64,000 nucleotides of DNA from Macrostomum lignano (GCA_002269645.1 NIVC01001770.1:175703-239702); one strand, 5' to 3'; numbered from the stretch's first letter, positions 1-64,000 are shown. Made by a program: numbers and translations. Notes: generated by a model from the sequence alone, not told the origin.

Positions 1-40
1 CTTCTACCTTGGACTTGTACTTTAGTTAGCTATCGTCTTT

Positions 41-283
41 TAAATGTATTTGTGGGCCTTCTAAATGTATTTGTGGCTTTCTAAATGTATTTGTGGGCCT
101 TCTAAATGTATTTGTGGCTTTCTGAATGTATTTGTGGCTTTCTGAATGTATTTGAGGCTTTCTGAATGTATTTGTGGCTTTCTGAATGTATCTGTGGCTT
201 TCTGAATGTATTTTTGGCTTTCTGAATGTATTTGTGGCTTTCTGAATGTATTTGTGCCCTTCTGAATGTATTTGTAGCTTTCT
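41..283. repeat. Minisatellite, ~20-bp unit (tctgaatgtatttgtggctt), ~12 copies
   Basis: Direct tandem periodicity of 20 bp; explains ORF 61..348. Confidence 0.95.
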
Positions 284-974
284 AGGTTTGCATTGATCAC
301 TGGAAGGACTGCTAGGGTTAATTTCGGGAAAAGTATACAGCGATACAATTGATGACCAGAATCTCCATAGTCTTATTTTGTAGTTGAATAGATTCTCCGT
401 CTCCTCTCTCTAAGCATCTCAGCCTCTCTCTCTCTCCTGATGAAGCGGCCCCAATCTCTCGATTGCTCAACCAAGCATCGCGATGGGTTTCAAGCCTCAG
501 TCCCTACTATAACAGAATCCAAGACCGCTGGGCTACATCTCCTCATTCCCAATGTGCCGGTCGCAGGAAGGCCCGCCCCCCATAGTTACTGCAAAGTTGC
601 TCTTGGACCCGAGCTCCCACTCTCCCCTTATTTCTTCCCCATGCGGAGCTGCTCTCGATCTATTCTATATATCCTTTTTTCTTTCCTTTTCCGATAGACC
701 AAGCATGAGACAGGCCGTGGGGCCAACTCAAGGGTTTGAGGATCGAACAGTGGGGGGGGGATGGGGTCTAAGGGATAAACAGGCTGGCAGAGTTGCTGCC
801 ACTGCTGCTTTCTGAGCTGTTAGGGATGAATTTCTCTACCAAGTGGGAAGCAACGGCGGTGCATAGAGTGCGAGACTTATTTTGCTGTTATTTAGGCTCA
901 GAACTGCACGAGGAAAACTTTTCCGCGAGTGCAAGGGTTGTGTTAATTTTTAAAATACATGTTTTTTGCACAGC

Positions 975-2898
975 ATCTGTCCCACCGCTCTGCCCTCTTG
1001 TCTCCCCGCTCTGTTCTCTTGTCTCACCCTCTCTGCCCTCTTGTCTCCCCGCTCAGGTTTCTTGTCTCACCCTCTCTGCCCTCTTGTCTCACCCGCTCTG
1101 CCGTGTTGTCTCTCACCCGCTCTGCCCTGTTGTCTCATCCACTCTGCCCTCTTGTCTCCCCGCTCAGGTTTCTTGTCTCACTCTCTCTGCCCTCTTGTCT
1201 CACCCGCTCTGCCGTGTTGTCTCTCACCCGCTCTGCCCTGTTGTCTCATCCACTCTGCCCTCTTGTCTCCCCGCTCAGGTTTCTTGTCTCACCCTCTCTG
1301 CCCTCTTGTCTCACCCTCTCTGCCCTCTTGTCTCACCCGCTCTGCCGCGTTGTCTCTCACCCGCTCTGCCATGTTGTCTCATCCACTCTGCCCTCTTGTC
1401 TCCCCGCTCAGGTTTCTTGTCTCACCCTCTCTGCCCTCTTGTCTCACCCGCTCTGCCGTGTTGTCTCTCACCCGCTCTGCCCTGTTGTCTCATCCACTCT
1501 GCCCTCTTGTCTCCCCGCTCAGGTTTCTTGTCTCACCCTCTCTGCCCTCTTGTCTCACCCGCTCTGCCGTGTTGTCTCACCCGCTCTGCCCTGTTGTCTC
1601 ATCCACTCTGCCCTCTTGTCTCCCCGCTCAGGTTTCTTGTCTCACCCTCTCTGCCCTCTTGTCTCACCCTCTCTGCCCTCTTGTCTCACCCACTCTGCCG
1701 CGTTGTCTCTCACCCGCTCTGCCATGTTGTCTCATCCACTCTGCCCTCTTGTCTCCCCGCTCAGGTTTCTTGTCTCACCCTCTCTGCCCTCTTGTCTCCC
1801 CGCTCAGGTTTCTTGTCTCACCCTCTCTGCCCTCTTGTCTCCCCGCTCAGGTTTCTTGTCTCACCCTCTCTGCCCTCTTGTCTCCCCGCTCAGGTTTCTT
1901 GTCTCACCCTCTCTGCCCTCTTGTCTCCCCGCTCAGGTTTCTTGTCTCACCCTCTCTGCCCTCTTGTCTCCCCGCTCAGGTTTCTTGTCTCACCCTCTCT
2001 GCCCTCTTGTCTCCCCGCTCAGGTTTCTTGTCTCACCCTCTCTGCCCTCTTGTCTCCCCGCTCAGGTTTCTTGTCTCACCCTCTCTGCCCTCTTGTCTCA
2101 CCCACTCTGCCGCGTTGTCTCTCACCCGCTCTGCCATGTTGTCTCATCCACTCTGCCCTCTTGTCTCCCCGCTCAGGTTTCTTGTCTCACCCTCTCTGCC
2201 CTCTTGTCTCACCCGCTCTGCCGTGTTGTCTCCCCGCTCTGCCATGTTGTCTCATCCACTCTGCCCTCTTGTCTCCCCGCTCTGCTTTCTTGTCTCACCC
2301 TCTCTGCCCTCTTGTCTCCCCGCTCAGGTTTCTTGTCTCACCCTCTCTGCCCTCTTGTCTCACCCACTCTGCCGCGTTGTCTCTCACCCGCTCTGCCCTG
2401 TTGTCTCATCCACTCTGCCCTCTTGTCTCCCCGCTCTGCTTTCTTGTCTCACTATCTCTGCCCTCTTGTCTCACCCGCTCTGCCGTGTTGTCTCTCACCC
2501 GCTCTGCCATGTTGTCTCATCCACTCTGCCCTGCCTGTTGTCTCCCCGCTCTGCCTGTTGTCTCACCCACTCTGCTCTCTTGTCTAACCTGCTCTGCTCT
2601 CTTGTCTCACCCGCTCTGCCCTCTTGTCTCACCCTATCTGCTTTCTTGTCTCACCCGCTCTGCCCTGTTGTCTCACCCACTCTGCTCTCTTGTCTAACCT
2701 GCTCTGCTCTCTTGTCTCACCCGCTCTGCCCTCTTGTCTCACCCTATCTGCTTTCTTGTCTCACCCACACTGTTCTCTTGTCTCACCCGCTCTGTTCTCT
2801 TGTCTCACCCACACTGTTCTCTTGTCTCACCCGCTCTGTTCTCTTGTCTCACCCACACTGTTCTCTTGTCTAACCTACTCAGCTCTCTGTCTCACCCG
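975..2898. repeat. CT-rich minisatellite, ~22-bp monomers (ctcttgtctcacccgctctgcc and variants) with higher-order blocks
   Basis: Tandem monomers; stop-free in all three plus frames, giving three overlapping low-complexity ORFs. Confidence 0.95.
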
Positions 2899-3414
2899 CA
2901 ATCCCGAACTTCTACTTCCTGAATTACATTCAGAGCTCCTGTTTCCTAAGCCATGCCATGCGAAGCTACAAAGAGATTCAAACATATGGATTAACAACAG
3001 AGGTCAATTCCTCTATGCCTCTCTTTCTCTGTGAAATATCTGATTTTCTGTCCTATAAGTATGTCATCTCAATAACTGTCTCATTTGATCCTCCTACATT
3101 GAGCTGACTGCCCGCCCACCCCTTCCGAGTGATAGAGATTAACTAGAGCTCAGCCTAGGTTTACACTGATACTCACGCGATGCTTAGCGGCTTAGCGGCA
3201 CAAACGATAGCTCTGATGAATAAGGGCCATCATGAACCAACAGTCAGATTAGTACAAATGCATAACCCCGCCAATGTAGGCTCAAATTTAGCCAGAGTAG
3301 CAAACACTTATAGAGAGCCGGTTAGCGGATTGGTAATTTGTAATATTTTTAATAATTCTAGTTGGGGGCCTAATCCCATGACTTGGGTGTCTCATTTATC
3401 AGTAGGGGTGCTTG

Positions 3415-3760
3415 ATCATTCTAGGCGACGCTTTAATCATTCTATGGGACGCTTTAATCATTCTATGGGACGCTTTAATCATTCTATGAGACGCTTTAAT
3501 CATTCTATGGGACGCTTTAATCATTCTATGAGACGCTTTAATCATTCAATGGGACGCTTTAATCATTCTATGGGACGCTTTAATCATTCTATGGGACGCT
3601 TTAATCATTCTATGGGACGCTTTAATCATTCTATGGGACGCTTTAATCATTCTATGAGACGCTTTAATCATTCTATGGGTCGCTTTAATCATTCTATGAG
3701 ACGCTTTAATCATTCTATGGGACGCTTTAATCATTCTATGGGACGCTTGATCATTATATC
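3415..3760. repeat. Minisatellite, 21-bp unit (ttaatcattctatgggacgct), decaying to ~3880
   Basis: Tandem periodicity; RFNHSMG repeat in ORF track. Confidence 0.95.
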
Positions 3761-4191
3761 GGGCGCTTAATCTATTTAAGTGGCGCTTAATCATTGTAGG
3801 TGACGCTTAATTTTTCTAAATGGCGCTTAATCTTTCTAAGTGGCGCTTAATCGTTCCACCTGGCACTTAATCTTCCCAGTGGCATTTATTCTTTTTTAAA
3901 AAGTCTTTTAATCTTCATCTTTCTGGAATCTTTGTAAGTATCGTTACGAGCTAACTCTTTGTAAGGGGCGCATGCTTGATTTTCTTCTACGAAGTTGTTA
4001 ATTTCTCTTACAAGTGCCTAATATCGTACGGACGCGTCTTTTCCTGTATGTATGCTTGTTCTAATGGATTGTATAGGTAAGGAGAAGTGTGTAATTTCGA
4101 GGCCCTATTCATCAACCCAACTAATAACGAGGATCTCAATAAATAATCTGACGCAATTTCTTCGCAGTCAGAGCAGACACCGGTAGTTCTG

Positions 4192-4623
4192 ATGAAGCGG
4201 TATCCGGCCCCGACGCGCTGCCTACTGTGTCACCTGCTGGTTTGGTCGACAATCGCATGCTGCACCGGGCAGCAACTCGTAGCTGCGCCAACCGACAGGA
4301 AGTCAGCAGATTCAGCCGACAGAGCGCCGACGCCGTCCGAGACTGACCTTGTCGGCGAAGGGATCGTCGTCGGTGGCAGCGGCGGCGAATTCGTCTTCGT
4401 GATCGTGTTCTTCTGCGTAGGCCTGGTGGGGTTCATAGTGCTGGTGGCCTACTGCACCAGGTACGCTTCGTCCAAGGCGGACCGGCGGGCGGAGCGCTAC
4501 CTGTCGGAGGTGCAGGAGCGCCGGCGGATTAGCCAGGAGAATGCCTACCGCCTCAATGCCGCGTTGGTTCAGCATGCGGTGCCGCAGGTGCCGGGAAGCG
4601 AGTGCTACCTGCCTGCTGGCTGA
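4192..4623 (+). CDS. Orphan type I single-pass membrane protein, 143 aa (signal peptide, short Ser/Thr/Pro ectodomain, TM helix, basic juxtamembrane tail)
   Basis: GC-rich non-repetitive ORF; N-terminal hydrophobic stretch CLLCHLLVWSTIACC; TM FVFVIVFFCVGLVGFIVLVAYC followed by TRYASSKADRR; acceptor ttcttcgcag ending at 4167, 24 nt upstream and in frame. Confidence 0.7.
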   Translation: MKRYPAPTRCLLCHLLVWSTIACCTGQQLVAAPTDRKSADSADRAPTPSETDLVGEGIVVGGSGGEFVFVIVFFCVGLVGFIVLVAYCTRYASSKADRRAERYLSEVQERRRISQENAYRLNAALVQHAVPQVPGSECYLPAG

Positions 4624-4636
4624 GGTGACTTCAATG

Positions 4637-5963
4637 CAGGAGTCGGCAAACTTTTTACCTCAGAGGGCCAGATGGAGATCTATTAATCTAGCGCATGAGG
4701 AAGGGAAAGAGAAGATGGAATAGAGGAGAAAATGGGAGAGGGGAGATAATAGAGGCACAAGAGAAGGGGAAGAGAGAAGGGAGAGGAGAGAAGGGAGCGG
4801 AGAGAAGGGAGAGGAGAGAAGGGAGAGGAGAGAAGGGAGAGGAGAGAAGGGAGCGGAGAGAAGGGAGAGGAGAGAAGGGAGGGGAGAGAAGGGAGCGGAG
4901 AGAAGGGAGCGGAAAGAGGGGAGAGGAGGGAGAGGAGAGAAGAGAGAGGAGAGAAGGGAGCGGAGCGGAGAGAAGGGAGAGGAGAGAAGGGAGAGGAGAG
5001 AAGGGAGAGGAGAGAAGGGAGAGGAGAGAAGGGAGAGGAGAGAAGGGAGAGGAGAGAAGGGAGAGGAGAGAAGGGAGAGGAGAGAAGGGAGAGGAGAGAA
5101 GGGAGAGGAGAGAAGGGAGAGGAGAGAAGGGAGAGGAGAGAAGGGAGAGGAGAGAAGGGAGAGGAGAGAAGGGAGAGGAGAGAAGGGAGAGGAGCGGAGA
5201 GAAGGGAGAGGAGAGAAGGGAGAGGAGAGAAGGGAGAGGAGAGAAGGGAGAGGAGAGAAGGGAGAGGAGAGAAGGGAGAGGAGAGAAGGGAGAGGAGAGA
5301 AGGGAGAGGAGAGAAGGGAGAGGAGAGAAGGGAGAGGAGAGAAGGGAGAGGAGAGAAGGGAGAGGAGAGAAGGGAGCGGAGCGGAGAGAAGGGAGAGGAG
5401 AGAAGGGAGCGGAGAGAAGGGAGCGAAGAGAACTGAGAGGAGAGAAGGGAGAGGAGAGAAGGGAGCGGAGCGGAGAGAAGGGAGAGGAGAGAAGGGAGAG
5501 GAGAGAAGGGAGAAGAGAGAAGGGAGAGGAGAGAAGGGAGAGGAGAGAAGGGAGAGGAGAGAAGGGAGAGGAGAGAAGGGAGTGGAGCGGAGAGAAGGGA
5601 GCGGAAAGAAGGGAGAGGAGTGAAGGGAGCGGAGAGAAGGGAGAGGAGAGAAGGGAGCGGAGCGGAGAGAAGGGAGCGGAGCGGAGAGAAGGGAGCGGAG
5701 CGGAGAGAAGGGAGCGGAAAGAGGGGAGAGGAGGGAGAGGAGAGAAGAGAGAGGAAAGAAGGGAGCGGAGCGGAGAGAAGGGAGCGGAGCGGAGAGAAGG
5801 GAGAGGAGAGAAGGGAGAGGAGAGAAGGGAGCGGAGAGAAGAGAGGAGAGAAGGCTGAGAGAGCTAAGAAGAGACACAAACCTTAGGCGGACAAAAGATG
5901 CTATTGTGAAGTTGCAAAGGACCCGAGAAATTTGTTCCGTGGGCCGGAGTTTGCCGACCCCTG
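4637..5963 (+). mobile_element. Non-autonomous hAT (Charlie-like) MITE with expanded internal GA-rich satellite
   Basis: TIRs caggagtcggcaaact / agtttgccgacccctg; degenerate 8-bp TSD cttcaatg (4629-36) / ctttaata (5964-71); interior ~4700-5875 is (gagaggagagaagg)n. Confidence 0.85.
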
Positions 5964-6091
5964 CTTTAATACGAGCGTAGCTGATCTACGAGCCATCCAT
6001 GCATATTAGACTGGTCCTGCGGTTTTACACGAGGCTGGTTTTCGTTAAAAGATGCATTATTGAGGAAGTCTTCAGGTTCTCACCTAAATCC

Positions 6092-6427
6092 TTTTTTAGA
6101 GGCAGGGGGCTGTGTGCACCCTGGCGCACTTTAAGCGACATTGTCGCACAACCGGCGAGAGACATTACTGCCCATTCCACCGACTCCCCTGAGTAGGCAC
6201 ACACCTCATAGGAGTACGTGTACAGCGGTCCTAACTTTATTCATGGTTAGGCATGTACACTTCACTGTGACTTGGGGTTGGCCCTCAAGGGTGTTAATTG
6301 CACGAGCAGAGCCAAGCCGAGAGATTCAAATTTAGACGCAATTAAACCAATGTGACTGCACTTAGAATCGAGCCTGGGCCGCTGGCACATCAGAGAGCCG
6401 CGCCAGACCACTGGGCTACGGTCCCCC
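6092..6427 (-). mobile_element. tRNA-derived SINE, family A
   Basis: Minus-strand head gggggaccgTAGCCCAGTGG (A box) ... GGCTCGATTCT (B-box-like); body clearly homologous to 19196-19559; short A tail. Confidence 0.8.
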
Positions 6428-6939
6428 TTTTGTCTATGGTAAACCTGGTGCATTTTGCCCAAGTAAACCAGTCTTCTGTGAAAGCACACGATCAGTAAGC
6501 GTTGCGCCCTTCTCGCTACTAACTTTCTCTGTCGATCCACTGCAGTCACCACCAGAAGTCAGAGTTCGTGATGCATTTTTTGAGACTGCAACCTCCTTAT
6601 GTACCCGCACCTATGCACCTCATGTATCTCTTCTATTTTATATAAATCAATTAACTTAATGGCTAGGCCCAATGCAGCTTTAAATTTCAGTTAGCTAGCG
6701 ATAAAATAAGTCTTGAATAAAAACAACTGCTTTCAAATCAGAGTTTGATGGATTTTTGAAATGGTCAGTCCAGTTTCGCTTCCTTGCTACAGTCAGATGC
6801 TTAGCCAGGATTTTTTATTGGGGGCGCCGGCACCAAAAAGGACCATGGCGCCAAAGTAGTTGTCATAGAATTGCTAAAGTGAGGAACAGAGGCGAAGAGG
6901 TGAACCTGTGAAGGGGGCGCGCATTCAATGGACTAGGAG

Positions 6940-7175
6940 GCAGATTCAGTGGACTAGGAGGGGGGGGGCGGATTCAGGGACTAGGGGGGGGGCAGATTCA
7001 GTGGACTACGGGGGCGGATTGACTGGACTACGGGGGCGGATTGACTGGACTACGGGGGCGGATTGAGTGGACTAGGGGCAAGAGGCGGATTCAGAGGACT
7101 GGTGGCGGTCGCGGGGGCTTTACTGCACTAGGGAGGCGGATTCAGCGACTAGGGGGGGATTCAGTGACTTGGGGG
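6940..7175. repeat. Degenerate G-rich tandem repeat (ggactagggggcggattcagt-like)
   Basis: Recurrent ggactag/ggattcag units; probably internal to an unresolved element starting ~6800. Confidence 0.6.
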
Positions 7176-8054
7176 AGGGGGGTGGGGTGGCGCCTTTTTT
7201 TGCCATCCTTTTGTGTGGCGCGATCACCTGCTTCTCTTTCTTTTTCCTGCTTCTCTGGTTACAGCTCTCAGCAATCTTTCCAGAAGTTCATTTCTTGAAG
7301 GATTATATTCTATTTCAGATGTCTATGGTAAAGCCCCATTTAATGCATGTCATTCTATAAAAATGTAAACTGTAAAATACAGCTGATCATTCTACAACAC
7401 TGATATATTATCTGGTTTTCTAAAATATTCTATAATAAAGTATTTGCGAAATACGCGTATCAATATATTGCAATAAATTATTTCAAAAAGTACATGCGTC
7501 ATCATGCGACACTTAAATAAACAAAGCTGAGAACTGGGATGTACTTTAAAGACTTGCTTATAGCATCTCATTAGCATCACATTATGGATTAGTGCGGCTT
7601 ATCGACTGAGTAACTCTCACCTACTAGGCTGTAACTATTACAGGGATTTACAGCTCGAAAAAGGCCTTACCGCAGCTGTTCGCATTAATCCCCCATAGGA
7701 AATGTTCCCATTTTCGCTGCCGCCAACATTCTCAGCCTCACACATTTTCCCCCAGAATCCCAATCTACCGCTCAATCAATCCACTTTGTCTCTCAAATTA
7801 AATTTGCTCTCAGCGAATTCCCAGTCAAAATGAATAGCCTATATGGGAGTGGAGATGGGAGTCTGCAGGCGGGATTATAACTCTAGCTGTCAATAGTCTG
7901 ACTAAGAGTTTGGGGAACTGCGCGGTTACTATGAAGAAACTCTATGATTCCATGTGAGCAACTCGATCGGACGAGGATTATGAGAGGCTCTATGAGAAAT
8001 GATGAGAAATACGGTGAATAATTCTAAGAGGGATTTTAAAGAGGGACTATGTAT

Positions 8055-8530
8055 CAGAAGCCGTGAGAGAGACTATGAGAAGCCGTGAGAGACTGAGAGG
8101 CCATGAGAGACTATGAAAAGCCGTGAGACACTATGAGAAGCCGTGAGAGAGACTATGAGAAGTCATGAGAGAGACTATGAGAAGCCGTGAGAGAGACTAT
8201 GAGAAGCCATGAGAGAGACTATGAGAAGCCGTGAGAGAGTGACTATGAGAAGCCGTGAGAGGGACTGTGAGAAGCCGTGAGAGTGACTGTGAGAAGCCAT
8301 TAGAGAGTGACTATGAGAAGCCGTGAGAGAGTGACTATCAGAAGCCGTGAGAGAGAGACTATGAGAAGCCGTGAGAGAGTGACTATGAGAAGCCGTGAGA
8401 GTGACTATGAGAAGCCATGAGTGACTATGAGAAGCCATGAGAGAGTGACTATGAGAAGCCGTGAGAGAGTGACTATGAGAAGCCGTGAGAGTGACTGTGA
8501 GAAGCCATGAGTGACTATGAGAAGCCATGA
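8055..8530. repeat. Minisatellite, 22-24-bp unit (gactatgagaagccgtgagaga)
   Basis: Tandem periodicity. Confidence 0.95.
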
Positions 8531-9098
8531 GATAGCTTATGAGAAACTACAATAGATATAATCAAGCTGTAAGAGAACAAGAGACTAAAGGCACAGATAG
8601 CCTTTGTTTCAAGTTATAAAAGCATTTTTTTAAAAACTTGCGCAAGAACCTCAATGCGAACTCGTCATTTCGTTGTCATTTAAGTCATTAAAACTAGAAT
8701 AAACAAATTGAAAGTGTCACCGACTTTTATCATTATTAATATAAATAAAATAGTAACATCAAACTCTAACAGAGCAACTACTGAATTCTGCCGCATAAAA
8801 ATACCAACTCAGTACAACTAGTGTGCAGGCACTGTAAGTAAAAGAAAAATATATCTTTTAAGCACAAACTACAGATTCTAGAATAACTGCGTGTAGACAT
8901 GTCCTTCGCAATTAATGTCGTGAAAAAGCAAAGCACCTACTCATTTTTCAGTAGTTTGTCTGCGCAGGTTCACTTGAATTTAACGTGGCAGTTGAAATTC
9001 CTTTCCTTTCTCGGGGTTTGCGGCCTCAGGAGCATATGGGGTTAATAATGAACAAGGATTTAACTTCGATGTACACAAGTGGACCTAAGATGGACCGG

Positions 9099-9612
9099 GG
9101 ACGAAACTCAGCCTAGAAAGGGCAGGTCCAGTCTAGCTCAGCCAATGAGAGAGCGGTAAGGAGAGAGGTCAAAGTCAGACGGACGAAACTCAGCCTAGGG
9201 AGCAGGCCCAATCTAGCTCAGCCAATGAGAGAGCGGTAAGGAGAGAGGTCAAAGTCAGACGGACGAAACTCAGCCTAGGGAGCAGGCCCAATCTAGCTCA
9301 GCCAATGAGAGAGCGGTAAGGAGAGAGGTCAAAGTCAGACGGACGAAACTCAGCCTAGAAGGGGCAGGCCCAGTCTAGCTCAGCCAATGAGAGAGCGGTA
9401 AGGAGAGAGGTCAAAGTCAGACGGACGAAACTCAGCCTAGGGAGCAGGCCCAATCTAGCTCAGCCAATGAGAGAGCGGTAAGGAGAGAGGTCAAAGTCAG
9501 ACGGACGAAACTCAGCCTAGAAGGGGCAGGCCCAGTCTAGCTCAGCCAATGAGAGAGCGGTAAGGAGAGAGGTCAAAGTCAGACGGACGAAACTCAGCCT
9601 AGGGAGCAGGCC
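9099..9612. repeat. 80/82-bp tandem repeat, ~6.3 copies
   Basis: Units start near 9100, 9181, 9261, 9341, 9423, 9503, 9585 and are near-identical. Confidence 0.95.
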
Positions 9613-10348
9613 CCTGTTTTATCTCGCTCGCTATGGACACGCACTGGATTTGGGTGCAGCTTCAAAAACTTTTTTTAAATTTAAAAAACTTTAAATTGTA
9701 AAATTTAACAAACTTTCGTATTTTACTATTAGAAAGGCAAAACGCTAATTTTGCTACTGAAGAGTAGATGAGCGCGTATTTTCAGCGAGGGACATAGCTA
9801 GTTATTCTAGTATCTCTAAGATAAAACAAACAAGACAACTAGTAGACAAACAATTTTTAACAAGCAGGCGGTTACTGAGAATGCATTCAAAATTTACCAG
9901 GTGTAAAAATTATAACAATAAATTCAATTGAAATAAAATAATAACAAGAAAAATCCAAGGCAATGTCTATGGAAAGGAACTGAAATGAAGCGAGTAACCC
10001 AGGCACAGTTTGCTACTTACAGTAATATAAAAGGCACTCAGTATAGTAGACAAAATAATGAAAAAATAGTTAGCAGCCAACGTTAAACCTGATCTTTTAA
10101 AACAATATTACGAGACGTAGAACAGTCATAAACTCGGGTTCAGGTGTCGTATTTAAAGTACTGAATATTTATTAAACACGAAACTACGAAAGTAGTGGAA
10201 TAGTAATGGCAAGCTATACAGAGGAAAAAGTACTCTTTTAAAACTGCTAATATAATAAACTTACAAAAATATGATTGAGCAAAACGGTTATTACATCTTT
10301 TTAAATCAACTAGGAAATCTTCAAACTATAAATTCACACTTAGAATTA

Positions 10349-11346
10349 TTGATCCCAAATCTAAGTCACAGATCCCAAATCTCAGTCAGAGATCCCAAAT
10401 TTTAGTCACAGATCCCAATCTTAGTCACAGATCCCAAATCTCAGTCAGAGATCCCAAATCTTAGTCACAGATCCCAAATCTCAGTCAGAGATCCCAAATC
10501 TTAGTCACAGATCCCAATCTTAGTCACAGATCCCAAATCTCAGTCACAGATCCCAAATCTCAGTCAGAGATCCCAAATCTTAGTCACAGATCCCAAATCT
10601 CAGTCAGAGATCCCAAATCTTAGTCACAGATCCCAATCTTAGTCACAGATCCCAATCTTAGTCACAGATCCCAAATCTCAGTCAGAGATCCCAAATCTTA
10701 GTCACAGATCCCAAATCTCAGTCAGAGATCCCAAATCTTAGTCACAGATCCCAAATCTCAGTCAGAGATCCCAAATCTTAGTCACAGATCCCAAATCTCA
10801 GTCAGAGATCCCAAATCTTAGTCACAGATCCCAATCTTAGTCACAGATCCCAATCTTAGTCACAGATCCAAATCTCAGTCAGAGATCCCAAAACTTAGTC
10901 ACAGATCCCAAATCTCAGTCAGAGATCCCAAATCTTAGTCACAGATCCGAATCTTAGTCACAGATCCGAATCTTAGTCACAGATCCGAATCTTAGTCACA
11001 GATTCCAATCTTAGTCACAGATCCCAATCTTAGTCACAGATCCCAATCTTAGTCACAGATCCCAATCTTAGTCACAGATCCCAATCTTAGTCACAGATCC
11101 CAATCTTAGTCACAGATCTCAATCTTAGTCACAGATTCCAATCTTAGTCAGAGATCCCAAATCTCAGTCAGAGATCCCAAATCTTAGTCACAGATCCCAA
11201 TCTTAGTTACAGATCCCAATCTTAGTCACAGATCCCAATTTTAGTCACAGATCCCAATCTTAGTCACAGATCCCAATCTTAGTCACAGATTCCAATCTTA
11301 GTCATAGATCCCAATCTTAGTCATAGATCCCAATCTTAGTCAGATC
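10349..11346. repeat. Minisatellite, 19-20-bp unit (gatcccaaatcttagtcaca)
   Basis: Tandem periodicity; downstream of the MAP4K stop. Confidence 0.95.
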
Positions 11347-11522
11347 TCAAAGTTCCGTCATCACAGGTCCTAAATTTGTCAGACTCGAAATCCCTACGTC
11401 AGTTGATGATCCCAAATCCTCATGCGAAGTTATCGATCCCAAATCCCTAGTCCTTAAGAATTACCAGATGATCCCTATAACAGATTCGTAGAATTCGAAG
11501 AAATAGCCAAGAAAGCAGGCAG

Positions 11523-14500
11523 CTAGAGTCTCTCTGACCCATCGGCAATGTGCCCAATCACCATGACGATGTCACAGCTGGCCATGGGGTCGGACACTGG
11601 CCGGCGCTCAAGCACGGCGCTGCGGCCGGCAAAACCGAGGAACCGGTACACGTGGGACTGGTCCGTCACGTCTTGAACCACCTCGCCTGTCTGCCAGGCT
11701 CGGGCCTGCAAATTTGGGAAAATCGGGCTAGAAATAGGATCTGGGAAGAGGGCGATTAGGGTGGGATCTGGGAAATGGGAGGCCGCGTAAGGGATCTAAG
11801 AAAGGGGAGATTAAGGTGGGAGCTGAGAATGAGATAGGATCTGAGAATGAGATAGGATCTGAGAATGAGATAGGATCTGAGAATGAGATAGGATCTGAGA
11901 ATGAGATAGGATCTGAGAATGAGATAGGATCTGAGAATGAGATACGATCTGAGAATGAGATAGGATCTGAGAATGAGATAGGATCTGAAAATGAGATAGG
12001 ATCTGAGAATGAGATAGGATCTGAGAATGAGATAGGATCTGAGAATGAGATAGGATCTGAGAATGAGATAGGATCTGAGAATGAGATAGGATCTGAGAAT
12101 GAGATAGGATCTGAGAATGATATAGGATCTGAGAATGAGATAGGATCTGAGAATGAGATAGGATCTGAGAATGAGATACGATCTGAGAATGAGATAGGAT
12201 CTGAGAATGAGATAGGATCTGAGAATGAGATAGGATCTGAGAATGAGATACGATCTGAGAATGAGATAGGATCTGAGAATGAGATAGGATCTGAGAATGA
12301 GATATGATCTGAGAATGAGATAGGATCTGAGAATGATATAGGATCTGAGAATGAGATAGGATCTGAGAATGATATAGGATCTGAGAATGAGATAGGATCT
12401 GAGAATGAGATACGATCTGAGAATGAGATACGATCTGAGAATGAGATACGATCTGAGAATGAGATACGATCTGAGAATGAGATACGATCTGAGAATGAGA
12501 TAGGATCTGAGAATGAGATAGGATCTGAGAATGAGATACGATCTGAGAATGAGATAGGATCTGAGAATGAGATATGATCTGAGAATGAGATATGATCTGA
12601 GAATGAGATAGGATCTGAGAATGATATAGGATCTGAGAATGAGATAGGATCTGAGAATGATATAGGATCTGAGAATGAGATACGATCTGAGAATGAGATA
12701 GGATCTGAGAATGAGATAGGATCTGAGAATGAGATACGATCTGAGAATGAGATAGGATCTGAGAATGATATAGGATCTGAGAATGAGATAGGATCTGAGA
12801 ATGAGATAGGATCTGAGAATGATATAGGATCTGAGAATGAGATAGGATCTGAGAATGAGATAGGATCTGAGAATGAGATACGATCTGAGAATGAGATACG
12901 ATCTGAGAATGAAATAGGATCTGAGAATGAGATAGGATCTAAGAATGATATAGGATCTAAGAATGATATAGGATCTGAGAATGATATAGGATCTGAGAAT
13001 GAGATAGGATCTGAGAATGAGATAGGATCTGAGAATGAGATAGGATCTGAGAATGAGATAGGATCTGAGAATGAGATAGGATCTGAAAATGAGATAGGAT
13101 CTGAGAATGAGATAGGATCTGAGAATGATATAGGATCTGAGGAAGAGATAGGATCTGAAAATGAGATAGGATCTGAGAATGAGATGGGATCTGAGAATGA
13201 GATGGGATCTGAGAATGAGATGGATCTCAGAATGAAATGGGATTTGAGAAAGAGATGGGATCTGAGAATGAAATGGGATTTGAAGAAAGAGATGGGATCT
13301 GAGAATGAGATGGGATCTGAGAATGAAATGGGATTTGAGAAAGAGATGGGATCTGAGAATGTAGTGCTGAGCAGGGTCCGCACCTGAAATCCGTGACAGT
13401 GAAAAGCCAGCAGACTGTCGGCAAGCGGCTGTGCGGCCTCAACAACAAACGGAAACTCGATACGGCCGTCAGCAGCCTCGGAGGAGTCGCCGAAGCTGCA
13501 TGCGCGGCCGGTGTCCAGACGGTGCAAAATGGCCAGACGGCCGTGGCAGAGCAGCACGCTGCGAGAGCCCAGCTGTTCAAGGTGCACCAGGCCGAGCTCC
13601 TCCAGGTTTAGATGGCCATAACCAGGATGAATTCGACGGTAGCCCAGATCGGGCACTGGCAGCAGCTGTATATCACAATCGGCTCGTTCAAATTCTAGCA
13701 GGTGAAACCTCACTATACTACTGCTGCTGCTGCTATCAGTAGCCAGTAAAGAATTGCTGCCCATAGCGCCAAGGCAGGCGAACGGCAGCTCCTTATCGGG
13801 CCGGGTTAGCAGTTCCAGCGTGAGCAGCGGCTGCGGCATCTCAGCTGGCCGGACCAGTCGGCACGGATTGAACCTCCGCCTGCCGGGATCCCAGCGGAGC
13901 AGCACGACGGAGTCAGGCAGGGCGCAGACCAGCCAGCGCTGCCCAGTGGCCGGGTGGCAGCGCGCAGCCGCCCGGATGCAGCCTTTGGTGCTGGGCACCT
14001 TGGCAACCGCAGCTGACCTGGCCCGGCCCAGCAGCAGTCGAGGCTGCTTGGACTGCTGCTGACTGATCAGGGCCGGCAGGTCCAACCGGTACAGGCGGGG
14101 GTGCCGGCCGCAGGCTGCGGTCACCACATCGCGATACACATCCAGCCAGATGCAGCGCATTGGCAGCAGCTGCACCATGACGGACTCGTGCAGCTGGCTG
14201 AGGCTCATGCAGTACAGGCCCTCGTTAGCGCCTAGCAGAAGAAGCGAGTCATCATCTTGGCCGGCGCCTCCGCTGCCATTCCACCTGGCGCAGCAGTTGA
14301 TCTTCAGCGGGCAGGTGTCGAACAGTTGCACCAGGCCGGCGCCCATCCACGGCACCGACGAATGCGGGGAGGCGGGAGGTGCGGCGGGCGACGTACGGGG
14401 CGGCGGAGGCCGGGAAGGCGGAGCGACCTAACGGGACGTGCGAAGGAAAATTAGTGCAGTTAGTGCATTGTGTACTGCAGGGTGTTCGTTTAGTCGGCAT

Positions 14501-17500
14501 CAACCTTATTTACTCAGCATCTTCTGTCCCATCATCTACTCAGCATTATCTGCCTCATTATCTACTCAGCATCTTCTGTCCCATCATCTACTCAGCATAT
14601 TCTGCCCGAAATCATACCGAAAACCTGCTTTGTTTCCGGAATCAATTTTTAAACATATAAAGCATCGAAGTCATTCAATAAAGCTCCTACTAAGAGTAGT
14701 AAATAACAGCAGGGTCTAATCTCCCCACCCTTACAGGTTTCCGCCGCAGAGGCTGGTGAACAGACGGGCTGAAATTCGGTTTCTCCTGCGATTTCGGCGC
14801 CTGCGCTGGTGAATTATCGGTAATACTGGATGTAGCTTGGTTGCTAGGCAACTGCTGTTGTTGCTGAGGCGGCGGCGTTCGCAACGGCGGAGGCTGCGGA
14901 TGAGGCTGCCTAGGCGACTGTCTAGCCGGCATCTGCAGCAGGTGTTGAACATTGGCCCGGCGTTGAGAGCAGACGTCTTGAAATTCGCGCAGCAATGCAA
15001 CCGTCAGGTGCTCGCCAAGACCGGGTGCGGCAATGAACTGGTGCTGCAGCAGCTGCGCGGCAGAGGACCGGTGCCTGCAGATGATGAAGAGTAGATGCGG
15101 CAGATGATGCAGAGTAGATGGGGCAGATATGAAGATGATGAGTAGATAGGGTAGATGATGCAGAGTAGATAGGGCAGATAGGGCAGATGATGCTGAGTAG
15201 ATGGGGCAGATGATGCTGAGTAGATGGGGCAGATGATGCTGAGTAGATGGGGCAGATGATGCTGAGTATAGATGGGGCAGATGATGCCGAGTAGATGGGG
15301 CAGATGATGCCGAGTAGATGGGGCAGATGATGCCGAGTCGATGGGGCAGATGATGCTGAGTAGATGGGGCAGATGATGCTGAGTAGATGGGGCAGATGAT
15401 GCTGAGTATAGATGGGGCAGATGATGCTGAGTATAGATAGGGCAGATGATGCCGAGTAGATGGGGCAGATGATGCCGAGTAGATGGGGCAGATGATGCCG
15501 AGTCGATGGGGCAGATGATGCCGAGTAGATGGGGCAGATATGAAGATGATGAGTAGATGGGGCAGATGATGCTGAGTATAGATGGGGCAGATGATGCCGA
15601 GTAGATGGGGCAGATGATGCCGAGTAGATGGGGCAGATGATGCCGAGTAGATGGGGCAGATGATTCCGAGTCGATGGGGCAGATGATGCCGAGTAGATGG
15701 GGCAGATATGAAGATGATGAGTAGATGGGGCAGATGATGCTGAGTATAGATGGGGCAGATGATGCCGAGTAGATGGGGCAGATGATGCCGAGTAGATGGG
15801 GCAGATGATGCCGAGTAGATGGGGCAGATGATGCGAGTCGATGGGGCAGATGATGCCGAGTAGATGGGGCAGATATGAAGATGATGAGTAGATGGGGCAG
15901 ATGATGCTGAGTATAGATGGGGCAGATGATGCCGAGTAGATGGGGCAGATGATGCCGAGTAGATGGGGCAGATGATGCCGAGTAGATGGGGCAGATATGA
16001 AGATGATGAGTAGATAGGGCAGATTGTGCTGAGTAGATAGGGCAGATGTTAATGAGACCATGCTTCAAGAAACTCAGCGCCAAATCACCTGGGATTCAGC
16101 CGCAGCGCAGCGCACAGGAAGCTGTGAAAGCTTTCAGTCCAGGCGGCCCGGCGGCGCAAAGTGGGCTGGCGGTAGCCGCGGCTGGCGATGGCCTGCAGGG
16201 CCTTCATCGGTGGCAGGCTGAACAAGGGCGGCTCCAGTTCGGCCAACTCGATGGCGGTGATGCCTACCGACCAGACGTCGCAGAGCTCGTTGTAGCCGCC
16301 GGTCCGTCTGACATCCGCCACCTGCAGCCAAGTAAGTTAAGAGGCGCTGGGTAGATTTAGGGAGTCAGCTGCCGCTCTGGGTAGGTTTAGGGAGTTATCT
16401 GCCGCTCTGGGTAGGTTTAGGGAGTTATCTGCCGCTCTGGGTAGGTTTGGGGAGTTATCTGCCGCTCTGGGTAGGTTTAGGGAGTTATCTGCCGCTCTAG
16501 GTAGGTTTAGGGAGTTATCTGCCGCTCTAGGTAGGTTTAGGGAGTTATCTGCCGCTCTGGGTAGGTTTAGGGAGTTATCTGCCGCTCTGGGTAGGTTTAG
16601 GGAGTTATCTGCCGCTCTGGGTAGGTTTAGGGAGTCAGCTGCCGCTCTGGGTAGGTTTAGGGAGTCAGCTGCCGCTCTGGTAGGTTTAGGGAGTCAGCTG
16701 CCGCTCTGGGTAGGTTTAGGGAGTCAGCTGCCGCTCTGGGTAGGTTTAGGGAGTCAGCTGCCGCTCTGGTAGGTTTCAGCGACCATCTACTTAGATCAGA
16801 TAGGTTCCACGAAGATTGTCAATGCAAAGTACAGCGAGTTATGTACCTCAGGTGCCATCCAATAAGGCGTGCCAATAAAGGACATCCGTTTGCCAAGTGT
16901 AGCAGTAATCTGGCGGCAATGCCAAAGTCGGCCAGCTAACCGCGCCCTCCATAGTTAACAATATATTGGCTCCTTTGATGTCGCGGTGCAGCCGGTGCAG
17001 GCTGTGCATGTGCGCCAGGGCACGCAGGGACTCCCGACAAACAAAAGCGATGACGGATTCTTTAAGGGCTGTCTGGGTGACATTGTAAATGTCTTGCAGG
17101 GACTTGCCACCACAGTACTCCATGGCCATCCATAGGCACAGCTGTCGGGGTGCGCGGATCTCGCTGGACAAGGATTGTTGGCAGCAAGAGTTTCTCTTTT
17201 GAGGCTTTGAATGGGATTATTGACATTTTCTGACCAATCCCAATTATTGGGGGGATTCTGAGATCTGCACATTTTCTCATCCCAATTATTAGGGAGATTC
17301 TGTGAGATCTGCACATTTTATCATCCCAATTATTAGGGAGATTCTGTGAGATCTGCACATTTTCTCATCCCAATTATTAGGGAGATTCTGTGAGATCTGC
17401 ACATTTTATCATCCCAATTACTGGGGAGATTCTGAGATCTACACATTTTCTCATCCCAATTATTGGAGAGATTCTGAGATCTGCACATTTTCTCATCCCA

Positions 17501-18716
17501 ATTATTGGAGAGATTCTGAGATCTGCACATTTTCTCATCCCAATTATTGGAGAGATTCTGAGATCTGCACATTTTCTCATCCCAATTATTAGGGAGATTC
17601 TGTGAGATCTGCACATTTTATCATCCCAATTATTAGGGAGATTCTGTGAGATCTGCACATTTTCTCATCCCAATTATTAGGGAGATTCTGTGAGATCTGC
17701 ACATTTTATCATCCCAATTACTAGGGAGATTCTGAGATCTACACATTTTCTCATCCCAATTATTGGAGAGATTCTGAGATCTGCACATTTTCTCATCCCA
17801 ATTATTGGAGAGATTCTGAGATCTGCACATTTTCTCATCCCAATTATTGGAGAGATTCTGAGATCTGCACATTTTCTCATCCCAATTATTGGAGAGATTC
17901 TGTGAGATCTGCACATTTTCTCATCCCAATTATTAGGGAGATTCTGTGAGATCTGCACATTTTCTCATCCCAATTATTGGGGAGATTCTGAGATTTGCAC
18001 ATTTTCTCATCCCAATTATTGGGGAGATTTTGAGATCTGCACATTTTCTCATCCCAATTATTGGAGAGATTCTGAGATCCAAACATTTTTCTTATTCCAA
18101 TTATTGGGGACATTCTATAAGATCTACATTTCTTATCCCATCCAAATTATTAGGAAGATTCTGTAAGATCAATAATTTTTATCATTATAATCATTAGGTA
18201 ACAACTTAAGTTAAATTAATAAACTCACGTAAGAAATGCTCCATAGAATTGGACAATATTGGCATGTTGACAATCTTTTAATGCATATAACTCAGCTAAT
18301 ATATTCTTTAAATCATCTTTGGGCTCAATTTTTACACACTTTAGTGCTGCAATACCATCAGTTGATAGATTCTGCACCTAAAATATTTTAAATAATAATA
18401 GTTTGCTAAAAATCAATTATTTTTTAATACAAAGAATACAAGTTAAAATATTGATTTAAATAACAAAGTTAATATCAAGTAATATGATCCCAGAATTCTC
18501 TTTTAAAAACTAGTTTAATACTATTCTACTTATACATTGGGGACTTTACTTTACCTTATATACATGTCCATATGTTCCACTTCCTACTTCCTTGATATTC
18601 CGGTAGAACTCCCAAGGATCATAGCCTTTAATTACACTAAATAGCTCTGGGTGTGCACGAAAAATTGAACTTCGAGATAAATTATTCTGCTTAACAGCTG
18701 GTCCACTGGGTTGCAT
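11523..18716 (-). CDS. MAP4K3: GCK-I subfamily STE20 kinase (MAP4K3/MAP4K5/happyhour-like): N-terminal kinase plus C-terminal CNH domain, ~809 aa, 7 coding exons
   Basis: Exons (minus): 18716-18555, 18377-18229, 17163-16847, 16321-16089, 15074-14735, 14427-13384, 11705-11523, all GT-AG and phase-consistent once two 1-nt deletions in exon 3 are restored. Motifs [65 protein letters not shown]; CNH start [19 protein letters not shown] and end [17 protein letters not shown]. Exact paralogue assignment uncertain. Confidence 0.9.
11818..13359. repeat. Minisatellite, 18-bp unit (gagaatgagataggatct), MAP4K intron 6
   Basis: ~85 near-perfect copies. Confidence 0.97.
14505..14610. repeat. Short degenerate array in MAP4K intron 5, inverted relative to the intron 4 array
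   Basis: tactcagcatcttctgtcccatcatc units resemble the reverse complement of agtagatggggcagatgatgctg. Confidence 0.7.
15078..16047. repeat. Minisatellite, 23-bp unit (agtagatggggcagatgatgccg), MAP4K intron 4
   Basis: Tandem periodicity abutting the exon 5 acceptor. Confidence 0.95.
16345..16775. repeat. Minisatellite, 30-bp unit (gggtaggtttagggagttatctgccgctct), MAP4K intron 3
   Basis: Tandem periodicity. Confidence 0.95.
17232..18125. repeat. Minisatellite, 42/44-bp unit with ~300-bp higher-order repeat, MAP4K intron 2
   Basis: Unit gagatctgcacattttctcatcccaattattggagagattct; near-identical ORFs recur 300 bp apart (17333/17633, 17377/17677). Confidence 0.95.
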
Positions 18717-19195
18717 GCTGAAATTTAAAAGAGTAAAGTTTAAATTAAGAAGAATGACTAATTAATCAGCATATTGGACTTTGTAGGCATTTGGCACTAG
18801 CCGTGTTAGTTAGCAATAAGCCAATAGTACCTATACAAAGTGTGTTCAAGTTAAAGTAGTACATTAAACTACATTACAATAATTTAGACCTGGGGTGTTC
18901 TAATAATCAATTTAAATAGTGCAGTGCAGTATGCAGCATCTATCTCCATCTGTACGCATGATAACAAGGCATTAGACTCGCGTATGTGAAGTTGGGAACA
19001 CACTTTTCATGCTTTTTACTTACGAGTACATTACAAGGAAATAAAGGCCGGCGCTTTTTACAGGAAAACTTATTCAATTGAATTTAATGCTTTACGCGAA
19101 ATAACTCAGCAGTCGAGTTCGTTAATTATCGCTGAAACAAGCAAAATTATTTTATTTATTTTTAGTTGTCTTGTAAGTCATAAGGCTTACTTAAG

Positions 19196-19559
19196 GGGGA
19201 GTTAGCTTAGAGGTCAAGCACGGCGCAGTTATGTGCCAGCGGCCCGGGCTCGATTCCAGATGCAGTCACATTTTATTATTCACGGCGAAATTGGAATCTC
19301 GGCTTGGGTCTGCTCGTGCAATTAACGCCCTTGAGTGCCAACCCCAACACTGAAGTGTACATACCTAACGATAAATAAAGTCAGGTTAAGACTGCTGTAC
19401 AGTGCGTGCCTGTGCGTATGACTGCGTACATATCCACGCGCTTTGCCTGTGAAGGGAGTCGGCGGAATGATGGGCAGTAATATATGCCTAGCTAGCCACC
19501 GGTTGTGTGACAATGTCGCTTAAAGTGCGTCAGGGCACACAGCCCTGCCTCTAATGAAA
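19196..19559 (+). mobile_element. Full-length tRNA-derived SINE, family A, young copy
   Basis: A box TAGCTTAGAGG, B box GGCTCGATTCC; perfect 14-bp TSD aaggcttacttaag at 19182-19195 and 19560-19573. Confidence 0.9.
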
Positions 19560-20814
19560 AAGGCTTACTTAAGCTTTAGGACAGGTCTTAATGTATATAT
19601 TTTAGGCACATTTAATCACAGCTTCAACTGCTCAAACAATGTACGATGCTAACAAAAGAAAAGAATTCTTTCGACCAAATGTCTGTAACTATCTCTTTTT
19701 TTAATTTCATGTACATTTTAGAGCTTGGAAGATCAGCGGACAATTTTTAATTTTCACTTTTACCATTTGATTTGGCCAGATTTTTAATTGATATTCGCGT
19801 GACTATTTTGACTATTTGGATATGCACATGATTGCATGAAGCTCCACATGTATATTAAAACAGCATTAGATTCGAGGCTGCGGCGCGCAGAATAAATAAT
19901 GCACGATTAAGTCAATATCGTTGAGTGGATGAACACAATTTTCTTGGCATGCACGAATCTCGCGTGCACGTCGCGGATTTGATCATCTGCGCATAGACGA
20001 GACTGCAGTCTCATGGTCTCTAGAGACTTGAGCAAATTATAATTATCGTATCTCAAGCGTCACTAAAACTTGAAGAGAAAAAACTGAATTCTAGGCTTTC
20101 TTGCATTTCCAAAATTTGTCAAACAAAATTAATTCACAATTGCGATATCGACAGAAATTAATAGTTACAGCACCAAGGACGACGGCCCATTAGCAAAAGC
20201 AATTAGTGGACCTGCATAATTTCTCCACAGGAATATTTCTTTCTCTCTTACGTTTCGAGTTTGCTTAATAGCTTTAATCCCAATTCTAACACACGCAAAC
20301 AGTAGCCAACGGTTCTGGGCTTGAGAAACTCAGAATTCAGACTGATTGGAGACTGGAATATTTATTTTAGCCCCACCCCGGTCTTGCATATACATGTATA
20401 GGCCTTGTACCAGAAGTAGGCGGAGCTGCTATTAGCAAACACGCTCCCGCGACAATCAACTTACCTGGGACAGTCCAGGCGAAATTTTGAGACCAAATAT
20501 GGCTTCGCTTGTATAGCCTGTTTAACAGATTTTAGATACTTTCAAATTTCTCGACGAATTTCCGTTCGACCAGCAGCTAAATCAATCATCCGGAGACGGG
20601 AGCACTGAAAGCTGATGGCCCCAGGCTGAGACAGCTCAAATTCGGCTTGAATCAATATAGACAATTTCATAGAGATTATTGATTCGCAAATTTACCATCA
20701 ATTAATTTATTCAGTTTCCAGTGAGTGTAAATTGTTCCTCGGAACAGCAAATTAATGCCTTTTTGTCAATTCCCCATCTTTAACTCTGTTTCTCAACCCA
20801 CAGTCCAGGATTTC

Positions 20815-22325
20815 CTATCTGTTTCTCAGTCCACACTTCCTGGATGTCCGATCTGTCTCTCACCCCAAAGTTCCAGGATGTCCGATCTGTCTCTCACCCC
20901 ACAGTTCCAGGATGTCAGATCTGTCTCACACCATAGTTCCAGGATGTCCGATCTGTCTCACACCATAGTTCCAGGATGTCCGATCTGTCTCTCACCCCAC
21001 AGTTCCAGGATGTCCGATCTGTCTTTCACCCCACAGTTCCAGGATGTCAGATCTGTCTCTCACCCCACAGTTCCAGGATTTCCGATCTGTCTCTCACCCC
21101 ACAGTTCCAGGATGTCAGATCTGTCTCACACCATAGTTCCAGGATGTCCGATCTGTCTCACACCATAGTTCCAGGATGTCCGATCTGTCTCTCACCCCAC
21201 AGTTCCAGGATGTCCGATCTGTCTTTCACCCCACAGTTCCAGGATGTCAGATCTGTCTCTCACCCACAGTTCCAGGATGTCCGATCTGTCTCTCACCCCA
21301 CAGTTCCAGGATGTCAGATCTGTCTCACACCATAGTTCCAGGATGTCCGATCTGTCTCTCACCCCACAGTTCCAGGATGTCCGATCTGTCTTTCACCCCA
21401 CAGTTCCAGGATGTCAGATCTGTCTCTCACCCACAGTTCCAGGATGTCCGATCTGTCTCTCACCCCACAGTTCCAGGATGTCAGATCTGTCTCACACCAT
21501 AGTTCCAGGATGTCCGATCTGTCTCTCACCCCACAGTTCCAGGATGTCAGATCTGTCTCTCACCCCACAGTTCCAGGATGTCCGATCTGTCTCACACCAT
21601 AGTTCCAGGATGTCCGATCTGTCTCTCACCCCACAGTTCCAGGATGTCCGATCTGTCTTTCACCCCACAGTTCCAGGATGTCAGATCTGTCTCTCACCCA
21701 CAGTTCCAGGATGTCCGATCTGTCTCTCACCCCACAGTTCCAGGATGTCAGATCTGTCTCACACCATAGTTCCAGGATGTCCGATCTGTCTCTCACCCCA
21801 CAGTTCCAGGATGTCAGATCTGTCTCTCACCCCACAGTTCCAGGATGTCAGATCTGTCTCACACCATAGTTCCACGATGTCAGATTTGTCTCACACCACA
21901 GTTTCAGGATGTCAGATCTGTCTCACACCATAGTTCCAGGATGTCCGATCTGTCTCTCACCCCACAGTTCCAGGATGTCAGATCTGTCTCTCACCCCACA
22001 GTTCCAGGATGTCAGATCTGTCTCTCACCCACAGTTCCAGGATGTCCGATCTGTCTCTCACCCCACAGTTCCAGGATGTCAGATCTGTCTCACACCATAG
22101 TTCCAGGATGTCCGATCTGTCTCTCACCCCACAGTTCCAGGATGTCAGATCTGTCTCTCACCCCAAAGTTCCAGGATGTCAGATCTGTCTCTCACCCCAC
22201 AGTTCCAGGATGTCAGATCTGTCTCACACCATAGTTCCACGATGTCAGATTTGTCTCACACCATAGTTCCAGGATGTCCGATCTGTCTCTCACCACAGTT
22301 CCAGGATGTCCGATCTGTCTCACCC
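20815..22325. repeat. Minisatellite, 31-34-bp unit (cagttccaggatgtccgatctgtctctcacccca)
   Basis: Tandem periodicity; source of many SSRMSDLS ORFs. Confidence 0.95.
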
Positions 22326-22648
22326 TTCAGGTCTAAAGTACATGTGAGTGAATCACTTATTCATCCTGTAATTTTAAGTGCATTTCATGAGTTCACTTCA
22401 GTTTCCGCAGTATAATTTGATAAAATATTGGCAACACAAACAAAGTTTTGTCTATGCAGACTCGATGAATAGATACGATTCTCTCAGGTGACATTATAGC
22501 AGGCCTTTTATTAATCGCATCTTGTATTTATTGTTCCAATCTCGAACAGACTCACAGCGGACCCCTAACAACTGTATTAGTGAAAATGTATCTCTCTCGT
22601 GTTAGGGAAAAACGCTCTATGATTTGTTGCCATTTCCTGCTATCTTCC

Positions 22649-25600
22649 TTAGTTGGCGGTCTCGCTGCCCAGGAAGCCGCTCTCAACGATTCGGCCGAAC
22701 AGGGCGTAGGCCTCGCGGTAGGCCTCCTCGGGCATGCCATCCAGGATCAGGTCAAGGATGCGGCCGTCTCGGGCGTATTCCATCACGAGAACCAGCTTGC
22801 GCAACTGCTGCTTGTTGAGGCCGACAGCGCTGGCGTACTCGCGGACGTTGAGTTGCTCTGCGGACGGGAACATGGTACTCGTAGAAGAGGTTTCTTGCAC
22901 TGGCCACAAAAAAGGGACGGCTAGAAGGCTACTTAGCTGCTAAAGAGGTTTCTACCGTTTATTGTATTGCATTTTACTGGTAGAGACTTCGCTGTAATAG
23001 CGCATTCGACGGAGAGTTTCACAAGCTCGCAACTTCTCATCTCAAACTCAAACTTTCTCTAGCTTCAACTTCTCAAGCCCACAACTTCTCATCTCAAACT
23101 CAAACTTTCTCTAGCTTCCAACTTCTCAAGCTCGTAGCTTCACAAGCTTGCAACTTCACAAGCTTGCAACTTCACAAGTTTACAACTTCACAAGCTTGCA
23201 ACTTCACAAGATTCGCAATTCACAAGATTGCAACTTCACAAAATTGCAGCTTTGCAAGCTCGCAAAGTCACAAGCTCGAAATCGCGCATTAGTAAATACG
23301 AAAGGATTGATCACTTTCATAAGCTCAAGAATTTAAACATACATTTTCGAAAAAAGTATGGCTGATTACTTTCGAAATCTCGAATATTCCACATCATCGG
23401 AAAGTCTTCGAAAAGTTCACAATTTAAAAAGAATTTCGAGCTTTTGAAAGAGTCCCATCTGGCGAACTTCTCAAAAAACAGCTCAGCTAAGGTTCATTTG
23501 AGCTGTTTGGCTTCTCTAAAGTGTCTCTCTCGTTAGTTCAGGATCTTTGACTGCTCAATTGTGTCCGCTTTTGAGCAGATTCGGTATCTCAAATGAGTCT
23601 CAAAAAAATTTTAGTGCATCCTTTTGAGTCTTAATTTCTCAACAGTTTTACTCAAAATTTGACAACAGACTCCAACTCCTGTTCAACTCCTGCTATATAA
23701 CAGAGCTACAATTCAGTGTGACTCATCCAAGATATTTATAATTGAAAGCGCAGAAGTCAACTAAAAGGTCACTTCGAGAATGATAAGGATCAAATTTCAG
23801 CTACAATGGCAATACTGTTGTACACAGTAAAGTTCTGCATATGGGTTGGACACTCCAGCGTCAATGGTCGGGCACTTAAAACTCAGATAGATCAATACAA
23901 CCTGTTTATGCAACATTGTGTTGTCTATGGCTGATCCATTACCAGCTGCTCTAAGTAGCTAATGAAGTTGCGGCAATTGCTACTATAAATGTACCCATCA
24001 ATCTCCGAGGCTAAAATGAGCTCATATTGTAGTCGGGAGCACTCTGAATCCACTCACTCACTCCCCACCGTCAGTCTCCTCCCTAGTTGAGATCAAATCC
24101 TCTCTAGGCGGCTTTGAGCAAGACTTAAATATTCAAAACTGCAGCGCCAGAAACTCCATTAGCGAAATTGTGAGTGTTTTTTAGGAAACCACGAGGATAA
24201 TTAAGTTCCTCTGCCTGGCCCAAGAGTGCCTGCCGCGCGAAATGATGTTTGTCTCAACCTTCAGCTTTTCCCACGTGGATTTGGCCATCTGGCTTGCTAG
24301 CATCGACTGCTTAGCTGGGAAATATTGTACAAGAACTTTTTGCCTCAGGGATTTGCCTGGGATGCAAGTCAGAGTGCAAAGCTGGGATCTAGCATGCTCT
24401 GAATTCCGAAGATTCCAAAGTTGCAAGTTGCAAGGATAGAAATCTTTCTTTGAGCTCCGGAAATTTAGTCTGGACAAAAACTGTCCTGCAAGTTGCAAAA
24501 TAATATTCCAAGCCTTGAAGGGCAGGCGCCTGAAGCTGTGAGCTTCGTTACGATCGAAAATTTAATTTGTCACGGGATTCTGCAGATTTGGCTGGAAGTG
24601 GAACTACAAGCGCCACAGGCACAGCTGTGATATCCCTTATTAATTTGTGAGTCTCTGTGTGTACAGCCATCAGAAAGAGGCTACAGGAATCGAATCCCCG
24701 CTAATTGAGATGGGATGCAGATAAAAAAATACAAACATACTCACCCTCAAAGAGTACTGAGATTTTCTAGTATACAAAACAATATAAACATGAAGATGAC
24801 CAATTCTAAGGTAAACATGTTGGTGTAGGTTCTTACTCCGTAAATTTTGTTCTGACAAACTATTCAGAAGTCGAGTTATTGAGCATTAAAGTTTACGCTG
24901 GCTGTGCTGCCTATGGCTGCTATCTAGGCCAGGGTTCGGCAAACCCTTTTGCCTCAAGGGCCAAATAGAGAACCTAGAGAATGACTGCGGGCCGGAGGAG
25001 GGGAGAGAGGAGAGGGAATAGCGAAGAGAGAAGGGAGATAAGAAAAAGTAGTGGCGAGAGAATGAAGGAGAAGAAAGGAGTGGAGAGAGGAGAAGAGAGG
25101 AGAGAGGAGATAATAGAGAAGAGAAGAGAGGAGAGGAGAGAGGAGAGGAGATGAGGAGAGAGAAGAGAGAAGAGGAGACGACAGACGAGAGAAGAGGAAA
25201 GAGGAAAGAGGAGATGGTAGAGAAGAGAAGAGAGAAGAGAAAAGAGGAGAGAAGAGAGGAGAGGAGAGAGGAGAGGAGAGAGGAGAGGAGAGAGGAGAGG
25301 AGAGAGGAGAGGAGAGAGGAGAGGAGAGTGAAGAGAAGAGAAGAGAGAAAAGAATATAAGAGAGTAGAGAGGAGAGGAAAGAGAAGAGAGGAAAGAGAAG
25401 AGAGGAAGAGAGAAGAGAGGAGATTAGAGAGAAGAGCGCTGAGAAGAGATATAAACATTGAGCGGGCCGGATTGCTATTGTGAAGTTTCAAAGGACCTGA
25501 CGGCCGGAAGGAGATGCTCTGCGGGCCGTAGTTTGCAGACCCATTATCTAGGCCAGCTCTCGGGCCTTAAAATAGGCCTGTAGACCTGTAGAGCACCGGC

Positions 25601-27169
25601 AAAGTGCCAATAAGGCCGAAAAGTTGATGCCAAGTTTTGAGCTACAAGTGGCACAAGCCAAAACTAAGTGTTCGGTTTAATGAGATTTGTAACTAAGAGT
25701 ACTTTGTCGATTTTCTGCATCAACTAGGGTTCTGCTGAAGCAACCCTGGAGATCGTTTGAGCAGCCCGTCAGTCTCACCGGTGAGCTGCTTGGCCAGCTC
25801 CTCCGGGGTGCCCTCGCCGAGAATATTCGGGATCAGCCAGTTGTGGAAACGGGCGATGAAGCTCTTCAGGATGATGCTGGCCGGGCGGTCTTCTGCAACG
25901 GGTTGGGTGGTTTGATAGACTGTGTGCTCAGAATTATTTAGCTTGCAGACTTCTTAACCACGGAAGTTCAAGGACATCATCCAGAGCCAGAAAACAGACG
26001 CCTTCATTTTATGCAGCTCATTTAGGTCTGGGCCGGAGTCCGAGTTCTGAATTCGGTCTTAATGGCTACATTATTCTGAGTCTTACCGCGTTTATCTGCG
26101 TCTTAATGTGTCCTTCTGAGTCTTCATAGCTACATCATTTCTGAGACTTAATGTATCTTTCTGAGTCTTCATAGCTACATCATTTCTATGTTTTAATGTG
26201 TCCTTCTGAGTCTTCATAGCTACACCATTTCTGAGACTTAATGTATCTTTCTGAGTCTTCATAGCTACATCATTTCTATGTTTTAATGTGTCCTTCTGAG
26301 TCTTCATAGCTACACCATTTCTGACACTTAATGTATCTTTCTGAGTCTTCATAGCTACACCATTTCTGAGACTTAATGTATCTTTCTGAGTCTTCATAGC
26401 TACATCATTTCTGAGACTTAATGTATCTTTCTGAGTCTTCATAGCTACATCATTTCTGCGTCTTAATGTGTCTTTCTGAGTCTTCATAGCTACATCATTT
26501 CTATGTTTTAATGTGTCCTTTTGAGTCTTCATAGCTACACCATTTCTGAGACTTAATACCCTATTAAGTCGGGAGAAGGTTTCGTAATATTTAATCAGTG
26601 AGAAGTGGAATAAACTGTCAGTTCTAGAATGCAATATCCACATTCCAGCTTCCAAAGTGCAGCAGCTAGGAGGAAGTGGCGGCCAGGTGAGGCTTGGGCT
26701 GATGAGGCGTCTCCAAGCGCCCAGGTGAAGGAGTCTGTTCGAAGCTTCTTCCACTCTTCCCCGGCTCAGCCACGGCTCCTGTTTCAATTCAAGCCCTGTC
26801 AATAATGTTTCTGAGGAAACCACAGCTGAGGCCAGAGAAGAAGCATAAGCAAGGAGTCAGGCCCTCTGAGAGGGCAAAATGCTAGAATTGACAAATGCCT
26901 GTTTTTGCTCCAAATCTAGGGTTCACCATGAATCAGCTCCTCTCTCCGCAAGTGCGCTGTCGGGCGTGTAATTGTTGCTGCGGGAAAGTCTAAACGCCTC
27001 GCTTGCTGGCCAGGCATCGAAGCAAAAAAATCGGGCATTTGTAGAAAAGGGTGATCGAACAAATCAATTGAGCTGGTCGCTTAAAATTTGACCGCGTGAA
27101 ATGATGAAAGTGGGTAGATAGAGAGACGGAAAGCATTGATGAAATAGACAGACAGACAGACAGACTGGC

Positions 27170-27244
<75 letters not shown>

Positions 27245-27257
27245 GAGACAGACAGAC

Positions 27258-27300
<43 letters not shown>

Positions 27301-27428
27301 CAGACAGACACAGACAGACACTAAGACAGACAGACACACAGAAAGAGAGACACAGACAGACACTAAGACAGACAGACACACAGACAGATAGACACAGACA
27401 GACACTAAGACAGACAGACAGACAGACA

Positions 27429-27465
<37 letters not shown>

Positions 27466-30400
27466 GGACACAGAAACAGGCACAGACACAGGCAGATGAC
27501 TCACTGGCAGTGCACAGGGCCGTGTCCTCATCGTAGCCGTCCTCGCAGTCCTGCCGACCGTCGCAGATGAAGGAGAAGGAGAGGCACTGGCCGCTCTTGC
27601 AGGGCCAGGGCGCTGTCTTAGGACAATCGTTGCCGAGAGCGCTGCCTGCGGCATGGGTATTTGTTTGCCAGTTGAAAATCAGCAGAAATTCAAATAAAAT
27701 TAAGGATATCAGAAGATAGTAAGCAAAACACAATAGCTGTAGGTAACTCTTGCATTGCACGCTCTTTAAGAATTGTACCCTAACTTTCCAGCAGCTTGCT
27801 GAAGGAACCTAGGGGAGGGCAGCAAATTTTCACTGAAGGACCATGGAGGGCAGCTATGGTTCACTGAAGGACCATAGGGGAGGGCAGTTATGGTTTACTG
27901 AAGGACCCTACGGGAGGGCAGCTATGGTTCACTGAAGGACCATGGAGGGCAGCTATGGTTCACTGAAGGACCATGGAGGGCAGCTATGGTTCACTGAAGG
28001 ACCATGGAGGGCAGCTAAGGTTCACTGAAGGACCATAGGGGAGGGCAGCTATGGTTCACTGAAGGACCATAGGGGAGGACAGCTATGGTTCACTGAAGGA
28101 CCATAGGGGAGGACAGCAAAGGTTCATTGAAGGACCATATGGGAGGGCAGCTAAGGTTCACTGAAGGACCATATGGGAGGGCAGCTAAGGTTCACTGAAG
28201 GACCATAGGGGAGGGCAGCAAAGGTTCACTGAAGGACCATAGGGGAGGGAAGCAAAGGTTCACTGAAGGACCATAGGGGAGGGAAGCAAAGGTTCACTGA
28301 AGGACCATAGGGGAGGGCAGCAAAGGTTCACTGAAGGACCATAGGGGAGGGAAGCAAAGGTTCACTGAAGGACCATGGAGGGCAGCTAAGGTTCACTGAA
28401 GGACCATAGGGGAGGGCAGCTAAGGTTCACTGAAGGACCATAGGGGAGGGCAGCAAAGGTTCACTGAAGGACCATAGGGGAGGGCAGCTAAGGTTCACTG
28501 AAGGACCATATGGGAGGGCAGTTAAGGTTCACTGAAGGACCATGGAGGGCAGCAAAGATTCACTGAAGGACCATGGAGGGCAGCAAAGATTCACTGAAGG
28601 ACCATGGAGGGCAGCAAAGATTCACTGAAGGACCATAGGGGAGGGCAGCAAAGATTCACTGAAGGACCATGGAGGGCAGCTATGGTTCACTGAAGGACCA
28701 AATTAAACAGTAGTTATGAATTATAAAGAGTGAGAAATCACATGAGTTTTACTATACCAAATGAATCAAAGTTTTCGATCACACACTTGCGCAAGAGTAA
28801 ATAAAAAAATAAAAAATTCTGTGCCCAGGTGCGAATAAACAAGATCTTAGGTAAGAGAGTTTTTAAAAAGTCACCTCCAGGTTTAGCGGCTTCAGCGGGC
28901 TCAGAGGCTGGAACAGGGTCAAGAATGCGATATGAACTAGATTGCTGAGTACTGAGATTGCCTTACATTGAATGCCAATAGGAAAGTCTACATTAACTGC
29001 TCATAAATCTGAGAATGTCAGTCCGTAAGATCATCTTCTCCGGTAGTATATGGTAATACTGTAATACCAATGGCCATACTGTATGCTCGTAGGTATCTCT
29101 CGGATTGAAAGTGTCTGTCTTTTTGGGACAAATTTATTGCCTTAGCACTGGTATAAATGGGGAATATATACCATTGATAAACTTCTGATTGCACCTCGGA
29201 CAAAGCTTGCTTCATTTGCTAAAAAAACTAAATTTTCCTATCTCGCTAACTTCGTGTGCTCTTCAAAAGTTCAGAAGGTGAGACAAAATGTCAGTTAAGT
29301 GGCTGTTGGAAACAAAAGCAGAAAAAGTTCCCATCTCGCTAATGCGTATTGATTCGCTGATCGGCTAGCTGAAGAGCAATCTAATGACTCCCATAGTATA
29401 ATTTTATTAGTAATAATTGAATCAGAAATGCACAGCAGAGAGGCTGGGCTGGGACTATAGAAAACTATTCAGCTATAGATAGTACAACTTGACCGTGAAC
29501 CCTAGATGGAAGAACTGCATATAGATGCTCCCGCCAGTTTCATCACAAAGCTATATAACAGTTAGCAGCCACTATCAGCCTCCCTCATGCCACACCATCA
29601 AGTGCTAATCGGTTTCTCACCCTTCCTGACGAGCTGGCGGTAGCACGTAGCGCTGCCAGCTAGCAGGGCGAACAGCAGGGCCAAGCCGGAGATGAGATTC
29701 CTCACTGAAATATATTGCACACGGGACAGCGGCTCAGATAGATCTCATTGATGCTGGATTGTCAGCTATATACGAATAAAGAAGCTTCCCTCCAGCTCAC
29801 CATTCATTCTCGGGCCAAGTATTAGAGACTTTGGGAGAGTTCACGATCAGCTGCCAGAGGGAGGATATTGAAATAGGGCTTTATCCGCTGCTAGCTCAAC
29901 AAAACCGATGGGAAAACTGACGCAGGCTGGAGAGTGGGGCCCGTTTTTATCCTGCATCTTCCCCTACCAAATAGGGATAGGGCAAGGACTCTGGGTCCGG
30001 GGGGAGACCTGGACTAGAAGGCAACACGCACACCCGGCGACTAAAAATCTCATTAACAAAGGCTACCAGGGGTCGAAAAACCCTCGGGTCCTGTAAAACC
30101 GCTCGCTCATGGTTTGTCTCTTCTCTCCACTCCTCTCTCTCCTCTCCCCTCTCCTCTCAACTCCTCTCCTCTTGTTCTCTCCTCTCTTCTCATCTCACCT
30201 CACCTCTCATCGCATCTCTTATCTCTTATCTCACCTCTTACCTCTTCTCTCATCTCTCATCTACCGTTTCCTCTTCTTTCTGATCTATTCCCCATTTCTT
30301 TCTCACCTGGCCCCGCAGAAATGATCTAGACTCTATCTGGCCCTCGATGTAAAAAGTTTGCCGACCCGTGCGGCTAGACTAAGCTCAAATTTATAGACAA

Positions 30401-31423
30401 AAGATTGGACAAAATCTCTGCCGGTACAGGAAATTTTCCTTTTTACTTGTCCTGTGAATTACAATACTACAGTACCAATTTTAATTCATAAAATTCTAGG
30501 AATAGGCTTATAAGTGTGAATTTAAATGCCCGTAAGATTATCGTTTGTTATAAATATACTCGCGAGTTCATACAAGCGTTCAAATCCATTCGATACTTAT
30601 TACCGAGTCAAAGCCAGCTTTTTTATTACCCCGTATCGTTTTAATGATCACTAAACCGTAACACTATTTCAGTGCATACATGCAGAAGACACAACAAAGT
30701 TATAGACATGAAATTAGTTAATTAATAATTAACAAACTCCAAGCTTGGTGGACGCTTCGCTCAAGACAAATGAAAAGCAGTAGGGATTCGGACGAGCTGT
30801 CCCAATTTTCGGACAAAGTGGGGCAGCTTTTGGAAGAATTGTCTTCCAAAGAACCCATAAATGTCAGTGGCGATCTGATTTGTAAAGTTAATAACAGCAA
30901 AACTGCCTTTCATGTAATTATAGAAATGCAGGTAAAAAAATAATGAAAGCGCTGGCTCCTTCTTGTCTCGTATGTAATTTGGACAATTTCCGCTGGCAAA
31001 TGCATACATTGGTAAGATTTGCGATTGGGCCACAGTCCAAGTCGTATGCAAAAGTCTATGGACCGCGAGAGGGCTCGCCATTGGACGGGGAACATGCTAA
31101 TTCCCACTCACCCAATGCCGCCCAGCTGCCGAGTAAAAAGGTGATGAAGAAAGTGGCAAAAACTGCACGCGCGACCAGCCGCGCAGCTCAAGAGGGATCT
31201 AGATAAAAAATGCTCAAAATGTATTCCCAATATATAGCTTTTGCCGACTGAGCGAACGCTTAGCCTGTTTACCCAGAGCAAGTGAATGTCTGCGGCTTTA
31301 GAATTAAACTGCATCCCATGCGGCAGCTGTGAACTGTGCCAGAGAAGAGAATTATATAATCCTCTGCGAGATAATTCCTCGCAGAGGATTAATAACTTCC
31401 CGGCACCTACCGGTATATTCCAT
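22649..31423 (-). CDS. Prohormone-4 / IDLSRF-like secreted neuropeptide precursor with one LDLa domain, ~211 aa
   Basis: Exons (minus): 31423-31411 (tentative, MEYT), 29704-29621 (signal peptide [20 protein letters not shown] then YRQLVRK), 28907-28875 (33-nt microexon), 27645-27505 (LDLa [40 protein letters not shown]), 25892-25779, 22899-22649 (…[11 protein letters not shown]). All introns GT-AG, phase 1. Layout DGYDED..LCTA..RP and terminal ..V..GFL match insect prohormone-4 as I recall it. Confidence 0.8.
23015..23280. repeat. Degenerate ~16-bp tandem repeat (gcttgcaacttcacaa)
   Basis: Recurrent caacttcacaag/caacttctc units. Confidence 0.8.
24930..25545 (+). mobile_element. hAT (Charlie-like) MITE with internal GA-rich tract
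   Basis: TIRs cagggttcggcaaac / gtttgcagacccatt; perfect 8-bp TSD atctaggc (24922-29, 25546-53); subterminal sequence shared with 4637-5963 and 56146-56304. Confidence 0.9.
26050..26557. repeat. Minisatellite, 45-bp unit (ctgagtcttcatagctacatcatttctgagacttaatgtatcttt)
   Basis: Tandem periodicity; intronic. Confidence 0.95.
27125..27490. repeat. (GACA)n/(CA)n compound microsatellite
   Basis: Directly visible; begins just inside the intron after the LDLa exon. Confidence 0.97.
27810..28700. repeat. Minisatellite, 31-34-bp unit (ggttcactgaaggaccataggggagggcagctaa)
   Basis: Tandem periodicity; intronic. Confidence 0.95.
30067..30370 (-). mobile_element. hAT (Charlie-like) MITE, same family, reverse orientation
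   Basis: Ends caggggtcgaaaaac / gtttgccgacccgtg; minus-strand start cacgggtcggcaaactttttacatcgagggccagat matches the 4637 copy; CT-rich interior; TSD unclear. Confidence 0.75.
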
Positions 31424-32185
31424 CAATAAAATGAATGCAAAAAGTGAGTGAGCGAGAGCAGAGTGAGTTGCTGGCGCGGCAGTCATCAACTATAAGCTAT
31501 TTAAGGGGAAAGCTTCAAAGAGGAAGGAACGCGTTATCTGAGCTTAGACTCATTAAATAATCCATAATCATCATAGATATAGACTATATAGAGCCATCGG
31601 TGGCCACTGTGTGTATACCTCTTTACCTAATATGGACCTAACCTCGTCTCTCTGCATGCAACTTGTTCAGTACATACAGCTAGTGCAGAGACTCAATCTG
31701 CGAAATGGATATGGTGAGCGCCGCTGCGATGACAAGCAGACCGAGTGTGTGCACTTATACAGATTACACTAAAGTATCAGGTCAGGTAAGTTGATTCCAG
31801 TGATAAATTAATGAAAATGAATTGTGGTTAACTTATAAGAAGCTGAAGTGCCTATAAGTATTTGTTGGGGCCAAGCGAGCGAGCGTAATTGTTTCTTGGA
31901 AAATAAAAATGGAAAAACATAATGCTATAGTTTCGGAGAGCGACAACGTTCAAATGCCGTAATATATATATATATTCTAAACGTATTTTGCCTGACAATT
32001 GCTGCCATTCATAGCAGCGCGCTATTAGGGGTTTTGCCCACAGATCCACAGGCTCTGTGGTTTGGCCATAGATAACTTCGATCGAGAACGATCGAGAACG
32101 AATTTATTTTAGTATTGCTTTTGACAGCCTAACTGAGAATCCTGCATACACTGTCTGCGAGGGGCCTTCGCCGCGCCTTGCCTTA

Positions 32186-32298
32186 GTCTATGGGCCATAG
32201 ACTGAAAAAAAATGCAACACGCGTAAACCGATCAATTCTCAGTGTGGGTGCATGGCTTTTTATCACTGCTTAGCTTTTGCAGCCTATGGCCCATAGAC
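32186..32298. mobile_element. Small MITE with ~19-bp TIRs and TA target duplication
   Basis: ta|gtctatgggccatagactg ... cagcctatggcccatagac|ta, one mismatch. Confidence 0.65.
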
Positions 32299-32329
32299 TA
32301 AGAAAATTGACGCAGCCAAGGTCCCTTGC

Positions 32330-32480
32330 AGGCAGCGTATGGAGGCGATCTCAGCTTGGATGGCTTCATTCTCAGTCAGGCTGCGAAAAGCAATGGTTAC
32401 ACAGCATTGAATATCACAAAAAGGTTACCATTTTAACTGATTCCTGTCTGGCACTCAACGCTCTGATCTCACGGCTATGC
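32330..32480 (+). pseudogene. Possible decayed RNase H fragment of a non-LTR retrotransposon
   Basis: KVTILTDSCLALNALI resembles the RNase H TDS..A..AL motif; no flanking RT recognised. Confidence 0.3.
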
Positions 32481-34611
32481 TATAGATGCCGTAAATCAAT
32501 TCTGTAAATTAATATATCTTTCATTCATTGCATTAGATTCAAGCGTTGGGCACAGGAGCTATAGCCCGGGTTGAAACAGCCCATAAGTAGATTTACACAC
32601 ACAAATGTAGAGCATTGTAGAAACATCTTCCGCCAAGACCAAGCTGTCACTTTTTTAACAGCAGAACTGCCAAGGGGAAGTAGGAAATCCCCCCTCCGAC
32701 AATTTTTTTGCTGTGTCGGAACGGAGCAACGCAGGCACACGAAAGTTCAAGAACACGGGCTAACCTATTGTTGCGCACCTTCTCAAAAGAAAGATCAAGT
32801 CGCCCGTCCTCCGGACCGTCGAGATATTCTACGATTCTGCCAGGTCGGATTTTTTCCATAAGCGCTAGTGCATATCTGCAAGGCATATCAGCTCCAACTT
32901 CGTTAGTTACTGCCTTCACCCAGGCGTAGCTTCTGGACTTCAACAGGTGGCCACCAAGTGACTATGGACACGCTGCTGCAAATTTATCGAGTTCCGATGC
33001 ATGTTCAAGCCTCCATAGTGGGCAAATCACAACTGACTTCCCCAGTAAATTCCACCCACGCCCCCTGGTAAGTTCGACGTGCGGAAAATGGCTTTTTTGG
33101 TCTTCCTACTGTTCAGGAAACTTCTGCATTGCCGAAACCTCGCAACGCTTGTGCAATACGTTTGAAGCAGAGTATAGAATGGCCTAGACTGAGCGCGTGC
33201 GCGTGCAAGAAAATTTGCTCCGCAATTGGGAAAACAATGGCAATAAGTTGATTGACTGGCTTGCCTGCCTAATTCAGCTCCCGTAGGCTGTAACAATGCA
33301 TGTGTAGTTTAGCATCGCACGCGACGATGGCTCCACGTGAACTTCCGACGAACACCAAATTAGGCAAATTTCCCTATTGATTATTAGGAAAATGACGTCT
33401 ATTGTTATTGTTCTATTACTGTTATAAATTACTGGCAACAGGTGATACATATAATCCGCATATTTCACCAGCTAATAAATCTATTTATCTATTCAGTTGA
33501 TAAGCTCGTGATCCCTCTGACATGTAATAATGAGTTTACAACTATTTTATTCAGCTAAAAACCCTTCTAACCAACTAGGTGAGTCATTTTCAACACTAAC
33601 TAAAATCGATCAATCAAAATAACAAAATAACAAAGCCAGCTTCATACCCAGAAACAGAATATGAATCGTACTGCAGTGGAGACAAGCAGCACTAGTTTAT
33701 TCTAGTCACGGAGAGAATTACAGCGATTAACAATGAATCGGAACTCAGTAGTATTTCATTACCGTCCATTATTCATAGAAGACAGGCATCAATAAACACA
33801 ATATAATTTAGTCAGGAAGGCTTTATTTATAAATAAGGTCCAATTCAAATATGTAAGGTCAAATCAGTTAAGAATAGAGCCATTGTCAGCCATAAAAATA
33901 AAATTTCAATCACAAGTGTAGCAAAAGAGATTGGGAGTATTCAAGACAAATATTGGCTCGCAGAAGCAGCAATATAGTGTGCTGAACTATCGATAAACAG
34001 TGCTGTTTTTTGTTCTTAAACAAATCAATCTGAATTAAACTAAGTAAGCACGTATGAAGAAATGAAATTTAAAAGTTGAGTAACAGACAAGTAACCTGAA
34101 GGCGAGAGTTAATAGAATTCGAATTATGTCGGTACAGTCGTACTTTTTATTACGTCTAAAATTAAGGTACAATATGTACTTTCGTTTGTATGCTCACCCT
34201 AATATTTATTAAATTTATTTTAAAAAGAGACAAAAGATAGCTTGTACTACTTAAAATACTACCTACTTACTACTAACTAACCAGTGAATTGAAACTTGAC
34301 AAAGCTAATTAAAAACTCTCAAGCAAAATGAAAGATACAAACAAGATGAGGGCAAGCAGGATTATTCATAGGCCTTAGTAACCGTTTATAACAAAAAACA
34401 CCTTTGCAGGACAACAAAAATATAACGAGGAATCGAAATTAAGCAGCGACAAACAGGCCTGAATAAACAGTTGGAAATTCAAATTGATTAGATAATAGGT
34501 AATGCAGTTAGGAATGGTTGCTATAGAAATAGATTTAAGTTGGGCCATACTAATTTGATAATAGTTTTGTCCGTGTCCTAGTGTCTATGCGTTGTTGTTG
34601 TTAAGCAGTTG

Positions 34612-35650
34612 ACCCACCAGCAAGTCCTAATGGGGAATTAGTGACCCACCGGCAGATCCTAAAGGTGGAATTAGTGACCCACCGGCAGATCCTGATGGGG
34701 AATTAGTGACCCACCGGCAGATCCTGATGGGGAATTAGTGACCCACCGGTAGATCCTAATTGAATTAGTGACCCACCGGCAGATCCTGATGGGGAATTAG
34801 TGACCCACCGGCAGATCCTGATGGGGAATTAGTGACCCACCGGCAGATCCTGATGGGGAATTAGTGACCTACTGGCAGATCCTGATGGGGAATTAGTGAC
34901 CCACCGGCAGATCCTGATGGGGAATTAGTGACCCACCGGTAGATCCTAATTGAATTAGTGACCCACCGGCAGATCCTGATGGGGAATTAGTGACCCACCG
35001 GCAGATCCTGATGGGGAATTAGTGACCCACCGGCAGATTCTGATGGGGAATTAGTGACCCACCGGCAGATCCTGATGGGGAATTAGTGACCTACTGGCAG
35101 ATCCTGATGGGGAATTAGTGACCCACCGGCAGATCCTGATGGGGAATTAGTGACCCACCGGCAGATCCTGATGGGGAATTAGTGACCCACCGGCAGATCC
35201 TGATGGGGAATTAGTGACCCACCGGCAGATCCTGATGGGGAATTAGTGACCTACTGGCAGATCCTGATGGGGAATTAGTGACCCACCGGCAGATCCTGAT
35301 GGGGAATTAGTGACCCACCGGTAGATCCTAATTGAATTAGTGACCCACCGGCAGATCCTGATGGGGAATTAGTGACCCACCGGCAGATCCTGATGGGGAA
35401 TTAGTGACCCACCGGCAGATTCTGATGGGGAATTAGTGACCCACCGGCAGATCCTGATGGGGAATTAGTGACCTACTGGCAGATCCTGATGGGGAATTAG
35501 TGACCCACCGGCAGATCCTGATGGGGAATTAGTGACCCACCGGCAGATCCTGATGGGGAATTAGTGACCCACCGGCAGATTCTGATGGGGAATTAGTGAC
35601 TCACTAACAAATCCTAATGGGGGGGTCAGTGACCCACCGGCAGATCCTGA
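34612..35650. repeat. Minisatellite, 30-32-bp unit (gacccaccggcagatcctgatggggaattagt)
   Basis: Tandem periodicity downstream of the Rab1 stop. Confidence 0.95.
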
Positions 35651-35979
35651 TGGATTTCTGAAGGAGCTGAGAATGTTGGCATTGTTAAAGAATAGAAATG
35701 AACAAAGTTTAAAAAAATTCTTCTGTCTACAGGGTCCCACAACTGGACACAGAATTTATTGGACACAATAAATGTTTAGTATTGAGTTTGAGGCATTGAT
35801 AAATCAATAATTAATAAATAACAGTAAAAACACGCACATAGACCACCAGCTAAGGCGATTCTATTAAGAGTCAGACCAAAAATTAACTAGTGTGTGGAAT
35901 TTAAAATAAAAGAACACAACGCAGCAGTGTATTGCCATTGGCAACAAAAGCGTCCCTAAGTCAACTGCCTATTGTTTCC

Positions 35980-38900
35980 TTAGCAACTGCAACCTCCGCC
36001 GGACGATTTCACAGGCTGCGTGCCGGGACTCACCTTGATGGTCGGCTTCTGCTGCTGGGTGTTTCCCACCGGACCCATTCTAGACTTGATCTCCGCCGCC
36101 ATCGACATGAAAGCCTGCTCAACGTTGGTTGAGTTCTTGGCGCTGGTCTCTAGGAACACAATTCCGAGTTTGTCAGCGTACTCTTTGGCTGTGGCAAAGT
36201 CCACCACCTGCGGATCGGATATTGTCAGATACGGATTTGTCTTATAATACTGTTAGTAGCATAATAAGCATTTTTACAGATGGGAGGATGTGGTGCTAGT
36301 AGAGATGACGATGGCAGGCTGAGGTGCTGTCAGAAATGAAGATGGAAGGCTGAGGTGCTGTCAGAAATGAAGATGGGAGGCTGAGGTGCTGTCAGAAATG
36401 AAGATGGGAGGCTGGGGTGCTGTCAGAAATGAAGATGGAGGCTGAGGTGCTGTCAGAGATGATGACCGGAGGCTGAGGTGATCGCTCACCTTCTTAGCCG
36501 TCAGATCGCATTTGTTGCCAACAAGCAACTTGTTAACATTCTCGGAGGCGTAGCGGTCAATCTCCTGTAGCCAGTTCTTCACATTGTTGAAGGACTCTTG
36601 ATCCGTGACGTCGTACACTACGATGATGCCGTGGGCGCCGCGGTAGTAGGAAGAGGTGATGGTGCGGAAGCGCTCTTGGCCAGCCGTGTCCCAAATCTTC
36701 AACGTTGACAAGGTGAGAAATTTAGTTGGGGAGTTACGCTTCCGATTAAGTAAAAGATAGACTTTTACAAACTACACCAAGGCACCAAGGGCGCCAAGGC
36801 ACCAAGGGCGCCAAGGCACCAAGGGCGCCAAGGCACCAAGGGCGCCAAGGCACCAGGGGCGCCAAGGCACCAGGGGCGCCAAGGCACCAGGGGCGCCAAG
36901 GCACCAGGGGCGCCAAGGCACCAGGGGCGCCAAGGCACCAGGGGCGCCAAGGCACCAGGGGCGCCAAGGCACCAGGGGCGCCAAGGCACCGGGGCGCCAA
37001 GGCACCAGGGGCGCCAAGGCACCAGGGGCGCCAAGAACACAAGAAACATGAGTAAAGTTACATAACAACCAACCTGCAACTTGATGGTCTTGCCATCCAA
37101 TTCGATAGTACGGATCTTGAAGTCCACACCAATAGTGCTGATGTAACTCTCAGTGTAAGTGTCATCAGCAAAGCGCAACAACAAGCAGCTCTTGCCAACA
37201 CCAGAATCGCCAATTAGAAGAAGTTTGAACAGGTAGTCACTAAAATTTGGAGAGAGATACTTTGTACATTGCTAGCTCATGTGCATAACTAAATTCATGC
37301 AAATCTATTCAAAAAAGGACTAAAGGGCTACTAAATTCCTTAAAATAACAAAATGGATCAATGTCTTGGCCTGTATATAATTGGTGAGGATCATTATAAA
37401 AGTAAGAAAGGCTAACTTACTAATTAATGATGGTATAATTGATTATTATAATTATATGTGCAACTACTACTACTAAGGTTGTAGCCTAGTGGGGGTTGTA
37501 GCCTAGAGCATGAACTAAAAACTTGAAGGTTGAATGTTAATTCCTGATCCTACTAGAAAAATTTGTCTTTAAGCAAGGCACTTAACTCTACATTGCTTCA
37601 GTTAACTAAGTAGTAAAATGGGTATAGTATTAGCTAGGGTAATTGAAGGTATATGGCAACCCCCTGGTCCTCAGATTAAATAGCCATATATAGCCTGCAG
37701 ATGCACTATACAATAGCAGTGACTTAGCTGTCAGTTGCAAATATAGCCCAATTAGGGCAAGTATAATCTAAATATACTAAATTAAATACTAAACATATTA
37801 CTATTATGAGAAATAAAAGCAATATAAAAATAGCTTAGCTAAATTAGCTAATACATTCAAACTAGAATCTTGATATATATTACACATGATATAGAAACGT
37901 GGTCATATCCTAAAAGGTATATTGGTAGAAAAGATTTATTTCATATATTTGAGCAACCAAAACAATAAAAGAATTATAGAGTCATTATTTTAGCTGCTCA
38001 GGCAGAACTCATTAAGCAAATTATCCTGCTAGAATTCTGTCATGCCTATATCCATAACACCCTGCCAAGAGGCATGTACAACTGCTGCAGCAAGAAATTG
38101 CAGTTACAGATGTCACCTATACTGCAAGAACTGCCTGCTCAACTGCCATACCTTTAAATTGTTGCAGACTTAGAGGTTTTTCCACAACTCACATGTGAAC
38201 ATCTGCATTACTCTTGCTGTATTTGCCAGGTGGTTTCTGGCCTATCAAACAAGCAGTCTGGCAGTCTGGCACCCATATATGCCTAAGAGCAGGCGGGGCA
38301 ACCATAAACTGCCCTTACTGCCCCAAGGATGACCTGTAGAAACAACTTGAAGCCAGAGCAGAAACTCGGAGAAGCCCTGCACTAGGTGCCACTCACTTGT
38401 AGACAAAGGCCTGAGGCACAAGTGTAGCGTCTCAAGCACATTGCAGTATCTGTGCAAGCTTAGCCCTATATCAAAAGAGCATATCACTCATGACATGATG
38501 CGTGAAAAGCTAAGAGCAGCAGCAGCATCAGGACATAGATCAATGGCTTCTATTTCTAGCGCCACTGGTGGCCCACCAATGCAGCTAAGGCATGCAAATG
38601 ATTCAAATGAGCAGAGAGTGCTGAGGACCGAGACACTAGTAATGTTAAAGACCTCTCAATCTGAGTGACTGGCAAACAAACATGGCAGCCACAATCATCA
38701 GGCAGGCGGAGGGCAGTTGTAAGGCCGTGCAACCCAGACTGCACGCAGCTTTGGCAGCCACAAGCAGCATCACAGAGAGTTTTTTTGAGATGTGGCAGCT
38801 CAAATTCACTTAAAAGTCCTCAGGTGGTAGCTTTACTGATACCACAGGATGTTCTGTCATATGCCCCGATCTGCAAGGCCTGCTGAGCTTCATTTGCTCA

Positions 38901-41119
38901 AAGCGAGGTTTAGTGAGATCAATGTGAGATTGAAGCTGGGGATGGATGGAGGTGGTGGCTCACTAAAAATCTGCCTTAGTGTTGCCCCAATACTGCCTAC
39001 CAAACCACAGACAGAGTCAACACCTAAGAAGCTAAGCAGGGAGTCACCAATAAGCAACTTTGGCATAAAAAAACTGTTTATCATCACAATTGCTAAGGAT
39101 GTCCAGGAGAACTATGCAAATGTGCAAGAACTTTTAGATGAGCTAGACTTGACATCAATTAAGTTTATAGTCGCTTGCAACTTCAAGCTAGCCAACATCC
39201 TATGTGGCTTTCAAAGTCATGCTGCTCATCCTGGTCTTTACTGTGAAGGGCAGGTGCCATGGCAAGTTGCTGGTTCCATAAGAACCCTTAAATCCATTTG
39301 TTGGATAGCCATAGCATTCGAGGCTGCTAGTAACAGATCTCGTGCCACCACCAGAGCTACACATCATGCTTGGTGTGACCAACAAACTGCTCAATCAGCT
39401 CAACTCAGCTTGGGGCAATGACAAGGCATACAAGTGGGTATATTCAGCTAGAATCTGTTGCAAGCAGTATCATGGCAGGTGTCTAGAAGGCTTTGCATAT
39501 GTCAAATTGCTGCTAAAAGCTCAAGAGCTCAAGAGCAACTTGCTACCAAGGCTCTAGGGCTATGTGTCTGCTCTCATCATATTTGATGCTGTTCGCCAAG
39601 CATGTCTTAGGCAACAGCTAAAGAGCAACTTTTGCTAGAAGATTGGCAATGCTGAACTGAAGCTGGTGCCGACACCAAGATGCACACCCTTTTCCACTAT
39701 GTTCCAGAGTTGTGCAAGCAATTCAATTCAGGCCTTGGGACCTTTAGCAAGCAGGCAGTCGAGTCTGCACACAGTGACTTTTGTTTGACGTGGCAATGGT
39801 TTTGCAGGCCTTTGAGGCATGTGCAGTACGCAGAATGCCTGCTGCTTGCAGTTGTTAGCTACAATTCTAGCCATATTTGATGTTAAGCATTTTTATGCCT
39901 GCAAAGATTTCTAGGATTTAGCTTGTATACTTAATATCTATGTGCACTTTATTCTATACTGACATTAGCAATAATAAGTGCATGATGTATAATATTAATA
40001 CTAATATAGTTGCATGTTCCTCTAATGATAAATAATAATATTGTAACTATGAGCTATAATAACATTAATATTATCAATGGGTTTGGCCTTAAATGCTTAT
40101 CATATTATATATAATCTATAGTCTAGATCATGCTAGGTGCATGCCTGAACAAAAATTGGATAATTATAAATGCATGCCAAAAATGTAATATATGCACATT
40201 CTTAAAAATAATCTAGTGTTGCAACAATAAATGACCTTTTTATGTTGTGGCAATAAATGACCTTTTTAAATTGCATAATAGACCCTTATTAGCAGATAAT
40301 TTGGTTGATTTTTATGCTTTTTTGGTGATACTATACTATTTATAGTAGAAAATTGGGTTATCTTCAAGTTTTGTTCGTTTAATTCCAACACCCACCCCCC
40401 ACCACCCTTGAATAGAGGGCGAAAATAATTCCGGAAATAATTTAACGAACGAAACTTGAAGATTGCCGAAAATTGATACATACAAAGATTTGTTTAAATG
40501 CTTTTTTATGAGCTTGAGAAAACTGGAAAGCTTAAAATTTATGCTTATAAATAAACTTTTTTCATCTTTTTTTACTTCACAGATAGATCTTACACATAAT
40601 TCTATAAAGTGCATACCAGGTATACATGCATACTATTTTCTCAGGAGTGATAAATGCCAACTATGCATGCCTAATTATGGTATGCAAGGCCAATGCATGC
40701 CTGAATGTTTGGGCATATACTACATGAACCTAAGTTTGGCATGTAATTTGCAATAAATATAAAATTCCTATTACCATTTTTGACAAGGCAATTGCCAATT
40801 AGATTTGTCTAACACTGTTTTTGAAATCTGCATGGGTCTTTGGGGCTGGGAAAAGCATCAGTTTCTTTGGGAAGACAAAGACAAAAACAAAGACATTTAG
40901 CAGACAAAATTACTGTACATTTTCAGATAAATGAGTGGCAGACAAACTGGCAACAGACAAAACGACCAATAAACTTTAAAATGCATAGAGATAGTAATAA
41001 TATAAAATAAAATTGAGAATGGAATGGCATATTCCTAGATTATAATATTATTATTAAAAAATCTGTTAATTTTATAAAAAAATTAGAGTTCAGGCATAAA
41101 CTTACTATTCTGGTGTCAT
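35980..41119 (-). CDS. RAB1A: Ras-related protein Rab-1, 204 aa, 4 coding exons
   Basis: Exons (minus): 41119-41106 (ATG ACA CCA GAA TA), 37239-37074, 36696-36490, 36207-35980; GT-AG and phase-consistent. [89 protein letters not shown] prenylation end. Confidence 0.96.
36310..36480. repeat. ~31-bp tandem repeat in Rab1 intron 3 (gaggctgaggtgctgtcagaaatgaagatgg)
   Basis: ~5 copies adjacent to the exon 3 donor. Confidence 0.85.
36775..37035. repeat. 17-bp minisatellite in Rab1 intron 2 (ggcaccaggggcgccaa)
   Basis: ~15 copies. Confidence 0.95.
37477..37768 (+). mobile_element. CORE-type tRNA SINE (family B), heavily C>T/G>A-mutated copy in Rab1 intron 1
   Basis: Colinear with the reverse complements of 46970-47250 and 51549-51824; core tctttaagcaaggcacttaactctacattgcttcagtt...gtaaaatggg; no CpG left. 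Confidence 0.85.
38030..39880 (+). pseudogene. Decayed DDE transposase of the RAG1/Transib/Chapaev-related class, antisense in Rab1 intron 1
   Basis: Ordered motifs [15 protein letters not shown](N<D)[33 protein letters not shown]...[22 protein letters not shown](K<E)QAVESAH..F...W; frameshift near 39340, TAG stops at 39555 and ~39635; upstream CPYC zinc-finger-like motif. TIRs not located. Confidence 0.8.
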
Positions 41120-41369
41120 CTTATAAAAGTGGCTGGCTGTGCCTGCGAAGATGATGAATTATATGAAGAACTGCGGTAATAGGAAAGTCTGAGCTCCTAC
41201 AACTTATAATATAAGTTGGAAAAATCTTTGTTGGGTAGGCCTCTGATCTTAAAAAATACTATACTAGCGATCACACAACAGCAGACCTAAAGGAACAGTG
41301 GCACTTAATACTATTATATTACAGAAGCTGAAGCCTAAAGGTAGGTAAGCTTTCTTGGAATTTATTATT

Positions 41370-41600
41370 CGTAGAGCAAGCGGGGTGCGAGTCGGTTTTA
41401 CAAAGTATCCAATTTTTATAGTGATAAATAATTATTTTATAAAAAAGAAAATATTAGTCTGTATTCGGCATTAATCTGTGTATAATTTTAACTATGCTGT
41501 TTTAACCAACTAAATTTTTCGGTGAGCGATATAATTACTGCGGTCTGCGCGTTGCCGCTGTTTGATGAGTCGCGAGGAGTAGGCCTAGTGTGTGTGTGTG
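41370..41600. promoter_or_regulatory. Putative CpG-retaining bidirectional promoter between Rab1 and eIF2B-delta
   Basis: ~12 CpG in ~200 bp by eye between two nearly CpG-free domains; head-to-head housekeeping genes. Confidence 0.55.
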
Positions 41601-43979
41601 TAGTGGTTGTTAGCAATTTCCATACTTTTTAGCTTTTTACCTGGTGAAGTTTATATTTTTTCTTAATTTCGCAAATCCAGAGTATACCCTTGCATTTGTC
41701 AGTGTACTCCACTTAGGCAAGTTGAGACAAGGAAGTCTTAGAAGAAGTTAAATTAAGTTAACCAAAAATGACAAAAGCCAAAAACTAAGAAAGAAAGATG
41801 GAAGAAAAAGAAAAGAGCAACATAACAAAAGTAAAAATAATGAAGCAAAAGAAAAGCAAGTTGCAAAAAATGCAAATTAAGTTGCTTAAGCAATTAGGTA
41901 AGTTGCAACAAGAGCAGCTAAGTTGCAATAAAGATCAGGCAAATTGCAACAAGAGCAACTAAGTTGAAAAAAGGATTAGATGAGTTGCAAAAGAACTGGC
42001 CTTTAGTTAACAGGCCCTTCTCTTACTTCAAATGAGAAGGAATAGAAGATTAGGGCCTAGAGATGAGCAAACAGGGAAGAGATAAGAGATGCAATAAGGG
42101 AAAAGATAGAAAAAAGAGAAAAACTATGTGAGGAAAGAGAGATAAGAGAGAAGAAAGGATAAAAAGGTTATGAGAGCAGAGATAAGAGATTTAAGGTTAG
42201 AGAGAGGAATAAGATGAAAATAAAGTGGAGAAAGAAGAGATAAAAGTGTAGAAAAGAGAAAGAAAAGATAGGGCCTGAGAAAAAAAAGAAAAGGAAAAAG
42301 AAAAGAAGATAGATGAAAAGATTGAGAAGAGGAGATAAGTTTTAAAGGCCTCAAATCTTAATTTATCATGTATTTATTCCTGTTTTTATTAGTTTTCTTT
42401 TCTAGACATTCGTGAATCATGAGTCATGACTTATGTAGCTAGTATACTCACTATATTATATTATATTAAGACAATTTATAAATGACTTCATAGGCTGCCA
42501 TCAGATGGCATACTGATAAGCTATTATAAAAACAGAAGTAGGCCCTAATCTGTATATAGTACTAATTAGATGGCAAAGAATTTAGCCTATAAAAATGGTT
42601 AAAGTTAGGCCTAGGCCTGACTTTTATCTAGATAATTATGTTTATTTGCTTAACTTTTTTTCATAAGTAAGTCACATTTTTGGTTACAAAGTAGGCCAAG
42701 TTGCATAGGCCTAGCTAGTGTAAATTAAGGGGGGGGTTGCACATGTATGCTATTGTTAATATATTTATGATTTTATAACTTAACTTTTTAAGGCTGTTTC
42801 TAATTTTTAGTTAATACCAAAGCCATATCAAGGCTCAATGGCTGATGACTCTGAAATTCAACTTAATGTTTAATTCTTTAATTTTTATTAGTTATACTAG
42901 GCTTATAGAGCCATTTTCTATATCCAATTAAATTCTATCTAGTTATAGAGCTATGCTTATACAATAGAACTCCTTTATTCATTAGAATATTTATAAAGTC
43001 TTCAGATTAAAACTCTTTTAGAATAACTTTAAGTATAAATATTAGAATGAGACCTAATCTAACTCTAAAACCTAATAAGGAATAAGCCTAAGTAAGTATC
43101 TCAAAGTGTAATTTTAATGACTTACCTTTTACTAGTAGCATTTTTATTTTAAATTATGTTTTCTAGAGTTCCACCATAACTAATTTTTTGTAAATCAATA
43201 CCTAAACTAATTTTTCCTATGGCCTATATCTGGACCATATCTATATCTCTAGCTATTTAGTTTCTCATAATAAGGACTTAAAAGCTCCTAGTGCATTGAA
43301 AATAAAAAATCATTTTAACTTTCCCCTTGCTATCCAAATTACACAATGTGTACATGGCATTGAAAATCTTGGTTGCTTGAATATCAAACCCTAGGGACTT
43401 AAAAGTTCCCCTTATAAAAGCTTTGAAACTGGCAAAATTCATTTCTCAATAGTTTTGATTTCAATTTTTTATTTTCTCTTTGTTTAGTTTCAATCTAAAT
43501 ACAAGTTTACTTATAGCTTAAAAATAATACCACTAAGGCATAGTAAAAAATAAGGAGATTCTTAATGATATTATATGATTTTTATATGCACCTAAACTTT
43601 ATAAAGATCTATTAAAAACTATTAAAGACCTATTGCAATTAATTATGTAAATTTTACCAACCAACAACTACCTAAAAACCAAGTCATAGAAATTTAATAG
43701 TAGCACTTCAAGGGTAACAAGATCCAGTATTCCATATAGGAAAAATTAACAATCTAGATTGCATAATTATCTTGTTACTAGTCAAATAAAATAGAAATAA
43801 ATTTGATATGTTTTTAAATGTCTTTTAAATTAATATTAAATGATCATGTGCTAGGTTTGTATACTCTTAGAAGTCTAGTCAACACATTTATATAACTTGT
43901 AGAAGTATATGAATTCTCTTAGCTATGAAAGTCATCAATGCATCTCAATCAACAATGATGTTCATGAGCTGAGTTAAAA

Positions 43980-45392
43980 ATGTTGCCTACCGATTCAAAG
44001 CGGAGAAGTGGCAAAGAGAAGCAGCAAAAAGAGAAGCAGTCCCTCCCAGCATCTTCTGCTCAAGAGGGCAAAAGTGCTGCTCAACTTCGAGCTGAGCGCC
44101 GGGAACTTCAGGAACGACAGAGAGCCGCCAAGTTGCAAAAGCAGCAGGAACAGAAGCAAGCTGGCGGCGGCAAGGGCGGCTCTAAAACTTCAAATCCGTC
44201 TAACAAAGCTGAAGCTGGCAGTAAAAAGTCTGCAGAACAAAAGCAGTCAGCGCCCATTCCAACTTCAGCAGACAAAAAGGCACAATCGAGTAAGTTGGCT
44301 CCACCAGGAGACACCCACCAGCAGCAGCAGCAGGCGGCCAACAAGAAAAAGTCGCCACCACCTCAGCAGCAACAGCAGCCTGCTGACTCCTCAGTAAAGT
44401 CGCTGCCAAGCTTCTTCCGCCACCTCAAACCTCCTATGGATGCTGAACAGATAACTAGCAGTGTGTATAACGAACAGTTTGCCCAGAGCCAGATTGAAGC
44501 CGCATTCGTTCAGTTGTCCCTGATGGTGGCGCACGAACAGCTGCAGGGTCCCGCCGCCAGGTGCTTAGGCTTGGCCCGCGCTCTTCGCCAGCTGCTCTGC
44601 ACTGTGCCTGTGCAGGATCTGCCTCGCCTTATCAAACCAAAGCTTGATCCGAATATGCGACTGCTTCGATCGGCTAAGCCTCCCACAGTGCTTGAGTCAT
44701 ATCTTGAGCAGCGCCTAGCTAATTGGGTGCAATCAGCTGGCAGTTCGGCGGAGAACTCTGACCACTGGCTTGTAGACCGGATGAATGAGTTTGTTATTGA
44801 ACAGATTGAAAAGGCTCGGGTCACAATGCGGGCCAGTCTAAAATCGAAGATTAACAACTTGGACTGCATTATGCTTTACAAGCCGTCCAGCTTAATATTC
44901 GAATGCCTAGAGGACATTGTGTCTGAAGGAACGAAAATGCCAGACGTTAGAATAATTTTATTGGATTCGCCGCCCAGCTGGGAAGGCCAGGCCTTTCTAA
45001 GAAGGCTACAGGGGCACAGGCTGCTGTCAAAGTGTCCAGTCCGCTACGCGATGCTGTCTGCCGCGCCCAGTCTGTTGTCGGACACCAGCAAGCTGGTGCT
45101 GGAAGGCCAGGCTCTGACAGCTAATGGCAACGTGCTAGCGCCAGTCGGCACCGCCTACCTGGCCAATGTTGCTTGGTCGCATCGGATTCCCTGTCTAGTA
45201 TTGTGCCACGCCTGCCAGACCTGGGACCAGGTGCTAATTGACTCCGTATCCTACAATGAGCTGGGTCGAGTTAGTAGCGATAGCCAATTGTGCAATATTC
45301 AGTACGACTTGACGCCAGGCGATCTTGTCACAGCGCTAATTACGGAGCGCGGAATTCTGCCCTGCACTGGGTCGCCGGTTCCGTCTCACTGA
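43980..45392 (+). CDS. EIF2B4: Translation initiation factor eIF-2B subunit delta, single-exon CDS, ~470 aa
   Basis: Basic low-complexity N-terminus with KSAAQLRAERRELQERQRAAK; GPAARCLGL; IF-2B domain LEGQALTANGNVLAPVGTAYLA..HRIPCLV..NEL..YDLTPGDLVTALITERGILPC. The C-terminus may be shifted by a 1-nt deletion at ~45381. Confidence 0.9.
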   Translation: MLPTDSKRRSGKEKQQKEKQSLPASSAQEGKSAAQLRAERRELQERQRAAKLQKQQEQKQAGGGKGGSKTSNPSNKAEAGSKKSAEQKQSAPIPTSADKKAQSSKLAPPGDTHQQQQQAANKKKSPPPQQQQQPADSSVKSLPSFFRHLKPPMDAEQITSSVYNEQFAQSQIEAAFVQLSLMVAHEQLQGPAARCLGLARALRQLLCTVPVQDLPRLIKPKLDPNMRLLRSAKPPTVLESYLEQRLANWVQSAGSSAENSDHWLVDRMNEFVIEQIEKARVTMRASLKSKINNLDCIMLYKPSSLIFECLEDIVSEGTKMPDVRIILLDSPPSWEGQAFLRRLQGHRLLSKCPVRYAMLSAAPSLLSDTSKLVLEGQALTANGNVLAPVGTAYLANVAWSHRIPCLVLCHACQTWDQVLIDSVSYNELGRVSSDSQLCNIQYDLTPGDLVTALITERGILPCTGSPVPSH

Positions 45393-46969
45393 GGTTGAAC
45401 TAATTATTTTTTAACTGTCATTCGTCTTATTAAGTTATTTTGCATCATTATCCCATGGCAAGTATATTAGCGCAGGTAAACTTGCTAATCTACATGTGTT
45501 GTTGGTAACCGATGTGAATAATTGGCCTATGCTTCAGCCTTTAATTAATTATTACGCAAAAAATGCTATTTTTCAGTCGTTCTGTGTTTGCTTATTTTTT
45601 GGATGTGGGGAATGAATTTCTGTAATTTTACTGTTTGTTGCGCAAAGGAATCGATGAGTTTTAACTTCTCTCTGCACCTGATTCAGCCAATCACAGACTC
45701 TGAGAGGCCACGTATCCCGCTAAGTGATGAAATGAGCTTACAGATTGCTGGACTTCTAACTAACTGTCTTAGTGATAAGCTACAGCTATTCCCTATAACC
45801 ATCGCATGTTATCGTTGCATAAGATTATATGGTTATTATTATTATTTATATCTAGTATGCGTTTCAGTCAGTGTAATTGCTTGCAATTTAATTGATGCAA
45901 AAAATTAAAAGCAAATAAAATTTCTACACACTGAGCTGACGAAACTGACGGATTGGAAAACAGTTTGTTCTTGAATAGGATATTAATGTGTCACATGTGT
46001 TCAAGCGTACGTGTATATGTTATTTTACTTCTAGATTAGAGTTGTAGAGGATAAGTTATCTAGGAGTTACGAGCGAAAGCGCATTAATTATCTACTTGCT
46101 CTACTTTTAGTAGTCTTATTGCAAGCACAAATTAATTTATTTTAAATTTTCTTCGAGAAACAATTCGTAATTAGACGAGACTTAGAAGCTTTTTTTAATT
46201 TTTTTAATTAAAGCAAATCCTTAACCATCTAATCAACCACTGTCGGTCATTGTTTCTCTTCCTAAAATCGGTTTACTGTTACGTGATCGCGTGGCAACTG
46301 CTCAGAAATTGCGCTCAAAAGAAGTAACAATTTCTCGCCAGGGTTTGCAACTTTTTCTTCTGTCGAGTGTAGCAAAATAAGTTCTCGTTTTGGTTCCGTT
46401 TGACGTCTAGCAGCTAGCTCGTACTCGTGAGTTTATCTTCCTTTGAAATTCAAAAGTTTCGAAGCTGTGCTGCTGTGTACTGAAATGAGAATTATTGATT
46501 TTTGAGCGACAAGAAGTCGCTCAAAACCCCTGTTAATTTTTTCCCGTCCTAAGCATATTTTTAGCTCGCATAAATAAGCTGTCTCGAGTCGAGTCCTGTT
46601 CTTTAAGCTTAGCAGGTACCTAACAGATAGTCTCCTGTCTCAATGTTGCGCAGTGCTTTCATTTCTGTTGCCTTTTAATTGCTCAGAAAGCTGTTTAATC
46701 CGTAATTTGATATGCATGCCTCTATGTGCAGGGCGGCAGAGAAAGATCGTGACATTGCATGCGCTCGCGTTTCGATCGGATAGCTGCTATTAGTTGTCCT
46801 GCAAATTGTTGCCTGCCAGCTGCAACTGTGCTAGTTGGCATCATGTAATTTTTAGTGTTTTATAAGCTAGATTAAAACCGTAAACGTATGAGAGTTTTAA
46901 TTGCGACCCTGGAGGGGGTTTATCTGATTTTTCTCAAATCAAAATTAACATATAATGATTATAATTGAT

Positions 46970-47250
46970 TACACCTGCCCTAATTAGGCCAGATGTGCAA
47001 CCGACAGCTCAGCCGCAGCTATTGCGTGGCGCATCTGAAAACTGCGTACGGCAGTTCAGTCCAAGGGGGGTCGCCACACACCCTCAATTACCCCAGCTAA
47101 TGCTGGCACCCATTTTACAGCTGGGTGAACTTAAGCAATGCAGAGTTTAGTGTCTTGCTCAAAGACATATTGTTCCAGTGGAATCGGAAATCGAACCCCC
47201 GACCTTCAAGTCGCGATCTTCCGACGCTCTAACCTCTAGGCTACATCCCC
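46970..47250 (-). mobile_element. CORE-type tRNA-derived SINE (family B), intact copy
   Basis: Minus head ggggatgTAGCCTAGAGG (A box), GGTTCGATTTC (B-box-like); CORE-like segment tctttgagcaagacactaaactctgcattgc...cacccagctgtaaaatggg; ATT-rich tail. Confidence 0.85.
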
Positions 47251-48696
47251 TCTATTGTAGGAGTCTACTTAATCTGCTGTCTACAGAGAGTTCACTTGTT
47301 GCTATTGCTATATTTAGGAATTGGCTCGTCAATCTATCCTTCTCTAACCCGGCCGGAGCCAGGCTACAATCTGGACAGGAAAATTATAGCGCAGTCTTCG
47401 TGTATTCTTTGGTAAATTGCTGCTTATATAATATCCTATATCGTTATGATAAATGGTGTTTTTAGCAAAGAATGTATGGCTTAATTGCGACCCTGTCGGG
47501 GAAACTAAGTGCAGCGGTTTCTTCTAATTAATTGTTCCCAGAGGGCATACAGTAGAATCAAAAAAGCCTAATGATTTGATTGCTGACCGCGTTGTTCTGC
47601 CTGGTCATCTTTTAAAGAAAACCCCCCGCGGTTCCAAGCGCCTGCAGTCTTTCAGCCAAGGCTTCCAGAGTTGAAACCATTAAGTAAATCATCTAGCAGA
47701 TGCTTCATTTGATATGTTTTGGTGACTGGTAGGGTTTTCATGGAGCCCCGGGGGCATTTAGATAAATAAAATGCCGATTCCAGGGGCTTGCTGTCTATTG
47801 CATTTCTCGCCTAAAGATATCACATTTAATGGGTGAGCAACACACTGGAGTCCTACGACAAGCAAACTGCATACATAATACCAGCGGAGATTCAGACGAA
47901 TCTGTCCGTAAAAAATGAATGGTTGCGGCCCATAAGTATTACCATGATCATTATCATTATCTATCAGTTCAGCTGCACATTATCTAGTGCATGACTCGAA
48001 TGTGTTGCGCTAAAGTCTTCAAAATCGGCGATTATAGCGAGTCATCAATGGCCACTCATTCAGCGTTTTGTCGACTGCCTACTGACTGACGCTGGCGGCG
48101 ACTCGTGGCTTCTTTTAAGAAATCTTTCGAATACACAGCACCCATCAAGATGCTAATTTCGAATGCTGACATATTTTAACTGCAAACAAAATATTCATAT
48201 ATTTAGACATCCTTAAACATCGGCTAATCAGTTTCATCTTTCATGCATAGACCAAGCCATTGCTGTTTGAGTTTAGTCAAGCAGGGCCCGACAGTAGCCT
48301 ATTGTCTTTGAAATTAATGGGTAACAGGTGGTAAACATTCCCCAAAAGGGCTATACTTGCTTTCCGTGTGCAGCTCAGAAAAGAATGCTTCACTGCGGCG
48401 CTGCCTATTTTGCTGAAGTGAAGGGCGTAATTATGCCAGACTATGGCTGCTGTGAGCATGCAGGCAGTCATTCGTTGACATCTGCAGGACCTCTTATGAC
48501 TAACGTCGCTTCCCTGTCTCTGCAATAGTCTAACCTAGCTCGAATCCCGTGCAAGGCAACAGCAGAAATGATTGAAGAGTGTGGATCCCTGCTTTTCTAC
48601 CTCAGCGGACGGGTATTAGGACTGTGACTTCTCCTTTTCAGAGTTGCTTCAAAAGGAATAAAAGTTATACTGTTACAGCTGCAGAAAGTTCAGCCT

Positions 48697-48862
48697 TAGG
48701 GGTGTTCGGGTCGGCCATTTTTTCGGGGTTCGGGGTTTACCCCGAACCCGGTACCCCTACCCCGAACCCCGAACCCGACCCGGAACACCTACCCCGAACC
48801 CCGAACCCGGTACCAAAACCCGACCCGAAACCCGACCCGACCCCGAACCCCGAACACCCCTA
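48697..48862. mobile_element. hAT MITE, TAGGGGTG-type TIR, 166 bp, internal (cccgaac)n
   Basis: TIRs taggggtgttcggg / cccgaacacccta; perfect 8-bp TSD ttcagcct (48689-96, 48863-70). Confidence 0.9.
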
Positions 48863-50165
48863 TTCAGCCTACAGCTGTAGGTCTGAAACAAAGCCTCCAT
48901 CCTCCATTTGACTCCACTTTGAGTTCGTTGTTATATTTTAATTCACCGTCCCATTTCTGTACAAGTTTCACTTAGCTAGTAGAAAAAGTAATCTTAGCAA
49001 ATAAAATAATGGGGGCAAAGTTTATCCAGGAGCGTCCCCGATGGAGGACGCGTGTTCAATGATGACTTTTGTTCCTTTTTTACAGGGTCATACAGATTTT
49101 AGCATCGGATTTAATGCCTAGCTTTTGGCTTCTGAAATGCGCCTAAAGTTCTTAACTTCTTTGGGCCAATGGAAAAACGTTTGTATCATGATCATAGGTT
49201 AGGAAAGTTAAAAAGTTGCTGTTGTCCGTCAAACCCATCTTCTTACCTGTATATGCGATATTACGTTCGATAGTCTTTTTCAAACTTCGCCTGAGGTCTA
49301 CGGACAAGATTTCTTCACGGGGTCAGTGGTCGCGCTGACCCTTTTTAGCATAGCGTCACAAGCAGAGTTTTTTAGCTCCAATCTGGCGCTGCAGGCAACA
49401 ACACTGAATATTGTATATTTATGAACACGCAATGTGCATTGCAGAAAGCAATGAATTCCTTAAACTGGTTCTGGCTGAGGACTTGACTTAGAATCAAGGA
49501 TATTAATACAGCCTCCCCCAGGCATTCATTTTGTGTACAGAGCCTAGCCATTAATGACCATTGGGGTGGCGAGTATTTTGGGCTTAAAAGTGCGCGCTGC
49601 AGGAAATACAATTTTACTTATTAAGGTTGCAGTTAAATCCCTCTGACGGCTTATCTGCCTCCGCCACCTATTAGCAAGCAGTCGTTGCCATCCTGAAAAA
49701 CGACTCAAGAAGTTCAACAAGCATCTCTCTTCCATGCTATTATGCAAATTCCTAATTTAGGCATGCAAGGCCTGATTTTCGTCATAGCTGAAGATGATAG
49801 GGAAGAGACGGAGTTGAACAGGGAGGCTGCAGAGAGACTGCATCTTTATCATTGGCTATCGAGAAGATGGCCTCAGTGCTTTCTGCAGCACCTGCTGCGA
49901 CTTTTTGCGCGGGCCACTAGTTTCGATGCGGCAATGCAGACTCCGAGGCTACAGCGGCACAGAAACAAACGAAAATAGAACTGTTACATGCAGCTCAGCA
50001 CTGTCATTGGCTGGCTCTGCGAGAGAGCAAAATGATGGACAGAGATGGTAAATAAATGCGCTTGCTTTTAGTTCTCCCAGTGGTTCACTCTCACTTTCAC
50101 TCCCTCTTAGCTACCTGAAAATCTGAGCTGATTACGGAAGGTCACCGCCGCGGTCAAGCCAAGAA

Positions 50166-53100
50166 ATGAGCAACGAAAACAGTCTCGACACTGGCAACGA
50201 GGCTGGAAGGTGAACCTAAAAAATTCAATACATTTCATTTTCAAACAACCGTTCTAATTGATTTTCAATGATGCTAATTATGTCAAACCTTTTGCAGCGA
50301 GGCGTCAACTTCCACATCGGCAACTGGGCAGGATGTTGATCAGCCGCCGCTCCAGCTGCCGCAACAGCGTATACAGCAACAGCAGCAGATTCAACAACAA
50401 GAACAACAGCAAGAACAGCAGCACCGGCCAAGCCTGGTCCTGCTTGAACCAGACGAAGACTCGGAATGTTTTTACTCGTTTAACGATGAAACCGACAGGG
50501 AGAGTCTGCGCGAACGAGAGGACGTTCTAACATCGCCAGCCGTGTCCCCGGTGCCCTGGGCGCGGGAGATGTCGCCTGCGGCTGGGGGCAGGCGGACTGG
50601 TGCGTTCTGGCGCGGATGGGCACCTTGCATCGCTGTTTAGCATTTTCAATTGCCAAGCATGTTTACTTCTAGCTCAGTATTGACTTTTGAGTGACGCAAC
50701 TTGCGCCACGCGACGCAGAGTTGGGCCGGGTGAGGAGGGATTGGGAAGAGCGGCGGGCGAATATTGGATGGATTGAAGCTTCCGCCCGGTTTTCATTGTT
50801 TTCTAAAGCATTTTTTGACAGTGACACTGCTCACTGGGAAGCTACTCGACCCTCGCAAATTGTGTGATTTTCATTGGAGGCCGGGTTTCGTTGCTATGAA
50901 TCAGTGAGCTTCCGAAATGCTGTTAATGCTATTAGGCTTGGTTTAAGAGCTTCATAAACAAAAAAACGTTCATTAATTACAAAGCAAGTATCAGCTGTTC
51001 CATAGTGCGCATAACTGGCAGTGCCAAATTATTAATATCTTTACATGTGCATTCTAATAATAAGGAAAAGGTGTTTAGCGTCGAGTGAGTTATATGCTAG
51101 AGTGGTGTTGGCCTTGCTCAATACATTATGCAGAATACTTAGTGAGCTTTTAATATGCTTCAATTGCAGCACTGAACCAAGCGGAGTCAACAGTGCCGCT
51201 TCAGGTCAACTCCGGCCGCCAGTTTGTCACCCTTCAGGTGCCCAGCCTGCGGATTCCAGTGAGTGACTACATTACTTTCCAGGTATGGTTTTTGATTTAA
51301 AACAACTCAAACTACGACAGGCTTAAGGAAATTTTCAGTTTGAATTTCACATCTTCAATCAATTCTACTTACCATAAGTAGGTCGTCGAGCGCATTGAAA
51401 CCTACAGAACTCTGAAAGAGGCACGTATGTGCAGTTCGATGGCACTGTTGCGTTGGTCTATCGTATTTTCCTACCTTAATAATACCAATAGTAATAACTT
51501 TTTGTACATGGGATGACTATAATTATCATTCTTATTATTAATTAATAACACCTGCACCAAATGGGCCAGACGTGCAACCGACAGCTCAGCCGCAGCTATT
51601 GCGTGGCGCCTTTGAAGGCTGCGTACGGCTGCTCAGTCCAAGGACTGGAGCATCACCACATATGCCCTGAATACCCCAACTAATGCTGGCACCCATTTTA
51701 CAGCTGGGTGAACTGAGGCAACGCAGAGTTAAGTGTAATACAAATTTTTCCAATGGGATCGGGAATCGAACCCCCGACCCTCAAGTCGTGATTCCGACTT
51801 TCTAACCACTAGACTACAACCCCCTCCACTAGGCTGCAACCCCTTCCATCAGGCTACAACCCTCTCCACTAGGCTACAACCCCCTCCACTAGGCTACAAC
51901 CCCCACCATCAGGCTACAACCCCTCCACAAGGCTACAACCCCCACCATCAAGCTACAACCCTCTCCACTAGGCTACAACCCCTCCACTAGGCTACAACCC
52001 CCTCCATCAGGCTAGCTCGTACAACCCCCTCCATCAGGCTAGCTCGTACAACCCCCTCCATCAGGCTAGCTCGTACAACCCCCTCCATCAGGCTAGCTCG
52101 TACAACCCCTCCAGGCTACAACCCCCCCATCAGGCTACAACCCCCTCCACTAGGCTGCAACCCCTTCCATCAGGCTACAACCCTCTCCACTAGGCTACAA
52201 CCCCCTCCACTAGACTACAACCCCCACCATCAGGCTACAACCCCCTCCACAAGGCTACAACCCCCACCATCAAGCTACAACCCTCTCCACTAGGCTACAA
52301 CCCCTCCACTAGGCTACAACCCCTCCATCAGGCTAGCTCGTACAACCCCCTCCATCAGGCTAGCTCGTACAACCCCCTCCATCAGGCTAGCTCGTACAAC
52401 CCCTCCAGGCTACAACCCCCACCATCAGGCTACAACCCCCTCCACTAGGCTACAACTCCCACCATCAGGCTACAACCCTCTCCACTAGGCTACAACCCCC
52501 ACCATCAGGCTACAACCCTCTCCACTAGGCTACAACCCCCTCCACTAGGCTACAACCCCCACCATCAGGCTACAACCCTCTCCACTAGGTTACAACCCTC
52601 TCCACTGGCTCCAACCCCCTCCATCAGGCTAGCTCGTACAACCCCCTCCATCAGTTTACAACCCCCACCATCAGGCTACAACCCCCTCCACTAGGCTACA
52701 ACTCCCACCATCAGGCTACAACCCTCTCCACTAGGCTACAACCCCCTCCACTAGGCTACAACCCCCACCATCAGGCTACAACCCTCTCCACTGAGCTACA
52801 ACCCCCTCCATAAGGCTAGCTCGTACAACCCCCTCCATAAGGCTAGCTCGTACAACCCCCTCCATCAGGTTACAACCCCCACCATCAGGCTACTTACCCC
52901 CTCCATCAGGCTAGCTCGTACAACCCCCTCCATCAGGTAACAACCCCACCATCAGGCTACTACCCCCTCCATCAGGCTAGCTCGTACAACTCCTTCATCA
53001 GGTTAAAACCCCCACCATCAGGCTACAACCCCCTCCACTAGGCTACAACCCCCACCATCAGGCTACAACCCTCTCCACTAGGCTACAACCAACCCCCTCC

Positions 53101-56100
53101 ACTAGGCTACAACCAACCCCCTCCACTAGGCGACAACCCTCTCCACTAGGCGACAACCCTCTCCACTAGGCTACAACCCCTCCATCAGGCTAGCTCGTAC
53201 AACCCCCTCCATCACGCTAGCTCGTACAACCCCCTCCATCAGGTTACAACCCCCACCATCAGGCTACAACCCCCTCCACTAGGCTACAACTCCCACCATC
53301 AGGCTACAACCCTCTCCACTAGGCTACAACCCCCACCATCAGGCTACAACCCTCTCCACTAGGCTACAACCCCCTCCACTAGGCTACAACCCCCACCATC
53401 AGGCTACAACCCTCTCCACTAGGTTACAACCCTCTCCACTGGCTCCAACCCCCTCCATCAGGCTAGCTCGTACAACCCCCTCCATCAGTTTACAAGCCCC
53501 ACCATCAGGCTACAACCCCCTCCACTAGGCTACAACTCCCACCATCAGGCTACAACCCTCTCCACTAGGCTACAACCCCCTCCACTAGGCTACAACCCCC
53601 ACCATCAGGCTACAACCCTCTCCACTGAGCTACAACCCCCTCCATAAGGCTAGCTCGTACAACCCCCTCCATAAGGCTAGCTCGTACAACCCCCTCCATC
53701 AGGTTACAACCCCCACCATCAGGCTACAACCCCCTCCACTAGGCTACAACTCCCACCATCAGGCTACAACCCTCTCCACTAGGCTACAAACCCCTCCACT
53801 AGGCTACAACCCCCACCATCAGGCTACAACCCTCTCCACTGAGCTACAACCCTTTCCACTGAGCTACAACCCCCTCCACTAGGCTACAACCCCCACCATC
53901 AGGCTACAACCCTCTCCACTGAGCTACAACCCCCTCCATAAGGCTAGCTCGTACAACCCCCTCCATAAGGCTAGCTCGTACAACCCCCTCCATCAGGTTA
54001 CAACCCCCACCATCAGGCTACTTACCCCCTCCATCAGGCTAGCTCGTACAACCCCCTCCATCAGGTAACAACCCCACCATCAGGCTACTACCCCCTCCAT
54101 CAGGCTAGCTCGTACAACTCCTTCATCAGGTTAAAACCCCCACCATCAGTCTACAACCCCCTCCACTAGGCTACAACCCCCACCATCAGGCTACAACCCC
54201 TTTCCACTAGGCTACAACCCCTCCACTAGGCAGTACCCAATATAAATTATCCTATCTTAAAATCTAATAAGTTTTAGCAGGCTTCATAATGTTTTACGTA
54301 ATAGCGACTGCATGTGTGTGACCTTGGACAGGCGTAATGGCGTGCGAGTAAGCAACTAATGACATAAATGCATAACATGTATGCAAGCAGGTAAATCAAT
54401 TAGACCTTCAGGAAAAGTATGCAATTAACCGCAATTTGGTGACTTTTTAATAAATTTTGTATCAAAATGCCTTCCAATTTCAAGTCTGAGCAAGATTAAG
54501 CTGAGCGAACCTGAGCTGGAATGTTTGGAGTATAGCTATAGGCTTGGCAAATGACTGCACTGCAGGTGGCCAATAGCCAATCATGATTTATGCGGTCTCG
54601 CCAGCCTCAAATTTTTAACAAACAAGTTCCCGGATTCTACCGGGTATTGAGATGCTAACTCGAAGCGTCACTGAGCAGAGAGCCATGCACTTCAGGCCAG
54701 ATCAAGGCTGTCCAGTCCGCGTTGGCGGCAGGTTTCGAATGCTGAAGCGTACTCAGACGTGCACCAGGCAGGTATTCGGTCAGGAATCCGCCCAGGTGAG
54801 GGGGACCAAATACGCCGATTCTCGATGTTCGACTCTGGGTTCGCGCACAAATATTTGTCAGCGTTTGATGTGTACGATTCACGTATGAGGAACAAGCCCC
54901 AAGGCACAGAGTCTATACAGACCTGATGACGAGAAAGTCAGGGCTGCTGTACAAGTGCAGCCTGCCTGCATACATATCCATGAGCTGAAACTGACCTGAC
55001 TAAGGGAAACATCCGGTAACATTGTAACCTTGGGTGGCAGAGCAGCTCAGAGGTAAACGCGTCTGACTCTCGCGCCGCGACCCGTGGTTCGATTCCGTGC
55101 GCAAACGCATTCATTTGAGGCTTGTGTGCACAAAATTGGCCAGCGGTTGTCGTGCGATTCACAGCCATGAGGCCCATCCCTCAAGGCGCAGAGAGTGTAC
55201 ATGCCTGACGATAAGAAGGTCAGGGCCGCTGTACACCCTGTGTGAGCGTATGCATGAGTGCGCGCCTGCGTATGTGCTCAGAAGTCAGAGGAATGAGCAG
55301 AACTGCCGTCAGCGCTGATTGTGGGTTCATGTCGCATAGAAGGCGTTGCGCGCTCAAAATCCTGCAGAAATTACGATTTCATAATCAATATTGCTAATAT
55401 TGTAACCTTATTACTAGAATGCGGATGTCAAAGGTCTTTTTATATATTTCCAATCTTAATAACGTTGAAGCGTATCTTTTAGCTCTACAATTACTTTTAA
55501 CAGGAAAAACTGTAAGTTAGAATAGAAATTTCACGCCCATTCGAGGGCATCAGCAATTACGAGCGTATAGGAACTTAATCAGAAAGTGGCAACATGCACC
55601 CGAGCCTGCAACTTGATGACTTCCTGTTTCGCACTCTGCATTCCAATTGAATTATGAGGAGAAAAAGAGGAAAATTGATCAGGCTCAACTAGCCAGAAAG
55701 AGTAAGTGAGGCGAAATGCTTCGCTCAACTTAAATTGGGATGAAGATTAAGAGGTGATAATACTTTCAGATTCACCACTGGGGTCGTGCGTAATAGACCG
55801 CATAAATTAGTGGAACAGGAGTCAGTCATCAGCAACTGGAAATGTACTTTTCCTGAACTATTTTGCTGCAGAATTGTCAATAAGGGTAGTCAATGAATAG
55901 TGGGCAAATACTGGCCCGTGTAAAGTGCAAAGCATTTAAGCATTTCGCGTCTGTAGAAGGAGCGAGCTTAAATATTATATTGCCAATCATGGCTCATTTG
56001 CGCTTAAAAAGGTCGGCATTGTGTTTTTTTATAATTTTTTATTGTGTATCATTTTATTCTGTCTTTCATGACATTATAAAAAGTGAATTCAATATTAAAT

Positions 56101-59100
56101 GCCTGTTCGTTTTACTAATTATGTGGAAAATATTAGGCCTTAAACCAGGGTTCCGCAAATTTTTTACTCAAGGGCCAAATAGAGAACCTAGAGAATGCGG
56201 GCCGGAGGAGGGGAGAGAGGAGAGGAGAGAGGAGATGATAGAGAAGAGAAGACAGAAGAGGAGAGAGGAGAGGAGTTTGCCGGGCCGGAGTTTGCCAACC
56301 CATGTCTTAAACTGAGTGCCTATTATATTATAAATCGCATTTCACAGTCAGCATTTTTATTGGCGAAATATCGAGAAACTCCATAGGCTTTGACCAACTT
56401 CCTGTTTGGGTTTCAAACCAGAGGGGTACGTCTCAGAAAACAGAGCAGCATGGCAAAATTCTATATTATAATGCGTAGTACCTCTAGACCGGGCAGAGCG
56501 GCTCTCTCGCCAGTTACCTGTAAGAAATATTGTACAAATCCGTACATTAATTTGGCCCGGAGGGGGCTTGTTGTGCAGTTGTCGCCTATCTGGGCCAACC
56601 CCGAGGTGTACAGAGTGTGTAAATGCCTGACGATGGAGTAATTGAAGGTCGCTACATATGTCTCAAGGGAATGTGCAGTCCTGCCTTCCACCTCCTTGAT
56701 TTGGGGCAGTCATCAAAACACAGCTGAGAGTAAACTATACTGAAGTAATATAATAATGCTTTTTCCTTATTGGATACATCCCAGCCGATTTAGAGCATTT
56801 TCATGCGTATTGTGAAATTCTAGCTCTTGGATCCAGCCAAGCTCAAAGTTAATTCTATTATTATTTGATTTCGTCATCATTGTATTTGTTATAACGCTTC
56901 GCGCAATACCTCGTGCCGCACGCGCGCGCAGATCAAGCGACGCGGCAGCGCCAACAGCCTCACCAGCGACAACGAAGACGAGGCGGAGTCCAGCGGCCCC
57001 GGTGAGGAGAATCTGAAGCGGCGGGGCCGACGGGCTGCGATCTACAACTCAAAGGTGAGATTTCGCAAAGACGTGGTTTACTACGAGATCATGGCTTCAA
57101 AATCATGGCTTCACAATCCAAATTCTCAATGGAGACTGACAATTTCCTAGATTGTTTTCCTAGATTTAACAGTTAAAATCGCAAAAAACCTCGGTTGACT
57201 CTTTGCATTTACATTTCGAAAGTCAAGGCATCCAGTGAGATATCGTCAATTTTTTGCTAAAAAGTTTGGGCGAATTCCTGCCTCTCTATAGTGCCTGTGG
57301 TGAAACAAGGACAGCTACCGCAGTGTAATTGTTCTGATCATTTAAAGTTTAGCTGCAGTGCAAACAAGCGGACCTTCAAATAATTTTGCAGTATCTAAGC
57401 GTGCTGCGTCCGGATATAACGGTAACTTCTAGTGGTCCTTGCAGTGAAATCTAAACGATTTTTTCGAGTTGTAGCATCCGTTTATTCTAGTTGTCCATGC
57501 ACTACAAGATTCGGGGATAAAAACATGACAATGATATGGTTAACTCAGAGATTTACCTCTATGATATGGTGCATTATTATCCCAGTCAAAGGTATTATGT
57601 AGGGTCTGAAGTTAGTTTACACTAGCTAGATATACATCGGGAAATTCGAATTCGATCTGTTGCTCAGAGTCCAATAGGAATCAATAGCATTTCAGGTGAG
57701 ATGAATGCTGGAGTTTCAGCATAGAACTCAGCCCAAGAAATCACTGAACCACTTCAGCTCTAAGTTTCACATCGTCAAAATCGTGAATTGAGTAGACAAA
57801 ACTGAAACACACTTTTGAGCGGCCATAATTTCACACCTGTAAATTTGATTTGATTGGACGAGAGATTAGATTAGGGTGGGTGAACTGATTGGCCACGGTG
57901 GGTGAACTGTGGCGATGGACAGTTAAATTGACAATCAGATAAGATAATACGTTATAAATTTTAATTAGTGTAATAAAATCCTAGTATGCCTGCTCTTATC
58001 AATTGGAAAAATCTGCCTCTGGAGTTGCTGAATGGTGTAATAATGGCCGTTTTGACTTGTCATTTTGTCTGGGTAAAAGTTCTTTACAATGGTGTTGTGT
58101 GTTAGGCCTCTTGCCTCCCTTCTTTTCTCTCTTCTTTTTAACTTTCCCTTCTCTCGATCCACTATCCACTCTCCTCTAAAAGTTTCTTCTAAGATCACTC
58201 AGCCATTTAATCGAACTATGCCATGTGTCCTTTTCGACTTTCGTTCATTTTTAATGCAATAGAGAATGCGAGTTAAAAGTTTGTCACTCTGTCTGCCTCT
58301 GAATTTAAATTTCGTTGAGTGCCCACAATTTTCAATTTCAGGCTGTGCGAAGCATTGTCGCTCTTATCTATTTCAATCCTTATAATTTTACATGAATTTT
58401 AAATGAATGCAATTTAGAACCTACGTAGGGACACCGTGCGCGCTTCAATTAAATTGACTTGCACTTGTCGATCGCACTGGTGCTAAAAGGTTTCCCAGTA
58501 TATGGTACCAGCATATTGAATTACCACACCATAGCATATTAAACAACTGCAGAATTTCATTGGCGAGGCCAAGACTCCAGATCGAAGCCCGTGCGAATCG
58601 GGAAACGAAGATAATTGGTGAGTAATTGGTACAGCGTACAGAGTGCGTTGTCTAATGAATGTTGTTCCTGGAAGTTGTTGACCGCCTTCTCTTCCGTTTT
58701 CAGCAGCGAGGACGCTAAGCGAAGACGCAGCTCCCTTGAGCTGAAGGTGGAGGTCCTGCCTCGCGTTGACATACTGAAAGAGACTAGTAAACGGATGCTC
58801 AAGAAACAGAATACAATTGGCGATCTGACACAGAAGACGCTGCAGACAATGCTAGTTGGAGACGGTTGGCCAACGCTGACTCTCATGAACTTACAAATGA
58901 CTTTATTTTCAAAATAACCCATATTGACGCTCTCAAAATTTCAGAGGCTAAAAAGAGAGGTGGAATGTCATTTTTTAAGATGGTCAGTTGTTTTGCACCA
59001 TTTGTTGCTGATTGTACACCTGCTCTCATTAAAATACAAAAGCAAATATACTTCACCTTATGCATCTAGATTGACAAGCGGTTGAACAAAGGCAAAGACG

Positions 59101-62100
59101 GCGGTACGGACCTCCAAGAGGCGCTGGCGGCTCTACCAAAGTCTGAGTTTCGCGACACCTATCTAATGTCATTCAAGGTCATTATCTTTATCTTTGCCGG
59201 TATTTTCTACACAGTAACGATTTTTAAGTAGCGTAAGATTAATTATTGATCACGAAGTTTACTTGGGGGTTTCATTGAATTGCCTCGCTTGAGTTACTCG
59301 TCCAGGTGATTTGTCTGGGTCACTCGTCCAGGTGGCTTGTCTAGGTCACTCGTCCAGGTGACTTGTCTGGGTCCACGCCCAGGTGACTTGTCTGGGTCAC
59401 TCGCCCAGGTGACTTGTCTGGGTCACTCGTCCAGGTGACTTGTCTGGATCACTCGTCCAGGGGACTTGTCTGGGTCACTCGTCCAGGTGACTCGTCCGGG
59501 TAACTCGTCCAGGTGACTTGTCCAGGTCACTCATCCAGGTGACTTGTCCTGGACACTCGTCCAGGTGACTCATGCGGGTAACTCGTCCAGGTGACTTCTC
59601 TGGATCACTCGTCCAGGTGACTTCTCTGGATCACTCGTTCAGGGGACTTGTCTGGGTCACTTGTCCAGGTGACTCGTTCGGATCACTCGTCCAGGTGACT
59701 TGTCTGGGTCGCTCGTCCAGGTGACTTGTCTGGGTCACAATTATCCTGGTGACTTGTCCAGGTCACTAATTCAGCTATCTTGTTTAGGTGCCCCGTTTAG
59801 GCATCTGCAAAGAACATTGTCTGCAGGTTCCTAGCCTGCATGAAAGCTCTACTCCTAACTTCTGAGACTGACTCCTGTCTGGCTTCGCTACGAAAAATTT
59901 ACAAATTTAAAAGCAAAGTGTAAAAAGCAGCAACGAATCCTTGCAGAACAAGCACTGGACGGACCTTTTCACTGGCCAGACCACTCCAGCTCCCGGCCCG
60001 TCTAAGAAGTCGCCCAGCGTCAGCATCAGCAGCGGCAGCGAGGCCTGGGAGGATCTGCCAGACAGCGAGCGGCTCAGACGAGAGGCCGTCTGGGAGCTGT
60101 TCAAGTCGGAGCTGGTGTACCTCATTGACTACCTTATGGTGCTGAAGCACGTAAGTTACCTATCTAACCTTCACTTTTTTCTTAGATTTAGAAACCACTG
60201 TACGAGTGCAGTCGCAACCATTATAAAATCTTATTCCAAATCACATCTAGTGCTTTCTGGAGCCGCTTAAAAAGCTTCAAGTCGACGGCCATCTAATGTT
60301 TGTCGAGCCGGAAGATCTGTTCGGAAATTTGGACGAGCTCTGCTATGTAAGAAAATGGCTTGGTTGACCCTTTCTATTGTGTAGTTGACTTACTAAAATG
60401 TCTTGTGTTTCCAAATAAAGTCATGGCTGTAAGTATTGCATTTGTAGGTTTCTTTAGGGTTTAAGCCCATGGCACAGACATTGCTTCATAAGTTCGACTG
60501 TTCGCAATGCAACTGTATATAGCTCGTATCAACAGGTTCATCTCGAGATAGCATTGCCGCAGTACCTGGAATAGGGAGTTCAGCCCTGAGTTTGGCCGGA
60601 AAATATAGCTTTTGCATGAAATCAGCTAGTGATTAAGGGTTATTTTATGAGGCATCTGTCCCCTGGGCAGCTGTTAGTCGTCGTAAATCGTAAAATCTAG
60701 AGAGGCGCAGGTCAATATTCAGCTGTTTCTTTAACGCAGTATTGATATATTGAAGTATTGATATATTGAAGTATTGATATCAAATAAGAATATCCCTCTG
60801 TTAGGTCTCTGAATATAAATAGCAAACTGTGTGCTCTACGCTCGTATATTACTGACAATTATTATTATTGTATGCAATTCACCATGAAAATGCTCAAGGA
60901 CCAATAACACCAATGGTGCCCCATGGCTCAAAAGACGTAAAGGAGAAAGGTTGTGAAAGAAGACAAAGGGAGAAGTGGAAGGAGAACAAGACAAGGAAAA
61001 GAGAAGTCTAAAAACTGTTCCAGGTGGTCGTTGAGACACCTGACTCCTAAAAATATATGGTTTGATGATGCCAGGATTAGCTAACGCTGCAGGCATTCCA
61101 TAATTTACAGCTCTGTTTAGATTTACAGTAATTTACCTTACCTCAGGTGAGCTACACATTCTCTCGGGACATCATCTCGATCCTGTCCAAGGAGGTCACC
61201 AAGCTGCAGTTTGGCACCACCGGTGGCCTTCTAAAAGTTTTCAAGCGGGTAAGCGAAAAACTTTTAGGTATAATTTTTTAAAGTTGATGTAAGAGACTTA
61301 GTATTGAAATTTCACGCTAATTCATATCGTTCGATTTGCAGTGGAGCAGCTCGTCAAAAGATGGCGAAGTATATCACACCTACTGCCTCAACTATCATTG
61401 CGCTGTAACCTATCTGGAGATTCTAAGAAAAAATGACCAATTTACCGAGTTTGAACGGGTAAGATTACTTGTAGATTTCAGGGTAATCTCTAATCAAAAT
61501 AGATAATAAAGAGGATCATTTTTAAGGTCTCATAGGTTCAAAGGTTTCAGAATCGGGCAGTCTCTTAAGTTTCATAGCATTTTCACAAGGCAAGTCTTTG
61601 AGATGAAGATTTTCTGTGCCGAATAAGCTATCACTCCCGCTCGTCCGAATTCTGTAGCGCTGCGAGCAGGACCCACGCTGCCGGCGCCTGCAGATCACCG
61701 ACCTGCTCGTGGCACCGATGCAGCACTGCACCAAGACTCCGCTGCTGCTGGCCGGGATCAGGAAGTACACAACGGACAATGTCAGCCGGCGCTTGCTCAC
61801 CGAGAACCTGAAGCAGGTTGAGAGCTCGCTGAGTGAGTGTTTATTGAGCCGTTTTAGTGAGTCACCGAGCCTAAATCAATCAACGCTTTAGTCTAATTTA
61901 TTCAATCAAAACACAGAAAGCCTGGAGGACAAGCTGAAGTGGCTGAGAAACTTTGAACGCTTGCAAAACATTCAGCAACAGCTGGTGTGGCCGCCCATCA
62001 TGGAAATGGAGAACCGCGTCTTTATACCAGATTTCCTTAAGAGCAGTCTGTCTACTCAGCCATGCGAGAAGCTCATCGCCAACCCGAAGCGGCAGCTGGT

Positions 62101-63177
62101 ACACGAGGCTACCTCAACTTGGTTGGTGAGTGACAAGTTCGAGCGAGTATCCATGAGCCTTTAAATGCTCTAAAACGATTTTGCTATGGTCGTAGCATCG
62201 TTTAGCTGCCATCGGTTCTCGGGCTCATCCACAGAATACGAAATAGTACGAAATATTTTCAATTCTATTCTATATTAGATGGACAGTCTGTCTCGACAAT
62301 TAATGAAAAAATGGCTAAAACATTTTATGGAGCTCCTGTAGTCAATGTAGCGGAAAGAGAGCAGGAGTGATGTGCTCTGCTAAAATGTCAATGGTACGAG
62401 AGTCGTAAGCACCACTGGAACGGACAAACCATGCATAAATAAATGGCTGAGAATATGCAAAGTGCCATTCAACCTACTCAAATTCTCTTCACTAGTTAAG
62501 GTGAAATGTATTTCTTATGCAAGAAATTTTCTCAAAATTTGTGATTGATTGATTGAATCAGTGTATATTCCGTGCAAATATCTGGCAAGTCTAAAAATGA
62601 AACCTTGCAAACTTCAGAAGCCAACAAGAATCTGGAGATGTACTGCTTCCTCTTCGACGATATACTTCTGCTTACGAAGGTCAAGAAGCCACCTAAAAAG
62701 GTTGGTCGGCAAGCACTCTAAAGTACACTACAAAGACTACTCAAGTAGGACGAGAAACAACAAAGAATGATAAAATTTATTCATAAAACCAATGAGTCGA
62801 GCTGAGCCATTTTTATGATCTTTAGACACAAGAAGACATAAACGTAGATATCAAAAGACGAACATTCGGTCTGCCTCCTAGCAAAAGCAATAACAATTTT
62901 TTGCTGAAAAAATGAAAACCTCCATTCTCCATAATGTATTTTTTCTACCAAGTAGTTCCCGTCCATCCTACTTGAGGTAGTCCTTGTACACTATTAGCTG
63001 TTAAAACTTCCCAACCGTCAAAACTATCTCTTGTTCTGCCATTTGCTCAGAGGTCAGTGTCGGATTCCTCCGTGTACTCCATGTCGCCGACTGAGGGCGC
63101 GGTATTCGTGGTCTACAGGCAGCCGATTGCCCTGGATCGGTTCAGCATTCACGACATCGGATTTGTTGAAGCTAGCG
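50166..63177 (+). CDS. PLEKHG7: PLEKHG7-like DH-PH Rho guanine nucleotide exchange factor; 3' end not resolved in window
   Basis: Confident exons: 59947-60150, 60251-60346, 61147-61248, 61342-61458, 61658-61832, 61917-62125, 62618-62700, 63051-63177 (EAVWELFKSELVYLIDYLMVLK, YHTYCLNY, CEQDPRCRRLQITDLLVAPMQ, KLKWLRNFERLQ..LVWPP..FIPDFLK, MYCFLFDDILLLTK). Phase-consistent but less certain 5' exons: 50166-50209, 50298-50599, 51170-51258, 56932-57054, (57392-57421), 58553-58617, 58704-58864, 58945-58982, 59070-59177. One 1-nt deletion near 62107. Confidence 0.85.
51549..51824 (-). mobile_element. CORE-type tRNA-derived SINE (family B) whose 5' end runs into a minisatellite
   Basis: Homologous to 46970-47250; B box GGTTCGATTCC at ~51762-51772; head ggggttgtagtctagtgg. 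Confidence 0.85.
51810..54230. repeat. ~2.4-kb minisatellite, 20-bp (ggctacaaccccctccacta / ggctacaacccccaccatca) and 27-bp units with higher-order blocks
   Basis: Tandem periodicity; the unit equals the first ~20 nt of the adjacent SINE. Confidence 0.95.
54652..54795 (+). CDS. Possible alternative first coding exon of the PLEKHG7-like gene
   Basis: ATG at 54652/54685, open to CAG|gtgagg donor at 54795, phase 0, compatible with exon 56932. Confidence 0.4.
55032..55395 (+). mobile_element. tRNA-derived SINE related to family A (diverged subfamily)
   Basis: A box CAGCTCAGAGG, B box GGTTCGATTCC; central gtgtacatgcctgacgat..gtcaggg..gctgtaca shared with the 19196 copy; TSD attgtaacctt at 55021-31 and 55399-409; a partial core copy lies at ~54905-54990. 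Confidence 0.75.
56146..56304 (+). mobile_element. hAT (Charlie-like) MITE, shortest family member (159 bp)
   Basis: TIRs cagggttccgcaaat / gtttgccaacccatg; TSD ccttaaac / tcttaaac (7/8). Confidence 0.88.
59300..59765. repeat. 26-bp minisatellite (gggtcactcgtccaggtgacttgtct) with internal dyad gtcac..gtgac, RhoGEF intron
   Basis: Tandem periodicity. Confidence 0.92.
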
Positions 63178-64000
63178 GTGAGCCTGCGCTTAGGGCTCTA
63201 AGGAAAAGATAGGGTTTAGAGAGTTCGATTCTAGCTGAGATCAATAAAAACTATCCCTTGAATGTATGTGGCTTGCTATTTAAACAGCATGATTGCACGG
63301 TATATGATTAGCAACTCCTGTACTGCTTAAATAATCAACTATTCATTCAAGTATGAGGCCACAGACATTCTTAACCAGAAAGCATTGGTGCCGTTTGACT
63401 CGTTCCCTTCAGCGAGGCTGGCTCTGCACGAGTCCTCGTTCATAACCGACTGCGTTATGGAGTGCACAGCGTTCAAGCCGATCCAAGGCTCAGGTCTGTC
63501 ACTTTTCGAAACTGTCGGACGGCTCTAATGATGTGCAGCTTTTTTAGCACTTCGCCTAAATAGAACGCTACGTGTGCAGACTTTGTGTAGTCCGCTGTTG
63601 CAGATGATAAAATGACGCCATCGGAAAACTTTGCTTATTGTTTCAGTGTCCAGTGCCGATCAGTTTCACACGAAACTTCCAATTCTGCAATAGCGAAAAA
63701 TATTTGAAGGGCTAGGAAAATCAGACCTAGGACGTCAACATTGAATGCCACAATAAAACATACGAGCACTCACTGCTTCTTAGCACACTAAATGTGAATT
63801 GACCTGTTCTTTAGGTGTCAGGTACTCGTATTTACATTTAAGTCTCTTCAGATGCGTTCACTTTGCCAGCAAGCAAATTTGAATTACCTTTAATTCTTTC
63901 ATTTGTTGATCAAATGCCAACCTTTGATGGGAAAGCGACCGCAAAATTTTGCGATTCGATGGCGTATTAAGAACGCTTAGAAATAAACTTTAATGTCATT

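What the first reader, a model, noticed from the sequence alone, without database searches (positions are those of the whole stretch)
37245..43990. RIP-like CpG and CpA>TpA hypermutation domains flanking a divergent housekeeping promoter in an animal
Seen, by manual count: 41672-43990 has a single CpG in ~2.3 kb; 38041-38640 has ~6 CpG in 600 bp at roughly 45-50% GC, versus 11 CpG in just 180 bp of the adjacent eIF2B-delta ORF (44401-44580). The domain is TpA-rich, and the only CpG-rich break is the ~200-bp promoter at 41370-41600. Embedded repeats show CpG loss plus CpA>TpA and TpG>TpA changes, so both strands are affected. Same-family SINE copies elsewhere in the window are untouched, so targeting is positional (5' part of transcription units), not repeat-induced. 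Established: CpG decay follows 5mC deamination; CpA>TpA conversion is the hallmark of fungal RIP, and DNMT3 enzymes can methylate CpA. Inference: dense germline methylation (CpG plus CpA), or a deaminase, is confined to the first kilobases of broadly expressed genes and doubles as a TE-destroying zone. I know of no description of this in flatworms.
Basis: partly seen in the sequence, partly recalled or inferred. Interest (0 to 1): 0.85.

Follow-up and report, generated by a model that had tools for sequence, protein, structure and literature searches.

The report
CpG-stripped 5' introns in a flatworm
The non-coding DNA on both sides of a shared promoter of two housekeeping genes in the flatworm Macrostomum lignano has lost nearly all its CpG sites, which looks like the mutational scar of local germline DNA methylation and not a fungal RIP-like process.

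Summary
The window is Macrostomum lignano (assembly GCA_002269645.1).

The domain is Rab1 intron 1 (37240-41105, minus strand) plus 2.4 kb between a CpG island and the eIF2B-delta ATG. It holds a decayed tRNA-type SINE, a decayed DNA-transposon relic and a young MITE-like insert.

In 142 kb of M. lignano DNA, CpG o/e is bimodal, and the domain sits in the low mode (median 0.12 against 0.77). Of seven independent SINE insertions of similar age, three kept 0-1 CpG and four kept 63-100% of theirs. The stripped copies also carry 2.4-fold more non-CpG C>T, ordered CpG > CpA > CpT/CpC.

RIP indices fail and match AT-matched DNA. A young four-copy transposon shows no C>T excess. Exons are not depleted.

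Best reading: the footprint of a mosaic germline methylation compartment. M. lignano keeps DNMT1 and DNMT3. The compartment is confined to 5' non-coding DNA.

One point is unresolved. The transposon relic is 6.4% diverged between two paralogous loci that otherwise differ by about 0.5%, and the polarised subset of changes is almost all GC>AT.

Moderate interest; new member of a known kind.

The parts
35983..36204 (-). Rab1 last coding exon (…VDFATAKEY…GGGCSC stop)
   Evidence: ORF list; tblastn of the spliced 204-aa Rab1; six-frame translation
36487..36696 (-). Rab1 exon 3 ([10 protein letters not shown]…LTAKKV)
37074..37239 (-). Rab1 exon 2 ([17 protein letters not shown]…KTIKLQ). It holds 4 CpGs, the last before the depleted zone.
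37240..41105 (-). Rab1 intron 1, 3.87 kb. The acceptor AG is at 37241-37240 and the donor GTAAGT at 41105-41100, read on the minus strand. CpG o/e 0.19, GC 38%.
   Evidence: Sequence read directly; statistics. The same tiny-exon-1 and long-intron-1 structure occurs in the two other Rab1 paralog families.
37477..37776 (+). Decayed tRNA-derived SINE. 0 of 10 consensus CpGs are kept and 24% of positions differ from the family consensus.
   Evidence: Self-BLAST; alignments; spectrum
37734..40191 (+). Relic of a DNA transposon. ORF homology to the M. lignano 683-aa protein P0011 runs over 38062-39877, with many stops and frameshifts. CpG o/e 0.19, CpA+TpG o/e 1.54. The same interval is the block that is 6.4% diverged from the paralogous locus L004.
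   Evidence: Protein search; tblastn; alignment to L004; polarisation and context
40348..40467 (.). Young MITE-like insertion, 120 bp with 32-nt terminal inverted repeats, absent from the paralog L004. It carries 6 of the 7 CpGs of the promoter-proximal part of the intron (39891-41106).
   Evidence: Indel list; inverted repeat I1; CpG positions
41106..41119 (-). Rab1 exon 1, coding part (ATG ACA CCA GAA TA; ATG at 41119-41117)
   Evidence: Read from the sequence. The joined reading frame gives MTPEYDYLFK…, which is 100% identical over 98% of its length to the annotated P0015.
41370..41600 (.). CpG-containing island (13 CpG, o/e 1.73) between the two divergent genes. It is the presumed shared promoter.
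   Evidence: The promoter function is inferred from its position only.
41601..43979 (+). CpG-free AT-rich stretch (2 CpG, o/e 0.04, GC 29%) between the island and the eIF2B-delta ATG. It is either a 5'-UTR intron or outron, or upstream DNA. It includes a purine-rich low-complexity tract at about 41700-42340.
   Evidence: No ORF or Rfam hit.
43980..45392 (+). eIF2B-delta ORF (Pfam IF-2B, E = 1e-25). Not CpG-depleted: o/e 0.70, and NCG makes up 21% of four-fold codons.
46930..47260 (-). Intergenic SINE copy that keeps 13/13 CpGs (control)
51534..51823 (-). Intergenic SINE copy that keeps 11/13 CpGs (control). Its 5' 20-mer is expanded into the 2.4-kb minisatellite at 51806-54231.

Best explanation
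The domain is non-coding DNA on both sides of the shared Rab1/eIF2B-delta promoter in Macrostomum lignano. It consists of Rab1 intron 1 plus the 2.4 kb that precede the eIF2B-delta start codon.

It belongs to a discrete, kilobase-scale genomic compartment in which cytosines have been lost by C>T transition far faster than elsewhere. CpG is hit most (essentially to extinction), CpA next, and CpT and CpC least. The most likely cause (inferred) is long-term germline 5-methylcytosine in this compartment followed by spontaneous deamination. M. lignano is one of the flatworms that kept DNMT1 and DNMT3. The promoter island and the coding exons lie outside the compartment.

Anything neutral that sits in the compartment (a SINE, a transposon relic) is eroded toward AT-rich, CpG-free sequence as a by-product. 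A recent insert (the 120-bp MITE-like element) still has its CpGs.

Shown here: the compartment, its boundaries, its bimodality, and the context-ordered C>T excess. Inferred: that methylation is the cause, and that 5' introns of expressed genes are the rule for its placement.
For: Organism and locus: the eIF2B-delta product maps to GCA_002269645.1 contig NIVC01001770.1.

Counts and boundaries. The last CpG before the zone is at 37208, in exon 2. The next are at 37898 and onward. On the other side the CpGs are at 42411 and then 43991, which is 12 bp into the ORF.

Bimodality: CpG o/e across 353 non-tandem windows has a minor mode at 0-0.1. AT-matched controls have median 0.64.

All-or-none CpG retention in seven independent SINE insertions: 0/10, 1/13 and 0/13 against 13/13, 11/13, 10/12 and 5/8. 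Age proxies are similar between the groups. A/T-site transitions are 0.056 against 0.074 and transversions 0.090 against 0.069, both non-significant.

Non-CpG C>T is 0.177 against 0.075 (p = 1e-5), and CpA is 0.24 against 0.14 for CpT and CpC (p = 0.02).

Transposon relic: the relic lineage shows 49 GC>AT against 5 AT>GC transitions relative to two outgroups. Of 51 polarised differences between the two paralogous relic copies, 47 are GC>AT transitions. They fall on both strands and in both lineages. Rates are CpG 0.32 > CpA 0.15 > CpT 0.10 > CpC 0.05. CpA+TpG excess is 1.54.

The same kind of low-CpG stretch occurs in intron 1 of the two other Rab1 paralog families and upstream of the ATGs of GalK, RPS4 and a cadherin.

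Literature: DNMT1 and DNMT3 are retained and 5mC is present at low level in M. lignano (PMC11292947, PMC9246332, PMC10658182).
Against: No methylation data were available, so the link to 5mC is inference.

Canonical invertebrate gene-body methylation also depletes exons, and here it does not. The eIF2B-delta ORF has CpG o/e 0.70 with 21% NCG codons (against 33% G-ending in control families). Rab1 exons are at about 0.83, and the RPS4 gene region is at or above 1.0.

The AT-rich parts lack the TpG/CpA excess expected from simple CpG decay (0.92). Additional decay of TpG/CpA or great age must be assumed.

The positional rule rests on a few loci chosen through Rab1 paralogs, in a sparsely annotated assembly.

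Adult 5mC levels are reported as low.
Confidence: 0.6

Rival explanations
1. One reading: a RIP-like or deaminase-driven hypermutation converts CpA to TpA and CpG to TpG, is confined to the first kilobases of broadly expressed genes, and acts as a TE-destroying zone.
For: CpA>TpA is significantly enriched in the domain SINE copy (17/48 against 11/90, p = 0.002), and modestly enriched when the three stripped copies are pooled (p = 0.02). Changes fall on both strands. ACA is the most mutated non-CpG trinucleotide in the relic (0.28). The transposon relic is 6.4% diverged between two loci that otherwise differ by about 0.5%, and in the outgroup-polarised 720-bp subset 47 of 51 differences are GC>AT.
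Against: The (CpA+TpG)/(ApC+GpT) index is 1.2-1.9 and the composite RIP index is negative. TpA indices equal those of AT-matched DNA with normal CpG.

CpG, not CpA, is the top target. There is no CpA preference in the relic against its outgroups (0.19 against 0.14 and 0.12), nor in two of the three stripped SINEs.

There are no strand-coordinated runs such as RIP rounds or APOBEC editing would leave (runs tests p = 0.95 and 0.67). CpC and TpC contexts are the least hit.

Four 99.9%-identical copies of an active 3.3-kb transposon show 1 C>T among 8 variable sites.
Confidence: 0.08
2. TE-targeted silencing rather than a gene-linked compartment. Methylation (for example guided by piRNAs) is aimed at the transposon relic and spreads into neighbouring DNA. 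Low-CpG stretches would then be old TE graveyards that merely accumulate in first introns and 5' flanks.
For: The block of high, GC>AT-biased divergence (37734-40191) coincides with the transposon relic: ORF homology covers 38062-39877, and the active relative carries 620-670 bp of non-coding ends. The adjacent AT-rich intron differs by only 0.7%. The active family itself has a lowish CpG o/e of 0.49.
Against: SINE copies of one family are stripped or intact according to place, not sequence. The 2.4 kb upstream of eIF2B-delta is the most depleted part (o/e 0.04) and has no recognisable TE homology. Transversions, including A<->T, are also 5-7 times higher in the relic block than in the flanks. 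This points to an older history of that block rather than targeted deamination.
Confidence: 0.15
3. No methylation is involved. The domain is simply the oldest neutral DNA in the window, or sits in a regional mutation and fixation regime that drives GC>AT. Candidates are transcription- or R-loop-associated cytosine deamination next to a strong promoter, or absence of GC-biased gene conversion.
For: The domain flanks a bidirectional promoter. Non-CpG C>T is raised 2.4-fold while A/T>G/C is slightly lower, as weaker gBGC would give. The AT-rich parts have no TpG/CpA excess. The young MITE-like insert and the homogenised minisatellites keep their CpGs.
Against: A composition-neutral C>T pressure does not lower CpG o/e to 0.02-0.05. 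SINE copies of similar age are all-or-none for CpG. There is no consistent strand asymmetry relative to transcription: 15 C>T against 24 G>A in the SINE, 25 against 24 in the relic, and GC and AT skews do not flip at the promoter. AT-rich windows with normal CpG are common (23 against 14 low-CpG ones in non-overlapping windows).
Confidence: 0.15

Closest known systems
Mosaic (fractional) invertebrate DNA methylation and its CpG o/e footprint, as in Ciona intestinalis and Apis mellifera (PMC3827831, PMC2975444). My recollection of Suzuki et al. 2007 (Genome Res) and Simmen et al. 1999 (Science) is that TEs are methylated or not according to whether they lie inside methylated transcription units.
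   Same: Bimodal CpG o/e. Kilobase-scale compartments linked to constitutively expressed genes. An undepleted promoter. The state of a repeat copy is decided by its location, not its family. The organism has DNMT1 and DNMT3.
   Different: Here the coding exons and the eIF2B-delta and RPS4 gene bodies are not depleted, and the scar is confined to the first intron or the stretch upstream of the ATG. There is an accompanying 2.4-fold excess of non-CpG C>T (CpA > CpT/CpC) and strong local AT enrichment. No methylome is available to confirm any of this.
Repeat-induced point mutation (RIP) of Neurospora and other fungi
   Same: GC>AT transitions on both strands that destroy transposon reading frames. 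TpA/ApT is above 0.89 in the AT-rich parts.
   Different: The target order is CpG > CpA > CpT > CpC. The (CpA+TpG)/(ApC+GpT) index is well above 1.03. A young multi-copy transposon and other SINE copies are untouched. Unique DNA is affected as much as repeats.
Vertebrate-type CpG depletion with non-methylated CpG-island promoters (PMC8286816)
   Same: A short CpG-containing island at a bidirectional housekeeping promoter, flanked by DNA with CpG o/e of 0.02-0.2.
   Different: In M. lignano most of the surrounding genome, including intergenic DNA, keeps CpG o/e of 0.7-0.9. The depleted state is the exception, not the background.
AID/APOBEC editing footprints in retroelements
   Same: Clusters of C>T and G>A changes in mobile-element copies.
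   Different: There are no strand-coordinated runs and no TpC or CpC preference. A DNA transposon relic and unique DNA are affected. The changes accumulate in both paralogous copies independently.

Membership tests
RIP (repeat-induced point mutation) | CpA is the strongly preferred target (CpA >> CpT > CpG > CpC) | tested here: not met
   Relic block: CpG 0.32 > CpA 0.15 > CpT 0.10 > CpC 0.05. Stripped SINEs: CpG about 0.55, CpA 0.24, CpT and CpC 0.14.
RIP (repeat-induced point mutation) | Compositional indices: TpA/ApT > 0.89 and (CpA+TpG)/(ApC+GpT) < 1.03, with a positive composite index | tested here: not met
   The second index is 1.21-1.91 in every sub-block. The composite index median is -0.04. 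The indices do not differ from AT-matched DNA with normal CpG (p = 0.12-0.39).
RIP (repeat-induced point mutation) | Triggered by sequence duplication, so all sizeable repeated copies are mutated | tested here: not met
   Four copies of a 3,343-bp transposon are 99.85-99.94% identical, with 1 C>T among 8 variable sites. Four of seven SINE insertions keep their CpGs.
RIP (repeat-induced point mutation) | Depends on a RID-type cytosine methyltransferase homologue in a premeiotic stage | not testable with these tools
   The M. lignano genome could not be searched as a whole.
Mosaic invertebrate CpG methylation footprint | The organism encodes DNMT1 and DNMT3 and has genomic 5mC | not tested
   Taken from the literature only: PMC11292947, PMC9246332 and PMC10658182, all citing Wasik et al. 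2015.
Mosaic invertebrate CpG methylation footprint | Bimodal CpG o/e with sharply bounded low-CpG compartments | tested here: met
   Histogram of 353 non-tandem windows. CpG positions at the domain edges. All-or-none CpG retention in SINE copies.
Mosaic invertebrate CpG methylation footprint | Lost CpGs reappear as a TpG/CpA excess | tested here: inconclusive
   Met in the transposon relic (TpG+CpA o/e 1.54) and in direct CpG>TpG/CpA changes in the SINE and relic alignments. Not met in the AT-rich unique parts (0.92).
Mosaic invertebrate CpG methylation footprint | The depleted compartment covers the transcribed gene body, including exons | tested here: not met
   eIF2B-delta ORF: o/e 0.70, NCG 21% against 33% in control families. 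Rab1 exons about 0.83. RPS4 gene region 1.0-1.2.
Mosaic invertebrate CpG methylation footprint | 5mC is actually present on the compartment in germline cells | not testable with these tools
   No methylome or raw-read data were accessible.
AID/APOBEC-type DNA editing | Strand-coordinated clusters and a TpC or CpC motif preference | tested here: not met
   Runs tests: 44 observed against 37.6 expected, and 35 against 33.8. TCA 0.14, TCT 0.11, and CpC is the lowest.

The most novel reading that the evidence does not exclude
M. lignano has a germline cytosine-modification or deamination regime that hits CpG and, at lower rate, CpA > CpT > CpC. It is confined to kilobase compartments in first introns, outrons and 5' flanks, and spares exons. 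It drives local AT enrichment.

In its strongest form, the regime acts in situ on an intronic transposon relic about 15 times faster than on its flanks: 6.4% GC>AT-biased divergence since a duplication that left the neighbouring DNA about 99.5% identical. That would be a TE-focused, methylation-linked hypermutation in an animal, RIP-like in outcome but not in mechanism.
Probability: 0.15. Interest if true: 0.7.

Novelty: new member of a known kind. Interest (0 to 1): 0.38.

Why it matters
[quoted passage not shown] M. lignano is one of the flatworms that kept DNMT1 and DNMT3.

The sequence already contains a sharp, bimodal mutational scar. It predicts where germline 5mC should be: first introns and the stretch upstream of the ATG of genes such as Rab1, eIF2B-delta, RPS4 and GalK. 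It also predicts where 5mC should not be: promoter islands, exons and most intergenic DNA.

If a methylome confirms this, M. lignano would show a placement of methylation unlike classic gene-body methylation, together with a measurable non-CpG component. It would also link methylation, local AT enrichment and passive erosion of intronic transposons.

If the methylome does not confirm it, a methylation-independent, CpG-specific mutational compartment would need explaining.

Tried and rejected
1. An exact look-up of the 470-aa ORF found nothing. The annotated 462-aa product P0007 did map.

2. Pfam on the relic ORFs gave nothing meaningful. Pfam on the intact relatives P0001, P0002 and P0011 also gave nothing.

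I used the third protein search instead.

4. Wasik et al. 2015 could not be read, so the methylation facts come second-hand from three reviews and papers.

5. Rfam and tRNA scans of the region found nothing real. The SINE head is too decayed or too derived for ARAGORN.

6. The three-way alignment of L006, L007 and L008 was too badly aligned to use. The apparent hot blocks in the L009, L010 and L011 alignment turned out to be minisatellites.

7. Majority-rule polarisation in three-copy alignments is ambiguous, because the copies are mosaics: in each block a different copy is the odd one out. I did not rely on it.

8. I looked for terminal inverted repeats of the relic and found none convincing.

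9. I considered APOBEC-type editing, transcription-coupled deamination and pure AT drift. Each fails on context, on strand symmetry, or on the all-or-none CpG retention.

10. I considered whether the 6.4% block proves in-situ hypermutation. I rejected it as proof. Transversions, including A<->T, are also 5-7 times higher there, and mosaic blocks of 3-5% divergence are common between paralogous copies elsewhere.


Full report
**Source and gene map**

The eIF2B-delta product of the window (P0007) is encoded on contig NIVC01001770.1 of assembly GCA_002269645.1. Its cluster mates and the transposon homologues are annotated as Macrostomum lignano.

Rab1 lies on the minus strand. Reading the sequence together with tblastn and translations gives this structure:
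- exon 1, coding part: 41106-41119 (ATG at 41119-41117, donor GTAAGT at 41105-41100)
- intron 1: 37240-41105
- exon 2: 37074-37239
- exon 3: about 36487-36696
- last exon: about 35983-36204

The joined 204-aa protein is 100% identical over 98% of its length to the annotated P0015.

eIF2B-delta is a single ORF, 43980-45392 on the plus strand (Pfam IF-2B). The claimed domain is therefore Rab1 intron 1, then about 260 bp around Rab1 exon 1, then a 230-bp CpG-containing island, then 2.4 kb of non-coding DNA up to the eIF2B-delta ATG. Whether that 2.4 kb is a 5'-UTR intron or outron cannot be told without RNA data.

**The observation**

| Interval | CpG observed | o/e |
|---|---|---|
| 41672-43990 | 1 (49 expected) | 0.02 |
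| 38041-38640 | 6 | 0.18 |
| 44401-44580 | 11 | 0.75 |
| 41370-41600 (island) | 13 | 1.73 |
| 37245-43990 (whole domain) | 45 (204 expected) | 0.22 |

- The flanks of the window are at 0.58 and 0.70, and the neighbouring non-coding 45393-51500 is at 0.86.
- The edges are sharp. CpGs stop at 37208 in exon 2 and resume at 43991, which is 12 bp into the ORF.
- The paralogous locus L004 has the same depletion (o/e 0.19).

**Is it more than AT-richness?**

I masked tandem repeats, which make up 29% of the window. I then scored 353 overlapping 500-bp windows in 142 kb of non-redundant M. lignano DNA (the window, L002, L006 and L009).

- The distribution is bimodal, with a main mode at 0.7-0.9 and a minor mode at 0-0.1.
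- Domain windows have median 0.12 against 0.77 outside (p = 6e-11).
- AT-matched outside windows (GC < 0.36) have median 0.64, so low GC alone does not give the effect.
- The other low-mode windows are in intron 1 of both other Rab1 paralog families (L006 about 17-20 kb, L009 about 11-12.5 kb).
- They are also found just upstream of the start codons of GalK and RPS4 (L006), and 1-2 kb upstream of the start codon of a cadherin gene (L012).
- Several other genes lack such a stretch: MVD, a p450, and ADK.
- The sample is small, it was reached through Rab1 paralogs, and the annotation is sparse. The 5' rule is therefore suggestive, not established.

**Embedded repeats**

- 37477-37776 is a tRNA-derived SINE.
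- 38062-39877 is the frameshifted remnant of the ORF of a DNA transposon. Its intact relative in M. lignano is a 3,343-bp element with 370-bp terminal inverted repeats and a 683-aa ORF.
- 40348-40467 is a 120-bp insert with 32-nt inverted termini. It is absent from the paralog L004 and holds 6 of the 7 CpGs of the promoter-proximal part of the intron, 39891-41106.

**SINE test**

I found seven independent insertions of the SINE in the fetched loci.

| Group | Copies and location | Consensus CpGs kept |
|---|---|---|
| Stripped | Rab1 intron 1 (window); intron 1 of a Rab1 paralog (L009); 113-341 bp upstream of the GalK ATG (L006) | 0/10, 0/13, 1/13 |
| Intact | four copies in intergenic or 3' positions | 13/13, 11/13, 10/12, 5/8 |

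- Age proxies that do not depend on cytosine are similar in the two groups. A/T-site transitions are 0.056 against 0.074 (p = 0.26) and transversions 0.090 against 0.069 (p = 0.10).
- One uniform CpG decay rate cannot give 85-100% retention in some copies and 0-8% in others of similar age. Two regimes therefore exist, and position decides which one applies.
- The stripped copies also have 2.4-fold more non-CpG C>T (0.177 against 0.075, p = 1e-5).
- They show a modest CpA lean (0.24 against 0.14, p = 0.02). This is driven mainly by the domain copy (17/48 against 11/90, p = 0.002).

**Transposon relic**

- Against two outgroups (an intact homologue on a metagenome contig, L003, and the M. lignano copy in L002), the relic lineage shows 49 GC>AT transitions, 5 AT>GC transitions and 21 transversions.
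- Its C>T rates are CpG 0.35, CpA 0.19, CpT 0.14 and CpC 0.12.
- CpA+TpG are in excess (o/e 1.54), as expected when CpG decays to TpG or CpA.

**RIP test**

- (CpA+TpG)/(ApC+GpT) is 1.21-1.91 in all sub-blocks, and the composite index is negative.
- TpA o/e, TpA/ApT and the CpA index do not differ from AT-matched DNA with normal CpG (p = 0.12-0.39).
- The context order is CpG > CpA > CpT > CpC.
- Four copies of the active transposon are 99.85-99.94% identical. They show 8 variable sites, of which one is C>T.
- C>T and G>A changes are interspersed, with no strand-coordinated runs. This argues against RIP rounds and against APOBEC-type editing.
- On its defining features, the RIP label therefore fails.

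**Not classic gene-body methylation either**

- The eIF2B-delta ORF has CpG o/e 0.70. It uses NCG for 21% of four-fold Ser, Pro, Thr and Ala codons, against 33% G-ending in control families.
- Rab1 exons are at about 0.83. The exon coordinates used in that call were slightly off, so this value is approximate.
- The RPS4 gene region is at 1.0-1.2.
- The scar is confined to 5' non-coding DNA.

**An unresolved sub-finding**

The window and L004 are paralogous copies. Together with L005, over 44642-51790, the three copies show only 28 singleton differences in 7.1 kb.

| Interval (window against L004) | Divergence |
|---|---|
| 40418-43979 | 0.74% |
| eIF2B-delta ORF | 0.21% |
| 45393-51790 | 0.42% |
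| 37534-40417 | 6.4% (149 transitions, 28 transversions) |

- At fine scale the hot block is 37734-40191, which is the transposon relic.
- Polarised with outgroups, 47 of 51 differences are GC>AT transitions. They split 27 and 24 between the two lineages and are randomly interspersed by lineage and by strand.
- This could be in-situ, TE-focused hypermutation.
- However, transversions are also about 6.7-fold higher in the block than in the flanks, and A<->T changes about 5-fold.
- The other triplicated locus shows that paralogous copies are mosaics. In successive 1-2 kb blocks a different copy is 3-5% diverged.
- A small patch of about 9% divergence also exists in normal-CpG DNA at 34000-34271.
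- I therefore favour an older history of this block, through mosaic homogenisation or ectopic conversion limited to the element. On that reading the spectrum shows the long-term GC>AT-biased decay of GC-rich DNA in this compartment.
- In-situ hypermutation and assembly effects are not excluded.

**Explanation and comparison**

- The best-supported reading is a footprint of a mosaic germline methylation compartment. 5mC deamination removes CpG, there is a weaker non-CpG component, and local AT enrichment follows.
- M. lignano retains DNMT1 and DNMT3 and has low-level 5mC. Its genomic methylation pattern is described as unknown for free-living flatworms (PMC11292947, PMC9246332, PMC10658182).
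- The closest known system is the fractional methylation of Ciona and honeybee transcription units (PMC3827831, PMC2975444).
- It differs here in sparing exons and in the non-CpG signal.
- Methylation itself was not observed here, so this step is inference.

**Verdict**

It is a new member of a known kind, with a testable twist. Interest is moderate.

Noticed in passing
window 37734-40191, against L004 about 3800-6330: The transposon relic is 6.4% diverged (149 transitions, 28 transversions) between two paralogous loci whose flanks differ by 0.2-0.7%. In the outgroup-polarised 720-bp subset, 47 of 51 differences are GC>AT. The changes are randomly interspersed between the two lineages and the two strands.
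   Followed up: partly
window 40348-40467: A 120-bp MITE-like insertion with 32-nt terminal inverted repeats. It is present in the window and absent from the paralog L004, and it carries 6 intact CpGs inside an otherwise CpG-poor intron.
   Followed up: partly
L012 9332-12674; also L013, L014 and L002 8871-12211: An apparently active 3,343-bp DNA transposon with about 370-bp terminal inverted repeats and a 683-aa ORF that has no Pfam match. Four copies on different contigs are 99.85-99.94% identical. A distant relative (P0005) carries a THAP domain.
   Followed up: partly
window 51806-54231, next to the SINE at 51534-51823; also 37477-37506: The 20-nt motif at the SINE 5' end (CCACTAGGCTACAACCCCCT and variants) is expanded into a 2.4-kb minisatellite next to one copy. 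The array has CpG o/e of only about 0.2 because the unit lacks CpG.
   Followed up: no
whole window (for example 978-2899, 4760-5854, 10351-13361, 15077-16048, 17237-18163, 20785-22321, 27799-28700, 34610-35653, 36278-36480, 36777-37035): About 29% of the window is minisatellite arrays with 14-45-bp units. Some fill Rab1 introns 2 and 3 and its 3' flank. Array copy number differs between the paralogous loci.
   Followed up: no
L009, L010 and L011 three-way alignment (for example L009 9279-10267, 11200-12300, 12765-14265): The paralogous triplets are mosaics. In successive 1-2 kb blocks two copies are identical and a different third copy is 3-5% diverged. This suggests frequent gene conversion or recombination among the copies.
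   Followed up: partly
window 34000-34271, against L004: A short patch with 24 differences in about 270 bp (about 9%), in DNA with normal CpG content and otherwise at least 99% identical.
   Followed up: no
window 16088-16336, 16851-17216, 22652-22939 (minus strand): ORF fragments that look like protein-kinase exons (…[16 protein letters not shown]…, …[13 protein letters not shown]…). This suggests a large kinase gene whose introns are filled with minisatellites. Not annotated in the look-ups.
   Followed up: no
L003 (JGI metagenome 3300040801, contig Ga0450804_2706734): An environmental contig encodes an intact 188-aa homologue of the relic ORF. It is 72% identical at the nucleotide level and much richer in GC and CpG. 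It served as an outgroup, and its organism is unknown.
   Followed up: partly
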